Assembly: GCA_963519325.1 (NCBI GenBank)
Contig: CAUQPA010000001.1
Location: 1,341 to 65,340, forward strand
Length of the DNA stretch: 64,000 nucleotides
From: an uncultured Pseudomonas sp.
GTDB lineage: Bacteria; Pseudomonadota; Gammaproteobacteria; Pseudomonadales; Pseudomonadaceae
Direction of reading: 5' to 3'
This document shows positions 1 through 64,000 of the stretch, one piece after another; the stretch's first letter is position 1, and the number at the start of each line of letters is the position of its first letter. The notes below the pieces were generated by a model. It made no database searches and had not been told where the DNA came from. It worked only from the letters and a program-made list of their open reading frames with translations. Position numbers and translations under genes: made by a program.

Positions 1-1
1 C

Positions 2-3000
2 ACCCTGGCCGCGCTCCAGCGGCCGGCGGCCGACGCGCAGGCCAACCTCCGACTTGCGCTCGACCATGGCAATGATGTCGGTACCCAGCTCAGAGAGCGC
101 TTGCTGATCTGTGATCACAAGCCCAGGGCGCCCATCCAGGTGAGTGAACTCCTTGGTGATCGCCGGCGTGCTGAATGCGCTTGGGGACAGCTCCTTGACC
201 GGCAGCTTGTCGAAGGGGTCGTCGAGGGATCTCGGCGCCAGCCGCACAGGGAAGGTCGCCGCAGCGCCGTCCTGATCGGTCACCGTGACAGAGACAGTGG
301 TTGCGGTGCGGCCGTCGGTGCTGAAATGGAGTTCATCGCCGGTGAACCACACGTAGCCGTGCTCCGGCTGAGTGGCCACGGAGAAGGTGTGAGAGCCCCA
401 GGTGTTGTCGTCGATCGCGGCAAGTCGCTGGCTTCCACCGACGCCCTCATAGAAATAGACGACGGAGGGGGTGAGGCCGGTGGGCGCGGTGTTGAGCTGA
501 GCAACGGCCACAGTGGCCATCGCTTCGACGTACTCGCCGCCCTTATCCACTACCCGGAAGCGGAACAGGTCGTTACCGACGAAATGCGGGTTGGGCGTAT
601 ACACGTAGCCGCCGGCCGTGGCCACCACGGCTCCCGACTTTGGCTGTTCCACCACCTCATAGGTGAAGGAATCCCAGGCATTGCCATCGGTGACCTTTGG
701 CAGGGTCGCGGCAGATGCGGTGTTCTCGACCGTCCTGATGCGCAGGGTTGCCGCGACCGACGCCAGATTGAAGCGATCGACCTGCAGAGCAATGGTGCCC
801 TGCACAGTCAGGCCGCCAGGATCGGTCGCCTCGATGATGGCGGAATCAGTACCCACGAAGCTCGCCGCCGGCGTGTAGACGAGCCGGTTCTCGACGATGG
901 CCAGGCCCCCATTGGCAGCCTGCTGCACGAGCCGGAGCGTATGCCGCCCGGCATCGGCCACGTTGCGGTCGACGATGCGTGGGTAGTAAGGCGCGCTTGC
1001 CGTACCCTCGCGCACCACGATGCTCCCCGACAGGCTTTCAGGCGCCAGGTTGCGTGGCTTGACGACCACGGTCACGGTGCCTTTGCCAGACTCCCCACCG
1101 GCGTCCGTCGCGGTGATGGGAAAGCTCTCGGTCCCGGTCCAACCGGGCTTGGGCATGTAGACGACCTGGCCATTCAGGACTTTCACCGTGCCGCCCGCGG
1201 AAGTGGCCGGTACGGCGAAGGTGAAGGTATCGCCTGGATTGGGATCGACCACCGTGGGGGTACCGGATACCTCGACGCCCTCTTCTGTTACCAGGCTCAG
1301 GCCAACTCGCGTAGGGCCGACGTTACGACCGCGGACGGTAACCGTTGCGGTCCCCACGACCTCGGCACCGGCAGGATCTCGGGCGATGAATTTGAAGCTG
1401 GTGGTGCCCTTCGAGCCAAAGGGGGCATGGTAGACGAGCTGGTTGTTCACCACCTCAGCGGTACCACGCATCTCCTGAATGGGCACCGCGAAGGTGTGTT
1501 TGCCCGCGTCGTAGAGGTTTTTATCGACCACCTCGGGTGTGACGGGCGCGGAGGCCTGGCCCTCGTTGGCAACCAACGCTGCGTTCGCCGCGCTGGGGGC
1601 GTAGTTGGTCTTGTCGACCTGGATCGCGCCGTCCTTGATAGCCGATTCGGCGCCGGCGGCATCGCGCAGCTTGTACTTGAAGGTGGCGGTACCGACATAG
1701 CCGTCGACCGGCACGAAGCGAACGCGCAGGCCTTCAGTGGTGATTTTCCCGACGCTCGGATCCGGTTGCTGGACGATCACCACGGTGTGGCTGTCCGGAT
1801 TGTCTGGATCGGTCCCGATGACCTGGTCACCGACGACCTCGAAGGCGATGGTCTGTGCAGCGGACACCAGGCCACCTGGATCCGTCGCCGTGACCTTGGC
1901 GCTGGCGGTGCCCAAGTAGCCGGTCGCTGGCTTGAACGTCAGCAGGCTGCCGGCGAGGCTGACAGTTCCTGCTGCCGCAGCGACAGGCTGCTGAATTGCA
2001 AAGGTCAGCGGCGCGTCGTGGTTCGGGTCGGTAGCGGTCAACTCGACAGTGACCGGCGTCTCCATGGCCGTCTTGGCAGATGCGGCATCGACCACAGGCG
2101 CCTGGGCGACGGGTAATACCCGCACCAGGATCACGCCTTCATCCGAGTCCAGGCCAAAGGAGTCCTTGGCCACGTAGCGAAGCTCGCGGGTACCGACGAA
2201 GGTGGCGTTGAGCGAGACCTTCGCCGTCGTTCCCGTGAAGCTGACGCTGCCGAAGGCGGGATCTGCCGCAGATACTGCGCGCAGCGTCGCCGTGTCGTTG
2301 GCGTCTACGTCGGAAACCTGGAGGGTGAAGCTGCTGGTAGCGCCCTGGTTGAGGGTGACCGTCTTGCTTTCGACCACTGGCTTGTCTGCTACCGGCGTGA
2401 CGGTGATGCTCACCGGTACGGGCGCTGAGGCCGCACTGCCAGCGTCGATGACGGCCACCTGACACGTGGTCTTGCCGTTCCAGTCAGGCGCAGGCGTGAA
2501 GACCACGGAGTCGCCGTCCAGGCCGCAGCCACCGATCGACGCGCCCGGCTGGCCGCTCACGACAAATTGGTAGGGACCGTCGCCATCCGGATCGGTGAAG
2601 ACGATCTTGGCGCCCCCCGGTATGTCCTCGTCCGTCACGATGCTGATGGGCTGGGCAACGGGGGCATCGTTGACGCCCTGGACAGTGATTGGGATCTCGA
2701 CCATGGCGCTCTTGGCGCCTGCGGCGTCCACAGCGCTGATGCGCAAGACGTCCTGGCCGTAGAAGTCTGGCTTGGGGGTCAGCTTGATGCGGTGCCCGTC
2801 AGCGAGCACCTCGCCGGCAACGCCCTTGCCTTGTGCTTCGATCACCAGGCGGTAGATGTCCACCGCGTCGGGATCCTGCACCGTTGGCTCAAACGTCATT
2901 TGCGCGTCTTCCGTCATGATGACGGGCTGCGCGATAACCACCGGCGGATCGTTTCGCCCCGTGGTGATGATGCGGATGGTCGCCGTATTGGAGTAGGTGC

Positions 3001-3604
3001 CGTGCTGATCGCGGCCGCGATACTGCAAGGCAACGATGCCGCTCCACCCGGGCACCTGGGTGAAGGTTAGGGTGCTGCCCTCAACCTTGACCTGGCCAAT
3101 GGCGCTATCGGGCGTATCGAGCACTTCGAACTGCTCTGCAGTGACGCCCTCCCCGCCCAACGTGAGCGGCACGATCGCAGGCTGATCTTCGGCCACGGAG
3201 ATTTCGATGTCGCGAGCAGTCGGCTGCGCGATCGCGGCCTGAACGATCACCTCGGTGAGCGTATCGCCAACGGTAAGCACCAACGGGCCGGTGAAGCCGG
3301 CTGGAGCCGTAACGGTACCACTGCAGCTGGCGGCCTCTTTGGTACGGACGCCGCCGCACTTGCCTGCTTCCTGGCCCGTGCCGGCGCCGATCAGGATCGG
3401 GACGCTGTAGCTGCCAGCCGAGGTGCAGCTGTTGCGCGTGGCGCTGTAGGTGAGCTTGATCTGCGCACCGGCAAAAACCGCCCGGGAATCAGGCGTCAGC
3501 ACCGCATTGGACTCGGTGCATTCAGCAGCTTGGACCTGGTTGGTGTAGTGCGCGAGGCCTGCGAACAGCAGCGCGACGAGTCCCTTCGAAATCTTCCAGT
3601 TCAC
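2..3604 (-). CDS. Giant secreted Ig-like (tandem-95/cadherin-like) repeat protein, 3' end beyond window start
   Basis: Absent from the ORF track because there is no stop in the window. Translated by hand from GTG 3604: MNWKISKGLVALLFAGLAHYTNQVQAAEC (signal peptide), then about 11 repeats of the N-x-x-P...E(D/G)...D-x-D...F/Y-x-P...G type. Lies directly downstream of traA, as Ig-like proteins do in IncC/IncHI transfer regions. Confidence 0.85.
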   Translation of the reverse strand, partial: MNWKISKGLVALLFAGLAHYTNQVQAAECTESNAVLTPDSRAVFAGAQIKLTYSATRNSCTSAGSYSVPILIGAGTGQEAGKCGGVRTKEAASCSGTVTAPAGFTGPLVLTVGDTLTEVIVQAAIAQPTARDIEISVAEDQPAIVPLTLGGEGVTAEQFEVLDTPDSAIGQVKVEGSTLTFTQVPGWSGIVALQYRGRDQHGTYSNTATIRIITTGRNDPPVVIAQPVIMTEDAQMTFEPTVQDPDAVDIYRLVIEAQGKGVAGEVLADGHRIKLTPKPDFYGQDVLRISAVDAAGAKSAMVEIPITVQGVNDAPVAQPISIVTDEDIPGGAKIVFTDPDGDGPYQFVVSGQPGASIGGCGLDGDSVVFTPAPDWNGKTTCQVAVIDAGSAASAPVPVSITVTPVADKPVVESKTVTLNQGATSSFTLQVSDVDANDTATLRAVSAADPAFGSVSFTGTTAKVSLNATFVGTRELRYVAKDSFGLDSDEGVILVRVLPVAQAPVVDAASAKTAMETPVTVELTATDPNHDAPLTFAIQQPVAAAAGTVSLAGSLLTFKPATGYLGTASAKVTATDPGGLVSAAQTIAFEVVGDQVIGTDPDNPDSHTVVIVQQPDPSVGKITTEGLRVRFVPVDGYVGTATFKYKLRDAAGAESAIKDGAIQVDKTNYAPSAANAALVANEGQASAPVTPEVVDKNLYDAGKHTFAVPIQEMRGTAEVVNNQLVYHAPFGSKGTTSFKFIARDPAGAEVVGTATVTVRGRNVGPTRVGLSLVTEEGVEVSGTPTVVDPNPGDTFTFAVPATSAGGTVKVLNGQVVYMPKPGWTGTESFPITATDAGGESGKGTVTVVVKPRNLAPESLSGSIVVREGTASAPYYPRIVDRNVADAGRHTLRLVQQAANGGLAIVENRLVYTPAASFVGTDSAIIEATDPGGLTVQGTIALQVDRFNLASVAATLRIRTVENTASAATLPKVTDGNAWDSFTYEVVEQPKSGAVVATAGGYVYTPNPHFVGNDLFRFRVVDKGGEYVEAMATVAVAQLNTAPTGLTPSVVYFYEGVGGSQRLAAIDDNTWGSHTFSVATQPEHGYVWFTGDELHFSTDGRTATTVSVTVTDQDGAAATFPVRLAPRSLDDPFDKLPVKELSPSAFSTPAITKEFTHLDGRPGLVITDQQALSELGTDIIAMVERKSEVGLRVGRRPLERGQG

Positions 3605-3684
3605 AGGCCGGTTCCCGAGCAAGTTTCAGATACCTGAAAGCCGGCATGCGCCGGCTATCAGAGGGGTGAGCCCTGGGCGGCTCC

Positions 3685-4077
3685 CTAGTTGATCTGCAGC
3701 AGCGGCGCTGCGCTGGTCACCATGTCATTGGCGGCCGGCAGGGTTGCCGACATGATCGATTCGATGATCTTCGGGGTGTTGTACAGGCCGACCCCGCCGC
3801 CGATACCGGTGGCGAACGCCATGATCGACTGACGCACGACGCCGCCAACGATGCCCACCAGCACCATGGCGCCGGCGACCACGCGGCCGAGGGTGCCCTG
3901 CATCCAGTCACTGATGGTGGTCCAGACGGCGTCGAAGTCGGTACCGCCGGTGCCTGCCATGGCGCTGGATGCGCCCACGACGAGCAGCAGGGCGACGCCG
4001 AACTTCACCAGATCGCGTTGACGACGCGCGCGGTGGGCCGGGTTGCTCAAGGGTTTAGCCGGATTGCTCAGGCGCAT
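3685..4077 (-). CDS. traA: Conjugative pilin
   Basis: Leader followed by AGTGGTDFDAVW..WMQGTLGR and two hydrophobic helices; AAGGAG RBS before ATG 4077; follows traV. Confidence 0.85.
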   Translation of the reverse strand: MRLSNPAKPLSNPAHRARRQRDLVKFGVALLLVVGASSAMAGTGGTDFDAVWTTISDWMQGTLGRVVAGAMVLVGIVGGVVRQSIMAFATGIGGGVGLYNTPKIIESIMSATLPAANDMVTSAAPLLQIN

Positions 4078-4105
4078 GTTGTGTCTCCTTACGAGGGCTG
4101 GGGGG

Positions 4106-4618
4106 TTACGAGGCGGGGATCGCCTTTTTGTGGGATTCAAGCGGACGCAGCGACGGCGTCGGCCGCAGGGATGGCGTACCGACTTCCCAACGGCGCGGTT
4201 CGATCTCGGTGTAAATGAAGCCAGGTACGTTCAGGTCGCCGGCTTGCGACTCCCAGGGCGCGACCCAGACCCGCATGACGGTGGCCTGACTGCGGATCGG
4301 CACCGGATCACGCGCCGGGCGAGGCACGACGTAGCGCTCGCCGGCCGCTACTTCCGGCTGCACCGCCGGCGCCGGGGCGTGGCCGCCGTGCTTTTCGGCC
4401 TCGGCCTTCTGGGCATTCTTCTCGTCGACGATCTGCCGGAAGTTCTCGTTCTCGGTCAGTTGGTACACGTCACGCGCCGACATACAGGTCACGCCGTCGG
4501 GCATGCCCTTACAGCCGTAGTCGGACGAGCCGATCTGCAACATGGAGCAGCCGCTGATCATCGAGGTGAGCGCCGCCGCAGCGGCAAGGCCCAGGGCCTT
4601 ACGCAGGTTCGTTTTCAT
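4106..4618 (-). CDS. traV: F-type T4SS lipoprotein
   Basis: Lipobox ISGC, motifs GC-x-G-x-P-x-G-x-x-C and VMRVWVAPW; gene order. Confidence 0.9.
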   Translation of the reverse strand: MKTNLRKALGLAAAAALTSMISGCSMLQIGSSDYGCKGMPDGVTCMSARDVYQLTENENFRQIVDEKNAQKAEAEKHGGHAPAPAVQPEVAAGERYVVPRPARDPVPIRSQATVMRVWVAPWESQAGDLNVPGFIYTEIEPRRWEVGTPSLRPTPSLRPLESHKKAIPAS

Positions 4619-4712
4619 GAGGTTGAGTATCCGTAGCGAGGGATGTTGGAAGGGGGTAATTCACCCCCTTCCAGGGCGTTCAATAGAAGGGAGCTGGGCG
4701 CTCCCGCTGGCT

Positions 4713-6074
4713 TCAGGTTTTGTTCTTGCTCAGCGTTTTCAGCTTGAGCTGCACACCCTTCTTGACGACGAAGTCGATCTCCCGGGCAGCGTCCACTTCG
4801 ATGACCGGGTAGAGGTTCTCGGCCATCTCCAGGTAGAAGTCCGCGATGCGCTCGAGGGCTTTGCCGGTACCGCCGATCATGGCGCCCTGCATGGCCTGGG
4901 AGTTGAAGGCCTGCTCATAGACGGGCGATACCGTCCGGCCATTCGTACCGCTGCCACTGCTGGCGATGCTGATGCTCGGCACCTGGCGCACGCTGAATGC
5001 GTCCGAGACGCCCTGCATGAAGCCGGCCATCAGCGAGCGAGCCAAGATGGCGCCCTGCTTGGAGACCAGGCGCCCACGCACCCCGGCCTTGCCGTCCTCG
5101 CCAGAGGCATAGGCGTCCATGCCGCTTTCGATGATCCCGCCGTCGTCACGTACGCAGGAGATCGTCTCGGCCCGCATGTAGGCGCGTTCCGAAGAGAGGT
5201 CGCCGAACGCACTGGCAATAAGGAAGCACTCGCGAACGTCTGCGCGGAAGCGGTTCGGCAGTACGGCCTCCTTCTTCACCCGCAGCAGGACAGGGAAAGG
5301 ATCTTTCCGTGCTCCGTTACCGGTGGGCGCGTCGATACCAGTGATGATCGCGCCGGAAAGGATGGCGCCGGCCGGCAGGTAGACGTCCTCTTCCTTGGCG
5401 TCGGCATCGGGATCTTCAGCAGGTGCCTCATCCCCGTAGGACATGATCTTCGGCGGCTCTTCCTTCTTGGGCGCTGCGCCCGGCTTCTCAGGCTCCTTTT
5501 CCGGCGCCGGAGCGTTGGCGAAGAAATTGCCCTGGTTGCGGTTCGGGTCCATCAGCGTACGGTCATACCGCTGGCGCTCCTGCGCCTGCGTCTGCTGCTG
5601 CGCAGCCTTGCGCTCCAGCTCCGCAGCCTTGTCGGGAGTCGGTGCCTTGGACTGCGCTTCCTGCAGCTGCTTGCTGAGGTCGCGGTTGTCCTGCTCGGCC
5701 TTCTGCTGAGCAGCCTGCGTTGCCGCAAGCTGCGCCGTCAGGTCGCCAATTTGCCCCTGAATCTCTTTAAGGCCCGCAGCTGTCGCTTGCTGGGCCTGGG
5801 TTCCATTCATGAGGTTCTTCAACGTGAGCTTGAGGTCGTTGAGCTCCTTGCTCTGCGCACGCTGCTCGGCGTTGAGCGAATCCAACCCGACCCCACGGGG
5901 ATCCGCGTCGGTCAGGACGTTGGTGATTGTCGGCTTGGCGTTGGTCTTGCGCTGTACCTCGCCACCCAGGCTGCTCAGGCCCCAGACGAACAACAGCACG
6001 CCTCCAATCGCCACACCGATGACGGTCCACTTCTTTTTCTGCGGGCTCAGGTTGGCCCATGTTTGCTTGATCAT
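4713..6074 (-). CDS. traB: VirB10-like T4SS protein
   Basis: N-terminal TM, coiled coil, YLPAG..G.DAP, GDLSSERAY, DGKAGVRG. Confidence 0.92.
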   Translation of the reverse strand: MIKQTWANLSPQKKKWTVIGVAIGGVLLFVWGLSSLGGEVQRKTNAKPTITNVLTDADPRGVGLDSLNAEQRAQSKELNDLKLTLKNLMNGTQAQQATAAGLKEIQGQIGDLTAQLAATQAAQQKAEQDNRDLSKQLQEAQSKAPTPDKAAELERKAAQQQTQAQERQRYDRTLMDPNRNQGNFFANAPAPEKEPEKPGAAPKKEEPPKIMSYGDEAPAEDPDADAKEEDVYLPAGAILSGAIITGIDAPTGNGARKDPFPVLLRVKKEAVLPNRFRADVRECFLIASAFGDLSSERAYMRAETISCVRDDGGIIESGMDAYASGEDGKAGVRGRLVSKQGAILARSLMAGFMQGVSDAFSVRQVPSISIASSGSGTNGRTVSPVYEQAFNSQAMQGAMIGGTGKALERIADFYLEMAENLYPVIEVDAAREIDFVVKKGVQLKLKTLSKNKT

Positions 6075-6084
6075 GGTGCCTTCC

Positions 6085-7281
6085 TCAGTTCAGCAGGCTC
6101 GGGCGGGACGAATCTTCCGCCGGCGCCTCGCCCACGCGGGTGACGATGTAAACCTCGGTCTTCTCACCGGCTTCGAGCATGTTGCGCGGCCAGGCAGCGG
6201 CAGCCGCCAGCGAGGGATGCGTGCAGCTGGTCTCATCAAACATGATCGGCGCGCGGCCGTTGTTCTGGGCGACGCCCACCAGCACTCGGAAGTTGTGGCC
6301 CATGATCACCTGGGCGCGGCTGAAGTCGAAGTTCAGGCCCTGCTGATAGCAGGCGGGAAGCTTCTCGCCGCTCTGCAGTTTGGCCATCGAATAGCCCTTA
6401 GGGATACCGCCCAGGGCTAGGGCGCGCATGATGCCTTTGATGGTCTCCATGTAGGGCTGGCCCTCCTCCCACTTCTTGGCCTGCCCGCTGTAGCGCGATC
6501 CGTAACCGAAGCCACCGGCGCTGGACGCACTGGTGCTCCCAGGCACCTGGCCGATGATCAGATTGGCCTCGATGGGCGGCACCCTGCGAGGCGCGAGCGT
6601 CAAGCTGATGGCCACCGATTCGTCGTCCTTGGGGGTGATGTACATCGTCACCGGGCTCTCGCTACCGGTCGACACGTAGATCACGTTGCCCTTTTGCTTA
6701 ATGGTTGCCTGAGAAGTGGTCTGGACAATCGGATTTTCGAACGGCGTGACGATGCGGTTCAGGTGATACAGCGCCGCAGGGATGATCGTGTTGACGCCTG
6801 GCTGCACCACCACATCCTGGCGCGAGCTCACCGGCGGCGCGGCGGCCTCGGGCGCGCCAGAGGTTTTGGCGACCGAGGCCGGGACCGCGGGAAGATCACG
6901 GCCGCCACCGGCGACATGAACCAGGTCGGTAGACGCCTTCGCGGGCGCTGCCTTGACCTGGTCCTGCTTCTGCTCGGTACTGGAGGCCACCGTTGGAGTG
7001 GATGCGGGTGCAGCGGGCGCAACAGCAGGCTGCGCGGCCGCGGCGCTCGGTAGCGTCTTCTGCTGCTGCTCAGCCAGAGCCTGGCGCGCCACCTGCTCGT
7101 CAGCTTCCTGCAGGCCGTAGTCGGCAGGGTCGACATCACGGCCGGGCACCGCGGGGATTTCCTGAGTGCGCGACTCGGCCACAGGGGTTTGCGGGATGTT
7201 GAGCTCACGAGCGTTGGCGATCGATGCTGAAGAAAACAGCGCGACGCCGATCAGCGTGAGGGTTTGGATATTAGTTTTCAT
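6085..7281 (-). CDS. traK: F-type T4SS secretin-like protein
   Basis: Signal peptide from ATG 7281, HLNRIVTPF motif; between traE and traB. Confidence 0.88.
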   Translation of the reverse strand: MKTNIQTLTLIGVALFSSASIANARELNIPQTPVAESRTQEIPAVPGRDVDPADYGLQEADEQVARQALAEQQQKTLPSAAAAQPAVAPAAPASTPTVASSTEQKQDQVKAAPAKASTDLVHVAGGGRDLPAVPASVAKTSGAPEAAAPPVSSRQDVVVQPGVNTIIPAALYHLNRIVTPFENPIVQTTSQATIKQKGNVIYVSTGSESPVTMYITPKDDESVAISLTLAPRRVPPIEANLIIGQVPGSTSASSAGGFGYGSRYSGQAKKWEEGQPYMETIKGIMRALALGGIPKGYSMAKLQSGEKLPACYQQGLNFDFSRAQVIMGHNFRVLVGVAQNNGRAPIMFDETSCTHPSLAAAAAWPRNMLEAGEKTEVYIVTRVGEAPAEDSSRPSLLN

Positions 7282-7909
7282 TGCGCTGCTGCTCCAAACG
7301 CTTGCGAGTGTCTGCGGCCTTAGCCTCGCGGTTTCTAACTTCTTCGGTACGCGGCGCACCTTCATACACAGAGAGGTAGGCAATGACCGGCTTATAATTT
7401 TTGATCTTCAACTCAATCTCATAAGTCATATCGAGTTGCTTAGGCTGGCCGCTCGGGCCGGTCATCTTGGACTTGCCCACGATGAAGTACTTGGTCGCAT
7501 CCTGCTTATCTTGCAGGACTTGGCGCGGCTCAAACTCCAGCGTCACCCGATCTTGGCGAATCTGGCGAACCTGGCTATCAATCTTGTTAAGCACGTCCTG
7601 ATAAATATCGTTGGCAAGTAATGGCTCGAGCGTCGCCTTAATGATCTCGGCAGACTTTGGATTAACGTTGCCAAGTCGATCGGCAATGTAGAGTGCCCAA
7701 GCGCTGACGTAGCTATCCGATGCGCGGTCTTGATCGACCCAGGCACGCTCAGCAAGCGTCGGCGGCTGCATGTCAACGACGGTACTTTTGCGCAGCCAAC
7801 CGATGACGGTCAGTACCTCCACCAGGATCAGAGCGACGATAATCTTGCGAAGAAAGGCGTTCTCCGACATGGTCCCGCGATAGGTGTTTTTGAATTTGCC
7901 GTACAGCAT
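7271..7909 (-). CDS. traE: F-type T4SS protein
   Basis: N-terminal TM, PPTL and LGNV-x-P motifs; gene order. Confidence 0.88.
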   Translation of the reverse strand: MLYGKFKNTYRGTMSENAFLRKIIVALILVEVLTVIGWLRKSTVVDMQPPTLAERAWVDQDRASDSYVSAWALYIADRLGNVNPKSAEIIKATLEPLLANDIYQDVLNKIDSQVRQIRQDRVTLEFEPRQVLQDKQDATKYFIVGKSKMTGPSGQPKQLDMTYEIELKIKNYKPVIAYLSVYEGAPRTEEVRNREAKAADTRKRLEQQRNEN

Positions 7910-7916
7910 GGCGACC

Positions 7917-8198
7917 TCAGTTGAATTCGCGGATGAATGGATTAGGGATAGTGCGCGCCTTTGCACCGGAATATCCCGTGAACCAATAGATCATGTGCAC
8001 CATAAAGCCATCGGGGTGATCATCGCGGTACTTTCGGTACCAACGAGTCAGCAAGAAGCCCGCTATCGTGCAGACCGCGGCATATCCAGTGAACATACCG
8101 AATACGAGACCGATCCCAATGGGAGCAACTTCATCTGCCTGCCAAAACAACAGGTGCGGCGGATCATCAACGTATTGGGGGATATCGATTGGCTGCAT
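7917..8198 (-). CDS. traL: F-type T4SS pilus assembly protein
   Basis: IPQYVDDPP..LFW..DE, GF..H..YW..G, 93 aa. Confidence 0.9.
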   Translation of the reverse strand: MQPIDIPQYVDDPPHLLFWQADEVAPIGIGLVFGMFTGYAAVCTIAGFLLTRWYRKYRDDHPDGFMVHMIYWFTGYSGAKARTIPNPFIREFN

Positions 8199-9007
8199 TA
8201 TTGTGCGGCTCCATTGCCTTGAACGAGTTTCGCCATGGCGCGAAGAATGTCTTCGGGCCCCTTGGCGCCAGAAAGAACTACTTGTCTATTGCTCGGGTTA
8301 TGGCGAACGATGGTGGTCGGTGTTTCCTTGATGCCCAGCTCTACCGCCTCACGGAAGTCCGCCTTCACCTTCTGCAGCGGCTCCTGGTTGTCGATGCAGC
8401 GCGAAAGGGCCGCGCCGTCCAGGCCGATGCTGGAGGCGATTACTGCGAGCGGCTTTTCGGTCCCGGTACCGTTACCTGCGGTCGAACTGAAGATGGCGCC
8501 GGCCATGCGGTAGAACGCATCGTTGCCACCCTGGGCCGCCGCGCACTCTGCGGCGAACGCCTCCCTGCGCGACGCCTCGCCATGGATCGGGACATGCTTG
8601 AACACCACGGCCGCGTTGCCCCGCGAACTGTCGACAACAGCCTTGGGTACTGCGAAATATTGCTTGCAGTAAGGGCACTCGAAGTCCGAGTACTCAATCA
8701 GGCTGAATTGAGCGGTGGCGTCGCCATAGCGACGGTCGCCGGTGATCGGAACGCTTTGGCTCTTGCTCGGTACCGCCGGTGCCGTGGGCACAGGCGTGGG
8801 CGCCGGGGCAGACTCTTCTCGGCGGCGAGAAAGGAGCGAATCGAGTTCGGTACGCGAGAATGCATACGGCTGGATCTTCGCGACCTGGTCGTTGAGCTGG
8901 TTGACCAGGTGTTGCTGATCACGAATCGCCCGGCCGCAGAAGACGGCGGCAGCGATAGCTAACGTGATCGCTACGCAGGAAAGGATGATGGGAAGTCTTG
9001 AGCTCAT
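8198..9007 (-). CDS. DsbA-family thiol:disulfide oxidoreductase
   Basis: EYSDFECPYC active site, cis-Pro ETP, N-terminal TM. Confidence 0.88.
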   Translation of the reverse strand: MSSRLPIILSCVAITLAIAAAVFCGRAIRDQQHLVNQLNDQVAKIQPYAFSRTELDSLLSRRREESAPAPTPVPTAPAVPSKSQSVPITGDRRYGDATAQFSLIEYSDFECPYCKQYFAVPKAVVDSSRGNAAVVFKHVPIHGEASRREAFAAECAAAQGGNDAFYRMAGAIFSSTAGNGTGTEKPLAVIASSIGLDGAALSRCIDNQEPLQKVKADFREAVELGIKETPTTIVRHNPSNRQVVLSGAKGPEDILRAMAKLVQGNGAAQ

Positions 9008-9127
9008 AGGGCACCTCAGCTGGTATAGCCATGGTGCTCAGGCACGAGGTTTGTGTGTGGGCAATCCACGCCGTCTACGGGATCGAACCCCTGGTGGTTG
9101 AGCGATAGAGCGGCAGTACGAAAATAG

Positions 9128-9153
9128 AAACGCCCGGCGGGTGCCGGGCGTTT
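9128..9153. terminator. Probable intrinsic terminator after the traI-traD-traJ operon
   Basis: AAACGCCCGGC-GGGT-GCCGGGCGTTT hairpin just past the stop at 9161. Confidence 0.6.
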
Positions 9154-9160
9154 GTCGGCG

Positions 9161-9802
9161 TCAAAGCCGTTTGGGCAGGTTGCCTATCAACAAGCTTGCA
9201 GCGATCGGAATGAGCAGGATGACCACGAGCGGAACGATCATTGGCGGAATCGGCAGCGGTGCGATAAACGACAGGCCTAGCGCCATGACCACCCACGAGA
9301 TGATCCTCGAGCTGTAGGTGTTCAAAAACGGCGAGGAATGGGCGAAGGTGTAGCGCTTGATGTTCCAGGCCATGTACCCGCCGAGGATCGCCGGCAGCAG
9401 AATCACAAGCATGTAGGGCAGCCACATCATCAGCAGCAGGCTTCGATAGTAGATGTGGTAGCAGACCTTGAGGACAGCGTCGCCGCGGCCGGCGATGAAC
9501 GTTCCCCACTGACTCTCGAGCTTTTCCCAGCCTGGCGTTTGTTTGCCCCCCAGGAAGAAATCACGCACCGTCGCATTCAGTCCGGACTCCAGATGGATCG
9601 TGCTGTACAGCCGTCCGGTATCTTCGATCAGCTGGTCGCTGGCGGCTTTGCCCATCAACGCCTCACCCCAGTCCTGCTCTTTCAGGATCGCAGCGTCGAT
9701 GAATGCATTGGGAACGACGCACACGATGAGCAGGATCTCGATGCATACGAACGCGAGGGAGAGCCAGAACCCGGCCGGCATCCGCTCTTCGATGTCAGCC
9801 AT
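9161..9802 (-). CDS. DUF4400 / SXT-IncC TraJ-like membrane protein
   Basis: Multi-TM protein ending N.PKRL; downstream of traD as in SXT/IncC. Confidence 0.75.
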   Translation of the reverse strand: MADIEERMPAGFWLSLAFVCIEILLIVCVVPNAFIDAAILKEQDWGEALMGKAASDQLIEDTGRLYSTIHLESGLNATVRDFFLGGKQTPGWEKLESQWGTFIAGRGDAVLKVCYHIYYRSLLLMMWLPYMLVILLPAILGGYMAWNIKRYTFAHSSPFLNTYSSRIISWVVMALGLSFIAPLPIPPMIVPLVVILLIPIAASLLIGNLPKRL

Positions 9803-10238
9803 GCTCGGCTCCTTGGATGCTGCGCCACACCAGCCCTATGGACGTGTCTGCCGGAAGAAGCATTGCTTCAAGCCGGGCCCTGACCGAGGCGCCACTCTCC
9901 TTCTCGACTTCAATGAGCAGGCTGTTCTGCATGTCGACCACCGCTGCGGTCGGCGCAGGTTCCCTTTCCAGCATTTCGGCCAGTCCATCGAGGAACGGAT
10001 CCATGAAGGCAACCAGGCGCTCCTGGTCCGGCCGACCTAAAGCAGACTTGTAGGATCGAAGCGCCTCAGTAAGCAGGTCTCGACAGCAAGGCGCGCAGCT
10101 CTCTGATTCGACGACTTTGAACGCAGCCGGCACCACCTGGAGTGCTGTTGGCCAGTCGGCCTCCAAGAGATTGAGCAGGCCTTTGGTTCTGGTGTCGCTA
10201 CCGAGCAGTCGAGATAAGGATTCAAAGCGGGTACGCAT
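9795..10238 (-). CDS. Hypothetical protein in the traD-traJ operon
   Basis: Coupled ORF filling the gap between traD and the DUF4400 gene. Confidence 0.6.
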   Translation of the reverse strand: MRTRFESLSRLLGSDTRTKGLLNLLEADWPTALQVVPAAFKVVESESCAPCCRDLLTEALRSYKSALGRPDQERLVAFMDPFLDGLAEMLEREPAPTAAVVDMQNSLLIEVEKESGASVRARLEAMLLPADTSIGLVWRSIQGAEHG

Positions 10239-10240
10239 GA

Positions 10241-12115
10241 TCAAGCGGCCTCTTTCGTAAGCAGGCGAGCACGCGCCACTGCCTTTTCAAAGTTCTTGGG
10301 TTTGGTGAGCACCGGAATGCGCCCTTTCTGGATCTGGCCGCCGGCGAGGATCGCGAGAAATTCGAGATCTGGCAGCTGGCCGAAGAGTTGCGCTGGAAAC
10401 AGCTCGCCCTCCTCGTCCATCAGGCGCTCTCCGACGTTCAGAGAGTGCATGTGCGGGTCGTCCTTGGTGGAGTTGCCCTGGGTACGCATGACGTACTTGT
10501 AGTAGGTAGGCGGAATTTTCTCGGCGATGTACTTCTGGGTGTCCTGGTCGGTAATTCGCAGCGCGATCACATGGTTGGTATTGCCGAGGACCTGGCGCGC
10601 CTTCGCCGGTGACCCCATTCGCGCTTCGAAGTCAGCGATGGTCTGCGTGGCGACGTAGATACGCATGCCGGCACCGCGGCCCTTGTTCAGCAGCTGTACC
10701 AACTGGTCGTTGACGATCTCCGCCGCCTCGTCGCAGAAGATATTGACCGGAGCGGCCTTGAGCTCTTCGCCGCTTTTGAGGTTGTAGCGCTGTCCGGCGA
10801 CGGCGGCCAAGTCAGCCAGGAAGATCGAACCGAGCGCGGACCCGACCATCGAGTCGGACAGGGAGTCGAGGCCCAGATACAGCACCTGGTTGTTCTCGAT
10901 GATTGTCTTGGAGTCAGTGATCTCGCGGGTATCGCCGCTATCATCCTTCAGCGGCGAAAGGATCGGCCCCATGTGGCCTGCCGTGAGCATGTTGAGCACC
11001 GGCAGCAGCGTCGCGATCATCTTTCCGAAGTGATCCCGGTCATGCTCGAACATGGACAGGATGCCCTCCAGATCGGAATTCGGCTTAAGCGGCACGATTT
11101 CTCTGCGGTAGACCGTGATCAGCGCCTTTGCTTTGGCCTCGTCGGTTTTCGACTGGTTGGCAGCCGCGGCGGCGAACGCGTCGAAAGCCGGATGGACTGA
11201 CTTGCCGTAAGCCGTGACCGCCTGGATGACCAGGGATGCAAGGCCACCCTCGAGCGCCCGGCGAATCTGGACCAGGGTTGGGAAGATGTCGCAGAACAGC
11301 ATCGCCTGGATGACGTTGTTCACGGCCATCTGCGCGAATGCCTGGAACGGACCCTCACCATCAGTCAGCGCAGCGATGCGCGATGCCAGTTCGGTTGCAC
11401 GACCAAAGTTCTGCGTCGGTGAGATACGCACGCAGGTATCTGGGAACGCCGGGTGGAAGTGCTTGTAGCGACTGACATCCCCGGCGAGCTCGCAGGCACG
11501 GCGCGCGTTCTCCGACATCTCCTTGTCGCCCTTCGGATCAAGGATGATCACCGACTCGCCACGCAAAATGGCCTGGCTGATCAGCAGGTCGAAGAGGCGG
11601 GTCTTTCCGCTACCGGTAGTGCCGACGATCAGCGTATGCAGGGAGGCAAGGGAATCCTTGTAGCCAATCGGCACATCGCGCTGAAGGGAGATGCCATGGA
11701 TCCACGGCGAGCCCATAAATCCTTCCGGTACAGGCGGCATGAGCTTCGTGATGTCTCGCTTGAGCAGCTCGAATACCTGCTGACCTTCGCGTTGAGTCCA
11801 TTTGAAGCCGACACCGATGTACATCTTGTCGCGATGCTTGAGCATCTGCTCGATGAGCTCGTCCTGCCCCATCAGCGTCGCCTGCTGCGCTCGCAACCCC
11901 TGGCGAATCCGGTGGAGGTGCAGGGCAGCAGGGACACGCCGAAGCGCAAAGCCGCCCATGATGCCGAGGGACAGGTAGAAGGGTTGAGCAGGCAGATTGG
12001 TGGTGAGGTGCACGGCACAGGTGCCCGCCATCCCCAACACCCAGCCGGCAATTTCGATGGCCTCGAAATTCGGCCGCCAGGGCATTTCGTACGTCCACTC
12101 ACTCATCGGAATCAC
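10241..12115 (-). CDS. traD: Type IV coupling protein
   Basis: YEMPWRP N-terminus, Walker A GTTGSGKT, DPKGD, DEAAE, LNKGRGAG, ATQT. Confidence 0.93.
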   Translation of the reverse strand: MIPMSEWTYEMPWRPNFEAIEIAGWVLGMAGTCAVHLTTNLPAQPFYLSLGIMGGFALRRVPAALHLHRIRQGLRAQQATLMGQDELIEQMLKHRDKMYIGVGFKWTQREGQQVFELLKRDITKLMPPVPEGFMGSPWIHGISLQRDVPIGYKDSLASLHTLIVGTTGSGKTRLFDLLISQAILRGESVIILDPKGDKEMSENARRACELAGDVSRYKHFHPAFPDTCVRISPTQNFGRATELASRIAALTDGEGPFQAFAQMAVNNVIQAMLFCDIFPTLVQIRRALEGGLASLVIQAVTAYGKSVHPAFDAFAAAAANQSKTDEAKAKALITVYRREIVPLKPNSDLEGILSMFEHDRDHFGKMIATLLPVLNMLTAGHMGPILSPLKDDSGDTREITDSKTIIENNQVLYLGLDSLSDSMVGSALGSIFLADLAAVAGQRYNLKSGEELKAAPVNIFCDEAAEIVNDQLVQLLNKGRGAGMRIYVATQTIADFEARMGSPAKARQVLGNTNHVIALRITDQDTQKYIAEKIPPTYYKYVMRTQGNSTKDDPHMHSLNVGERLMDEEGELFPAQLFGQLPDLEFLAILAGGQIQKGRIPVLTKPKNFEKAVARARLLTKEAA

Positions 12116-15100
12116 TCGGTCAGGTCAATGACGTGATTGTTTCCGATGAGCAAGTAGGGATAGTGCGCAATTAGCGCCCTTTTGAGGGTTGGTTCGTCGA
12201 CCTGGAACGCCGTGCTCAGCTGAGTCAGGCGCCGCATCGATATCTGCACCAGGCGTTTACCCTCCTGTAGCTTGGACGGGCACCTGCGGATGACTTCCTC
12301 AGCCAGCGACCGGAGCATTGCCGATTCCCCCTCATCACGCGCCTGGAAGGCTGACTGCCGATACCGACCTAGAGTCAGCAGTTCCAAGATGGAACCGAGA
12401 TAGGGTGAGAGGAGAAAGCCTTTACGGTGCAGACCGGTGAAAGTGCCGGTGAAGTCGTCGAACAGCCAGTTCGCGTCGAGCAAGGCGGACCGGTCCTCAG
12501 GGGTAAACGCCTCGGGACTATGCACACAGAACGGTTTGCCGTGCTGCTGCGCAAGAGATGCGTGGTTTTCGGGTATCGCATACCACCGTAGCTTTTGCGC
12601 AAGTGTCGGCCACAGGGCCAGATAGGCCTCGCTCTCAGCGGCGGATACCCGGCCCCCCAGAGTGGCAGCGTCATTGGCGACCACCGGTGAGTCCTTAACG
12701 CGCTTCGGCGGCTCTGCCGGCTCTTGCCGTCGGCGTGGCTGGCCAATAGTGATGGATCCTTGCTCTTGAGCACCGCTGCTGATCCGGATCGTATTGTTGG
12801 GCGCGACGGAGGTGGTAGGGACAGGCGCGGCGCGATCGGTCGATCCGCGCGAACCCGCCGGCTGATCCGTGGTTTTGCGTGTTGAGGCAGCCGGGGTTGA
12901 TGACGTTACCTCAGCCCGCTCCTTGCCTCCTCGATGACGTGACTCCGGCTGTGCGTCTGCAGCCATGATCGTCGTAGAAGGCTCTCGCGCGGCCGATCGG
13001 CTCAGGCCAGGGCGGCCATTAGCTTGATGACGTGATGGTGCGTTCTGCTCCTTTGCTGCGCTCGCTCCGTAGTCGGTGGCCCTCTCGCGGGCCGCAGGCG
13101 CGTCCTCGCTCCTGAAGTCCTGTTCCACTAAGGCAATGCCGTTGTCGTTGGTAGCGAAAGAATCTTTCGTCACCGCAGCGCTGGGTGCCCGCAAGGCCCC
13201 TTGCAGGGGTGCGGCAAGGTGATCCGGATCCGGCTCCTCTTCTCCGCCCGGGGTTTCAGCTGGCGACACGAAAGATTCTTTCGCCGATGCATTCGCCTCT
13301 GGCGATTGCACCTTTCGAGGGGTGGTTTTGTGCGCGAAAGCATCGGCCACGACCCGCTCAGATTGGTTTCCGAAAGTCTCCCTAGCGATCTCCTTAGGTA
13401 GCTGCACCGCTAGCGGTGAGCCAGCTGGTACATCGCTCAGACCCGCGGCGGCGGCATTCTTGAGCAGGCGATCGAAGGAAAACTCATCGGCCGCGATAAG
13501 CTCATTGGGTATCGTCAAACCGGCCACCGCCGGCGAGGCAGCCTGGCGATCAGCGATTCGATCCTTGAAACGCACCAGGTCGAGCGGTGATACCTCTTCG
13601 ACTGCTTGGCTCGTCTGCACTGGAGCGCCGGAACCTTGCAGCTGGCGGTCAGGAATGTCCATTCCGACCAACTGAAGGACTTCGTCATCGATGTCTCCAT
13701 AGTCCGCCGCATAGACGCCGTCTCCGTAGCGGACGGCCGGCGCCTCATCCTGTGCAGGCCCAATCTTAGCGGGAGTGGCCTCTACCACCGCCCTGGCGGC
13801 CGAAGCGGTAGCCTGCAGGTCCGCTTGCGTTCCAGCTCGATCTGGGGAGCCGGCCATTTCGCGTTTTGCGTCCGTAGTCGAACTCGACGCGGATCGAGCT
13901 TGCTCAGCTGCCTCTTTTCCTTTCAGCTTCTTCCCCGTTGCGCTCACCTTTCCGCCTGGAGACTCGATACGCACGCCTGCAATTTGCAGATGCGGCTGTC
14001 CAGTGGAGTGACCGACATTGATCTTCAGGCCGCCTGAGGCAGCGGGCTCGAGGACAACCGCTGCCTTCGGCGCTACCTGGTTTTTCTGCGCAACGTCCGC
14101 CTTCTTGGCCGGCACAATCTCCGGCGTTTTAGCGGGACTGACATTTGCCTTGGGAGCAGCGGCAGGAGCTGCAGCGCTTCCTTGCATCGGTGAGTCGGCG
14201 CCGACCTGATGGGAATCATCCTCCTGCACCGGACCCAGAACTGCACCAGCACCGGTCTGTCCCGGGAACTCATACCTGATCTCACTGGGCGCCGCTCCCA
14301 CGGTGCCGGCGGTCGATGCGGGAATGCCATCGAAGCGGAACAGCGCTTCAGGATTCGTGAGCTTGATGCACTTCAAGACGATGGGCTTGTCGCGGCCGAC
14401 GTTGATCTTGTCGACTTTGACGGGCCAGTAAATCGAGCCGTCTGCCGCCGCCTCGACGACCTTGTGATCAAGCAGAATGCCACCTAGAACGTCGGCACTG
14501 CGAGGGATGGCCTTTACGCCCTGCGTCTGCAGATACTCAGCGATCTCAGTGGACGCCTGAGGCCAAACGACGAAGACGTGGCCGCCCAACACCCATACCC
14601 GGTGACCAGGTTCGTTCACGAGCCAATCCTTCTGGCCCAGGAAGTGAATCATGGTGTCCAGGACGAAGGCGGGAATGGGTACGCCGGTGCCCATGCCGAA
14701 CTGACGTGATGCGTCGCCGCCGTGCTTCTGCATATCCAACTCGACGGATTTCGAGTCTGCGCCAGCGACGATGGTAGCGAGCCGTTTGCTATCGTCGCGG
14801 CCGGACATGGCATTGACCATTTCGCTGTAGATGTCCGGCCCGCTCTCGCGCAACCAAACGAGCAGCTCCTGGGGAAGGAACCGTGCGATTAGGGTGGCCG
14901 ATAGGTCCCGGTGGACGTCATGCCTATCCGGGTTCCAGGTCAGGTAGTAGCGATCAATTCCGTTCGCCTGTGCCCAGGCGGGTATAGGTGGGCCCATCGG
15001 ATCCCAGCGGCGATCGCCACGTTCGTCAGCGACGACGACGTCACTGAGCACTTTCCCAAGATCGTGCATCAGCGCCGCGATGACCGCCGCCACGTACCAG

Positions 15101-15558
15101 CGGTTCTCCCGCACGAGGCGCTGAGCGGGAAAAAGCGAGTAATCGAAAGCAGTGCACTTGCAGCTGTTGAAGGCGAACATCGCCACCTCAAGCGAATGGG
15201 CAAGCAAGCCGCCCGGGCCTCGGTGGTGATGAGATTGCGAAGCCGGCAGCAGGTGGACGAAGTCCGCGAACGATTCAAATACGGGAAGAAGCATCCGATC
15301 GAAGCTACCGGCGGGCATGCGAACGCCGCTGGCGAGTTTCTGCATTGTCGCCCTGTGGGGCTTGAGGAGCTGGGCGCCCGGTATTCTGGCTGGCCATCCT
15401 CGTTGGAACGGCGGGTACCGTAGCAGCGCCTCATCGCCGGCCTGGATGAACTGCTGGATCTCCGGAGCGCTGACATCCAGCTCCTGGATGTCGCGGATGC
15501 TAAGCAGCGGCTGAGCGGCAATCGCCTTAGGCGCGAAAAGTCTTTTCCAAAAACGCAT
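12112..15558 (-). CDS. traI: MOBH-family HD-domain relaxase with long low-complexity linker
   Basis: LPASQSHHH..GGLLAHSLEV and LMHDLGKV. Start placed at ATG 15558 because of a GGAG RBS and a putative -10 at 15580-15585. Confidence 0.92.
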   Translation of the reverse strand: MRFWKRLFAPKAIAAQPLLSIRDIQELDVSAPEIQQFIQAGDEALLRYPPFQRGWPARIPGAQLLKPHRATMQKLASGVRMPAGSFDRMLLPVFESFADFVHLLPASQSHHHRGPGGLLAHSLEVAMFAFNSCKCTAFDYSLFPAQRLVRENRWYVAAVIAALMHDLGKVLSDVVVADERGDRRWDPMGPPIPAWAQANGIDRYYLTWNPDRHDVHRDLSATLIARFLPQELLVWLRESGPDIYSEMVNAMSGRDDSKRLATIVAGADSKSVELDMQKHGGDASRQFGMGTGVPIPAFVLDTMIHFLGQKDWLVNEPGHRVWVLGGHVFVVWPQASTEIAEYLQTQGVKAIPRSADVLGGILLDHKVVEAAADGSIYWPVKVDKINVGRDKPIVLKCIKLTNPEALFRFDGIPASTAGTVGAAPSEIRYEFPGQTGAGAVLGPVQEDDSHQVGADSPMQGSAAAPAAAPKANVSPAKTPEIVPAKKADVAQKNQVAPKAAVVLEPAASGGLKINVGHSTGQPHLQIAGVRIESPGGKVSATGKKLKGKEAAEQARSASSSTTDAKREMAGSPDRAGTQADLQATASAARAVVEATPAKIGPAQDEAPAVRYGDGVYAADYGDIDDEVLQLVGMDIPDRQLQGSGAPVQTSQAVEEVSPLDLVRFKDRIADRQAASPAVAGLTIPNELIAADEFSFDRLLKNAAAAGLSDVPAGSPLAVQLPKEIARETFGNQSERVVADAFAHKTTPRKVQSPEANASAKESFVSPAETPGGEEEPDPDHLAAPLQGALRAPSAAVTKDSFATNDNGIALVEQDFRSEDAPAARERATDYGASAAKEQNAPSRHQANGRPGLSRSAAREPSTTIMAADAQPESRHRGGKERAEVTSSTPAASTRKTTDQPAGSRGSTDRAAPVPTTSVAPNNTIRISSGAQEQGSITIGQPRRRQEPAEPPKRVKDSPVVANDAATLGGRVSAAESEAYLALWPTLAQKLRWYAIPENHASLAQQHGKPFCVHSPEAFTPEDRSALLDANWLFDDFTGTFTGLHRKGFLLSPYLGSILELLTLGRYRQSAFQARDEGESAMLRSLAEEVIRRCPSKLQEGKRLVQISMRRLTQLSTAFQVDEPTLKRALIAHYPYLLIGNNHVIDLTE

Positions 15559-15686
15559 GATGATCTCCGGTCTGAAGGCATCATGCGGCCGAGCTTCGCT
15601 GTCGAGTTGCCAATTGCAGCCCATTGACGGCGCGGATAGCAGGCCAAGGCCAGTCAGCGTTCCAATAGGCTCAAGGCTCAGTCAGC

Positions 15687-16058
15687 ATGAGTCTTGCCAT
15701 GAACGATCGCACCAGAGCTTCCGCCCGACGTCGCCGCGCCTCAACCCTCGACGACGACTCACTCCGCGCGGCCCATCAGAGCATTGCCGCCGGCACCCAA
15801 ACCCTTGGGGACATCGCTGATTTGGTCAAGGTAACCCATAGCAGGTCGCCTTCGCGCACCACGGATCGACCCGGCGAAGCGCCAGTAGCTGCACTTGGTA
15901 CCAAAGGCCTTAATTCGGTGCTATCGAACCTCCAGCAGGTGCTTGGAATCTCGCCAACGCTGCTGACAATCGCTGCCGCCGGGAGCATAGCGCTTGGGGT
16001 GATGATCGGGGTGTGGAGCTACGGCACCCCTCTCTATACGTTCTTCTTCAGCCGATAG
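15687..16058 (+). CDS. Hypothetical protein with C-terminal TM
   Basis: ORF divergent from traI, followed by a hairpin at about 16058-16074. Confidence 0.5.
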   Translation: MSLAMNDRTRASARRRRASTLDDDSLRAAHQSIAAGTQTLGDIADLVKVTHSRSPSRTTDRPGEAPVAALGTKGLNSVLSNLQQVLGISPTLLTIAAAGSIALGVMIGVWSYGTPLYTFFFSR

Positions 16059-16093
16059 CCGGGAATCTCCCGGCCAGACGCAGTACCTAGGCG

Positions 16094-16627
16094 CTATTTG
16101 CCGCGCATGCATTTTCCACGCAATGACGGCGGCACTCCGTGGGGCCCACCCTTAGCTACCAGCTCCCACTCTCGCTCGGTAAGCGCCATACCGGCGCCGG
16201 CGCAGAATTTCCGGTAGGCAACCAGATATTCTGCCTCGGTCGCCGGGGAGACAGGCTTAGAGATGGGCGTAGAGGGTGGCGGCACGACGGTAAGCGCCTG
16301 GTCGATCGCCCGGTTCACACCGCTGTTGACGGCAGTGACCAGCACGCTGCTGCCCGTACCAGTCGCCTGGTTGGGGTTCTGCAGCGCGAGATAATTGCCA
16401 TGGGTGGTCATGACCATCTCTTCGCTGCCCATCACATGCTGATAGGCCGGCTTACGCAGCGCCGCGCCACCGCGCCCGTCGTGCCCCCAGCTGCTATAGA
16501 ACTCGTGGGCGAGACGGACCGGAACGTAGGTGGTCGGCAGCGGCTGTACACCTTCAGTCTTCGACTGGCTCGTGCAGGAAGCCGCGAGGGCGGCGAACGC
16601 TGCGAAGACGATTTTCGAGAAACGCAT
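16094..16627 (-). CDS. Putative lipoprotein
   Basis: Lipobox LAASC, GGAG RBS, preceded by the dyad box and a -10. Confidence 0.7.
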   Translation of the reverse strand: MRFSKIVFAAFAALAASCTSQSKTEGVQPLPTTYVPVRLAHEFYSSWGHDGRGGAALRKPAYQHVMGSEEMVMTTHGNYLALQNPNQATGTGSSVLVTAVNSGVNRAIDQALTVVPPPSTPISKPVSPATEAEYLVAYRKFCAGAGMALTEREWELVAKGGPHGVPPSLRGKCMRGK

Positions 16628-16985
16628 CGGGACTCTCCCTGAACAGTTCAGGAGAGCCTAAATACCCAGGTGCCTGGGTAGGCTCGAGTTCACGCCCAAA
16701 AAGGGCGGGATTGGCAGCTTGCATTCCAACAATGCGGGATAGGGTATGCGGGTAGATACAGAGTGAGATCGGAAAATTGAAGAGTACGCGCGCGGACGCT
16801 GGGATGTTCCTGTTGGGCTTTGCGGCGGTGGCCATACCAGGCACCTGTTACCTGCTCAGCCTGCCCTATGGCGACAATGATTCCACCGTCGCGACAGTGA
16901 TCGTCGCTCAATTTATCTCCGGTTTCGTTTTCCAATATGCCTATCGCCAGATCAAAGCACGGCGCGCTGCACGCACGGGGAGCAA

Positions 16986-18035
16986 GTGATGACCTATCTC
17001 GAGGAAGAGTTTGAACCGGCGGATCCGGGTATCGAAAACTTGGAAAGTTTCTGCGAAAAAATCGAAGCAGAGACGCCCAACGCGGTGGGATCGACCCAGC
17101 TGAAATGGCTGGATCCGGCCCTGATCGAGGAGGAGCCAGGCTTTGCTCTCCGGAATTACGAGGAGCCGCGGGTTCAGGCGCACATCGCCAAGCTGGTCAA
17201 GGCGTGGCACGCGTGCAAGCAGATGGAGCCGATCAGGGTAGAGGTAAAAGGGGGCCGCTGCTTCCTGCGAAAAGGCGGCTGCCGACTGCGCGCTGCGCTT
17301 ATCGCAAGAGAACAGGGCGCGATGATCAGGCGTGTCGCGGTGATCGAAGTTCGCGAACGCGGAGCCCGATCGACGGTGCACCTGCTCAACTCCGATGACC
17401 ATCTCAGCCTGACACCCATCGAGCGTGCGCAAGGCTATCAACGGCTGCTGGACGAACGCTGGTCCACCGCGGAGGTAGCCACCGAAATCGGCAAGACCGC
17501 GGTTCATGTGCGAGACGCCGTCGCCCTGCTTCGTATGCCTAGCGCGGTGCAGCGAATGATTGCGGATCGGGTAGTGAAGCCTCACCTCGCCCTCGACGTC
17601 TGGCGCCGGTACGGTGAGCAAACCGAAGAAGTACTGCTGCAGGCGCAGGAGCGCGCGCGCCTCGAATGGCAGGCGTTAATCGAGGCCGATAGTGCGACAA
17701 AGCCAGCAGCCAAGACCGTGCAAACACCTGCCGCTGCGCCCGAAATCCCTATCACCAGTCGCCACCTGCAGGTGCCAACCCGTCGGTTTGGTAAGAAGTT
17801 CGTCACTGAACTCACGCATCACATCGCGGGGCTGGCCCAGCAGTTTCGCGCGAATGCCGTGCCAGACCCGCAGAATGACCGCGTTGCCCTTCATCTATCC
17901 ACGGCCGAGTACCAGGCGTTCCTGGAGTTGTCTGCCCAGGCTGCGGCCCATCTGTCCCAGCCAGGTACGGAAAGTGGCAATGAGCTGATAGCAGTGGCCG
18001 GCGGCAAGCCTGCAGCTCAAGCCGCCGCCCACTGA
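16986..18035 (+). CDS. ParB/RepB/Spo0J-like DNA-binding protein
   Basis: GFALR, GxxRxxA box (GGCRLRA), LTPIERA, HTH (WSTAEVATEIGKT); no parA nearby. Confidence 0.75.
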   Translation: MMTYLEEEFEPADPGIENLESFCEKIEAETPNAVGSTQLKWLDPALIEEEPGFALRNYEEPRVQAHIAKLVKAWHACKQMEPIRVEVKGGRCFLRKGGCRLRAALIAREQGAMIRRVAVIEVRERGARSTVHLLNSDDHLSLTPIERAQGYQRLLDERWSTAEVATEIGKTAVHVRDAVALLRMPSAVQRMIADRVVKPHLALDVWRRYGEQTEEVLLQAQERARLEWQALIEADSATKPAAKTVQTPAAAPEIPITSRHLQVPTRRFGKKFVTELTHHIAGLAQQFRANAVPDPQNDRVALHLSTAEYQAFLELSAQAAAHLSQPGTESGNELIAVAGGKPAAQAAAH

Positions 18036-18066
18036 GCATCCGCGATACGAACGAGCTGCACAGCGG

Positions 18067-18564
18067 TTAGGCTGAGCTACCTAGCCCCTTTCCCCTCGGA
18101 CACTGGGTTTTCTTGCTGCACCCCGCGCATACCGGAGGCTGAGGGCAAGTAGGCCTGGCTGCTAGACCTTCGCGACGCAGCATCCAATACCGATTCCACA
18201 GCGCGATGACCTCCCGCGTCGAAAGCAGGCTGACCTCAATGTAGGTTGTGCCGTGAGGCGTGACGCACCGGATAAAGGCGGTACTGGCGACAGGATAGTT
18301 CTGCCCTGCGAATACGCTCGCTTGCCGCGCAAGGATCGTGGCGTAGACGCTCAGCTGAACCACGTCTTTGGCGAAAACGCGAGCCTGCTTGCGCCGCTTC
18401 GTGTCTACCAGGATCAACCAGCCGCGGGCGAGGAATACCTGGTCGACCTGCCCGTGGAGCGGTACGGGTACATCGGTGGCGATTTTGCGCTCCGACAGTA
18501 ATAGCTGCGCACCCTGCAAGAGGGGCGGAAGAGGCTCTCGCCAGCCTCCCTGAATAGCTGCCAT
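18067..18564 (-). CDS. Cas4-like PD-(D/E)XK nuclease lacking the usual N-terminal segment
   Basis: GQVD, VDTK, QLSVY motifs; C-terminal CAGC-x5-C. Confidence 0.7.
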   Translation of the reverse strand: MAAIQGGWREPLPPLLQGAQLLLSERKIATDVPVPLHGQVDQVFLARGWLILVDTKRRKQARVFAKDVVQLSVYATILARQASVFAGQNYPVASTAFIRCVTPHGTTYIEVSLLSTREVIALWNRYWMLRREGLAARPTCPQPPVCAGCSKKTQCPRGKGLGSSA

Positions 18565-18892
18565 TTTTCAACCCTCATAGCGTTCATTTCCAGGGTATAG
18601 GCATATTTGAAAATGCAACTACCTCCGATAACGCCAGGTGTCGGTTGCCGAAATAAATGCGACACAGCACTCGCGAAGTTCTAAATCTGCGGCACTCGGT
18701 TTTCGAAATAGCTGCGACTGTCCGCGACAATTAATGCGGCCGGACTAGGTTTTACTGGCAATAGCTGCGACTGCCTACGACATTTTCCGTGAACACTGCG
18801 AAATCGGTAGTGATAGGCTTCCTAGGAGGCCTATTGCCGACTCTCTAAGGATCGATCCCGATCCGCGTTCAATCCCAACAGAGAGTCCTGCC

Positions 18893-19564
18893 ATGAATCC
18901 CCGTCGTGCTGCATCCCTTCGCCCTGGACAGTTCAAACATTTGGTACGAGTAGCGTCCGTATCTGGCCGTATGCCAGAGCGTGACGTGTTGCTGGTCTGG
19001 ATCACCCACACCACAGGCGTGAGGGTCACCGAGCTGGCCCAGCTGGAGGTCGCCGACGTGCTCTTTCCAAGCGGGGCTGTCCGGCCCGAACTGTACTTGC
19101 GACCCTCGATCACGAAGGGCTGCCGTGCGCGCAAAGTGTACCTGACGCATCCCCGGTGCCTGGTCGCTCTGGAGCAATGGCTTGCGCTGCGCCAAAGGCG
19201 CCGCTGGGGACTTTCGGGTGCCGCCGAATATCGAGGGTTACGCCCTGATTCGAAACTGATTCTTACCCACAAGGGTCAGGCATTTGAACTGGCGTTCAAG
19301 CATCGGATCTTGGAAGGCGGGGCGGAGGTGTACCGGGCCTGTGACGCGCTGCAACAGACGTTCAGCCGCATCTACCGGCAAGCGGGTATCAAGCATGATT
19401 CATCGCACAGCGTTCGGCGCACGCTGGCCGCCACGGTGCTGGCTGCGACTGGCGATGTGGACATTGTTCAAACGATTCTCGGGCATGCCCAGCTCGACCA
19501 CAGCAAGCCTTACCTGGCGATAAATGCGGACACTATACGGCGAGCCTTTGAAGTAGCTTTGTAG
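18893..19564 (+). CDS. Small tyrosine recombinase (catalytic domain only)
   Basis: TGVRVTEL, TKG, HSVRR, LGH and PY catalytic residues. Confidence 0.88.
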   Translation: MNPRRAASLRPGQFKHLVRVASVSGRMPERDVLLVWITHTTGVRVTELAQLEVADVLFPSGAVRPELYLRPSITKGCRARKVYLTHPRCLVALEQWLALRQRRRWGLSGAAEYRGLRPDSKLILTHKGQAFELAFKHRILEGGAEVYRACDALQQTFSRIYRQAGIKHDSSHSVRRTLAATVLAATGDVDIVQTILGHAQLDHSKPYLAINADTIRRAFEVAL

Positions 19565-19616
19565 AAACTATGTTTCTACATTGGTGCTTGCGCATAGAGT
19601 GGCAAGTATCTACAAT
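19560..19616 (+). promoter_or_regulatory. Sigma70 promoter and operator-like palindrome of the TA operon
   Basis: TTGCGC (19588)-17 nt-TACAAT (19611); inverted repeat TGTAGAAAC-TAT-GTTTCTACA at 19560-19580. Confidence 0.65.
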
Positions 19617-19639
19617 GGCTATACATTACGGAGGTGCTT

Positions 19640-19894
19640 ATGGAAGTCAAAGTTCAGCAGTGGGGCAACAGTGCGGCGATTCGTCTGCCGGCTACCGTGC
19701 TCAAGCTCATGAAGTTGGTCAGCGGCGACGTTCTGAAATTGGACGTGTCTGCCGAGGTTATGACGCTCAAGCCGGCGAAAGCCAAGCCGCGTTATCAGTT
19801 GGCGGACCTGATGCAGCAGTGCGACTTGTCCGCGCCGGAGCCGGCAGAGCTTGCGGGTTGGAATGCCATGAAGCCGGTAGGTCGTGAAGCGTGA
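19640..19894 (+). CDS. AbrB/MazE/PemI-type antitoxin
   Basis: WGNSAAIRLP motif, ends PVGREA; GGAGG RBS. Confidence 0.9.
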   Translation: MEVKVQQWGNSAAIRLPATVLKLMKLVSGDVLKLDVSAEVMTLKPAKAKPRYQLADLMQQCDLSAPEPAELAGWNAMKPVGREA

Positions 19895-20238
19895 AGCGAG
19901 CCAAATTCAACCGTGGCGACATTGTGCGGGTGAACCTGAACCCCACCGAGGGGCGAGAGCAGCAGGGCGATTTTCGCCCAGCGTTGGTACTGACTCCAGC
20001 GGCCTACAACGCCACCGGGCTGGCAGTGATCGCACCGATCACCCAAGGGGGCGACTTCGCCCGGTACGCCGGTTTCGCCGTGACCTTGAGCGGAAGCGGC
20101 ACCGAAACTCAAGGTGTGGTGCTGTGCAACCAGATTCGCACGGTTGACCTTGAGGCTCGCGGCGCCAAGCGCGTGGAGGCGGTGCCCGAGGTCGTAATGG
20201 ACGAAGTGCTGGCCCGTGTGCAGGCACTCTTTGAGTAA
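19891..20238 (+). CDS. PemK/MazF (ChpB-like) endoribonuclease toxin
   Basis: RGDIV.V.LNP..G.EQ...RPALVL, PITQG, QIRTVD; GTGA overlap with the antitoxin. Confidence 0.92.
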   Translation: MKRAKFNRGDIVRVNLNPTEGREQQGDFRPALVLTPAAYNATGLAVIAPITQGGDFARYAGFAVTLSGSGTETQGVVLCNQIRTVDLEARGAKRVEAVPEVVMDEVLARVQALFE

Positions 20239-20248
20239 GGAAAACGAA

Positions 20249-20413
20249 ATGAACGCAGAGATGCTCAGCGCTTGGGATCGTTTGAACAATGCGATCAAGG
20301 CGCTTCTGGTAGCGCAGCCGGCTGGGATGAGTTCCGCAGCCGCGGAGCTAGCCAGCGCCCGCCTCGCATACGAAGCGCTAGTTCAAGCCGCCGCTCTGTC
20401 TCAGATCAAGTAG
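20249..20413 (+). CDS. Small hypothetical protein
   Basis: AAGGA RBS; first of a run of small co-oriented ORFs. Confidence 0.45.
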   Translation: MNAEMLSAWDRLNNAIKALLVAQPAGMSSAAAELASARLAYEALVQAAALSQIK

Positions 20414-20434
20414 GAAAATGGATAGGAAATCTGG

Positions 20435-20617
20435 ATGGCCATATTCGACGAAGTGCGGAGTCAGCTCCAGGAGCTATTGAATCTTGTGATCCAAGACGAG
20501 CAATACACCGCGGCCGTCGCTCATGGGGTGATCCAGGCAGACCAGGTTACTGCCGATGCACATCACCGGCGGGCTACTCGCATCAACGAGCTGAAGCGAC
20601 ATTTCGGGCTGAAATGA
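20435..20617 (+). CDS. Small hypothetical protein
   Basis: Co-oriented ORF in the small-gene run. Confidence 0.5.
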   Translation: MAIFDEVRSQLQELLNLVIQDEQYTAAVAHGVIQADQVTADAHHRRATRINELKRHFGLK

Positions 20618-20628
20618 AGGAGACAGCC

Positions 20629-20910
20629 ATGCCCATCCATAGCCAGTACGAACCGTTCGCCGAGATCATCCGACTCGCCCTGGCCGAGCGCCGGGCATCA
20701 CGAGAGAATCTTGAGCGGCACCCGGAGCACAAAGTGCCTCGTTACGCTGTACGCATGTGCGAGCAGTTGACCCGGGCCATCCATAGCGCCGGCAATCACA
20801 GCGTGACGCTGGCCGAGGTGGTTCGTCTGGAGACCAGCTGCACAGGAGCTGACTACCATTGCAAACTCGCGCTGCGGGCCAGTCGCCTCGCGCACAGCGC
20901 CGCTGCTTAG
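20629..20910 (+). CDS. Hypothetical protein, paralog of 62277-62543
   Basis: AAGGAG RBS; YEP..II..AL, YxVRMC, CTGADYH.KLALR. Confidence 0.7.
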   Translation: MPIHSQYEPFAEIIRLALAERRASRENLERHPEHKVPRYAVRMCEQLTRAIHSAGNHSVTLAEVVRLETSCTGADYHCKLALRASRLAHSAAA

Positions 20911-21018
20911 GAAAGACGAGCATAGGCGAACGTAGCGACTTCGGGATATCTGATTGTCAGCTTAGGCACTTGTGCCTAATTCTTGAATAGGCACAAGTGC
21001 CTAAACGAATGGAGCACC

Positions 21019-21294
21019 ATGGATAACCGTGCCCGCTTCCGGTTGCTGCTGGAACAGCATTCAATCACACAAGACAAGGCCGCAGAACTGGTGGCGTTCG
21101 CTACTAAACGGCCATGCTCGGTGCGCGCCGTGAGGTCGTGGGTGGCAAAGGAAGACGCGAAGTCGAAAAGGCCATGCCCCGATTGGGCACTGGCGGCGCT
21201 GGATAGAACCATCACTGCCATCCAGAAATACAACGCCCAGCGCGAAGCGGAAGAGTTGGCTAAAGCAAATGCCAGCGCCGCCGGCCACGAATAG
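21019..21294 (+). CDS. Putative XRE-like HTH protein
   Basis: ITQDKAAEL...SVRAVRSW; GGAG RBS. Confidence 0.55.
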   Translation: MDNRARFRLLLEQHSITQDKAAELVAFATKRPCSVRAVRSWVAKEDAKSKRPCPDWALAALDRTITAIQKYNAQREAEELAKANASAAGHE

Positions 21295-21324
21295 GAAAAA
21301 CAACGATGGTAACGGAGGTGCTGA

Positions 21325-21546
21325 ATGGCTGGAAACTCTCAACTTGAGGTGACCCTTCAGCGTGCCCAAGAGCGGGTAGGGCGTGTCGTAGGTGCGTTGA
21401 CCGAGCGGGATGCTGACCACTTCGAGTCCGAGGCAATGGGGTATCTGTCCGCCCTTCGCGACGAGCAGCTGCTACCAGATGGTCACATTGACCGCCTGAT
21501 GATCGACCTGCAGCGCGCTCGGCAGGCATGGCGTAAGCGTGCCTAA
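21325..21546 (+). CDS. Hypothetical protein
   Basis: GGAGG RBS, co-oriented ORF. Confidence 0.55.
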   Translation: MAGNSQLEVTLQRAQERVGRVVGALTERDADHFESEAMGYLSALRDEQLLPDGHIDRLMIDLQRARQAWRKRA

Positions 21547-21562
21547 CTCATAGGAAACCACG

Positions 21563-22015
21563 ATGAAAAATACTCCAGTAGGTACATTCGTCATTGGCGC
21601 GGAGTCGCGATCCAGTGGCAAAGGCAAAAGCCCTTTGAGTGATGCTCAGGCGAAGGCAGAGGTCATGCTTTCCGAATACCGGCATGCTTTGAATGACGGC
21701 CTAGGCGCAGCCGAGGGTGAAGCGTTCGAACTCGCGTGCCTGCACTATCTTGGCGACCACAAAAATGTGGGAGTTGCATGGATGGTTTCGCAGCAACGCA
21801 TCTATCTGCTTTTTGGCGGTGCAGATCGACCCGAACCCGAGTACGAGCCGACTTGGTTGCTGGACATGGCCAAAGAGCTAACCCTGTTCCTTCGCACGTT
21901 CGTAGTGCCGGATCAAAAATCGGCCGGGACAACGTTTTGGGGTGGTGTGAATCATGGGCCGATTGTCTCCTATCGGTTCAAGCTTGCCGACTCGCCTGCA
22001 AGCCTCAACGTCTAG
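21563..22015 (+). CDS. Hypothetical protein
   Basis: AGGA RBS, co-oriented ORF. Confidence 0.55.
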   Translation: MKNTPVGTFVIGAESRSSGKGKSPLSDAQAKAEVMLSEYRHALNDGLGAAEGEAFELACLHYLGDHKNVGVAWMVSQQRIYLLFGGADRPEPEYEPTWLLDMAKELTLFLRTFVVPDQKSAGTTFWGGVNHGPIVSYRFKLADSPASLNV

Positions 22016-22024
22016 GAAATCACT

Positions 22025-22438
22025 ATGTTCATTGCATCACCAGAAACAGCGCTGCGTTTTGCTCAGAAAGAGGATGGCAAGCTCGAAGACGGGCTTCACT
22101 ACTGGTTCCGCATGCAGCGCGAAGGCGTAGCTGACTATCTCAAGAACCGTGACGCGCAACCGTCTGAAAGCCAACTCTGCTCTGCTGCTGAATTTCTTGC
22201 GGAAACCACAGGCCTTGTTTGGTCTGTAGCGCAGGTCAGTGAGGTGCTGAGCCTTTACCCGCGGGCACGGATCAGTCTTGCTGTTAATGGCGAGGCTGGC
22301 GATGCGCTCTCTTTTGCCGCAGCACATTTCTTCCTTGGTACATCATGGCCGACCTTTGGCGACAAAGTAGACATAACTGCGTTCGTTAATCTGCTCCAGC
22401 AGCAGGCGCTGCTCATGGGCTACTTGAAAGCCAACTGA
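22025..22438 (+). CDS. Hypothetical protein
   Basis: AGGA RBS; followed by hairpin AGCCCGC-N5-GCGGGCT at 22462-22480. Confidence 0.55.
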   Translation: MFIASPETALRFAQKEDGKLEDGLHYWFRMQREGVADYLKNRDAQPSESQLCSAAEFLAETTGLVWSVAQVSEVLSLYPRARISLAVNGEAGDALSFAAAHFFLGTSWPTFGDKVDITAFVNLLQQQALLMGYLKAN

Positions 22439-22532
22439 TCACGGAAACCGCCTGCCCCATCAGCCCGCCCAGTGCGGGCTAAGCCCGTAAAGAGAGACGC
22501 TTTTTGCTCCCCAGGATCGACAGGAACAGGCC

Positions 22533-22730
22533 GTGGCAGAAGCAAGAATTGTAATCGAAGGTACTGCACTCACTGACGCGCAGGCGATGACTGTACGACT
22601 CGCGCTTGATGCATTTCGTGAACGTCAGCAGCACGAAGGGCTTGGCGACGATGATCGCGGTCGCGCCATGTCGTCGGCCTACGCAAAGTGCGCTGACGAA
22701 GTGCTCACCTTGATCCATCAGAAGTTGTAG
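22533..22730 (+). CDS. Small hypothetical protein
   Basis: AGGA RBS, GTG start. Confidence 0.45.
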   Translation: MAEARIVIEGTALTDAQAMTVRLALDAFRERQQHEGLGDDDRGRAMSSAYAKCADEVLTLIHQKL

Positions 22731-22957
22731 GAATTCGCCCGGCTGTTGCATGCCGGCGCGCAACACCACGCAACAGGAAAAAGAACCATGACCTTCAGCA
22801 CATTTGGAATCCGTCAGCCTTTCCCATCCTCGTAGTCGCATCTATTTCCAAAATTCCCGCAATAATTTGGGAAACCGACACCAGGGTCTAGTTGCGCCGC
22901 TTGCGTTTTACCATCCGCTGATAGACTGACCTCCTACCAAGTAGCGCGAGCACGCTC

Positions 22958-23227
22958 ATGAGCAGCAATCACACCGTGAAAAAGGCTAGGGCTTCTGTGT
23001 CCGCAACGGATCTGGCAAAACTTGGCTATTGCGAATTGATGATCCTGCTGGGGCCGGGCATGGACGATTCGGATCAGGCTAATCAAAAGATCGCAGCGGG
23101 GAACCAGGAGCATGAACGGTTCCACCTTCGTGCAGTGCTCAATGCGGGTAGCAAAGAGGAATACGAGCGTCTCTGCCAAACACTGGCGAGTCGAACATCC
23201 GCTAAAAGGAATCGGCCTACCCGCTAA
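22958..23227 (+). CDS. Small protein resembling the Cas4 N-terminal segment
   Basis: VSATDLAKLGYCE...G...HERFH. Confidence 0.55.
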   Translation: MSSNHTVKKARASVSATDLAKLGYCELMILLGPGMDDSDQANQKIAAGNQEHERFHLRAVLNAGSKEEYERLCQTLASRTSAKRNRPTR

Positions 23228-23912
23228 CAGATTCGCCTGCGAAGCGACGTAATACCGGAGGCACTGCACTACGACGTATTTGGAGCCTATGAAATGGGCC
23301 ACCGTGAATCACTGGCTCGGAGCTATCAAGCTCCAGTGCGACTTTAGAGCCGGCTTTTACCCAGGAGCGCAAAGGGCCAATCGCGGACTCGATAGAGTAA
23401 ACGCTGCCGTCTAAGGAGGCAGACGCCTGCACGTAAGATGACTGGTGCCACCGGCCGGGCAGACCCGTGACAACGCCCAAAACTATCCCGCTGGCATTTG
23501 GGATGATAAAGCCCTGCCCCCTGTACCGTGGGTATAGGCCGCTCACGTAATCGAACGTCCAGCAGCTGCCGAGGTGCCTCTCGCTCAATGGCTGTTTTGA
23601 CAGGATCTCGATGATGAGGTCGGCGCTGCTGTCATAGTCATCGGCCGGAGAGTGCCACGCAGCGCTGCACAAGGCTTGGTAACCTCTTCTATTGGCGGGT
23701 GTGTCCAAATATCGCCCGATGCAGAAGATCGTGGTGGCGATAGTCGCGACCAGCGCAAAAAGTATCGCAAGCCCTCCAACCAATACTAGGCCAGGAGCGG
23801 GGACAGGGCTCAGCTTTATCCAGGCGACGCAGGATGCTCCCAAAAGGCCAATGGTTATGACTGGCCGCATCGCTTTACTTATATCCGCAAATATTCGGAT
23901 CAACATATCCAT
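23217..23912 (-). CDS. Hypothetical membrane protein
   Basis: Two N-terminal TM helices. Confidence 0.55.
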   Translation of the reverse strand: MDMLIRIFADISKAMRPVITIGLLGASCVAWIKLSPVPAPGLVLVGGLAILFALVATIATTIFCIGRYLDTPANRRGYQALCSAAWHSPADDYDSSADLIIEILSKQPLSERHLGSCWTFDYVSGLYPRYRGQGFIIPNASGIVLGVVTGLPGRWHQSSYVQASASLDGSVYSIESAIGPLRSWVKAGSKVALELDSSEPVIHGGPFHRLQIRRSAVPPVLRRFAGESVSG

Positions 23913-24495
23913 CGGATTTCCCTTTGTGCGTTACATACCAGCGAACACCATCTTGATAGGCGGGCGCGAGATCCTTACCCTGACCTATCATCTTTACTAC
24001 ACCTGCTGCCATTAGGGCCTGCGGTGTTGGAGCATCGTAGAGTGCTACCTTCACCCACTTAGCAGCCTTTTGGAGCGCAGGATCATCTTGCGACGCCTTG
24101 AGTATCACCACCGCTAAATCAGCGGCGGCTTGGTAGTTACCCCCATACACTGCCAACATTAGAAAGGCCTTCCCGCGCGCTGGATCTTCTTCAAACCAGC
24201 CGTTGCCCGACAGATACATCCGAGCCAACGTTACCGCCGCGACAGCGTCGCCATTACACGCGCGATCACGAAAACGAGCGGCCTCTAAAGCATCAGCGTC
24301 CTCGCTATAGGATCGGTGATCCTGCAGCTCGAAGCCGGTGTTGTGACTGGTTGGAGCGGCATGGGCGCCTGAATGAGTCGGGACAAAACCGAGGGCCAAC
24401 ACCCATAGGCGCAGGGCCACATGTGAAGTGCCACCGAGACGCCGGACGGTGCCAGTAAAGCGCCTCGCTACGCCTGACCTGATAAATCCTCGCAT
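23875..24495 (-). CDS. Secreted Sel1-like repeat protein
   Basis: Signal-like segment, A..GDA.A...LARMY..GNG pattern; start uncertain. Confidence 0.6.
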   Translation of the reverse strand: MRGFIRSGVARRFTGTVRRLGGTSHVALRLWVLALGFVPTHSGAHAAPTSHNTGFELQDHRSYSEDADALEAARFRDRACNGDAVAAVTLARMYLSGNGWFEEDPARGKAFLMLAVYGGNYQAAADLAVVILKASQDDPALQKAAKWVKVALYDAPTPQALMAAGVVKMIGQGKDLAPAYQDGVRWYVTHKGKSDGYVDPNICGYK

Positions 24496-24640
24496 AGCGT
24501 CACTGGCCCTAGGGAAAACCAAATCCTACCCCAGCGCCCTCACGCGTCTTTCGCGATTCACGCCTGCAACGGGGTGGAACTCGGCGCCTTGACGGCCGGG
24601 TAGCCCATAGCATTCCTGAACCTACGAAGGAGATGCAGCG

Positions 24641-26119
24641 ATGGCGTTTGAGTGGACACCCGAGCAATTGGCTTTCCATGAGTGCAAGGCGCCGCGCATA
24701 CGCGTGAAAGCCTTTGCTGGGGCCTCCAAGACGACTTCGCTCGAGGGCTATACCAAGCGGTATCCCCGGTTGAGATTTCTGTACGTCGCCTACAACAGGA
24801 GCATTGCAGACGAGGGCAAGGCACGATTTCCGTCCAATGTGAAATGCATGACCTCCCATCAGCTGGCCTTCAAGGCAGTAGGCCGGCGTTTTCAGCACAA
24901 GCTCGGTGCCTCGCTGCGCCCGGCAGACATGCGCGCCGTACTGGGCACCAGTGACTGGGCCTTCATCAACGCGGTCATCGCTACGGTCAATGCGTACCTT
25001 TGCAGTGACCGGGAGGACTTCCACGAGGACCACCTGCCGCTTTTTAACGGACGACCTATTGTCGAGATGCCGCCGGCGTTCATCGCCGAGGTGTTCCTGC
25101 AGGCCAGGGAGGTCTGGCGACGCATGATCGATCCGGAGGATACGACCGTGCCGCACCTGCACGACGCCTACCTCAAGCTCTACTACCTGAGCAAACCGGA
25201 CCTGGGGGACCGCTTCGATGTCATCCTTGCGGATGAGGCACAGGATCTGAACGGCATAACGCTCGGGCTCATCAAGAATCAGTCGTGCCGGGTGATATTC
25301 GTCGGAGATCCTCACCAGTCGCTCTATGCGTTCCGCGGCGCCGACAACGCCTTGTCCGATCCGGATCTCGATGACTCCGTCGATCTCTATTTGACCAAAT
25401 CCTTCCGCTTCGGGCCGGCGGTGGCCACCGTGGCCAACATCATCCTGAGCTACAAGGGCGAGCAGCTGAAGATCGTCGGCGCTGGCCAGCCTACGCAGAT
25501 CAAAACGCAGCTCGACGAGGGCGTTCGAGGGGCCGCGTATCTCTGTCGGACGGTCTCCGGAGTCATCATGACGGCGCTGGAGTTCGCCCCACAGGGCAGA
25601 ACCCTCTACTGGGTCGGCGGCATCGAGGCGTACCAGATTGGCGACTTGGAGGATCTGGTCTGGTTCAGCCAGGGAAAGACCGACAAGGTCAGGTCGAAGC
25701 GTCTGCTGAAGGACTTCCCTGACTGGACCTCGTATCTGACCATGGCCAAGGAGAGCAAGGACCGCGAGATGGCGAGGCTCATCAAGGTGGTGGGTCTCTT
25801 CCCAGACATCGAGAAGCGACTGGCGCGCCTGCGGACGCTGACACAGAAGGATGAAAAGGACGCCGACGTCATCCTATCGACTGCGCACCGCTCGAAGGGT
25901 CTCGAGTGGAAGCATGTCTACCTGGGCGAAGACTTCCCCGATCCCCTGGATCCTGAGCTCCCGCCGGATGCGCGCCGTGATGAACTCAATCTGCTGTATG
26001 TCGCTGCGACGCGAGCAAAGCATCAGCTGGCCATCAACTCCGTCATCTTGGGGATCATGCGGGATTACGAGCGAAGCCGTCGGCGGGCGCTCGAGCATCA
26101 GATGCTGGCGATCGAGTAG
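24641..26119 (+). CDS. UvrD/Rep-family (SF1) DNA helicase
   Basis: AFAGASKT, DEAQD, VGDPHQSLYAFRGA, SFRFG, STAHRSKGLEW, LYVAATRAK. Confidence 0.9.
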   Translation: MAFEWTPEQLAFHECKAPRIRVKAFAGASKTTSLEGYTKRYPRLRFLYVAYNRSIADEGKARFPSNVKCMTSHQLAFKAVGRRFQHKLGASLRPADMRAVLGTSDWAFINAVIATVNAYLCSDREDFHEDHLPLFNGRPIVEMPPAFIAEVFLQAREVWRRMIDPEDTTVPHLHDAYLKLYYLSKPDLGDRFDVILADEAQDLNGITLGLIKNQSCRVIFVGDPHQSLYAFRGADNALSDPDLDDSVDLYLTKSFRFGPAVATVANIILSYKGEQLKIVGAGQPTQIKTQLDEGVRGAAYLCRTVSGVIMTALEFAPQGRTLYWVGGIEAYQIGDLEDLVWFSQGKTDKVRSKRLLKDFPDWTSYLTMAKESKDREMARLIKVVGLFPDIEKRLARLRTLTQKDEKDADVILSTAHRSKGLEWKHVYLGEDFPDPLDPELPPDARRDELNLLYVAATRAKHQLAINSVILGIMRDYERSRRRALEHQMLAIE

Positions 26120-26314
26120 CTGGCCAACACTCCATTTAGCACCGTGGTTTAGAGGCACCGGCCAGGACCCGTCCCCCCGTCGCTTTCTGCACAACCCACC
26201 TGGGCATCGGTTTGCTGGCCTGGCGGCGCAGGGTGAGCGCGCGTCTACCGGCCAGCGGCCCGACGCGGCAACGCACGCCCCAACACAACGGGTCGCGTTC
26301 CTGCGCTTTTAGCC

Positions 26315-26356
26315 GGTGATGACCAGGGCGCCTGCAAAGGCGCCCTGGTCATCACC
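26315..26356. repeat. Perfect 19-bp stem hairpin with GCAA loop
   Basis: GGTGATGACCAGGGCGCCT-GCAA-AGGCGCCCTGGTCATCACC between the convergent helicase and dsbA genes. Confidence 0.8.
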
Positions 26357-26421
26357 CCGGGCGTCATGCTCGAGTCAATCTCGAGTGCTTCGTGTCAGGC
26401 GGGCAGGAGGGCATCTGCGAC

Positions 26422-27300
26422 CTACTTCGCTGGCTGCGCGGAATCGGCTGCCGAGCCGAAGCCGAGGATCTTGCGCGAAACCTCATCGCCCTGGTCCTGG
26501 GGCTTCCCCTGCGCCTTGTCCGCTTCAGCCTTCGCCGCTGCCTGTTCAGCTGCCAGCATCCGTTTCATGATCGTCACGAAGGCGCTGATCGGCTGGGCGC
26601 CGGAAACGAACTCTTTCTCGCCCGTCAGGTTGTCGATGACGATGGTGGCCGGCGTACCGGTAGCACCGATCTTTTCGCCCATGCGGATGTGATCTGCAAT
26701 ACGGTCCTTCACCTTGCCGCTGCTGATGCACTGATTGAAGACCTTCATGTCAGCACCGAGGCGCGACACTAGCCCGGGCAGATCCTTCACACCGCCGCCA
26801 TTGCCGGCCGACTCTTCGAAAATCTGATCGAGGATCACCCAGAAGCCACGATTTCCCTTCTGCTCCGCGTAGCATTCGGTCGCGATCGCCTCATCGGTTG
26901 CAGCAGGGTTATGGAAGCCCAGCGGCATATGGCGCCACTGCCAGTTCACCGCGCCATTGGACTTGTCCACGATCTCCTTGAGGCTCGGGTGCAGCCGCTT
27001 ACAGAAGGGACACTCCAGGTCGGAGAATTCGGCAAGCGTGAAGCGGGCCTTGAGGTCGCCATAGACTCGCGCGTCGTTTGGCACCTGGTCCGCCGCCCGC
27101 CCGTAGCGAGCAAATTGTGCGTCGACCCAAGCTTGCTTCTCGGCTCGCTCCTTGGCGAACACACCCGTCTCGATGCCGGCCGTGATCTTGCGGTCTAGGT
27201 AGGCTTGCCCGCTGGTCCAAAACACCCCAAGGGTTACGAGCTGAGATACGGCAACGGCAGACGCAAGGGTGATGAGGTGGTTTCTAAGTGAGGTTTTCAT
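26422..27300 (-). CDS. Second DsbA-family oxidoreductase
   Basis: EFSDLECPFC, GTP; paralog of 8198-9007. Confidence 0.88.
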   Translation of the reverse strand: MKTSLRNHLITLASAVAVSQLVTLGVFWTSGQAYLDRKITAGIETGVFAKERAEKQAWVDAQFARYGRAADQVPNDARVYGDLKARFTLAEFSDLECPFCKRLHPSLKEIVDKSNGAVNWQWRHMPLGFHNPAATDEAIATECYAEQKGNRGFWVILDQIFEESAGNGGGVKDLPGLVSRLGADMKVFNQCISSGKVKDRIADHIRMGEKIGATGTPATIVIDNLTGEKEFVSGAQPISAFVTIMKRMLAAEQAAAKAEADKAQGKPQDQGDEVSRKILGFGSAADSAQPAK

Positions 27301-27400
27301 GGGCGACCCGGCTATGTGATTTGCCGTCTACCCTAAAAAATCCGCCTCGCTCGGCGAGCTCCATTCCACCCACAAATGGGCGCGAACCCCAAATAACGCT

Positions 27401-27997
27401 CTAGCGACGGTTTTTTCGACGCGTCCACTCACTGCACTGCGTCGGACGCGACATGCGAAGTGCACGCGGTTGGACCGCGCCCCTGCGCTGACCGGAATGG
27501 CCGAGCAGCCCACGGTAGGCTTGCAGCGCAATGGCCAATGGACCAGATCCTAGGTATCCCGAGGCTGTTTCGACATGATATCGAAGCACCATGACTTCCA
27601 GCGGGGCTTCGCTCCACGACTGAGTACCGAACGCTTGAGCTCTTCCCCCTAAAACGGCTAGTCGGTCGGAGGCCAGTAGCTGGCCATCCAGAACAGCAAA
27701 TAGGCAGACGAATTGCTGGCCGAAAGCGGCTAAAGCCGACGTTATGCTCGACAACCGCTCAGACTCACGCCACTGCCGAGTTTGTAATTCTCGGTACCGA
27801 AAAATCGTGGCCTGCGACAGCCCCTTTCCCTGCCCTTGAGCATCGAGCATATTGAGCTCACGCTCGATCTGGCGCAAAGCCTGGTGCACAGACTGATGCC
27901 GGGCCGCTAGAGCGCGCACTTCTTTTTTCAGTAGAAAAAAAGTATTGAGATGTTGGCGAAGATGCATCGCACAACTCCTAGCTGTTTCCTGTTGCAT
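27401..27997 (-). CDS. Hypothetical coiled-coil protein
   Basis: 198-aa ORF co-oriented with its neighbours. Confidence 0.5.
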   Translation of the reverse strand: MQQETARSCAMHLRQHLNTFFLLKKEVRALAARHQSVHQALRQIERELNMLDAQGQGKGLSQATIFRYRELQTRQWRESERLSSITSALAAFGQQFVCLFAVLDGQLLASDRLAVLGGRAQAFGTQSWSEAPLEVMVLRYHVETASGYLGSGPLAIALQAYRGLLGHSGQRRGAVQPRALRMSRPTQCSEWTRRKNRR

Positions 27998-28074
27998 AGC
28001 AATAGGCTCTTTAGCCTGCTGTGTTCAGGCTTGCGATCAGCGGCCCCTAATAAAACGAAGCCGCTTGCTTCGCA

Positions 28075-28959
28075 TTAGTAGGCGGCGGCGGGGTTCGTCC
28101 CATCAGGCAGATAGAAGGCCATATCGTTGGGCAAATGCTCGCGCAGTGCGGCGGCGAAGTCTGCAGCGTTTACCTCACCAAGATTTGCACCAATCATCTT
28201 ACCCACGCCGCTACCCACTTCGGAGTAAAATGGTATGGCTACCAAGTGCGCGGGATAGCCGCCCCGGTCCACCGGCGCATAGCCGTCGACGAGATAGCCT
28301 CCCTTCGTTCCGATGAAGATTTCGCCGAGCTTGCTGCCGGTCGGAGTTTTGACAAAGCCATCTCGTACTTGAGCAAACTCGAGCTTTTGCACGCGGACGG
28401 TGGGTTGCAACGTAGCGTTGACTACGTCATTCAACTTTGAAGCGCATCGGACCCCGGCCTGCTCGAGAGTACTGGTTTCGCTTTTTTTCTCGAAGCAGAA
28501 CATAAAGCCCATTTTGGTTCGCGGATCGAAGCCGTTATCGCCGAGGACTGTGAGCGCCAAGCCAGCAGCGCCCACTCCACCACCGATGGCATTGAACGCG
28601 ATCATCGAACCATCGTTGTTATAGCCCGCACTGGGCCGTGCCGTTGCACTGATGGCTTGCTTGACTTGATCAGGCGATGCTTGCTGTAGATAAGCATTGC
28701 GTACTCCACCCGGCCCAATCTGAGCGAAACTCGGCATCCCAAGTACGGCAAAGAGCTTATCCGCGGCAGTCGCGTTAGGGGCGAACTGCAAGGGCTTTTC
28801 GTTCGCAATTTTGAGCGTAGGGTTTTCTGTTTTCCAAGGTCTAAACACCGGAGTAGTAAGCTCCGAGGCCGCAACAGGCTTCAAATCTTGGCCTTGGGTC
28901 GCACAGCCAGTTGCAGAGGCTACTACGACCGCAATCGCGGCCAGCCGAACAGTCTTCAT
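28075..28959 (-). CDS. Putative lipoprotein
   Basis: Lipobox SATGC, AGGAG RBS. Confidence 0.7.
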   Translation of the reverse strand: MKTVRLAAIAVVVASATGCATQGQDLKPVAASELTTPVFRPWKTENPTLKIANEKPLQFAPNATAADKLFAVLGMPSFAQIGPGGVRNAYLQQASPDQVKQAISATARPSAGYNNDGSMIAFNAIGGGVGAAGLALTVLGDNGFDPRTKMGFMFCFEKKSETSTLEQAGVRCASKLNDVVNATLQPTVRVQKLEFAQVRDGFVKTPTGSKLGEIFIGTKGGYLVDGYAPVDRGGYPAHLVAIPFYSEVGSGVGKMIGANLGEVNAADFAAALREHLPNDMAFYLPDGTNPAAAY

Positions 28960-29148
28960 ACCGATACTCCTGTGTTGGTGTTAAGCATGAAATCACGCTT
29001 TTCCAGGAACGCAACCCCAATCTTCACCCGTCATAGGCAGTGGCCTTGGTTTCAACGCCTTAAAACAAATTTAATTATGATTTGCTCTAGTCATAACTAT
29101 GTGAAAAGGCTATAACGGCAGCCACAGCCTAATCTTGAGGAGATCACG

Positions 29149-29532
29149 ATGTCCCTGATCCAAGAATACCGCCAGACCGAAGCCGCTATTGCGGAATTGC
29201 AGCAGCGCCTTGAACAGCTGAATACCGACGAACGTCTGCAGAAAGAACTCGATTTCGAGAAGAAACTGCGAGCGCTGCTCGGCGAGCATAACAAGTCGCT
29301 GCGCGACGTCATTGCAATTCTGGACCCCAACGCCGGCTCTGCCGCTGCCAGCAAGTCCAAGAGCAACTCGGGCGCAGCCCCGCAGCAGCGCCGGGCGCGT
29401 ACGCTCAAGCGCTATAAGCACCCCGAAACCGGTGAAGTCATCGAAACTAAGGGTGGCAACCACAAGCTTCTGAAAGCCTGGAAGTCCGAGCACGGTGCCG
29501 ATACCGTCGAAAGCTGGCTCCAGAGCGAGTAA
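29149..29532 (+). CDS. MvaT/MvaU-family H-NS-like silencer
   Basis: MSLIQEYR, ELDFEKKLRALL, YKHPETGEVIETKGGNHKLLKAWK; AT-rich upstream region. Confidence 0.92.
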   Translation: MSLIQEYRQTEAAIAELQQRLEQLNTDERLQKELDFEKKLRALLGEHNKSLRDVIAILDPNAGSAAASKSKSNSGAAPQQRRARTLKRYKHPETGEVIETKGGNHKLLKAWKSEHGADTVESWLQSE

Positions 29533-30062
29533 TCACGCGGACCGACGCCGGCGGGCCTTGTGCGGCACCGCCGGCGCTGTCATTATCGGCGCTCTTGATC
29601 CAACCCCTGTGGCTTGGATGCTTCACCAGCTGCTTCGCAGCACCCTCCCCCTCGTTTGGCTCTCCTGGGCCATCTGACCCGCTGTAAGAATCTTTCATCC
29701 AGCTCGGTTGCCGATCACTCAGCTGATCCTTGGCCGAATTGTCGCGTGCGTATCGTTTGCCACGCGCCCCGGTTTCATACGTCCAGAAGGCGGCCACTGC
29801 CATAAGTGCTGGGAGCTCTACTTCGGTAGAGGTCCTGTCGCATAGCGAAAGAATCTTTCGCTATGCGACGGTGGGGCCAGCAGACGGTGCCCCGGGTGAT
29901 CTTTACCTACAAAACAGCTGCAGTTGCAGAGATGGTGCGAGGGTTCGCTACATCCGATCAGGATCTCCTGTCGGAACGGGCAAACCCGCCTCCACCCTGC
30001 ACTGCAGGGCCCAGGCGACTGGCGCATCAGGCTCCAACACTGTTCCGCGAATACGGAGCAGC

Positions 30063-30092
30063 AAAAACCCGGCTCATGGCCGGGTTTTTTTT
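30063..30092. terminator. Intrinsic terminator, possibly bidirectional
   Basis: AAAAACCCGGC-TCATG-GCCGGGTTTTTTTT. Confidence 0.75.
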
Positions 30093-30108
30093 CGCACGCA
30101 GAAAGGTG

Positions 30109-30936
30109 CTATCGCGGGTGTGAGTCGGTGATGTCCCGCGCGGCTACGGCGATCAGGCAGCAGTAGAACAGCCAGCCACCGATGCTTACCAGGAGCAGCG
30201 CGACACCAAGCCAGTTGCTGGTGGCATCCAGCGCTCTCGCTGTCGCCTGCAGGGTCACTCCGCACAGCGTCAGCAGCCGCATCGGGCCGAGCACGAGCTT
30301 CTGCGATTTGCTGAGCTGCGCCTGAACGGCCCGCGCGGAAGACCATGTCTCTCGACCGGCCATGACCGCAGCCACCAGGTACGGCTCGAGCCGGCCGCCC
30401 ATGATGACGAAGAGCGGCATCAGGCTCAGCTGCTGTTCCACCGCGGTGGTGTAGAGCATCACAAGCAGCGGGCGTTTCTCCGCGCTGAAGAGGTCCAGCG
30501 GCAAGGTGGTGAGGGGTAGCGCCCCGCGCTTCCAGGCGCCGATATCGGAGCCAAGCATCGCCAGGACCGCCAGCGCATTCAGCGCAATGCCGATGACCAG
30601 GGCGAGCGGCGCCGCTACCCGAAAGAAATTACGCCAAGGCGACCCGGCACCTATGGCCGTGCCCAAGACGGGGCGGTCCCCGAGCATCCCTGCACGCCGA
30701 AGTGCGAGCGCCAGCACCAGGAAAATCAACGGCGAACACAGGCTGGCCAGGTGGAACGCCGCTTTACCCAAGATGAGCAGAATGCTCACCGTGGTGAACG
30801 CTGCCAGCAGCGTCAATGCGACAAAGGCGGGTAGCACCTGCACGAATAACGGGACAGCCTGCTTGATCCATCGCGGCCAATCCGACCACCGCGGCGTATG
30901 GGACGCCACTCTCACTTCCATCGTTGCTGCTTCCAT
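30109..30936 (-). CDS. Multi-pass membrane protein
   Basis: Several hydrophobic helices; GAGGA RBS. Confidence 0.6.
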   Translation of the reverse strand: MEAATMEVRVASHTPRWSDWPRWIKQAVPLFVQVLPAFVALTLLAAFTTVSILLILGKAAFHLASLCSPLIFLVLALALRRAGMLGDRPVLGTAIGAGSPWRNFFRVAAPLALVIGIALNALAVLAMLGSDIGAWKRGALPLTTLPLDLFSAEKRPLLVMLYTTAVEQQLSLMPLFVIMGGRLEPYLVAAVMAGRETWSSARAVQAQLSKSQKLVLGPMRLLTLCGVTLQATARALDATSNWLGVALLLVSIGGWLFYCCLIAVAARDITDSHPR

Positions 30937-31208
30937 ATCCTCTCTTCCACCCAGGTGCTGCGCTTCTCGCGCGGGGTCATGGGTAGCTTATCGATCCGCA
31001 GCCAATTGCAACCTGTCTCGTCAGAGCGCCGATCGCGCCACCGGTTCCTTCGGCGGTCCGCCGCAACTGGCCAAAGGGAAGGCAACCTAGTCAAGCCGGC
31101 GCCCAGGGTCAACAGCCCCCTCTCGATCCGGTCCCGCAAGCGGCATGAATGGCCGTTTGCATTTACCGCGGCTCGTGGATGCTGAGCAGGTTCAATGAGG
31201 AATCTGCT

Positions 31209-31727
31209 ATGCACAGAAATGATCACGCGCTGCAGCTCGTCGTCACCAGCGAGCCAACCACCCAGGAGCTCTACAACCTCCTCGGTCGCTACTGCCTACC
31301 GTTCGAGGACCTGGTGCTGACCAACATGCGCCAGGTACTGGGATCCGGGTACCGCAATGGCGCCTATCAGCTTCGCCGCTACTTCAACGGGGCTTTCGCC
31401 CTGGTGCTGCCTGTCGAGGACGGGCTTGTGACGGCGACCCTGGGCCAGGTCGAAGAATCTCTTTCGCTCGAAGCTGCCAGCTACCTGTGCTCACTACTCG
31501 CGCTGTCGCAGCTGATCACCGTCGCGCACAGGCGCAACGACCACGATGATCACTCCCGGCTCCATTACCTCTACTACGGATTACTGGAGGTCCTGAGGGC
31601 CGATCCGACATTCGCTGCGACCGTGACCGCGCCGCACCATCGTCCGCTGACCGACGAGGAAGTTCACCTCGGCGGATCGCTCGCGCCGTTCGCCTACCAG
31701 CCGGCCCTCGAGCGCCTCCTGGATTAG
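31209..31727 (+). CDS. ArdB/KlcA-like antirestriction protein
   Basis: Y..G.Y......NGAF..P, LS.EAA....L..LS, Y..L, C-terminal R.LD. Confidence 0.65.
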   Translation: MHRNDHALQLVVTSEPTTQELYNLLGRYCLPFEDLVLTNMRQVLGSGYRNGAYQLRRYFNGAFALVLPVEDGLVTATLGQVEESLSLEAASYLCSLLALSQLITVAHRRNDHDDHSRLHYLYYGLLEVLRADPTFAATVTAPHHRPLTDEEVHLGGSLAPFAYQPALERLLD

Positions 31728-31797
31728 GCCACGCCCTTGCATTTCCGGTACGCCTGGAAAGATGAGGCGTATCACTCAACGTTGAGCAACCCTAACC

Positions 31798-33045
31798 ATG
31801 GTCCAATCCCCACAGCTCGACCTCTTCCCTCTCGTCGAAGCGGCCTTCCGGAACTGCCCGGATCGGCCGCTGGCCAACGCGGAGCTCTATCGGCTCGTCG
31901 GCGCCGCCGCAGGGCTCCAGGACCGGGAGGTTCACGCCAAGCAGCCAATCGGCGCGGCCGGTCAGCCCCGCAGCCCCGTCACGCGCGAAATCCGCTGGCA
32001 TCAGCAGACCCTCAAGGCCTGCGGCATCCTCGAGCGCGTTCCGCACGAGCGAGGCGTGTGGCAACTGACCGAAGAGGCGAAGCGCGGGATGCATCGCGCG
32101 GCGCCGCAGGTCACGCTGCTAGGGTTCAGCACGTCACTGGGCCTGGCGCTGTTTGGCCACTCGCCCCAGGCGCTGCAGGGTCTGGAAGAGCGCATCGACC
32201 TCGTACTGACCTCCCCGCCCTATCCTCTGCAGCAACCACGGGGATACGGTAATCCGAAGGCGAGCGAATTCACCGACTTCATCTGTCGCACGATCGAGCC
32301 CTTGTTGGGCAACCTTGCCAGCACCGGTAGCCTGGTCCTGAACCTGTCCAACGACATCTTCCTTCACCGATCGCCGGCGCGTTCCACGTATCTGGAGCGT
32401 CTCGTCATCGCCCTGGAAGATCGTCTTGGCCTGCACCTGATGGACCGCCTGGTGTGGGAGAACCGTAGCAAGGCACCGGGCCCCCTCCAGTGGGCGAGCC
32501 TCAGCCGGCAACAGCTCAACGTTGCTTGGGAGCCTTGCTACTGGTTCTCGCCTGATCCGCTTCGATGCAAAGCGAACAATCGGAGGGTCTTGGTTCCGCA
32601 TTCCGATCGGCAAGCTAGGCTCATCGCGGCCGGGGGCGAGACGCGGCAGACCTCCTATGGCGACGGCGCTTACCGACTGCGCCCGGGTAGCTTCGCGGCG
32701 CCCACAGAGGGTGCCATACCGAAAAACGTGCTGCAGATCGGCCACAGCTGCAGACGCAGCCGTGAGCACCGGAAGGCGTTGATCGAATCCGGCCTACCGG
32801 CGCACAGCGCGCCCTTCCCCTTCGCCCTGGCAGACTTCCTCATACGGTGGCTGACCGAGGCGGACGACCTGGTGGTGGATCTGTTCGCCGGCCGCATGAT
32901 GGTCGGGCGGGCGGCGGAAGAAGCCGGGCGACGCTGGATCTGCGTCGAGAACATCCTCGAGCACGTGATGGGCGCAGCGGCGCTCTTTCGCGGGTTCGAC
33001 GGCCTGTGGATCAACCCTGCGCTCCAGCCTTCATCGCAGCTTTGA
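31798..33045 (+). CDS. Orphan beta-class N4-C/N6-A DNA methyltransferase
   Basis: TSPPY catalytic motif before H.A.FP and DLFAG; no cognate endonuclease nearby. Confidence 0.88.
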   Translation: MVQSPQLDLFPLVEAAFRNCPDRPLANAELYRLVGAAAGLQDREVHAKQPIGAAGQPRSPVTREIRWHQQTLKACGILERVPHERGVWQLTEEAKRGMHRAAPQVTLLGFSTSLGLALFGHSPQALQGLEERIDLVLTSPPYPLQQPRGYGNPKASEFTDFICRTIEPLLGNLASTGSLVLNLSNDIFLHRSPARSTYLERLVIALEDRLGLHLMDRLVWENRSKAPGPLQWASLSRQQLNVAWEPCYWFSPDPLRCKANNRRVLVPHSDRQARLIAAGGETRQTSYGDGAYRLRPGSFAAPTEGAIPKNVLQIGHSCRRSREHRKALIESGLPAHSAPFPFALADFLIRWLTEADDLVVDLFAGRMMVGRAAEEAGRRWICVENILEHVMGAAALFRGFDGLWINPALQPSSQL

Positions 33046-33424
33046 ACGCCCGGCGATGGGTCGAACTCAGGCTTTTCGAAGACTGGCCCTGGCTACCCTG
33101 CTGCTGTCGATCAAACCGGAGCTCGGCAGCATGCACCTTCTTCAGCGAATCACCCAGGGCACTACGAGCGGGACGCTCCTCGCCGTCGGCTTTTGCAGCG
33201 CCATCAGCATCGCATTTTCCGCCGGCCCGCTGAGCCGATCGCTCTCCGGTGGCAACGCCGTCGACGGCTGCCCACTGGCAGCGGATCGGGCGGCGAGCTC
33301 CCAGCAGCTCGACGCCGCCAGCCTGGCAGCTTCGCACCCGAACTTGCTGAACGAGCGACCGGCCTCGCCGGACTGGCTCGATCACTCCTTGGCGGCTCTC
33401 TACTGCCACACCAAGTAGCTCAGC

Positions 33425-33733
33425 TCAGGCGTGCTCTGGCCGCCTATGACTTTCATCAATCCTAGCTCCCACCGCGCCCGCTATCCGCCGCCGAGGCTTC
33501 TGCTTGCGCTTAAGGTACTCGGCCCGGCACTGGGCAAACCACTCGCCGGCCAGGCGGGCGAGATGTCGATGCTGTGGCGCGGTAATCGAGCCGACATCGA
33601 GCAGGGCCAGGATGTATCCTTCCAGCTGCCCGTAGAGGCGAACCAGGTGGCCAAGGCCCATGACGGCCATCTGCTCGATCAGCGCGACCCAGCGCAGCCG
33701 CGCTTGGTGGGGAAGAAACTCAAGGTCTGCCAT
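33425..33733 (-). CDS. Hypothetical protein
   Basis: AAGGAGG RBS. Confidence 0.55.
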   Translation of the reverse strand: MADLEFLPHQARLRWVALIEQMAVMGLGHLVRLYGQLEGYILALLDVGSITAPQHRHLARLAGEWFAQCRAEYLKRKQKPRRRIAGAVGARIDESHRRPEHA

Positions 33734-33831
33734 AACGCCTCCTTAAGGTCGTCGTACTACTGTAGACCTTCTCAATTCGGCCGCCATCCCGGTAGTAGGC
33801 GTCATCACCGCAAAAATAAGGGCCCGCCGGC

Positions 33832-34122
33832 ATGACATTCTCTCCGGAGCAGCACATCCAGTTTCTGCTTGCCGTGATCGCCCAGGCGAAGCGGCTGCAC
33901 GCCGAATCGTCCGACGGACACGATATGGATTGGCCTGATCTTGACGATCTGCAGCAGCAGGCGTGGGCGTGGAGCGCCTGTCAGAGCCTGGGCCACCCTC
34001 TTCAGCGGTGGCGCGCGGCGATAAGCGCCACACGGCAGCCCGGCCAGACGGTCAAGCAGCTGCTGTCGACCCTCCACGGCCCGGGTACCGCAGGACTCCA
34101 AGCTGTTCAGCGTGCAGGCTAG
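33832..34122 (+). CDS. Hypothetical protein
   Basis: ORF divergent from 33733. Confidence 0.4.
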   Translation: MTFSPEQHIQFLLAVIAQAKRLHAESSDGHDMDWPDLDDLQQQAWAWSACQSLGHPLQRWRAAISATRQPGQTVKQLLSTLHGPGTAGLQAVQRAG

Positions 34123-34487
34123 CCCGGGCGCTGGTGGAGCGCCTGGACGTTGCGACACAGGGTGGTCAGCTGACCGAACGACCACGGCTTAGGAAGGAAC
34201 GAGGCCTTCGGTAGCTCCGGTGTCGCTGACACATCGCCGGACGATACGACGATCGAAGTTGCTGGCCAGCGCGCCATCACCTGCTTGGCCAGGGCCAACC
34301 CATCCATGGCTCCGGGCATTCGCACATCGGTGAACAAGAGATCCGGCGCTTGCGCCGCGGTCTGCAGGTGCCGCCAGGCATCGTCCGCCGTTGCGAAGGC
34401 AGTGACGTCGAGTCCTTCGGACTCGAAGATCTCGGTCAGCATCTCCACAAGAAGCGGCTCATCTTCAGCAATCACTACCAGGCACAT
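34119..34487 (-). CDS. Stand-alone response regulator receiver
   Basis: AEDE, LFTDVRMPG.MDG, SSG, LPKP; start may be 34517. Confidence 0.85.
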   Translation of the reverse strand: MCLVVIAEDEPLLVEMLTEIFESEGLDVTAFATADDAWRHLQTAAQAPDLLFTDVRMPGAMDGLALAKQVMARWPATSIVVSSGDVSATPELPKASFLPKPWSFGQLTTLCRNVQALHQRPG

Positions 34488-34628
34488 CGAGGCCACCGCT
34501 AGAGGAAACGCATGCATCACCAGATGCGGACGGCGAGGCGTTCGTTCGGCTAATCCGATGAAGGGATAGCTAATCCACACGGCATCGCCAATAGTGCGGA
34601 GTAGAAGGCCTTATCGCTTATCGCGCGC

Positions 34629-34955
34629 TTAATTCACCAGCGGCGTGCGGCGCGCCTGCGGCTCCGGCTCAGCCCCCGGTGCAGCACCTGGCGCAGCACT
34701 CCGGCATAAGGCGTTGCCAGCCTCATCGGAGATGGCCACAAGCTGCGGGACCTTAGGGCCTGGCCGTACGCCCCACAGGCAGCCCTGGGCGTCCTGCAGC
34801 ACAGCGCCGCGGCCGATCGGGTTGGCCACGGCCTCCAGGCGGTCGAGCAGGGGGAGTTCGTCCGGCGTTTCGGCCGCAACGGCTCCGGCCAGCGGCAAAC
34901 TGGCAATCACGGCCAGCAGCAGCCCCTTAAGCAATCGTGCACCAGAACCAGTCAT
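34629..34955 (-). CDS. Small secreted hypothetical protein
   Basis: Signal peptide, two Cys; overlaps the 3' end of the ATPase gene. Confidence 0.55.
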   Translation of the reverse strand: MTGSGARLLKGLLLAVIASLPLAGAVAAETPDELPLLDRLEAVANPIGRGAVLQDAQGCLWGVRPGPKVPQLVAISDEAGNALCRSAAPGAAPGAEPEPQARRTPLVN

Positions 34956-36411
34956 TCTGGGTCTCCCCCTTCATCTTCAACTGAACCAACATGGTCTTCG
35001 TCGGGGTCACCCAGGCCAGGGCATCCTCCCGCAAACGAAGCTTGGTGGCGCTCTGGCGCCAGTACATCTCATCGATGCCGAGGACGATCTTGGTCGCAAC
35101 GGATGCGACGAAGTCCTCCGGAAAATGCGTTGGGCTTTGCGAGGCAGCCACGAGCATCAGGCCGAATTTGCGCGCCTCCTTGGCGATGCGGTTGATTGGG
35201 CTCTCGGGGTCGTCGTCGGCGTAGATGTGGGCCTCATCCAGGATCACGACGTCGACGATGTGGTCTTGCTCGCCGCGCTCGACAGCCGCCAGGAACAGCT
35301 CCTCCAGCCGAAAGAGCACGATCAGCTTGCGCTCCTCCATCGACAGGGCGTGGATGTTGTAGCGCCATACCGGATTGGTGGGGTCGAAGGGCGGAATCCC
35401 CGATTTGAAGATGCCGATCGCCTCGAGGTTCTGCAGCCGATCGACCACCGACTTCAGCACGTCGGTGCTGTCGTAGCGCATCAGGCTGTCGAGCTCCTTG
35501 CCGGTGGTGATCGCATCGATGTAGGCGGTATAGCTGTCGATGGCCTTGCGTTTGCTCTTATCGAGCTCCGACTTCTCCGCTTCTTCGTCGAACTGGCTTT
35601 GGCCTTTGCGCAGAGCCTGGATCACCTTCTTGCGGTGCCCCTGGGCGGCGCGGTTGGCGACCTCCAGGTAGGTGACGGCCTCGGCGCCGGAGCCCAGAAA
35701 CGACTGCTGCAGGATGTTCTGCGCCATGCGCAGCGCGTCGCGGATACTAGGATGGGCCCGCCCCATGAGCTTCGGCGGCCAGCGGGTGATGGCGCCCTGG
35801 TACTCGATCTGCGGTACCCACCAGCTGTACAACGGCGCGCCCGACCAGCGCGCGCCCAGGGCCTTGGCCTCGTCCTTCTCGCCCTTGGGCACGTCGATGA
35901 ACAAGCGATCGTCGTTGCCGTCAGTCATGACCACTGCGGCGCCTTCCTCCACAACCCAGGTACTTGGATCCTCCTGCCTGAAGCCGTACTGGGCGTAGAC
36001 GTCGTTCAGCACATTGCGCAGGCAAGCCTCCTGCTTAGGCCCCATCTGGCGCATGCTGCGATTCATGGTGGCAAGAAAGGACTGCACGCGCTTTCGCACA
36101 CCGCCGAAGTGCGGATCGGGGTTCACGCGAAGCGGATTGAGGCCGTAGTTGGTGCGCTCGGAAAAACGAACCTCCGACGCCCCGGGAATCGACAGATCGC
36201 CGTGCACGTCGAAGATGTGGATCCGCGGAATGTGCCTGCCACAGGACTGCAGCATGTGGCTGATCATCTTGCGCAAGGTGTAGGTCTTGCCGGAGCCGGA
36301 CATCCCCACCAAGAGGGTGTGGCCGTTCACCAATTTCTCGCTATCCCACATGACCGGGACCTGACGATTCTTCTTTTGCTCAGCCGCGTCGATACCGAAG
36401 ATGATCTGCAT
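34927..36411 (-). CDS. HerA/VirB4-like P-loop ATPase with inserted DUF5710-like domain
   Basis: GMSGSGKT, DVHGD, LDEAH, EARKFG, ASQS; internal DVPKGEKDEAKALGARW...WWVP. Confidence 0.8.
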   Translation of the reverse strand: MQIIFGIDAAEQKKNRQVPVMWDSEKLVNGHTLLVGMSGSGKTYTLRKMISHMLQSCGRHIPRIHIFDVHGDLSIPGASEVRFSERTNYGLNPLRVNPDPHFGGVRKRVQSFLATMNRSMRQMGPKQEACLRNVLNDVYAQYGFRQEDPSTWVVEEGAAVVMTDGNDDRLFIDVPKGEKDEAKALGARWSGAPLYSWWVPQIEYQGAITRWPPKLMGRAHPSIRDALRMAQNILQQSFLGSGAEAVTYLEVANRAAQGHRKKVIQALRKGQSQFDEEAEKSELDKSKRKAIDSYTAYIDAITTGKELDSLMRYDSTDVLKSVVDRLQNLEAIGIFKSGIPPFDPTNPVWRYNIHALSMEERKLIVLFRLEELFLAAVERGEQDHIVDVVILDEAHIYADDDPESPINRIAKEARKFGLMLVAASQSPTHFPEDFVASVATKIVLGIDEMYWRQSATKLRLREDALAWVTPTKTMLVQLKMKGETQNDWFWCTIA

Positions 36412-37190
36412 CAGGACGCCTTGTCACCGCGGTTTGGTCGGGCTTCTCCGCCAGCAACCGGCTGTGATGTCCGCATTAGATCCTGACGCGCAGCAGCGCG
36501 AAGAGCATTATCCTTCGCAGCGCTTTTTCTCTGGCCAGCGGCGAGCCCGAGGAGCACCAGGCTCACCGCGCCCACCGGTAGACCGTAGGTAAGACGCCCT
36601 GTCCAGCAAGAGGTAACGGCATCGACGAGAAAAATTGCTCCTAGCAGAGCGAGCGTTGCCGGGCTGGGCAAATGTCGCTTCCAGCCCAAGCTATCTCGGT
36701 GCGCCACTTCCAGAGCCGCCAGCGTCCGGACGCACTTAGGCGTGGTCTGCCGCAGATTCGACTTGTCCAGCGTCTCATTGATGAGTTCGAGTACCTGGTA
36801 GGCGTGACTGTCCGACTCGCCAGCGATTAGGCCTTTGACATGGGCGTAGCGTAGATGGCCAACGCGATAAAGACCTTCCGCTTTGGATCGAACTCGCTCC
36901 ATGTGTGCCGCGAGAAAATCCACCTCTTCATCCAGCCGTAGCGAGCCCCTCGCCATGCGCTGGACTAGAGCCACAGCGTCAGGTATCCCAAGCTGAGTTA
37001 GCGAGCAGGCGAGTTCATCCAAATCAGCAACTTCGCTGATTGCAAGATAGCCGTCTGCATAGGGCGCAGTACTGAGCCGTAGTAGCCGGCGATGCATCTG
37101 CTTTGGGGATAGCTCGCTTTCAATCGGACACCACGGAAAGGGGTCGATACCTGCGCGCGATAGCGCGGCGAATACAGCATCTGTGTTCAT
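36411..37190 (-). CDS. Hypothetical protein with two C-terminal TM helices
   Basis: AAGGAG RBS; stop overlaps the ATPase start. Confidence 0.6.
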   Translation of the reverse strand: MNTDAVFAALSRAGIDPFPWCPIESELSPKQMHRRLLRLSTAPYADGYLAISEVADLDELACSLTQLGIPDAVALVQRMARGSLRLDEEVDFLAAHMERVRSKAEGLYRVGHLRYAHVKGLIAGESDSHAYQVLELINETLDKSNLRQTTPKCVRTLAALEVAHRDSLGWKRHLPSPATLALLGAIFLVDAVTSCWTGRLTYGLPVGAVSLVLLGLAAGQRKSAAKDNALRAAARQDLMRTSQPVAGGEARPNRGDKAS

Positions 37191-37290
37191 GGACAGAGCT
37201 CCTTGGAGAAGCCCAGCATGGCGAAAGGGACTGCAGTTTCGAGCCGAGTTCACTCCCGCAGCGGGAGCGAACCCTGCTCATTCACCGCCC

Positions 37291-38355
37291 CTACGTACCG
37301 TTCCTGCCTTGACCCAGCAGCGCGATGGCGAAGCTCGGCACAGCCCGTCTGCAGATTCGCACATCCAGCGTCTGGCCAGACTCGCCGACCAATCCCAGGC
37401 GTACCCCGCCTTCAACCGCCGCAACCTTAGCCGCTGGCGCAGCTGTCTGATCGCTGCACGAAAGCGGTACCGGGTCAGCCGCATAGGTCATCTCTACGCG
37501 GGAGGCGATGTCAGGGTCTGAGCGCACGTCCAGGAGGTGAGCCTTGGTTTCGGGTGGCAGTGAGGTAAACAGCACCTCAGTCACCTCAAACCGCACACGC
37601 AGGATCCAGCGCTCATCCTGCGCGCGTCGGCGTATCGCGTTGAAGCGTCCGTGCAGTCCGGGCAATCCGACCATGTCACGCAGGGGGAGCCAAAGGCCGG
37701 TGCCCAGACTCAAGCGCGATGCTTCCGGAACCTGGCGTTCCTGATGCTCGCCATCAGGGGTGTCAGTGCCGAGCGCTCGCCCATCGCGGCCGTATCGCTC
37801 CGGCCAGAGCTCGCGGGGTGACACGCCGAGGCAGCGCGCGATGAGCGCCTGCAGGCCGACATGTGGTGAACGGCCGAGGCTATCGAAGATCTTCCGCGTC
37901 ACACCGGCATGATGGGTAAGGTGCTCAAGGACGAACTGCCGCTGCTGCAGCCTTGCCTTGATCCAACGAAGCCGGCCTGGCTCAGTGCGAGGACATTCCT
38001 GCAAAGGCTGCGGGCGCGTCTCCCATTGGGCGACATGCATGCCGAAGCCCTCCATACCGGCCTGTGCCGCTGTGGCGCCGCTCAGCTGTTCGAGCAGTGC
38101 ATCGAAGGCCTGCCGTGCGGCCTCCGACCACGGTACGCCATAACGCTCCGGGAAGAGCGCTTCCACGGTCACCTGAAGCGCTTCGGCGATAACCGCTTCT
38201 GCAGCAGGAAAGGTGCGCCGTGCGGCGGTCCGCAGGTTCGATAACTGATTGCTATCCGCGAGCTGCGTCAGATTGGTTCCGCGCTGAGTGAGCGCCCGCC
38301 GGATGGCTGGCCATCGTCTCTCCAATCGATTCGCTTCAAACCACTGGTTCGTCAT
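37291..38355 (-). CDS. Regulator with two Ner-like HTH domains and a Mu-type DNA-binding domain
   Basis: IAEAL.V...LFPERY, IARCLGV.P.ELWPERY, and W...MVGLPGL.....RRAQ...W...SLPPETK. Confidence 0.7.
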   Translation of the reverse strand: MTNQWFEANRLERRWPAIRRALTQRGTNLTQLADSNQLSNLRTAARRTFPAAEAVIAEALQVTVEALFPERYGVPWSEAARQAFDALLEQLSGATAAQAGMEGFGMHVAQWETRPQPLQECPRTEPGRLRWIKARLQQRQFVLEHLTHHAGVTRKIFDSLGRSPHVGLQALIARCLGVSPRELWPERYGRDGRALGTDTPDGEHQERQVPEASRLSLGTGLWLPLRDMVGLPGLHGRFNAIRRRAQDERWILRVRFEVTEVLFTSLPPETKAHLLDVRSDPDIASRVEMTYAADPVPLSCSDQTAAPAAKVAAVEGGVRLGLVGESGQTLDVRICRRAVPSFAIALLGQGRNGT

Positions 38356-38522
38356 ATCTACTACCTCTGTTGGGGTAGATCGACGGTCCCACGAGTTTTC
38401 AAAATGCAAGTCCGCACTCCAGATACCGGGCTAGAGGGGTTAGAGCCTCGCTCGGTGCGCTTGTGACTTGCGTATTTCAAAAGGCTGACAGGGTAGGCAT
38501 TTTCCTTAGCGAGTCGCCGACC

Positions 38523-39314
38523 ATGCCGTCATCTTTCACCTGGAATATCGCGTTCCATTCCGGCTTCACCGCCGACAGCGACCTGCAAGCCGCACTCGAC
38601 GTCGGGATAGCAATTGGGGTCGTCGCCGATCGAGTGACGCTCAGGCAGCAGCTACGGGCCCTGCCTGATCACCTGGACAGGGGTGGGAAGGTCTTCGTCG
38701 ACTCAGGCGCGTTCACGGCTTTCCGCCGGCAGCTGGCCATGGATTGGCCCAGGGTTCTCACGCTCTATCGCGCCTTGTGCACCACGACCCTGCGGCCGGA
38801 GAACCTGAGCATCGTTGCCCCAGACGTAGTGGGCGATCAGCAGGCGACCTTGCTCCTTTGGCACCGCTACGCTCGGGACATACGGAGCTGGATAGACGCC
38901 GGCGCCAGGGTGATCATTCCCCTGCAGGCTGGATCGCTATCAGCCGGCGAGCTGCTGCAGGAGGTGATCGGCCTTCTGGGTACCAAGGCGTTCTGCGCCG
39001 GTATCCCTTCCAACCTCGCCGCAATGACCGCCGCCGACTGTCGTACGCTTGAGCACAACGACTTCCACATCCTGGGACGGGTGGTGATGACCGACGAGCT
39101 ACGAGACAAGGTCGAGGCCCTGCTGACCTGCAACGCTGGGGCCACGATCAGCTCTGACGCCAATTGGCTGAGATCTCGCACCAGGCAGATCGCCGGCGCA
39201 GTGGAGATGCTGCGTGGCACCCCTCACTTGCTGCAGACCCGCCGCACCCGTGCGGTGAAGGCGCTGCTGATGCAAGATGCGTTTAGAAGCGTCGATCAGT
39301 TGGCGCCGCGGTAG
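38523..39314 (+). CDS. TGT/DpdA-like transglycosylase-fold protein
   Basis: FVDSGAF, APDVVGD, PLQ.G, FHILG, SSD. Confidence 0.55.
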   Translation: MPSSFTWNIAFHSGFTADSDLQAALDVGIAIGVVADRVTLRQQLRALPDHLDRGGKVFVDSGAFTAFRRQLAMDWPRVLTLYRALCTTTLRPENLSIVAPDVVGDQQATLLLWHRYARDIRSWIDAGARVIIPLQAGSLSAGELLQEVIGLLGTKAFCAGIPSNLAAMTAADCRTLEHNDFHILGRVVMTDELRDKVEALLTCNAGATISSDANWLRSRTRQIAGAVEMLRGTPHLLQTRRTRAVKALLMQDAFRSVDQLAPR

Positions 39315-39382
39315 AAGGCGGGCGCCGCACCTGAGCGGATAGGCCTACGCGTCGCTGGGCCTCAGCCGCATGAATGCGCCAG

Positions 39383-39823
39383 TCAACGCGCTGCCAACCG
39401 GCGCCCTGCTTGCGACCGCACCGTGTCGTAAGCGACCAGACCGTAGGCCAGTGCCACCCCGCCCGGTGCCACATACATCACCACCTGAGCCATCAACTGC
39501 GCCATAGCCTCTAGCTGCTGTTGCATCCGCTCGACCATATCGCCGGTGGCGTGCACATCCATCATGCCCACGAACCCGACGCTCATGACGAGCCCGATTG
39601 CGATGACGAATGCCAGCATCCAAGCGGCGTGCTTACGGACGGTATCGAAGCCGACCAGCAAGCCTACACACAGTCCCATGCAGATCGTGTAGTACCAGAA
39701 CGTCCAGGCGCTGAAGCCAAGCTCCTCCCCGCCCTTGCCGATCAGCACGCTGAAAAACGCAATACCGGCCCCCAGGAAGGAGCCAGCTACCAAACTCCAA
39801 AACAAACGGCTAATCGCTTTCAT
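39383..39823 (-). CDS. Four-TM membrane protein
   Basis: GGAG RBS; hydrophobic helices. Confidence 0.6.
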   Translation of the reverse strand: MKAISRLFWSLVAGSFLGAGIAFFSVLIGKGGEELGFSAWTFWYYTICMGLCVGLLVGFDTVRKHAAWMLAFVIAIGLVMSVGFVGMMDVHATGDMVERMQQQLEAMAQLMAQVVMYVAPGGVALAYGLVAYDTVRSQAGRRLAAR

Positions 39824-40168
39824 CTCATTCTCCCGTGCAGACATCCTCAGCGGGCCATGCGGTGTCGCTGGGTGCCTACGAATGCGCTGTGCCCACCATG
39901 AGCCAGTCGCTGAGCTCGCGCTTGCTGCTGGCGCGTAACCCTTCCCTAGATCTTCCAGGCTTCGCGCATGTGGCTGTGAGCTCATTCGCACCCCAAAAGG
40001 GGGTGAACTCGCGCGACGCGCTTTCCACACATCATGAGTGGTGGAACAGGCGTCGCCGCCCATCAGAGGGATCGAGTTCGAGATTGCGTCCCGGTAGGAC
40101 CTGGCAACCTGCATATTGCCGCCGACTTCGGCGCCGACGTCCGCCTTCTACCCTAATGTCGAGGTCAC

Positions 40169-40705
40169 ATGACAGCTCCAGAACCACTATGCCTATTCCT
40201 CTCCCGAGCCGATGCAGAACGGTTCCGGCCGGCGGCCGGCGGCCACCTGGTGTCTATCTCCGATGGGCCCGAAGACCTGGCGGTGATCGACGAAACCGAA
40301 TGGGAGAGCGTCAGCTACCACCACTTCATCGACGCAGGCTTCGATGAGGAGACCATCGCGCTGTACGGCAGCAATTTCGAACGCACCTTTCGGGACTACC
40401 TGCTGATGCCCAAGGCTGACGCGCTGCGGGACCGCCTAAATACTCTGGCGCAGCAGCGCGCATTCGTCGTGATCAACTGCCAAGCAGGCAGATCGCGAAG
40501 CGCAGCAGCTGCTGCCTATCTCCGGGATCGACACAGCTACCGTCTCGAAAAGCCGACGCCTGATGCGAACATGTGCGTGGTCCGCATGCTCTCCCGCGAC
40601 GCCTCGTTGATGGCCGCGTATCGCGAGGCCACGAGGCAAACAGAGCCTGCGCAGGCGCCTGGCGGCTTCCTGTCGATTATCAAGTCCATGCTCTCCAGGC
40701 TATAG
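40169..40705 (+). CDS. Cys-based (PTP-like) phosphatase
   Basis: CX5R loop NCQAGRSRS. Confidence 0.75.
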   Translation: MTAPEPLCLFLSRADAERFRPAAGGHLVSISDGPEDLAVIDETEWESVSYHHFIDAGFDEETIALYGSNFERTFRDYLLMPKADALRDRLNTLAQQRAFVVINCQAGRSRSAAAAAYLRDRHSYRLEKPTPDANMCVVRMLSRDASLMAAYREATRQTEPAQAPGGFLSIIKSMLSRL

Positions 40706-40764
40706 GAGACTCCGCTCAGCAGGTGGCCAAGAGACGCCGGTATCAGCAAGGCGCCTGGCCACCA

Positions 40765-41238
40765 TTAATCTTCAACGGCCCCGCGGCCACCTTTGTAAAG
40801 CTGCTCTCGGAAAACACGGTCTAGCAGCGCGCGATTCCGCACCGCCGCGGCCAGGTAGCGGGGCGAGATCTTGTCTCTCACCAGGCGATAGCCTTCGGTG
40901 GCCTCCCTGTGCAGCCAGACGTACGCGCCGATCTGGAATGCCAGAACTACCGAAGGCAGGATCGCCATCCACCAGCGCCAGCCGCCGGCGACGCTGACCA
41001 CCACGCTTAGAGACATCAGGACCAGCCCCCATGCCAGCAGGCCTTGGCGGCCGGCGAAGAAAGGCCGCGCCGATAGATAGGCGTGGATAGCGCCGACGCC
41101 CAGCGCTTCGCGCCGATCCAGAGTCTGCAGCTGTTGCAGCACTCGCTCGAGGTCCTGTTCGGCTGGTTCGTTCTTGAAATCGGGAAGCATCCCATAACTC
41201 TCGTTGGGGGAGTTGTAGTTCGCGAAGACAACGCGCAT
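40765..41238 (-). CDS. Hypothetical membrane protein
   Basis: Two TM helices; start uncertain. Confidence 0.5.
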   Translation of the reverse strand: MRVVFANYNSPNESYGMLPDFKNEPAEQDLERVLQQLQTLDRREALGVGAIHAYLSARPFFAGRQGLLAWGLVLMSLSVVVSVAGGWRWWMAILPSVVLAFQIGAYVWLHREATEGYRLVRDKISPRYLAAAVRNRALLDRVFREQLYKGGRGAVED

Positions 41239-41559
41239 CGCTCTGAGCGTTATCAGATAGCGTCAGCGAGGCCACTCAGATACGGACACTCGTTGCCAAA
41301 CCTGCGTCGCCGCAGGGCATTCGGCAAGGCAAGGCGTGGGTGAACTGGAGACCTGGATTGTACCCGTCCGCTGCGTCGCGGGGATCACCGGACAGTTGGG
41401 CCAGGACCCGGTCTGCAGGCATCGAAGGTACCGCGTACAGATGGAATGTGGGGTTCACGCCCCCAGGCGGGGCGAACTCGGCCTTGCATTTCCACGGGAG
41501 GCGGCAAGCTAGGCTCTGGCAGCGCCATGCTGCAAATTGCCACCGCCAAGGAGCGATGC

Positions 41560-42003
41560 ATGCCCTCACCGAACTGGACTCCCTCAACGCTCTACGACGC
41601 ACTGGCGTCTGGCGTTTCTGTCAGCAGCTTCGCCTTCGACGTCACCCTCCTGGACCAGCAAGACGCGATTCGCGTCGTACTGCCGGCGATGGGCGACCTC
41701 AAGATCTACATCGCTGTCGTCAACGACGTAGTCGTGGTCGACTCAGCCCTCGTGCCTGCTGAGGCGGTCAGCGACGCCCAGGCCTTCAATGCTGCGGTCC
41801 TTTCATCCCGCAGCCTATTCCCGCTTTCCGCTATCGGCCTCGAGACCGACGCTGACGGCACTGGCCATTACGTCATGTATGGCTCGCTGCATGCCGGCTC
41901 CGACCTGGCCACCGTACTGACCGAGATCTTCACGCTGGCAACCAACGTGCAAACCGCGGCCGCGACCTTCCAATCGTTCTTCAAGCAGCAGGATTCCCTA
42001 TGA
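41560..42003 (+). CDS. yjfI: YjfI/DUF2170-family protein
   Basis: GDL.IY, FN...L......PLSAIG, YVMYGSL, EI.TLA.N; precedes the PspA homolog. Confidence 0.8.
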   Translation: MPSPNWTPSTLYDALASGVSVSSFAFDVTLLDQQDAIRVVLPAMGDLKIYIAVVNDVVVVDSALVPAEAVSDAQAFNAAVLSSRSLFPLSAIGLETDADGTGHYVMYGSLHAGSDLATVLTEIFTLATNVQTAAATFQSFFKQQDSL

Positions 42004-42698
42004 CCAGCCCCTCCATCCTCTCCAAACTCGTCACCCTGTTCCGCGGTAAGGTCACCGAGGCCGGTACCGCGGTGATCGACGCCAACGCGACCACCATCAT
42101 CGACCAGGAAATCCGCGATGCTCGGGCAGCGATCGATCAAGGCAAGCGCGAGCTGGCCATCCTCATGGGCCAGCAGACCCTCGTGGAGCGCGAAATCGAG
42201 CAGCTGGAAGCGTCTATTCAGCAGGACGAGAAAGCGGCCCGCGCCGCCCTGGAAAAAGGCGCGCAGGACCTGGCAGAAGAGGTAGCAGGCCGGATCGCAC
42301 GCACCGAGACCGCCCTCGAAGGGAAGTGCAGCATGGCTGCGGACTATGCGCGCAATATCGCCTCCATCAAAGGCAGCCTCGATACCTCGGCCGGCACCAT
42401 CCAGCAGCTGGAGCAGCGTATCCAGGTTGCGAAGGCCCACCAGGTCACCCACAGCGCCCGGACGAACGCCTCTCTGGCCAGCGGACAGGCGAATGGCCGG
42501 ATGAAGACCGCGGTTGACTCGCTCGCACGCATGGAGCAGCGCCTGCAGCAGCAAACGGCGACTCAGGACGCTGCTGAGCAGCTGGCCAAGGAGGCGTCGG
42601 GTGCTGATCTCGACGAGCGCCTGAAGAATGCCGGCATCACACCCGGCAAGCAGAGTGCAGCCGCCGTGCTGGAACGACTGAAGCGGCCGTCCGCCTGA
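42000..42698 (+). CDS. yjfJ: PspA/IM30-family protein
   Basis: KLVTLFRG, DQEIRDA, coiled coil, A..VLERLK. Confidence 0.88.
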   Translation: MTSPSILSKLVTLFRGKVTEAGTAVIDANATTIIDQEIRDARAAIDQGKRELAILMGQQTLVEREIEQLEASIQQDEKAARAALEKGAQDLAEEVAGRIARTETALEGKCSMAADYARNIASIKGSLDTSAGTIQQLEQRIQVAKAHQVTHSARTNASLASGQANGRMKTAVDSLARMEQRLQQQTATQDAAEQLAKEASGADLDERLKNAGITPGKQSAAAVLERLKRPSA

Positions 42699-42887
42699 CA
42701 CCAGCGGGCCCGACACGGGATCAGGTATCCGGGCAGATGTTTCTGCCTCGGCTACCTGACGCTCTAGATCCCTCCATGTTCAGCATGGCCCCATTCTAAA
42801 GAGTGGAACCACTGGCGAAACTTTTTAAAACGCGAATGTGAATGGCTCGATTCCAACTATTTCGCTTCAAAACGATAGGTTTGACGT

Positions 42888-43142
42888 ATGAATGCTGACC
42901 ATACTGAAGAACTTGCACAAGCTCGTCGTGAGAAGCTGAAAGCTCTTGCGCGGACGAGCCTTTGGTTTATTCCTTTTACCCTAGGAACAATGATCGCAGC
43001 TCTGTATGAGATGAATAATACAGAAGGTACTATGCTCTCATTAATGACTCTTAACGTGGAAGTTTGTTCTTGGGCGGCACCGGGTTTCGCTATGTTCGCT
43101 GTGCTTTTTCGGTTGCTTCTTGCTAATATGCAAAAGCCCTGA
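42888..43142 (+). CDS. Small low-GC membrane protein
   Basis: Two hydrophobic segments in an AT-richer insert. Confidence 0.5.
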   Translation: MNADHTEELAQARREKLKALARTSLWFIPFTLGTMIAALYEMNNTEGTMLSLMTLNVEVCSWAAPGFAMFAVLFRLLLANMQKP

Positions 43143-43165
43143 AACACCTTTGACGAAGATCATGC

Positions 43166-43507
43166 GTGCCAAGCCAGACTTCGTTGGTCCAACGCTGGAC
43201 CCGTCTAGCAAGCCATTTAGCTGAAAATGGTCAAGCTTTAAAATTACTTTTTATCTTAGGACTCCTCTATATTTCTGCTGCTCTCTTGATGCTACTTGCC
43301 TACGTCGTCTTGGTGTTCACTATCATTCCACTGCACGATGTCCAGTCAATCGAGCAATTTTTCAACATCCTTATTACATACGTCTGGGGTGCGGCCTGCA
43401 TCGTCGCGGTCATCGCCATAGTGGGCATCTATCTTTTTGTATGGATCGAAAATCGCAATGACGCGAAGGAAGAAGAGGAGAAATCCAAGCTCGCAGGTAG
43501 GGAGTGA
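43166..43507 (+). CDS. Small low-GC membrane protein
   Basis: TM-LHDVQSIEQF-TM. Confidence 0.55.
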   Translation: MPSQTSLVQRWTRLASHLAENGQALKLLFILGLLYISAALLMLLAYVVLVFTIIPLHDVQSIEQFFNILITYVWGAACIVAVIAIVGIYLFVWIENRNDAKEEEEKSKLAGRE

Positions 43508-43514
43508 TGCCGAG

Positions 43515-43700
43515 ATGATCCTAAGGGTGCTCATCGTTCTTATCTGCACGATAGCGGTCCCGACTATCGTAGTGCTGCACGACATTCAATCTGCAGAGCA
43601 GTTTGTCCGGATTTTCAGCATATACATGCTGGCAGCGATACTGGTTCCAGCAGTGCTTTACGGTATTGCTCGCTGTGCACTCGCCTGGCTAGACAGATAG
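43515..43700 (+). CDS. Small membrane protein, paralog of the preceding ORF
   Basis: TM-LHDIQSAEQF-TM; GGAG upstream. Confidence 0.5.
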   Translation: MILRVLIVLICTIAVPTIVVLHDIQSAEQFVRIFSIYMLAAILVPAVLYGIARCALAWLDR

Positions 43701-43927
43701 ACCAACCCCCGCGACGACCACGCCAGTCTGCGCTATCTCATGCCTGGTCACGCTTGGTGGGGTGATGCCCTGGCGCTCGTCACCCGGTTCACGCCCTGTC
43801 CCGGGGCGAACTCGCCACCCCTTCGGAGCTTGCATATTTACCTTTGCCGGTAGCGTGATCCTGCCGGCGACGCGTAACGGACCTTGCCGGCGGCCATCAG
43901 CCATTCCCACCGTCACGAGGATCCTCA

Positions 43928-44572
43928 ATGTCACTCTTGCAACGTATCCGCAGCGCACTGGGTTTCAGTGCCATGCCTACCGGCCAACTCGTCGTAGGCT
44001 ATCCCCTGGATTTGCGCGAGGGTCTTCCCCTCACCATCGACCCCCAGCTAGCCAGCGCCATGACTGGCCTGACGCTGGTCACCTTCCCCGGTGCGCAGCC
44101 CATTGAGAACATCGGCGTCATTGACCTCGGTGCTGGCGCGCAGCTCTACCGGGTCTACCTTGCCGATGAGGACTACTGGCTCCAGGTGCACACAGAGCAC
44201 GGGCAGGTCGAGTCGATCGTCCTGTTCAATTACCTCAGTTGGTTGCCCATGGAATCGCAAGACCACCTCCTGCAGACCGCCGGCCCGGCTAGCCCCATCG
44301 GCCGCCCCACCTACCTGCTCGACGGCGTCACCTTCAGTCGCGACTGGGGTACCGCCGGCAATCAAGCAGAGCTCCAGAGCTTTACCGAGCGCTTTCCTCC
44401 AGCAAACCACGAACGGGACCAGGTGCAGCACCGGGCCATGCTCTACAGCCGTGACCTCGGCATTCCTGGCCGGCGGGAATTTCTGCTGTTCTCAGTCGAG
44501 GAAAACGCCCTGGGCGAGGTTTCCGTTTCAACCTCGCGCGGCCTGACGCTCTTCGCTCACGACCTCATCTGA
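43928..44572 (+). CDS. yjfK: YjfK/DUF2491-family protein
   Basis: G.IDLG....L.R.YL, WLQV, MLY.R, REFLLFSVEE. Confidence 0.8.
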   Translation: MSLLQRIRSALGFSAMPTGQLVVGYPLDLREGLPLTIDPQLASAMTGLTLVTFPGAQPIENIGVIDLGAGAQLYRVYLADEDYWLQVHTEHGQVESIVLFNYLSWLPMESQDHLLQTAGPASPIGRPTYLLDGVTFSRDWGTAGNQAELQSFTERFPPANHERDQVQHRAMLYSRDLGIPGRREFLLFSVEENALGEVSVSTSRGLTLFAHDLI

Positions 44573-44587
44573 ATCAAGGATTGACCC

Positions 44588-45025
44588 ATGCTCGACGCTC
44601 TGCAACTCACCCTGACCCTGTCCCTGAATCCGACCGCCCTGCTGGGGTTCGTCCTGTACGTGGCCACCGCCTGTGTCCTGCTGGCCCTGTTCCAATTCGC
44701 CTACACCAAGGTGACCCCGCACAACGAATGGGCGCTGATCCGGGCAAACAACACCGCAGCGGCCATCGCCCTGGGCGGCGCCATCATCGGATTCGCCTTG
44801 CCGGCCAGCAACGTCATCGCCTATTCCGTGAACCTCCTGGACTTCGTCGTCTGGGCGGTCCTGGGCGCCTTCATCCAGTTGGGCGCGTTCTTCGCGACCT
44901 CACTCGTGCTGCGGCCGCTGCGTACCCGAATCGAGAGCGGCGAAATCGCGGCCGGCGTCTACGTCGCGGCGGTGGCCATTGCCGTGGGCCTGATCAACGC
45001 CGCCTGCATGACGCCCAGCGCCTAA
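44588..45025 (+). CDS. yjfL: YjfL/DUF350 membrane protein
   Basis: YT.VTPHNEW.LI..NN.AAA, GLINAACMT. Confidence 0.88.
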   Translation: MLDALQLTLTLSLNPTALLGFVLYVATACVLLALFQFAYTKVTPHNEWALIRANNTAAAIALGGAIIGFALPASNVIAYSVNLLDFVVWAVLGAFIQLGAFFATSLVLRPLRTRIESGEIAAGVYVAAVAIAVGLINAACMTPSA

Positions 45026-45036
45026 GGAAGAACGCC

Positions 45037-45819
45037 ATGAAACGCAGTTCACGTGTCCAACTGTCCTTGCTCGCCGTAGCCGTCGTATCGGTCAGCGGCT
45101 GCGATGCCCCGGAGAAAGGCCAGGTCCTCAACAAGGTGGCGTCCTTCGACTCCGTGAAGCAGTGCGTCGACGCACGCATTCCGGATAACATCTGCGCCGA
45201 GTCCTACATGGACGCGCTGGCCGAGCACAAACGGCGCGCGCCCACCTATGACACCCAGGCGCAGTGCGAGGAAGACTTCGTCGCCGGCTACTGCGAAACG
45301 GCTGATGCCGGCAAGTTCGCGCCGAAATTTGGCGGCTTCGAGATCGCCGCCAGCGGGCGTGCTACCGAATCGCAGATCGCCGCGGCGCAAGCGGCGGCAA
45401 ACAGCAGCCATGCGGGCGGCTCGAACGACGGCCTGCTCACCGGTCTGCTGATCGGCAGCATGCTCAACAACGGCGGGACCAGCCGCTTCAGCGAGCCGGT
45501 CTACCGCTACCGGGATGATCGCGGTGGCTTCGCCTCCTCCAGCCTCAATCGACGCATCGAGACGGGATCGCATTTCAGCAATTCGACCCAGGCTCGCACG
45601 AGCAATGCCTACACCGCGCCAGCGCCCCGGGTGAGCAGCGGCTACACGAGTCCGCCGTCTACCAGTCGCTATTCCAGCTCCCCCAGCACCAGCTCTACCA
45701 GCTCGATCGGCAGTAGTCGGTCCTCCATAAACACCTCCGCCGCTACCTCGCGTGGTGGCTTTGGCGGCAGCGCCGTTGCGAGAGCAAGCGGCTTCAGCGG
45801 CGGCAGCTTCGGCGGCTAG
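45037..45819 (+). CDS. yjfM: DUF1190 (YjfM/YgiB) lipoprotein
   Basis: Lipobox VSGC, four further Cys, AP.Y....CE, Ser-rich tail with SRGGFG. Confidence 0.85.
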   Translation: MKRSSRVQLSLLAVAVVSVSGCDAPEKGQVLNKVASFDSVKQCVDARIPDNICAESYMDALAEHKRRAPTYDTQAQCEEDFVAGYCETADAGKFAPKFGGFEIAASGRATESQIAAAQAAANSSHAGGSNDGLLTGLLIGSMLNNGGTSRFSEPVYRYRDDRGGFASSSLNRRIETGSHFSNSTQARTSNAYTAPAPRVSSGYTSPPSTSRYSSSPSTSSTSSIGSSRSSINTSAATSRGGFGGSAVARASGFSGGSFGG

Positions 45820-45829
45820 GGAGAACACC

Positions 45830-46984
45830 ATGCAACGCATTGCTCATCAAGAACGACCAGACTGGCAGGCCCGGGCCGAGCGCAACGGTTTCAAGTTTCA
45901 CACCATAGAGGGGGAGCGCTACTGGGACGAGCGTCACTACTACGCCTTCACCCTCGACCAGGTCGAGAAGGACCTCGAGGCGCCCACCGAAGAGCTGCAC
46001 CACATGTGCCTTGACCTGGTAGGCCGTGTTGTACGCGATGAGCAGTTGCTGAAGCGCCTGGGCATCCCAGAGGCGTTCTTCGACCCGATCGCAGAATCAT
46101 GGCGAGAGGGGCATCCGCACCTCTATGGCCGCTTCGACCTGGTCTACGACGGCAAGCGCCCGGCCAAGATGATCGAAGCCAACTACGACACCCCCACGTC
46201 GATCTACGAAGCGGCAGCGTTCCAATGGGACTGGCTTGAGGATGGCATGGCGCGCGGCCTGCTCCCCCAAGGAAGCGACCAGTTCAACAGCATCGAGGAA
46301 AGACTGGGCCAGGCGTTCCAGGCGCTGCGCCTGAAGCACCCCTTTTACTTCGCCTCCATCGACGGCTCCGAAGAAGACAAAGGCACCTGCGATTACCTGC
46401 GCGCTGTTGCCGAGAAGGCCGGCCTGCAGACCGAACACATCTACCTGCAGGAGATTGGCCTGCAGGAAGGTCGCTTCGTCGACCTGCAGGACCGGTGGAT
46501 CCCCCACCTCTTCAAACTGCACCCCTGGGAGTTCATCTTCGAGGAAGACTTCGGCGCGGCGGTGGCCAAGTCGGACACCCAGTTCATCGAGCCCATGTGG
46601 AAGGCCATCATCTCCAACAAGGGCATGCTGCCGCTGCTTTGGGAGATGCACCGCGGGCACCCGAATCTGCTGGAATGCCACGTCGACACGACGCGCTCCG
46701 CCCCGGTACCGCCGGGCTGGGTGCGCAAGCCGTTCTTCTCGCGTGAGGGCTCGAACATCGAGCTGCACACCGCCAACGGCGAACGCGAGGTCGTGGATGG
46801 CCCGTACGGCGATTCGCCTCAGATCCTGCAGCGCTGTGCGTCGCTGCCACGCTTTGGCCAGGACTACACCCTGATCGGCAGCTGGGTGATCGGCGATTGC
46901 GCGGCTGGGATCGGTATTCGAGAGGACAGCACCTTAGTGACCAAGGATAGCTCGCGCTTCGTGCCACACCTTATCAAAGCCTGA
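45830..46984 (+). CDS. yjfC: Glutathionylspermidine synthase-like ATP-grasp ligase (YjfC/YgiC)
   Basis: YWDE, LYGRFD, E.N.DTPT, DQFNS, EP.WK...SNK, KPFFSREG, GIRED. Confidence 0.92.
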   Translation: MQRIAHQERPDWQARAERNGFKFHTIEGERYWDERHYYAFTLDQVEKDLEAPTEELHHMCLDLVGRVVRDEQLLKRLGIPEAFFDPIAESWREGHPHLYGRFDLVYDGKRPAKMIEANYDTPTSIYEAAAFQWDWLEDGMARGLLPQGSDQFNSIEERLGQAFQALRLKHPFYFASIDGSEEDKGTCDYLRAVAEKAGLQTEHIYLQEIGLQEGRFVDLQDRWIPHLFKLHPWEFIFEEDFGAAVAKSDTQFIEPMWKAIISNKGMLPLLWEMHRGHPNLLECHVDTTRSAPVPPGWVRKPFFSREGSNIELHTANGEREVVDGPYGDSPQILQRCASLPRFGQDYTLIGSWVIGDCAAGIGIREDSTLVTKDSSRFVPHLIKA

Positions 46985-47014
46985 TCGGGTTAATCAAATA
47001 GATAGGACGCCTAC

Positions 47015-47914
47015 TTGGATATCTGTTTTAAACTCATTGAAAAAGCCACGCTCTCAGAATGGCTATCATTTCTGGTAATAATACTTGGTGTCACGCTATC
47101 AGTCTTTTGGGGTTTTGTAATTGCATCAAACTTGAAGTCTTTCGACCCACCGCTGATATGCCGTAGCCGCATTTTCAGGCTGCTCATGTCTCTGCACGGT
47201 AAGTACCTGGGCATTCCTATAAGCGTCACGTTACTGATGGCAGGGTGGGTGCTCCTGGTAGATAATTTTCGCTTTCTAATTGTCTGTCAAAATCCCACGC
47301 AGCCAATGGACGTACTGGGTCTCTTTACTTGCTTTTTCGTTCCGCTCGTCTTATGGTTTTTTTTTGCTCGTGGTCAGGGATTGCCGTTCCGCCTAAACGA
47401 GTCTCTGAGAATGTCGTGGGATCGGAAAAATCAGCTACAACTGCATTTGAGCGGGCCTGTACCCCGAGCGATTTCAAAGAAATATATTCTGAAAACGGCA
47501 CTTGAGCTCCACAGCCATCTCACCCAACTCAGAAGGCACAATATCTACAATACGACAGTATTAGAGAGTTGGCTTTTCTTGAGAAAAGCAATCACGGTCA
47601 GCCCCCGTTTGATTCAACTTCGCCAAAAGCTTTATTTCGCGGATCTTCACATTGCTCACTCCAGAGCAGAACATGTGCAAAATAAGCCAAAACGACTGGC
47701 GTTGCTATTCGTATTAAAGCTTCGGATCGTTGGTCGTCTTATCCTGTCGAGCCAAGAGATATATCAGCTGATGAGCCAGATATGTGTTGAGGACCTTATG
47801 CTCGACGGAGCAGACCATCATCGCAGGCCTCAGGGGGATGCCGAGATTTTTGTGCAATCTTTGTCACTGCTTGATAGCAGCTATAGATTTGAAGAACGGC
47901 CTATAAAAAATTAA
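47015..47914 (+). CDS. Low-GC membrane protein, possibly 3'-frameshifted
   Basis: Three N-terminal hydrophobic segments, TTG start; AT-rich relative to flanks. Confidence 0.5.
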   Translation: MDICFKLIEKATLSEWLSFLVIILGVTLSVFWGFVIASNLKSFDPPLICRSRIFRLLMSLHGKYLGIPISVTLLMAGWVLLVDNFRFLIVCQNPTQPMDVLGLFTCFFVPLVLWFFFARGQGLPFRLNESLRMSWDRKNQLQLHLSGPVPRAISKKYILKTALELHSHLTQLRRHNIYNTTVLESWLFLRKAITVSPRLIQLRQKLYFADLHIAHSRAEHVQNKPKRLALLFVLKLRIVGRLILSSQEIYQLMSQICVEDLMLDGADHHRRPQGDAEIFVQSLSLLDSSYRFEERPIKN

Positions 47915-48001
47915 ATCTGGTCACAGTATTCATGTTGATCATCCACTACCCACACATCGTAAAATATTTCGTACCCTTCTCTACGGGTATCGAAATCAAA
48001 T

Positions 48002-48030
48002 AAAAAAGCCCGGCAATGCCGGGCTTTTTT
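48002..48030. terminator. Bidirectional intrinsic terminator
   Basis: AAAAAAGCCCGGC-AAT-GCCGGGCTTTTTT between convergent genes. Confidence 0.85.
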
Positions 48031-48035
48031 ATTAA

Positions 48036-48575
48036 TCAACCACTAGCCGTGCAAGCTCGGACAAGGCCATGAAGCCCCAGCCCGATCTCGTCGGCAGGCA
48101 CATCGAGCCTGGCCAGCTCGAACCCGAACTGGCAGACCCGTGCGTAGCTGCTAACGCTGGGCACGGCAGGGGTTCGCAATTCCCGGCCGGAGCCGAGCAT
48201 CACGATGTCCTCCGCCGGCGCCGGAGCGCCATGCGCCTTCAGCGCGTGCATCTGCTCATCAAGCGACCAGCCGAACAGCTGACCGTAGTGCTCAACGACC
48301 TCCCTGATCTGCCAGACCTCGTCCGGCCGAACAGGGAAGGCGCTCCAGTCGATCCAGCCTTGCAGCCGGAACACGATCTCCTTGGGGTTGCCCCAGGCGA
48401 CCGTGCATTGCACCCGGCGTAAGGCAAAGGTACCTACGGCTGCCTGATGTACCTGGTCGCGAAGGTTGTGCTCGTCGAAGTCATGAACGTCGGCGATGCC
48501 CATCCCGACATAGGCGGTCAGCGTCGAGCCCTCGATAGGCCAGATGTTGCCGTTGGCGAAGCGTGCGTAGTGCAT
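48036..48575 (-). CDS. Hypothetical protein
   Basis: AGGAG RBS before ATG 48575. Confidence 0.6.
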   Translation of the reverse strand: MHYARFANGNIWPIEGSTLTAYVGMGIADVHDFDEHNLRDQVHQAAVGTFALRRVQCTVAWGNPKEIVFRLQGWIDWSAFPVRPDEVWQIREVVEHYGQLFGWSLDEQMHALKAHGAPAPAEDIVMLGSGRELRTPAVPSVSSYARVCQFGFELARLDVPADEIGLGLHGLVRACTASG

Positions 48576-48640
48576 GGGTGTTCTCCTGGATCTCCAGCTG
48601 CGTCCCATAGCGGGGCGCAGCCGTCACGTCCGTGTGATGG

Positions 48641-48874
48641 TCAGAGGATGATGCGACGCGCGCTTGCCGGTACCGGGCGGGCGGCAGGTGCGTTCAGTTC
48701 GATCCAGTTGCACTGGTAGGTGCCGGCTATTGCCTGGCAGACCGGCACGATCCGCTTTGCCTGGACCAGGGATCCGGGGCCGGCAGGCGTTACAGGTGCG
48801 CTGGTGCAGCCGAGCAGCGTGCAGGACGCCAACACGAAGGTGAGGAGGAACAGGAGAAAGCGAGATTTTTTCAT
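48641..48874 (-). CDS. Small putative lipoprotein
   Basis: MKKSRF-hydrophobic-LLGC; ends ARRIIL. Confidence 0.55.
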   Translation of the reverse strand: MKKSRFLLFLLTFVLASCTLLGCTSAPVTPAGPGSLVQAKRIVPVCQAIAGTYQCNWIELNAPAARPVPASARRIIL

Positions 48875-49070
48875 GAAAGGTCTCATCGATGGACGGACCT
48901 TTCCCCATACGGGGATTGGCCCGTATGGGTGGGAGAGTGCTGCAGAGCAGCTGAGGGTGGCCGAATGGCCGTCTGGACCGCAACGCATGTTGCAGATCAA
49001 GAACCTCGATTCTACGACGCGCCAAACGCTCGGTCCAGAGGCGTTCCAGGGCCACAGCCAAAACGCCTGA

Positions 49071-49892
49071 TCAGTCCAGAAAGAGCTTGCGGCCTGACTG
49101 GGATTGCTCGCTGACCACCTTCGCTGCGGACGGCGGCTGCGCCGCGGTAGGTAGCTCGGGCGGCTCGGTCAAGGCGGAGCGCCTTGACCGAGTCTGCACC
49201 GCCGCCAGATTGGTCAGCGAGGGCGGTCCGCTCTCCACCTGAGGTGCTGCAGACCGCGCGCGCGCAGTCGCGGCGTAGGCCTCAATCAGGTCATTCTGCG
49301 AGCCACGTCGTATGGCGGTACGCCGGCTCTCCCACCAGGCAAGGCCTATAAAAAATGCTGCTAGCAGCACGGCGAGACATAAGGCTACCGCAAGAAGAAG
49401 CATCGCCTGTGATCGCCCGGCTACATCGGCTTCGGTAGGCACCGCCACGGCGATGTCCTCCAGCGAATCCTGCATGTGCAGATCTGTGGAAGATGGATAG
49501 GTGACGGATAAGAGCAAACCCGGGTTAGCCCTGCGCGAGCGGGTCATCTCATTGAGGGTTCCATTGCCCCCGGAAAGCCGCTGCACAGTTTCATCCAAGG
49601 TGAAGGTCTTGCCGGTGACCGTTCCGCCGAGGAAGTGATTGAGACCATCAGGATCCAGGACGCGGCACACCAGCCCGCTGGCGCGCTCGATGTACCGCCC
49701 TGGGCAGATTTGAACCTCATCTGATCCGTCAGACTTCGTCACTACCCGGTATTGATCGTCGGCGATGAAATACGCCCTACTGGCCCCAACGCTCGGCTGA
49801 CTACGTGGTTCCAGATCTGGAAGTGCGGCAAGCACAGACGACGTAGTGAAGCCGAGCAGAGCGAAACAGAAAACGTGCAGTCGGGTCACCAC
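49071..49892 (-). CDS. Signal peptide plus single-TM protein
   Basis: Signal, extracytoplasmic domain, TM, Pro/Ala-rich tail ending GRKLFLD. Confidence 0.6.
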   Translation of the reverse strand: MVTRLHVFCFALLGFTTSSVLAALPDLEPRSQPSVGASRAYFIADDQYRVVTKSDGSDEVQICPGRYIERASGLVCRVLDPDGLNHFLGGTVTGKTFTLDETVQRLSGGNGTLNEMTRSRRANPGLLLSVTYPSSTDLHMQDSLEDIAVAVPTEADVAGRSQAMLLLAVALCLAVLLAAFFIGLAWWESRRTAIRRGSQNDLIEAYAATARARSAAPQVESGPPSLTNLAAVQTRSRRSALTEPPELPTAAQPPSAAKVVSEQSQSGRKLFLD

Positions 49893-50281
49893 TATGCTCC
49901 AGCCCCGTGATCAATTTGGGGCAGGTGCTTGCCCTGGGCCCAGATCAGATGCTTCTCGAAGGCGATCGCCTCGTGCCGCTCAATGAATGGGCCGTACCGC
50001 TTCTCGTCGACCAGAACGAGCCAGGCGCACCGCCAGGTCCTGGTCCAGGCGGCAAGCTTCGTCGACTCTCCTGCGACGCTGCGAATGGCGCCGAAGAACA
50101 GCCGTTTCAGGGCGCCGGCCGGTACCACGTGAGAAACCCGCTTGCGCTCAAATGACTCGAGCTGCAGGCCAGCAAAGCTCACTTCGTCCTGGAAGCCGGT
50201 CACCGTCCCTGCGGAAATCACGATGCGGCTGGGCGCTGCGGCCCGGCCGCCGGCAGATTGCCGATGCACGGAGCTGGTCAT
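49892..50281 (-). CDS. Hypothetical protein of the AAA/DUF1257 operon
   Basis: R.SHV.P and GPF..R.EA.A.E motifs; translationally coupled. Confidence 0.6.
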   Translation of the reverse strand: MTSSVHRQSAGGRAAAPSRIVISAGTVTGFQDEVSFAGLQLESFERKRVSHVVPAGALKRLFFGAIRSVAGESTKLAAWTRTWRCAWLVLVDEKRYGPFIERHEAIAFEKHLIWAQGKHLPQIDHGAGA

Positions 50282-50850
50282 GCTTGCGGTCCTTCGTCGA
50301 GGAACAGGCGGCGCCCTGCGTGGCCGGTATCCATACCTATCCCTGCGGCCGCGCGCTGTTCGCTACCGACGCGCTGATTCTCCGGCACGACAGTAGGCTG
50401 GCGGAGGAGCAGTGGCGCAACTGGCTGAGGTGAGGCCGGCACAGCAGTAACAGGCTGGGGTTCTTCTGCGATAGGCGTTGCGGCCCCACCAGGCCCAGGT
50501 GTCCACCAGTGATCAACAAGCGACAAGAATAGGGATCCGAGCATCACCACTACGGCGACTACCTCGAAGAACACCATCAGCGCTGGAGAGAGATCGGTTG
50601 CTAAGGCCAGTCCGACGGCGAAACAAGCACCGGTCACTGGAACATATATCCATCCAGAGTCGTAGTAGTGTTCGAGGCACCACACCCAGGCTGACATGCA
50701 GAAGATGCCGAACGATCCGAAGACCCACGGTCGTACATGCTGATCGATGACCGATGCAGATGGCCAGCCAAGCCAGTAGAGCGCGAGACATGCTGCAACC
50801 GGCGGCAGGGTAGCGATCCCAATGAGGGTGCAGTGGTGTCTTTTCTTCAT
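50278..50850 (-). CDS. Multi-TM protein
   Basis: Four TM helices, Pro-rich tail with GRRLFLD. Confidence 0.6.
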   Translation of the reverse strand: MKKRHHCTLIGIATLPPVAACLALYWLGWPSASVIDQHVRPWVFGSFGIFCMSAWVWCLEHYYDSGWIYVPVTGACFAVGLALATDLSPALMVFFEVVAVVVMLGSLFLSLVDHWWTPGPGGAATPIAEEPQPVTAVPASPQPVAPLLLRQPTVVPENQRVGSEQRAAAGIGMDTGHAGRRLFLDEGPQA

Positions 50851-50881
50851 GAGTAGACCATGCGGTAGGTAGTCGGCGAGG

Positions 50882-51073
50882 TCAGTAGATGACCTTCTGG
50901 GTAATTACGGCCTGCAGCTCGAATGCATGCTCCGGCTTCAGCTCGACTTCGGTGACTTCAGTCCCTTCCAGCCGCAGCCGATGCTCTAGGTCCTCGCACG
51001 TCTTGCCCTCGAAGCCCTGGAGGTCGGCGGTCACCTTTGCCGCTTTGATCGTCACCATTACGCGCTTCACCAT
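50882..51073 (-). CDS. DUF2997-like small protein
   Basis: GF.GK.C and KPE motifs; follows the DUF1257-like gene. Confidence 0.7.
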   Translation of the reverse strand: MVKRVMVTIKAAKVTADLQGFEGKTCEDLEHRLRLEGTEVTEVELKPEHAFELQAVITQKVIY

Positions 51074-51456
51074 ACTGCCTCCTCAGCAATCACTTCCAAA
51101 TGGCCGTTCTCCCGCCGGATCTCCACCTGGTAATTCTCGGCACGCAGGGCCGCGGCGTAGTGCTGCGCAAGGTACATATCGGCCAGCTCTGCGCTAACCC
51201 GGCGCGTCCACTCTCCCACGTCACCGTAGTGCTCCTGGTAGGGCATGTAGCGGCCGTCCTCGAGGTTGAAGCCCAGACGGAACTGAGGCCTTTCCGGGTG
51301 TTGAAGCACCAGGTCGTAACGCTCCGTGGTGTAGCCGACCATGACCCGGTACAGCCTTTCGTTGGTCAGCACGATGCCCAGCTCAGCCAGAGCTGTTTTG
51401 AAGACCACCGCGTCGCTGTAGGCGACCGTAACCTGCCCTTTCACGATATGGCTCAT
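51067..51456 (-). CDS. DUF1257/Ycf35-like protein
   Basis: MSHI start, AL.ELG, .GF....G.Y; follows the AAA gene. Confidence 0.7.
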   Translation of the reverse strand: MSHIVKGQVTVAYSDAVVFKTALAELGIVLTNERLYRVMVGYTTERYDLVLQHPERPQFRLGFNLEDGRYMPYQEHYGDVGEWTRRVSAELADMYLAQHYAAALRAENYQVEIRRENGHLEVIAEEAVW

Positions 51457-51471
51457 GTCTGATAAATCCTC

Positions 51472-52965
51472 TTAACCCAGTTCCAGTGCCCGTCCGCCGT
51501 ACGGCTCGACGATCGGGTCGAGCGTGTTGGCGCGGGTGAATCCGTCCTCGCCCAGGCGGCGAATGGCATCGATGTCGGCCTTGCGGGTCTCGCTCGAAGG
51601 GCTGATGTCCTCCAACGCCTGCAGCAGCAGGGTCTGGCCTACCGGAGCGTCGTGCTCGGCCGCCAGATAACGCGCATCGGTAACGGCTTGCTCGATCTCG
51701 GCGCCGGTGTACCCGTCGCTCGTACGCACCAGCACGGCAAGATCAAGATCCTCCGCCTCGCACTGGGCGATCCGTAGATGGATGTTCAGGATGGCCTCAC
51801 GCTCATCCGCGCTCGGCAGGTCGATGAAAAAGCAGCGATCCCATCGGCCGGCACGCATCAGTTCCGGCGGCAACGCCGCGACCCGGTTAGCCGAAGCTAC
51901 GATGAAGACCTGCTCACGGCGCTCCTGCAGCCAGTACAGGAAGCTGCCAAGCAGCCGGCGCGAGATCTCGTTATCGGCCTCGCCACTGGCGAAGGCCTTG
52001 TCGATCTCGTCGATCAGCACGGTGACGGGCGCAATCTGCTCGATCGTCTGCAGGGCCTGACGGAACCGCTGCTCGGTCTCACCCTGGTACTTGGAGTAGA
52101 AGCGATTCATGTCGAGGCGCACGAGCGTGGTACCAAAGACGCCGGCGGCGGCCTTGGCCATGAGGGTCTTGCCACCGCCCGGCACGCCGGCCAGCAGCAC
52201 GCCTTTGAGCGGTAGGTTCTTCTCCCAGCCCACCTTGCGGCCGCGCAGGAAGCGCTTGAGCGGCTCCAGGCCGCCGACGGTATCGATCTCTACCGGCTCC
52301 AGCACATCCAGGCCAACCTCGCGCAGGATGTGGTGCTTCTCACGGCGGATCTCCGACAGGTACTCCTTCCCGTTGCGGCGGCTGTTGGCTGCCAGGATGA
52401 AGACGTTGCGCATCTGGGTGTGGCTCAGCCCCATCGCGTGGTTCGCGACCACGCCGCGTTCCTCTTCCGTGAAGATCGACGCTTCCGCACCGCTCCCCGT
52501 GGCGCGGCCACCATTGAGCGACCGCTGCACGTCTTGCTCCGCGGTCTCGATAACGGCGATGACTTCGGACCTTGTCATGGGCGGCAGGTCGATGTGGTAG
52601 ACGAACTCCTCCGATAGCCCTTCTCGCCCGGCGATGACGTAGCTGACGCCGTATTTCTCGAGGGCACCGAGGCTACCCTTTAGGGCAGGCAGATTTTCGC
52701 TGGAGCTGCGCTGCCGGTCCTGAAAATACGGATCGAAGATCACCACGCCCCGCTTGGCATCCGGTCCTTCCGCGATCTGCTTGATCTGGCCTGGATCGGG
52801 TACCAGCTTGAACGGCATCTCGTGGTAATGCCGGCCCAGGTCGGCGGCGACTCTCTTGACCGCGGCGCGCGCGCGGGCGACTTCGAATGTCTTGAGGGCC
52901 ACGACTGGGAAGGCGCAGCGGAAAGCCGCGGTAATGCGTTCGAGGACTTCGTTCTCTTGAGACAC
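51472..52965 (-). CDS. Ycf46-like AAA+ ATPase
   Basis: VGGL..LK, GVPGGGKT, IDEIDKAF, ASAN, LPPELMRAGRWD, GYTGAEIEQ. Confidence 0.88.
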   Translation of the reverse strand: MSQENEVLERITAAFRCAFPVVALKTFEVARARAAVKRVAADLGRHYHEMPFKLVPDPGQIKQIAEGPDAKRGVVIFDPYFQDRQRSSSENLPALKGSLGALEKYGVSYVIAGREGLSEEFVYHIDLPPMTRSEVIAVIETAEQDVQRSLNGGRATGSGAEASIFTEEERGVVANHAMGLSHTQMRNVFILAANSRRNGKEYLSEIRREKHHILREVGLDVLEPVEIDTVGGLEPLKRFLRGRKVGWEKNLPLKGVLLAGVPGGGKTLMAKAAAGVFGTTLVRLDMNRFYSKYQGETEQRFRQALQTIEQIAPVTVLIDEIDKAFASGEADNEISRRLLGSFLYWLQERREQVFIVASANRVAALPPELMRAGRWDRCFFIDLPSADEREAILNIHLRIAQCEAEDLDLAVLVRTSDGYTGAEIEQAVTDARYLAAEHDAPVGQTLLLQALEDISPSSETRKADIDAIRRLGEDGFTRANTLDPIVEPYGGRALELG

Positions 52966-53179
52966 GGCCCAAGCTCCTATGCACAGTGGCGATGGAGTTA
53001 GGTTGTCATTACGGCGTAGAGAATAAGGCGCAGTTTGCGCCCTCAGCGGGGGTGAACCGGCAGGATCTGGCTCGATGCGGCCAGAGCAGATCCGGCCCTT
53101 ACCAGGCCGCGGGAGCAGTAATCGTCGAACCAGCCCCCCTAATCAATCACCTATCCACAGGCGGGCAAGTAGGCGGCAA

Positions 53180-53393
53180 AATCAACATCTGGTGACCTTA
53201 TCCCCAAAGGCCACCATATATTGTGTCTGTTCGGTTGCTGAGGGGCGGTGACGCCTACCTCTGTCAAGACTGTCTTGCCTAACGAGGAGGGCTTATCCTG
53301 TCGCCCGAATTATTGGGATAGAGCAGATCCACGACCTGGATCAAAATCCCCACTTATTGTGGTGTAGCTACCAAAAAACACTAAATGTAGTAT
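53180..53393. promoter_or_regulatory. Two tandem pairs of NrdR-box-like sites
   Basis: AATCAACATCTGGTGA (53180), CCACCATATATTGTGT (53211), TCCCCACTTATTGTGG (53347), ACACTAAATGTAGTAT (53378); 31-bp spacing within each pair. Confidence 0.6.
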
Positions 53394-53661
53394 CTGGAGA
53401 CAATGGCCAGCTCATAAGAGGTGGCTTGGCAAGGATGCCGGAGATGAGGGTGACCTAGGTCATCCTGGAGAGAAGATACGGGTGGACTGCGACTAGCTTC
53501 CTAGGGCGCACCGCAGCCACCCGTGGCTCCGAAACGACACCGGTGAGCAGCATTTCGGAAGGCCGTATTTAACGCCCGACGTGATTCACACGTCAAAGGG
53601 TTTTGATGACGGTCGAGGCGCCGCTCACCCTCAAACTTGCTCTATTTGAGGGTCCATCTTC

Positions 53662-53829
53662 ATGACCAACGTACCACTCCGCCGCTGTCGTATTCGGCGC
53701 ATTCCTCGCGTCAAAACCGTGTTCGTTCACCGCTATCGGCGCTTCCGCTTCGGGCGCTGGGAGGACGTCTGCCAGCACTACCGCTGTCTGCCGCAACCAC
53801 AGCTTGTCTTCGACTTCGGGGAGGACTGA
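53662..53829 (+). CDS. 55-aa Arg-rich peptide
   Basis: Below the ORF-track cutoff: MTNVPLRRCRIRRIPRVKTVFVHRYRRFRFGRWEDVCQHYRCLPQPQLVFDFGED; GAGG RBS. Confidence 0.6.
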   Translation: MTNVPLRRCRIRRIPRVKTVFVHRYRRFRFGRWEDVCQHYRCLPQPQLVFDFGED

Positions 53830-53831
53830 GC

Positions 53832-54044
53832 ATGGCCAAGCACATTCGCGGCAACGGTGACGGCAAGAACCGCGAGAACCAGTCCTACACCATCCCAGGC
53901 CGGGGCACTGTCCCGCGGCCTCAGCTGGTGCGGGAAGTCGAAGCGGGCAAGCACCCGCATTTCGGGATCGTGACCCGCAACGGAACGCCTTATGTCCGGG
54001 CGAACCCGGACGGGCGGAAAGGCAACAACGTCGACCAGGACTAG
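53832..54044 (+). CDS. DUF3892-like small protein
   Basis: GAGGA RBS; NG.PYVR.NPD....NN.D. Confidence 0.65.
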   Translation: MAKHIRGNGDGKNRENQSYTIPGRGTVPRPQLVREVEAGKHPHFGIVTRNGTPYVRANPDGRKGNNVDQD

Positions 54045-54136
54045 GTTCACCCAGGCCACGGATGGCCTACCACCTCCTCCGCGCAGGAGCACCTGGCGTG
54101 CGCATGATCGCTGCAAGCCAAGCTAAAGCTCACTAT

Positions 54137-54790
54137 TCACACTGGCGCGGCCTGGGCGCTTTCAGGCACGCCACCCAACGCGGTCTGCATGAGCGCAGGT
54201 GCTACCTCCGACGCTTCGCCTGCGAGCCGCGGCTTGATCCGATCGGTGACGTCACGCGCTAGCGTGCTGATGACCGACCAATCGACCTGCAGCCAGTATC
54301 CGACGACGGAGCCGGTCATCGTGCGATCCAGCGGCGAAAGCCTGCCTTTCAACAGCAGCTCCATGTCGACCTTGAGCGCGTCAACGTGGAAGCCGGCCTT
54401 CTCCGACGTGATCCAGAAGCCTGGATCCTGAATGCGGAACATCAGGTCGAGGGTGAGGCGCGCCAGCTCGAGCAGAGGCTCTTGCGTGGCAGCAGCGTGG
54501 CTGCGGAAGCCCGCAATCTGAAGCTGCCGTGAGCGCCGAATGCGGTCCGCCCACGCCTGCTGCTTGGCAGAGCCACCCCATAGGTCAGGAAGTCCCGATT
54601 CGGCGACAGCCTGCGCCGCAGGCGCACACGCCCAGGCCGATCGCAGTTGCTTGGAGCAGTCGCTGCACAGCGAATAGCGCGCGTAGCGCTCTTCATCCTG
54701 GCGCGCCTTGCTGGATTGGTAGTGGAAGGATGCGTTGTCGGTGTGGCCGCACACGCGGCGCGTGGCAGCAGAGAAGTGGGTGGTGGTCAT
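54137..54790 (-). CDS. Hypothetical protein with putative Zn site
   Basis: CGH...CSDC, LP.L.G..KQ..WA..IR; AAGGAG RBS. Confidence 0.6.
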   Translation of the reverse strand: MTTTHFSAATRRVCGHTDNASFHYQSSKARQDEERYARYSLCSDCSKQLRSAWACAPAAQAVAESGLPDLWGGSAKQQAWADRIRRSRQLQIAGFRSHAAATQEPLLELARLTLDLMFRIQDPGFWITSEKAGFHVDALKVDMELLLKGRLSPLDRTMTGSVVGYWLQVDWSVISTLARDVTDRIKPRLAGEASEVAPALMQTALGGVPESAQAAPV

Positions 54791-54954
54791 GGCTTGCTCC
54801 TTAAGAAAGCTCAAGCATCCCCTCACTTCTGAAAACGCAAGCGCTGCGCCGGCGGTCCCCTCTATCCACGCCCTGCACTGGCTCGAATCGACCCCAAAGT
54901 AGGCTTTTGACGGCACCACAATGGGCTATCGGCAATGCCTATCGAGCCATCAGT

Positions 54955-56388
54955 ATGTCCCGCCTGCAGAAAGCTCTATCCGCCAATCAAAAAGTCTTGC
55001 TCGCACTTTTGCTGAGCGCGCTTGCCTGGACGAGCACAGCGCAAGCCGAGACATGCAAGCTCGATGGCGCAACCTACTTCTGGCTATACGCAAGCGGAGA
55101 TACCAACGACACGCTCTATCGCTACCTCTACATCGAGGGGCAAGAGCTCTACAGCGTCGACAATATCGAGATTGAGCGGGGGGGCTACTTCACCGCCTCC
55201 AACGGCAAACGCTACCGCATTGGGGGAATGACCGACCGAAACTCCGACCATCAAGAGGTCTGCGGGGATTTCGGACCGACCTATCAAAGCACGCAGTCAG
55301 AAACACAACAGGCGAACTGCCCAGCGACTCATCCTAGCGGTTCCATCACTCAGCAGCGCACATTCGAAGTTTGGTCCGATGGCAGTCGGCGCAACTATTC
55401 CGGCTGGAACGAGACCGGCCGTAATTGCCAGGCGGTCTATAACTCGACGCAAACGGAGTCCCGCAATCAGGACTGCCCGGCGACTCATCCCCAGGGCACC
55501 ATTACGCAGCAGCAGACCTATGAGGTCTGGTCGGACGGCAGCCGGCGCAATGATTCCGGCTGGAGGACGACCGGCAACACCTGCACCGCGATCTACTCGT
55601 CCAAGGGATCGGAGAGCCGTCAGCTGAGCTGCCCGGCCGCGACGCCGAGCGGCACCTGGACCCAGAGCCGCAGCTATGACCTCTACACCGACGGCAGCCA
55701 TCGTAACGAGTCGGCCTGGGGCGACACCTCCACCTGCTACAACCGGACGCCAATTGCCGGCAACCTGGCGATCGCCAGCGACGAGGACACGCCGGCCAGC
55801 GGCACCCTGCCGGTGACCGACGACCACTCGACCTTCACCTACCAGATCGTCAGCGCGGCGCCTGCAGCCGCGGGTACCGCTCGCTTCGCCGGTAACACCG
55901 TCGTAATCACACCTACGGCCGATTGGAATGGCGCGACGTCGATGACCTACCGCGCCCAGGACCCCAGCGGCGCCTGGTCGAACGTGGCCACCGTGTCGAT
56001 CACCATCCGGCCGGTGAATGATGCCCCTATCGCCGAGGCCAAGAGCCTGATCCTTGATGAGGACACCCAAGCCAGCGTGCTGCTGTCCGCAACGGACATC
56101 GACTCCCCTGCCCCTACTGCCTTCCAGCTCGTCGCCATGCCGCCGGCCGCGGTTGGCCAGGTCACCCTCGCCGGAGCCACCGCCACCTTCAAGCCGGCCA
56201 AGGACTGGAACGGCGCCACCCAGTTCACCTACCGCGCCCAGGATACCGCCGGCGCCTGGTCGGCGCCGGCGGCGGTCGCCGTCACCGTGCGGCCGGTAAA
56301 CGACGAGCCCGTGCTGACTGATGTTTCGCTCGAGATAAGGACGAAGGAGTCCCTGCCGGTGACCACGCGGGCAGTAATCATCCGCTGA
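54955..56388 (+). CDS. Secreted variable-head protein 1: head, 3 Cys/Trp repeats, 2 Ig repeats, 29-aa partial repeat
   Basis: Signal peptide ending AQA; CP..P.G..TQ.R.Y....DGS.RN.S.W repeats; N..P..EDT Ig repeats. Confidence 0.8.
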   Translation: MSRLQKALSANQKVLLALLLSALAWTSTAQAETCKLDGATYFWLYASGDTNDTLYRYLYIEGQELYSVDNIEIERGGYFTASNGKRYRIGGMTDRNSDHQEVCGDFGPTYQSTQSETQQANCPATHPSGSITQQRTFEVWSDGSRRNYSGWNETGRNCQAVYNSTQTESRNQDCPATHPQGTITQQQTYEVWSDGSRRNDSGWRTTGNTCTAIYSSKGSESRQLSCPAATPSGTWTQSRSYDLYTDGSHRNESAWGDTSTCYNRTPIAGNLAIASDEDTPASGTLPVTDDHSTFTYQIVSAAPAAAGTARFAGNTVVITPTADWNGATSMTYRAQDPSGAWSNVATVSITIRPVNDAPIAEAKSLILDEDTQASVLLSATDIDSPAPTAFQLVAMPPAAVGQVTLAGATATFKPAKDWNGATQFTYRAQDTAGAWSAPAAVAVTVRPVNDEPVLTDVSLEIRTKESLPVTTRAVIIR

Positions 56389-57862
56389 CCGCTCCATAGG
56401 GGGAGTAACCATGATCCGTCGTTTGTTGATCGCACTGTCTGCTGGCGGCGCACTCATGTCGCCCAACTACGGCATGGCATACCCCAACCCGCCGACGCAG
56501 GGCTATCACCCGGAGCTGATGTCAGGAGCTGATTGCTCCTATGGCTACTTCACGACCCGCTCCGCGGCGAACGGATACACCGCGGTGCTTGGTCCGCCGG
56601 ACGCATCGTGGATGGTCTGGGATGACTGGCCAGGATCGAAGTGGGGTGGCGATGGATCCGCGATCGTAGAGCGAGAGGGTAGGCGCTACTTCGTCGGACC
56701 ATACTCTTCATCGCAACCGGACAGCGGAGGCACCGCGTACACCTGGTCGATCTGCCAGGCCGCAAACGTGTACTACGTTCGGACAGAATCCGAGAGCCAG
56801 CAGGCTAACTGTCCCGTCAATCAACCCGCAGGGTCGGTGACCCAAAGCAGAACGTATCAGCTGTGGTCCGACGGCAGCCGCCGCAATTATTCCGGCTGGA
56901 GCGAGACGAGCCGCACCTGCCAGGCCGTCTACAACTCGACCCAGACCGAGTACAGAAACCAGAGCTGCCCCGCTACGCAGCCCCAGGGCACTATCAACCA
57001 GCGGCGGACCTACGAGGTGTGGTCCGACGGCAGCCAGCGCAATGACTCCGGCTGGACCACCACCAGCAACACCTGCACCGCGGTCTATGCCTCGAGCGCA
57101 TCGGAAACGCGCCAGCTCGCTTGCCCGGCAGCGACGCCGACGGGACCCTGGACCCAACGCCGCACCTATGACGTCTACAGCGACGGCAGCCGGTGCAATG
57201 AGTCCGCCTGGATCGATACCGCCACCTGCTACAACCGGACGCCGGTCGCCGGCAACCTGGCGATCACTAGCGACGAGGACACGCCGGCCAGCGGCGCCCT
57301 GCCGGTTACCGACGACCACTCCACCTTCACCTACCAGATCGTCAGCGCGGCGCCTGCAGCCGCGGGCACCGCGCGCTTCGCCGGGAACACCGTTGTCTTC
57401 ACGCCAGCGACTGACTGGAATGGCGCTACGTCGATGACCTATCGCGCCCAGGACCCCAGCGGCGCCTGGTCGAACGCGGCCACCGTGTCGATCACCATCC
57501 GGCCGGTGAACGATGCCCCCGTCGCCGAGGCCAAGACTCTGAGCCTCGATGAGGACACCCAGGCCAGCGTGCTGCTGTCCGCAACGGACATCGACTCCCC
57601 TGCCCCCACTGCCTTCCAGCTCGTCGCCATGCCGCCGGCCGCGGTTGGCCAGGTCACCCTCGCCGGAGCCACCGCCACCTTCAAGCCGGCCAAGGACTGG
57701 AACGGCGCCACCCAGTTCACCTACCGCGCCCAGGATACCGCCGGCGCCTGGTCGGCGCCGGCGGCGGTCGCCGTCACCGTGCGGCCGGTAAACGACACAC
57801 CTGCGCTGACCGATGTTTCGCTCGAGATTAGGACGAAGGAATCGGTGCCGGTCACCACGCGT
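55429..57862 (+). repeat. About 0.94 kb direct repeat, 55429-56370 vs 56921-57862
   Basis: Constant 1492-nt offset; the Ig-coding parts are near-identical at DNA level. Confidence 0.85.
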
Positions 57863-57880
57863 GCCCGGGTCAGCCAGTGA
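56411..57880 (+). CDS. Secreted variable-head protein 2, paralog of protein 1
   Basis: Same architecture with a different head; GGAG RBS. Confidence 0.8.
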   Translation: MIRRLLIALSAGGALMSPNYGMAYPNPPTQGYHPELMSGADCSYGYFTTRSAANGYTAVLGPPDASWMVWDDWPGSKWGGDGSAIVEREGRRYFVGPYSSSQPDSGGTAYTWSICQAANVYYVRTESESQQANCPVNQPAGSVTQSRTYQLWSDGSRRNYSGWSETSRTCQAVYNSTQTEYRNQSCPATQPQGTINQRRTYEVWSDGSQRNDSGWTTTSNTCTAVYASSASETRQLACPAATPTGPWTQRRTYDVYSDGSRCNESAWIDTATCYNRTPVAGNLAITSDEDTPASGALPVTDDHSTFTYQIVSAAPAAAGTARFAGNTVVFTPATDWNGATSMTYRAQDPSGAWSNAATVSITIRPVNDAPVAEAKTLSLDEDTQASVLLSATDIDSPAPTAFQLVAMPPAAVGQVTLAGATATFKPAKDWNGATQFTYRAQDTAGAWSAPAAVAVTVRPVNDTPALTDVSLEIRTKESVPVTTRARVSQ

Positions 57881-57936
57881 CAGCTCGCCAGCCTTGCATT
57901 CTGGAGATAGGCAATAGCCTCGACTGACCCAGTCAC

Positions 57937-58260
57937 ATGAGGCGCCCCATGGAAGTACTACGCAGCTCTTTCACTGCCGGCGGCGAGCGGGTCTACCTGC
58001 TCTTCCAGCCAACCATCAGGCGATTTCGCCTGGCCACACGTTGGTGCTACGTCGCGAGCTTTCTGCAGCTGCAGGACGCGACGGATGCCTTCGAGGCCTT
58101 GGAGCTTTCGGATCGGCCGGCGGCTCAGCTTGGACGGCTATTGGTCCGAGCGGTGCGAAAAACACCTCGATCGATACCGGGCTCCCGCCGTCATGCGATG
58201 TGGAGGATCAACCGCATCCTCGACTTCATCGACGCCCGCGCGTCTGGAACGGCCAGTTGA
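57937..58260 (+). CDS. Basic hypothetical protein
   Basis: ORF preceded by its own TTGCAT-N15-TAGCCT motif. Confidence 0.5.
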   Translation: MRRPMEVLRSSFTAGGERVYLLFQPTIRRFRLATRWCYVASFLQLQDATDAFEALELSDRPAAQLGRLLVRAVRKTPRSIPGSRRHAMWRINRILDFIDARASGTAS

Positions 58261-58343
58261 ATCCCCTTCCACGGCGTGAACTCACGCCCCAGGGCTATCC
58301 CATGTCCCGTTTACTTGTCCCACTCCCCTATGCCGAGGTGGCT

Positions 58344-59477
58344 ATGCCTTCGCGCCCAACCGCACCTGCACCGATCACGATCGTCGCTGCGGCCCTACTC
58401 CTCCTGCTCAGCCTCTTCAGCGCGCTGTCCCGTGCGGACGAGGTCGGCACGACCTTCAGCCAGAACTCCTTCATCTGCGACTCGAACTCACCCGGGTATT
58501 GGAACGGTGGACTGGACAGTGGCTGGAAAAACCACATCATTTCAGTCTATCGGCAATACCCCACCAACTTAGGTCGGTGCCCCGATCAAGGCGGCTGGAC
58601 CTATTGGCAAGGTGACATTCCAAAGTACAACGATACTTATGAAAGCTTTCGCAAACGCTGGAACGAAGCGGCGGATGCCGATGTTAGGGACAAAGGCGGC
58701 CCGGCTGGCTACCAAGCAAAGTTCGATGCGGAGTGCCTCGACTCTGCCCGGCAGATTTACGGAAACTATGTCATTACCGCACGGTATGTTCACTACACCG
58801 GCAACGGGTGCGAAATCACCCGAGTCATTCCCAATACGCCACCAACGGCCCTGAATTCGACGGCCACGGTCAACGAAGACGCCATAGGCCGGTTCAACCT
58901 GCAGGCGTACGATTCAGACGGGAACATCGTCACCTATTCCGTCATTCAACCACCAAGCGTTGGTACCATTTCGCAGAGCACCTCGACTATCACGTACTGG
59001 CCGCCAGCGGACTGGTCTGGTACTACCTCAATGACCTTCCAGGTCACCGACAACCGCCGCGCTACCTCAAATATCGCCACCGTCACCATCGTCGTCATGC
59101 CGGTGAATGATCCGCCCGTCGTCCAGCCGGTTTCCCTGACCACGGACGAGGACACGCCGGTTGAGACGACGCTGTCAGGTACCGATATCGACTCGGCGCC
59201 GCCCTCCTACTTCGAGCTGGTCTCTCCGCCACTCAAGACCGTGGGCGTTGCAACCATTCAGGGCGCCAACCTGCGTTTCGAGCCGGCCAAGGACTGGAAT
59301 GGCACAGCCAGCTTCACCTACCGGGCACGCGACCCCGAGGGCGCCTATTCGGCTGCTGCAAGGGTGACGGTGCTGGTGCGGCCGATCAACGATGCCCCGA
59401 CCGCAACGACACCGCTGCAGATCAAAACGGTGGAGTCCAGGCCTGCGACGGTCCGCGCCCGGGTCACGACGCCTTGA
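58344..59477 (+). CDS. Secreted variable-head protein 3: head, 2 Ig repeats, 29-aa partial repeat
   Basis: GAGG RBS, signal peptide, 4-Cys head, no Cys/Trp repeats. Confidence 0.8.
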   Translation: MPSRPTAPAPITIVAAALLLLLSLFSALSRADEVGTTFSQNSFICDSNSPGYWNGGLDSGWKNHIISVYRQYPTNLGRCPDQGGWTYWQGDIPKYNDTYESFRKRWNEAADADVRDKGGPAGYQAKFDAECLDSARQIYGNYVITARYVHYTGNGCEITRVIPNTPPTALNSTATVNEDAIGRFNLQAYDSDGNIVTYSVIQPPSVGTISQSTSTITYWPPADWSGTTSMTFQVTDNRRATSNIATVTIVVMPVNDPPVVQPVSLTTDEDTPVETTLSGTDIDSAPPSYFELVSPPLKTVGVATIQGANLRFEPAKDWNGTASFTYRARDPEGAYSAAARVTVLVRPINDAPTATTPLQIKTVESRPATVRARVTTP

Positions 59478-59657
59478 TGATGGGGAGCGAAAGATTCTTT
59501 CCCTACCCCGCATCTTCTGAGGACCTACCTGCCTGAGGCAGCCAGTGGCTACGTCGCCGGCCCGCTAGTGCAGGCTCACGAGCTTGCGTTTTCAGAGACG
59601 CCTGGAGGATGGGCTCAGTGAGGCGGCTGGCGCCTCGACGCACTGAGGCCCCTCCCC

Positions 59658-61868
59658 ATGACCGCATTTCCCCGCAAGCAAGCTCCTGTCGACTTCAAGA
59701 CTCAGTACAGCCTGAGCTTCACCGCCCAGGAAGATGAGATCGTTGTCGACTTCTTCTGCGGCGGCGGCGGCGCCGGGACCGGGCTCGAGATGGGCCTGGG
59801 GCGCCCAGTTGCGGTGGCCAAGAACCACTCTGCAAAAGCCATCAGCATGCACACCGCTAACCACCCGGCGGCGCGGCATTTCACCACCGATGTCTTCGAG
59901 GGCGACCCCGACACCGAGTGCGGCGGCCGCCGGGTGGGATGGTTTCACATGTCGCCCGACTGCACCCACCACAGCCAGGCGGCCGGCGGACAGCCGCGGC
60001 AGCACGAGATCCGCAACCTCTCTTGGATTGGGCTGAAATGGGCGGGCAAGAAGCGTCCACGGGTTATCAGCCTCGAGAACGTGAAGCAGATCCTGCAGTG
60101 GGGCCCGCTGATCGCCAAGCGCGACCCTGCCACCGGCCGGGTCGTGACCTTGGATCGTATCCCTCACCCGACGAAGCCCAAGAAGTTCGTGAATCGGGTA
60201 GCCGAGGTCGGTGAGCAGGTGCCGGTCCGCAACCAGTTCCTCGTGCCTGACCCCAAGCGCAAGGGGCAAAGCTGGCGCCGGTTCGTGCAGCTGCTGCAGG
60301 GCATGGGTTACGAAGTCGAATGGGAGGTCGGCCGGGCCTCCAGCTATGGTGCGCCGACTAGCCGCGAGCGCTTGTTTATGATCGCTCGCTGCGACGGTCA
60401 GCCGATCGTCTGGCCAGCACAGACCCACGCCAAGAAGCCGGCCAAGGGACAGAAGCCGCTGCGCGTCGCCGCTGAGTGCATCGACTGGTCGGTCCCGTGC
60501 CCGTCGATCTTCAAGCGCAAAAAGCCGTTGGCTGCGGCCACGCTTCGCCGCGTCGCCAAGGGCCTGCGCAAATTCGTCCTGGAGTCGGCTGATCCCTTCA
60601 TCGTGCCGATCGCCAACTGGTCCCGAGAGGCGGCCGTCTCGGTGGGTGAGCCGCTGCACACCATCACGGCTTGGCCTCGAGGCGGATCCTTCGCGGTGGC
60701 AAGCCCGATCATCGTGCCGGCTACCCACCAGGGCGCTGATCGGGTGCACGACCCGCGTGAGCCACTGCCGACCGTGACGTGCGCCAACCGCGGCGAGCAG
60801 ATGCTGGTCAGCCCCACGCTGATCGGCCTGGGAGGCCCGGCCTATGCAGGGAAGCCTGCCGACGCCGGCGCCCCGCTGGGGAGCATCCTGACCGAGAACC
60901 ACCGCGCGGTGGTGGCGCCCACGCTCGTATCGGTGGGCTACGGCGAGCGCCAGGGGCAAGAACCGCGCGTACCGGGCCTGGACAAGCCGCTGGGCACGGT
61001 GATGGCCGGTGGGATCAAGCACGCGGTCGCGGCTGCGCACCTGGTGAAATTCCGCTTCGACTCCGCCGGCGCCGCGGCCGATGAGCCGATGCCCACCATC
61101 ACCAGTGGCGGTGAATGTCAGCGCCCCGCCGGCGCGGCGCATGCGATGGGGGTCTGCACGGCGTTCCTGGAACAGGCGAACGGCGGTTTCAACACCACGC
61201 CTGCACACAGCGTCGAACAGCCGATGACCACTATTACCAACACGGGCAGCCAACAGCGCCTGGCGGTGGCCACCCTCGCTCATCTGCGCGGCAATTGCGA
61301 TGCCCGCTCACTCGAGGAGCCGCTCCACACCATCAGTGCCTCGGGCCAGCACCACGGTGCGATCACCGCCTTTCTGTCCCGGCAGTTCGGCGGCTCCGTC
61401 GGCCAACGCGTCGACAAACCGGCGCCGACCATCACCGCCGGCGGCGGCGGCAAGACCTCGGTAGTCGAGCTGCAGCTCTCGCCGGAAGTCGAAGCCGGTG
61501 CCCTGCGCGTCGCCGCCTTCCTGATGAGCTATTACGGTGCGGATAACACGAGCCGGCCGGACGAGCCCTCCCCCACCATCACCACAAAGGACCGGCTGGC
61601 GCTCGTCACCGTCACGATCGGAGGTACCCCTTACGTCGTGGTCGACATCGGCCTGCGCATGCTGCAGCCGCGCGAGTTGTACCGCGCCCAGGGCTTCCCG
61701 GACTCCTACCAGATCGAGTTTGGCCATGACGGCAAGCCGTTCACCAAATCCGAGCAGGTCCACATGTGCGGCATCAGCGTCTCCCCGCCGCACATGGCGG
61801 CGATTGCCCGGGCCAACGACCCCTGGCGCGCCGCAGTGGCCACTCCGCAGCGAACAGCTGCGGCATAG
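59658..61868 (+). CDS. Orphan C5-cytosine DNA methyltransferase, phage/plasmid type
   Basis: DFFCGGGG, SPDC, ENV, RERLF, repeated P(L/M)xT(I/V)T units, RML.PREL.RAQGFP. Confidence 0.9.
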   Translation: MTAFPRKQAPVDFKTQYSLSFTAQEDEIVVDFFCGGGGAGTGLEMGLGRPVAVAKNHSAKAISMHTANHPAARHFTTDVFEGDPDTECGGRRVGWFHMSPDCTHHSQAAGGQPRQHEIRNLSWIGLKWAGKKRPRVISLENVKQILQWGPLIAKRDPATGRVVTLDRIPHPTKPKKFVNRVAEVGEQVPVRNQFLVPDPKRKGQSWRRFVQLLQGMGYEVEWEVGRASSYGAPTSRERLFMIARCDGQPIVWPAQTHAKKPAKGQKPLRVAAECIDWSVPCPSIFKRKKPLAAATLRRVAKGLRKFVLESADPFIVPIANWSREAAVSVGEPLHTITAWPRGGSFAVASPIIVPATHQGADRVHDPREPLPTVTCANRGEQMLVSPTLIGLGGPAYAGKPADAGAPLGSILTENHRAVVAPTLVSVGYGERQGQEPRVPGLDKPLGTVMAGGIKHAVAAAHLVKFRFDSAGAAADEPMPTITSGGECQRPAGAAHAMGVCTAFLEQANGGFNTTPAHSVEQPMTTITNTGSQQRLAVATLAHLRGNCDARSLEEPLHTISASGQHHGAITAFLSRQFGGSVGQRVDKPAPTITAGGGGKTSVVELQLSPEVEAGALRVAAFLMSYYGADNTSRPDEPSPTITTKDRLALVTVTIGGTPYVVVDIGLRMLQPRELYRAQGFPDSYQIEFGHDGKPFTKSEQVHMCGISVSPPHMAAIARANDPWRAAVATPQRTAAA

Positions 61869-62041
61869 CGTCAAGTCACCGATTCGGCCGGTGGCGGCGA
61901 CGCCTGGCCGATCGAAGCAACACCCATTACTCAGGAGAAGAACGACGTGAACGACTCATATCAAGGCGCGATGGTGGAGGCGGCGCAGCGCCGTCGTCGC
62001 TTAGTGATGAACGCAGCCCAGAGCACCCGAGCGGAACAGCC

Positions 62042-62296
62042 GTGAGCGGAGCAACGATCTACGTGTCGGCCGAGGACCTGGATGCCTTGCAGGAAGCCGA
62101 CGGTATTTTGTACGCGCTTTTTGAAGCCACGGACGGAGAGGCGACCAGCTTGAATCTTGCGCGCGATGGCCTCCGCCGTGTGATCGAAAAGACGCAGAAG
62201 GCCACGCGTGCCGCCGGCGGACGTCGTCTGGTACGGACCGCATTACGCTACGCGGAAACCTTTGAAGGAGAGGATCGTGCCCCAGATGGACTATGA
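62042..62296 (+). CDS. Hypothetical protein
   Basis: Co-oriented ORF; start uncertain. Confidence 0.4.
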   Translation: MSGATIYVSAEDLDALQEADGILYALFEATDGEATSLNLARDGLRRVIEKTQKATRAAGGRRLVRTALRYAETFEGEDRAPDGL

Positions 62297-62543
62297 ACCG
62301 TATGCAGGAATCATCCAGCGGGCGCTACAAGCTCGCGGTACCACGGAGGGTGATCTCGCCCGCGATCCGAGATATCTCGCGCCCGGCTATGTCGTCCGAA
62401 TGTGCGCAGCGCTGGCCAGGGCCGCTGCTGAGCGCAGCGGGCGCGACGTGGCGCTCGACGAAGTCATCCGCCTGGAGCGTACCTGCACCGGTGCCGACTA
62501 CCACCACAAGCTGGCACTGCGCTGCGCCCAGCTCGCCGGTTGA
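62277..62543 (+). CDS. Hypothetical protein, paralog of 20629-20910
   Basis: GGAG/GAGG RBS; CTGADYHHKLALR. Confidence 0.7.
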   Translation: MPQMDYEPYAGIIQRALQARGTTEGDLARDPRYLAPGYVVRMCAALARAAAERSGRDVALDEVIRLERTCTGADYHHKLALRCAQLAG

Positions 62544-62704
62544 GCGTCGGCTGCGGTCCACGATCCGCCAGCGTGGAGAACCGCGCGGGCAGAGGAGCGC
62601 CCTCGCTATTGAGGCCCCGCCACAGGCGGTTATTGGCACTAGCGCGTCGACGGAGATGGGTTACGTTGGCCACCACCTGGTCTTTCGCCTCACGGGAGTA
62701 GCGA

Positions 62705-63268
62705 ATGAGCTCAAGCTGGATCCTCACCCAGTCTGGCAAGCAGTTTGACCTGCTGGCCCCTGAAGCCGGCATGGTGGTGATGGATGACATTGCCCATGCA
62801 CTGGCGAACATCTGCCGATTCGCGGGTTATACCCAGACCCACTACAGCGTTGGCCAACACAGCGTATTGGCTAGCCACCTGGTGCCGCCGGCGGACGCGC
62901 TTCACGCGCTGCTGCATGATGCCGCCGAGGCCTATGTCGGCGACATGGTGAGTCCCCTCAAGAACCTGCTGCCAGGCTTCAAGGCGATCGAGGCGCGAAT
63001 CTGGATGGCCATCGCAGCGCGCTTCGAGATCGCTGAGCAGATGCCGGCGAGCATCAAGGAGGCAGACCTGGTGCTGATGGCAACCGAGCGACGCAATCTG
63101 CTCCCGCCGGGTCCGCCTTGGCCGTCGCTCGAGGGGATCCAGCCGCTTCCCAACCAGATAGTGCCCTGGGCGCCGGCCTTCACGCGCCTGGCATTCAAAA
63201 GACGCTTCAGACAGCTGGTGCGGCTCAGTGGCAATTTTGCTCGGTTGCGCCAGGCGGCCGAGGCCTAG
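62705..63268 (+). CDS. HD-domain 5'-deoxynucleotidase-like protein (YfbR/YfdR-like)
   Basis: DIAHALA..CRF.G, YSV.QHS, LLHDAAEAY.GD, AD...L.TE. Confidence 0.82.
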   Translation: MSSSWILTQSGKQFDLLAPEAGMVVMDDIAHALANICRFAGYTQTHYSVGQHSVLASHLVPPADALHALLHDAAEAYVGDMVSPLKNLLPGFKAIEARIWMAIAARFEIAEQMPASIKEADLVLMATERRNLLPPGPPWPSLEGIQPLPNQIVPWAPAFTRLAFKRRFRQLVRLSGNFARLRQAAEA

Positions 63269-63397
63269 GCCACCTATGCACGGTGGCACGCTATCAGGCG
63301 GTTTCACCGTGTAAGAATCTTACAAAGGCGTAGCGGCAGCAGAGATCCGGCCAGGCGGTATCCAGAGAGCGAAAGAATCTTTCGCTGGCACTCCGGC

Positions 63398-64000
63398 CTA
63401 GTCCTCACCGCCAGCAAAGGGATAGGGATCGCCCCCCTGGCTTGCGGTACCGAGCGGACAGGTCACGACGTCCGCGAGGCGCGGCGCCCGATGACACAGG
63501 GAATCGTACAGCCGCTTGAACCAATCGCCCCGTTCCAGCAGCGGGACCTGGAACGACTCCTCGCGCTCGAGCAGCAGCCCGTTGCTTCCTACTCGCTGGT
63601 TGACGACCTTGTCGTGGGGCACCAGGCACGTCGCTTCCAGCCGCGGCTGGACGAAGGTCGGGATCGAGTGTTGATGCTCTGTCGGCCGCTGTGGCCAAGT
63701 CGCCATCTTGTCTGAGACGACCTTGTAGGCGCCTGGCTCGCCCAGCAGCTCATAGTGCACGCGATGGACGATCACCTGCTCTGCCGCGACCGCCCACCGA
63801 TACACCACGGTGAACGGCTTGGCCGGCTGGAGCGTATCGATCAGCAAACCTACCCGCGCCATCCGGCCGCGCTTACTGCAGCCAATCGCCATGCGCTTGT
63901 TCGGCATCGGCCGGCGTGTGGCCAGGTCCACCCGATCACGCAGGAGCAGGCCCACCGAGTCGATCCGCAGGTTGATCAGCTGGACGTGCGGACCGGAGGC
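63398..64000 (-). CDS. Hypothetical protein, 5' end probably beyond the window
   Basis: The frame of ORF 63398-63955 stays open to position 64000. Confidence 0.5.
   Translation of the reverse strand, partial: ASGPHVQLINLRIDSVGLLLRDRVDLATRRPMPNKRMAIGCSKRGRMARVGLLIDTLQPAKPFTVVYRWAVAAEQVIVHRVHYELLGEPGAYKVVSDKMATWPQRPTEHQHSIPTFVQPRLEATCLVPHDKVVNQRVGSNGLLLEREESFQVPLLERGDWFKRLYDSLCHRAPRLADVVTCPLGTASQGGDPYPFAGGED

Follow-up and report, generated by a model that had tools for sequence, protein, structure and literature searches.

Results

The locus

The window analysed here, a stretch of 64,000 nucleotides from an uncultured Pseudomonas sp., carries at its start the 5' part of a giant gene for a cadherin-like protein within a conjugative transfer region and, towards its far end, three genes for small proteins with immunoglobulin (Ig)-like repeats, each of which ends in a short C-terminal tail. 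The features are as follows.

1..3604, minus strand: 5' part of the giant gene, cadherin-like (Big_9/tandem-95) and tra-linked, as given by the open reading frame and profile matches
1325..1606, minus strand: repeat 7 of the giant protein, complete, the best conserved among the 11 repeats
1607..1828, minus strand: repeat 6, at 74 aa the short one and the proposed socket; the DPD loop is retained, as are strands C, C', E, F and G
1829..2107, minus strand: repeat 5, complete, seven strands; its end, ..FEVVGD, is not joined to repeat 6 by an NDxP linker
3685..4140, minus strand: traA, the pilin gene (TrbC/VirB2 family), which immediately precedes the giant gene
4106..15624, minus strand: transfer genes upstream, namely traV, traB, traK, a DsbA-like gene, a DUF4400 gene, traD and the MOBH relaxase
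54955..56388, plus strand: tail-bearing protein 1, 477 aa, with signal peptide, head, two Ig repeats and tail
56299..56385, plus strand: tail 1, 29 aa, NDEP...VIIR
56411..57880, plus strand: tail-bearing protein 2, 489 aa, with a head of the same type as protein 1, two Ig repeats and tail
57791..57877, plus strand: tail 2, 29 aa, NDTP...RVSQ, the tail used in the complex model
58302..59477, plus strand: tail-bearing protein 3, 391 aa (counted from the ATG that matches an annotated homolog), with an unrelated head, two Ig repeats and tail
59388..59474, plus strand: tail 3, 29 aa, NDAP...VTTP

Taken from the window and an annotated plasmid of 98% identity, in which traE and traL are also named, the gene order is traI(MOBH)-traD-...-traK-traB-traV-traA-giant-dsbC-traC, and the transfer system is of the MOBH/F-type on a Pseudomonas plasmid. 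The juxtaposition of traA and the giant gene is retained in all seven plasmid orthologs, with dsbC and traC coming next in six of the seven; on the plasmid of P. putida YC-AE1 the next annotated gene after the giant is a group II intron gene and not dsbC or traC. The gene for a high-molecular-weight Ig protein thus lies inside a MOBH transfer region near the pilin gene, as is the case for RSP-type proteins.

The giant protein and its short repeat

The giant open reading frame starts with a GTG codon at 3604 on the minus strand and leaves the window, and then meets the end of the contig. Its translation comprises 1207 residues; full-length orthologs have 2235-2261 aa. By eye, an N-terminal signal peptide is apparent, followed by an N-terminal domain that contains Cys and by 11 Ig-like repeats, and a non-repeat C-terminal half of about 1100 residues that ends in PKD-like domains completes the protein. 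With 235 bits for Big_9 (cut-off 23.6) and 190.7 bits for tand_rpt_95 (cut-off 90), the giant protein belongs, together with the small proteins (95-103 bits), to the tandem-95/Big_9 class, having repeats of about 95 aa above the curated cut-offs (NF012211, PF17963). Domain matches on the giant protein are restricted to Big_9, Cadherin_4, Cadherin_5 and weak PKD-like domains; the domain profile search found neither Big_1, Big_3 nor DUF4165, the domains of RSP-type proteins, nor any match to the RTX family, which, along with the N-terminal signal peptides apparent by eye, sets these proteins apart from T1SS RTX adhesins.

Ten of the 11 repeats are 91-94 residues long (about 93), and repeat 6 has 74. 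The strings that the first-pass annotation had quoted are all present in the translation: NDAPVAQPISIVTDEDIP lies in repeat 3, TLRIRTVENTA in repeat 10, and at the junction of repeats 5 and 6 TIAFEVVGDQ runs directly into VIGTDPD. Its description of repeat 6 as incomplete but otherwise intact holds as well. Positions 1606-1831 encode GDQVIGTDPD...VDKTN, residues 597-672 of the translation, and repeat 6 matches the profile of the other repeats only from position 23-30 to position 92 of 94, such that the first 22-29 positions are absent in this repeat alone, with the other ten matching essentially in full. The mean pairwise identity of the individual repeats ranges from 42 to 63% and is highest for repeat 7 (63%) and repeat 6 (57%).

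The AlphaFold2 model of repeats 5-7 (pLDDT 89.6, pTM 0.70) has seven strands in repeat 5 and five in repeat 6, which lacks strands A and B, with the 14 residues between the two repeats as coil. Without a partner, the five-stranded body of repeat 6 is predicted confidently (blocks of 82-95), a confidence which is no measure of stability. Profile and model hence agree on an Ig fold that misses strands A and B, and not G, the feature of an acceptor in strand complementation. A sequence search of solved structures yielded no relatives of repeats 5-7 at E <= 0.01, and Foldseek with the model returned only generic cadherin-like arrays (cadherin and protocadherin EC domains) and the RTX adhesin repeat 6xi1.

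The gap is not peculiar to this genome. Homologs with an intact repeat 6, which the first-pass annotation had named as a ground for rejecting its reading, did not turn up: the repeat is short in all 15 database orthologs (43-100% identity), two of them with 3 extra residues in the DPD loop, and in all 7 annotated plasmid orthologs (41-99% identity) its length is unchanged.

Tail-bearing small proteins

The three proteins encoded at 54955-59477 end in exactly the 29-residue tails that had been pointed out. All three have apparent N-terminal Sec signal peptides of the SPase I type (by eye), and the head of protein 1 consists of three Cys-containing repeats of about 51 aa each. Among 116 homologs, 56 carry the tail at the extreme C-terminus, and in all 56 the stretch between the Asn of NDxP and the stop codon is 28-30 residues long. 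The tail is composed of the NDxP linker and strands A and B, and is homologous to strands A and B of a repeat; it is rich in Arg and Lys, contains a Glu shared by all 45 aligned sequences, and has in no case an aromatic last residue. Conserved residues alternate (L114, I116, T118 and E120, then V124, V126, A128 and V130), the pattern expected of strands with one buried face. In a model without partner, the last Ig domain is confident and the tail is devoid of secondary structure, at lower pLDDT (blocks of 85, 78, 80 and 62). The assertion that the tail is exactly the segment missing from repeat 6 is correct with respect to homology but not with respect to extent, as repeat 6 retains DQVIG, a short remnant aligning with the end of strand B, which leaves an overlap of about five residues between tail and gap and thus no exact jigsaw fit.

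The same tail is found behind two to seven Ig repeats, in proteins whose heads fall into at least 17 unrelated types, in agreement, as far as sequence clusters can indicate, with the postulated interchangeability of the heads. In Pfam and NCBIfam, matches are confined to the Ig repeats and do not reach the heads; the ESM Atlas gave no usable match for the head of protein 1, and for that of protein 3 its leads stayed below the threshold (at most 0.86). As none of the small proteins shows an open domain itself, a polymer is not expected.

Complex model of the tail with repeat 6

A 271-residue fragment of the giant protein (repeats 5-7) was modelled together with a small-protein partner that ends in tail 2. 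The ipSAE was 0.61 in each of three runs and 0.00 for the best of three controls; of 157 solved complexes, 116 attain the mark applied, as do 2 of 215 mismatched pairs, counts that apply here only approximately, since own alignments were used. The partner had a pLDDT of at least 85, and contacts agreed between runs to at least 92%. The partner interface, residues 102-110 and 112-132, is the tail, and within the fragment it is predicted to dock into repeat 6 and nowhere else. The pairs of lowest error join tail residues 114-119 with residues 164-169 of repeat 6 (strand G) and tail residues 122-128 with residues 131-137 (strand E), so that strand A of the tail lies next to G and its strand B next to E, the native strand order. 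The suggestion that modelling would complete the sandwich is thus borne out at the level of prediction, although this outcome may reflect mere likeness: tail and repeat 6 are homologous halves of one well-known fold, and a model may join them irrespective of whether they meet in the cell.

Co-occurrence across plasmids

Among 400 species-representative genomes of the same family, no ortholog of the giant protein was found beyond the window's own genome (repeats 5-7, E <= 1e-30), for which reason co-occurrence was assessed in a collection of 72,556 plasmids. The giant gene is present on nine of these, and at least one tail protein is encoded on eight of the nine; on the remaining one, the plasmid of P. 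mandelii JR-1, the giant has the short repeat and a tail protein was not found with the query used. Two plasmids with a related tra-linked giant protein, with 10 or 7 repeats that are all complete, were searched and have no tail proteins. Conversely, four P. aeruginosa plasmids, one of them NZ_CP115197.1, have tail proteins and no giant, and the three of these giant-less plasmids that were searched gave no match to TraB. Two of the four share 6.7 kb at 100% identity with a plasmid that has the giant gene and are therefore very recent variants, while the other two represent a separate lineage. The expected co-occurrence of tail genes with the giant gene accordingly applies to most giant-bearing plasmids but not in the reverse direction, and the counts are not independent, as all these plasmids are related.

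Discussion

An incomplete repeat in a giant transfer-region protein and a matching C-terminal tail on small proteins both exist, both are conserved, and the two tend to occur together. We consider it probable, at roughly 60%, that repeat 6 of the giant protein is completed in trans by these tails, which would give a modular adhesin. According to the complex model, the tail would insert into repeat 6 as a beta-hairpin, with strand B beside E and strand A beside G, whereby the sandwich would be completed and the small protein would hang off the giant protein as a side branch. With one socket per giant protein, the different heads would compete for it. Binding of tail and repeat 6 would take place in the cell, presumably with assembly in the periplasm or on the surface, and the heads would be adhesive; by analogy with RSP2 and RSP of plasmid R27 (PMC8730810), export of the small proteins might ride on the giant protein.

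Relation to known systems

In chaperone-usher pili, the strand missing from the Ig-like fold is the C-terminal G strand; a single N-terminal extension serves as donor, and assembly requires both a chaperone and an usher. The first-pass annotation had drawn this parallel, which stands insofar as an Ig-like fold without part of its sheet is, by prediction, filled by strands of another polypeptide. It does not extend to the details: here an internal domain lacks its first two strands, A and B, the predicted donor is a C-terminal two-strand hairpin, and the Pfam scan of 48 open reading frames of the window found no chaperone or usher families. Type V pili of Bacteroidota (FimA/Mfa1) are built from lipoprotein precursors which are opened by proteolysis and polymerise head to tail, the C-terminal strands of one subunit filling the groove left by removal of an N-terminal strand. 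A C-terminal donor and an acceptor groove that results from absent N-terminal strands are common to both systems, while in the present case the gap is encoded by the gene, lies inside a long array and provides one socket per giant protein.

Adhesins of the tandem-95, Big_9 and cadherin-like families are known as simple linear arrays, and we are not aware of a described case in which an incomplete repeat within the array is matched by a free tail; literature searches yielded none. The type of repeat is the same in the proteins described here (NF012211, PF17963, PF17892).

The Ig-like (Big) proteins RSP and RSP2 of R27 and the giant Big protein of the IncA/C plasmid pKAZ3 are the subject of work by Huttener and co-workers (2019, 2022). 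IncHI and IncA/C resistance plasmids depend on giant Ig-like transfer-region proteins to conjugate at ambient temperature, and Big proteins adjoining the pilin gene occur on Pseudomonas IncP2 plasmids (Huttener et al., 2022; PMC8730810). RSP-type proteins are exported in a T4SS-dependent manner, bind conjugative pili and flagella and are needed for conjugation at 25 C, and on R27 (IncHI1) the smaller Ig protein RSP2 co-precipitates with RSP, on which its export partly depends (PMC8730810). The arrangement of RSP/RSP2 and pKAZ3, a giant Ig-repeat gene in a MOBH transfer region near the pilin gene and a smaller Ig gene elsewhere on the plasmid, resembles the one reported here, whereas the domains differ, being Big_1, Big_3 and DUF4165 there and Big_9/cadherin-like tandem-95 repeats here. 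Export, pilus binding and the role in conjugation of RSP/RSP2 come from experiment, while the Pseudomonas proteins are known here from sequence and models. The part of PMC8730810 that bears on RSP and RSP2 makes no mention of an incomplete domain, a tail or strand complementation. Literature searches found no paper that links strand complementation with tra-linked Ig/cadherin-like proteins.

Alternative explanations

The two features may also be unrelated, repeat 6 either being a variant that is stable with five strands or serving the array as a hinge, and the tail being a conserved remnant of a third repeat which caps the last domain, binds another partner or self-associates. The confident model of repeat 6 alone, the four giant-less plasmids with tail proteins (intact copies of which were read on two), the one plasmid with a short repeat 6 and no tail gene found, and the overlap of about five residues are all in line with this explanation, which we nevertheless regard as doubtful, given that a tail which is modelled without structure when alone is conserved in the alternating manner of buried strands, has a fixed length in all 56 bearers, docks in the complex model into repeat 6 only, and is missing where giant proteins have complete repeats only. 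That the short repeat arose by a private deletion or an assembly artefact might be suspected from the fragmented draft assembly (689 contigs) and from the last residues of the giant reading frame at the contig end, which differ from the ortholog, but is refuted by its recurrence in all 22 orthologs, down to 41% identity.

As a C-terminal element of fixed length, rich in Arg and Lys, the tail could alternatively be an export or anchoring signal, be it for T4SS-dependent release, as with RSP and RSP2, or for insertion into the outer membrane. Outer-membrane beta-signals usually end in an aromatic residue, which none of the tails does; the giant protein has no such tail, ending in PKD-like domains, the small proteins have apparent Sec signal peptides, and the tail is plainly homologous to repeat strands A and B. 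Even though export of RSP and RSP2 of R27 needs the T4SS ATPase TrhC, the pilin and TrhH (PMC8730810), a signal function of the tail is improbable. Still more improbable is completion of repeat 6 in cis, by the N-terminal domain of the giant protein or its C-terminal half: the model of repeats 5-7 leaves the remaining 1990 residues outside, but a search of five full-length orthologs of the giant protein with the tail profile brought up no complete tail-like segment, the best score being 10 bits for a partial match.

Implications

If completion of repeat 6 by the tails in trans is correct, a gene-encoded open domain and a conserved plug constitute a concrete and testable assembly rule for complexes of giant and small Ig proteins, and strand complementation extends past pilus polymerisation to the modular decoration of a fibrillar adhesin. 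Such a socket-and-plug assembly would be a new way to build a modular adhesin. A repeat of unusual length within an array can then point to a binding site, here a predicted one, and not to decay. More speculatively, and in our view rather unlikely in its entirety, Pseudomonas MOBH megaplasmids might build a branched mating adhesin with a universal socket for which at least 17 plug-bearing head types compete, whereby the set of plug genes on a plasmid would fix which heads are exported and which surface or recipient is gripped. If so, conjugative plasmids would possess a hitherto undescribed complementation by a two-strand hairpin. Should the tails indeed complete repeat 6, one small conserved interface on Pseudomonas megaplasmids, some of them from clinical P. 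aeruginosa, would be open to probing or blocking.

A predicted joint between a tra-linked giant protein and small secreted proteins

Sequence comparison and structural modelling suggest, at a probability that we put at about 0.6, that a C-terminal hairpin of small secreted proteins completes the sixth repeat of a giant cadherin-like protein, so that the small proteins would branch off the giant. The features concerned are:

1..3604, minus strand: giant protein, GTG start at 3604, open at the window edge
1607..1828, minus strand: repeat 6 of the giant, the proposed socket
54955-56388, plus strand: tail protein 1
56411-57880, plus strand: tail protein 2
58302-59477, plus strand: tail protein 3

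The window (G+C 61%) is part of a Pseudomonas megaplasmid, and over its first 3.7 kb it shares 98% identity with a 245-kb plasmid, without a name, from P. psychrotolerans YY7. The minus strand carries a MOBH/F-type transfer region with traI (TraI_2), traD, a DUF4400 gene, a DsbA-like gene, traK, traB, traV and the pilin gene traA; the annotated YY7 plasmid also names traL and traE, and on it the genes next to this set encode an 'Ig-like domain-containing protein' of 2261 aa, DsbC, TraC and more Tra proteins. Elsewhere the window encodes an MvaT-type xenogeneic silencer (29149-29532, plus; MvaT_DBD, E 8e-24) and what looks like a membrane-stress module of DUF2170, PspA/IM30, DUF2491, DUF350 and glutathionylspermidine-synthase-like genes (41446-46984, plus). 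At 48036-52965 (minus) an AAA ATPase gene (51472-52965) precedes five ORFs without family match, two of which (49892-50281 and 51067-51456) are equal in length and third-position G+C. Two DNA methyltransferase genes, one of N6/N4 type with an Mrr_N-like N-terminus (31798-33045, plus) and one of C5 type (59658-61868, plus; 736 aa) directly 3' of the tail-protein cluster, had no restriction partner that we noticed.

The short sixth repeat of the giant protein

The giant begins with an apparent signal peptide (by eye) and a Cys-containing domain, followed by 11 cadherin-like repeats (matches to Big_9, Cadherin_4/5 and tandem-95) and about 1100 non-repeat residues with weak PKD-like matches at the end. 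Beyond the window its gene is still open at the contig end, after 1648 codons; as the last ~20 residues there are unlike those of a 98%-identical ortholog, this is probably an assembly break, and some 600 C-terminal residues are absent from the assembly.

Positions 1606-1831, where the first-pass annotation had located an incomplete Ig repeat, translate to residues 597-672 (GDQVIG...VDKTN), and all strings that it quoted from the giant and the three tails are found in the translations. The repeat is short, with 74 residues versus 91-94 in the others, and a profile of the other repeats aligned to it only from position 23-30 to 92 of 94, whereas the ten others aligned essentially end to end. Repeats 5-7 were modelled with AlphaFold2 (271 aa, 18-row alignment; pLDDT 89.6, pTM 0.70). 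Where repeat 5 has seven strands in the model, repeat 6 has just five, namely C, C', E, F and G, and the 14 residues that lead from the last strand of repeat 5 into strand C of repeat 6 are coil; strands A and B are thus both missing as strands from the modelled repeat 6, which retains the DPD loop and, as a short remnant, DQVIG.

A deletion private to this plasmid is ruled out, as the short repeat is common to plasmid and database orthologs. It recurs with unchanged length in all seven annotated plasmid orthologs (P. psychrotolerans, Pseudomonas sp. 4810-S13, P. mandelii JR-1, P. aeruginosa pF061_2, P. putida YC-AE1, P. frederiksbergensis and pQBR55 of P. fluorescens SBW25), which are 41-99% identical to the window protein. 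The gene lies directly 3' of traA in all seven and is followed by dsbC and traC in six, the exception being the YC-AE1 plasmid, where the next annotated gene, at the position that dsbC has on the others, encodes the reverse transcriptase of a group II intron (NZ_CP047313.1, 11742-12600). A protein-database search gave 82 matches at E <= 1e-10, the best 16 of which are orthologs; the short repeat is kept in all 15 that were aligned (P0007, a 98%-identical partial sequence, was left out), two with a 3-residue insert in the DPD loop. Among 14 full-length orthologs, mean pairwise identity per repeat ranges from 42 to 63% and is highest in repeats 6 (57%) and 7 (63%). Repeats 5-7, searched at E <= 1e-30 against species-representative genomes (400 from the same family), gave no ortholog outside the window's own genome.

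The tail proteins

Tail proteins 1-3 consist of an apparent Sec signal peptide, a head without family match, two cadherin-like repeats and the tail, which in all three, as initially described, is 29 residues long when counted from the NDxP Asn up to the stop. A search with the last domain and tail returned 116 proteins at E <= 1e-5, of which 56 end in the complete tail, with 28-30 residues from NDxP to the protein end in every case; the remaining 60 are fragments or unrelated tandem-95 proteins. Taken together with the three window proteins, these 56 show 2-7 Ig repeats, and BLAST clustering sorts their heads into at least 17 groups. Tail proteins 1 and 2 have one common head type and tail protein 3 another. 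The window's own draft genome has no match to the tail profile beyond the three known ORFs. In tail proteins 1 and 2 the heads (55282-55746, plus) contain three tandem repeats of ~51 aa with two Cys each (CPA..P.G..TQ...Y..WSDGS.RN.SGW....C), which gave no Pfam or NCBIfam family match and no usable Atlas match.

Across a 45-row alignment the tail has one invariant Glu and conserved positions that alternate (L114, I116, T118, E120, then V124, V126, A128, V130), in sequence the pattern of two strands with one buried face each. Folded without partner, the last domain is confident and the tail lacks secondary structure, with falling pLDDT.

Modelling of the complex

Repeats 5-7 of the giant (alignment A1) modelled with the last domain and tail of tail protein 2 (alignment A2), a variant of the modelling of repeat 6 with each tail that the first-pass annotation had proposed, gave an ipSAE of 0.61 in each of three runs versus 0.00 for the best of three controls. 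Of solved complexes 116 of 157, and of mismatched pairs 2 of 215, attained the mark applied, which is a rough guide here because own alignments were used. Partner pLDDT was >= 85 and contacts agreed to >= 92% between runs, which differ by seed only, so that this agreement lends no support by itself. The interface comprises the tail (102-110 and 112-132) on the partner side and repeat 6 (97-171), with a few residues of repeats 5 (15-23) and 7 (200-201), on the giant side. Expected error is least for tail 114-119 with strand G (164-169) and tail 122-128 with strand E (131-137); these are the places that strand A, beside G, and strand B, beside E, take in the complete cadherin-like fold.

Sequence search found no solved relative of either the giant or the tail protein, and the result is therefore not memory of a like complex. 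It may nevertheless stem from likeness alone, since homologous halves of a very well known fold could be joined by the model without meeting in the cell. A second argument for complementation of repeat 6 by the tail may be drawn from cadherin calcium-site motifs, in which an NDxP linker normally partners a DPD loop: repeat 5 ends without NDxP, yet repeat 6 retains its DPD loop, while an NDxP and the invariant Glu are both provided by the tail. The two segments figure in the modelled interface list, which makes no statement on contact between them, in a model without calcium.

Distribution across plasmids

With repeats 5-7 as query, giant orthologs were found in exactly 9 of 72,556 plasmid records, all Pseudomonas. 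At least one tail protein is encoded on eight of them (read directly in six; one is more divergent, one spans its record's origin); as all plasmids considered in this section are kin, none of its counts is independent. On the ninth, of P. mandelii JR-1, the tail query matched inside the giant only. In a related group with the gene order traV-giant-traA-dsbC, instead of the giant after traA, the giants of pSDM007 (10 repeats) and pF061_1 (7 repeats) have every repeat complete, and all tail-query matches lie within the giant, no tail protein being found. This second giant type, lying between traV and traA and with no repeat incomplete, is seen in NZ_CP070507.1 and NZ_CP115216.1. The Ig domains of the tail proteins are 54-64% identical to repeats of the traV-traA giant versus about 35-40% to the window's giant, which hints at their derivation from such an array.

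Against strict linkage, four P. aeruginosa plasmids (NZ_CP115230.1, NZ_OX638702.1, CP075772.1 and NZ_CP115197.1) have tail proteins without a giant, the first three also giving no TraB match. Two of the four match the giant-bearing pF061_2 at 100% identity over 6.7 kb and are therefore very recent variants; the remaining two make up a separate lineage, with 93% identity between them, and in one of these an IS30-like element interrupts a tail gene. In NZ_OX638702.1 (4200-6654) such an element lies directly upstream of a tail-protein gene reduced to 246 aa, with Ig repeats and tail retained and the head gone. Tail-protein genes stand back to back with an annotated pre-toxin TG domain protein gene in P. 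aeruginosa NZ_CP115217.1 and CP075772.1, and the 6.7-kb stretch with both genes is 100% identical in the 343-kb pF061_2 and in giant-less plasmids of 204 and 230 kb.

Proposed assembly and relation to known systems

In the assembly that we propose, the giant and the small proteins would be exported by Sec, the tail hairpin would fill the open face of repeat 6, and the small protein would thereby branch from the giant beside repeat 5. Complex formation could also account for co-export of the small proteins, by analogy with IncHI1 plasmid R27, whose smaller Ig protein RSP2 is reported to co-precipitate with the Ig-like (Big) giant RSP and to depend partly on it for export, both reaching the conjugative pilus (PMC8730810).

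In position and size, though not in domain family, the window's giant is a member of the known class of tra-linked giant Ig proteins of MOBH plasmids. As to the parallel with chaperone-usher pili drawn at first, the proposed joint would work on the principle of donor-strand complementation, but the system is a different one, because the donor is C-terminal and two-stranded, other strands are missing, and no chaperone or usher family was found among the 48 window ORFs scanned. Literature searches turned up no account of such a joint, whether for proteins linked to conjugation or for cadherin-like ones. The predicted joint of socket and tail, which comparison and modelling support well, would be an undescribed form of strand complementation.
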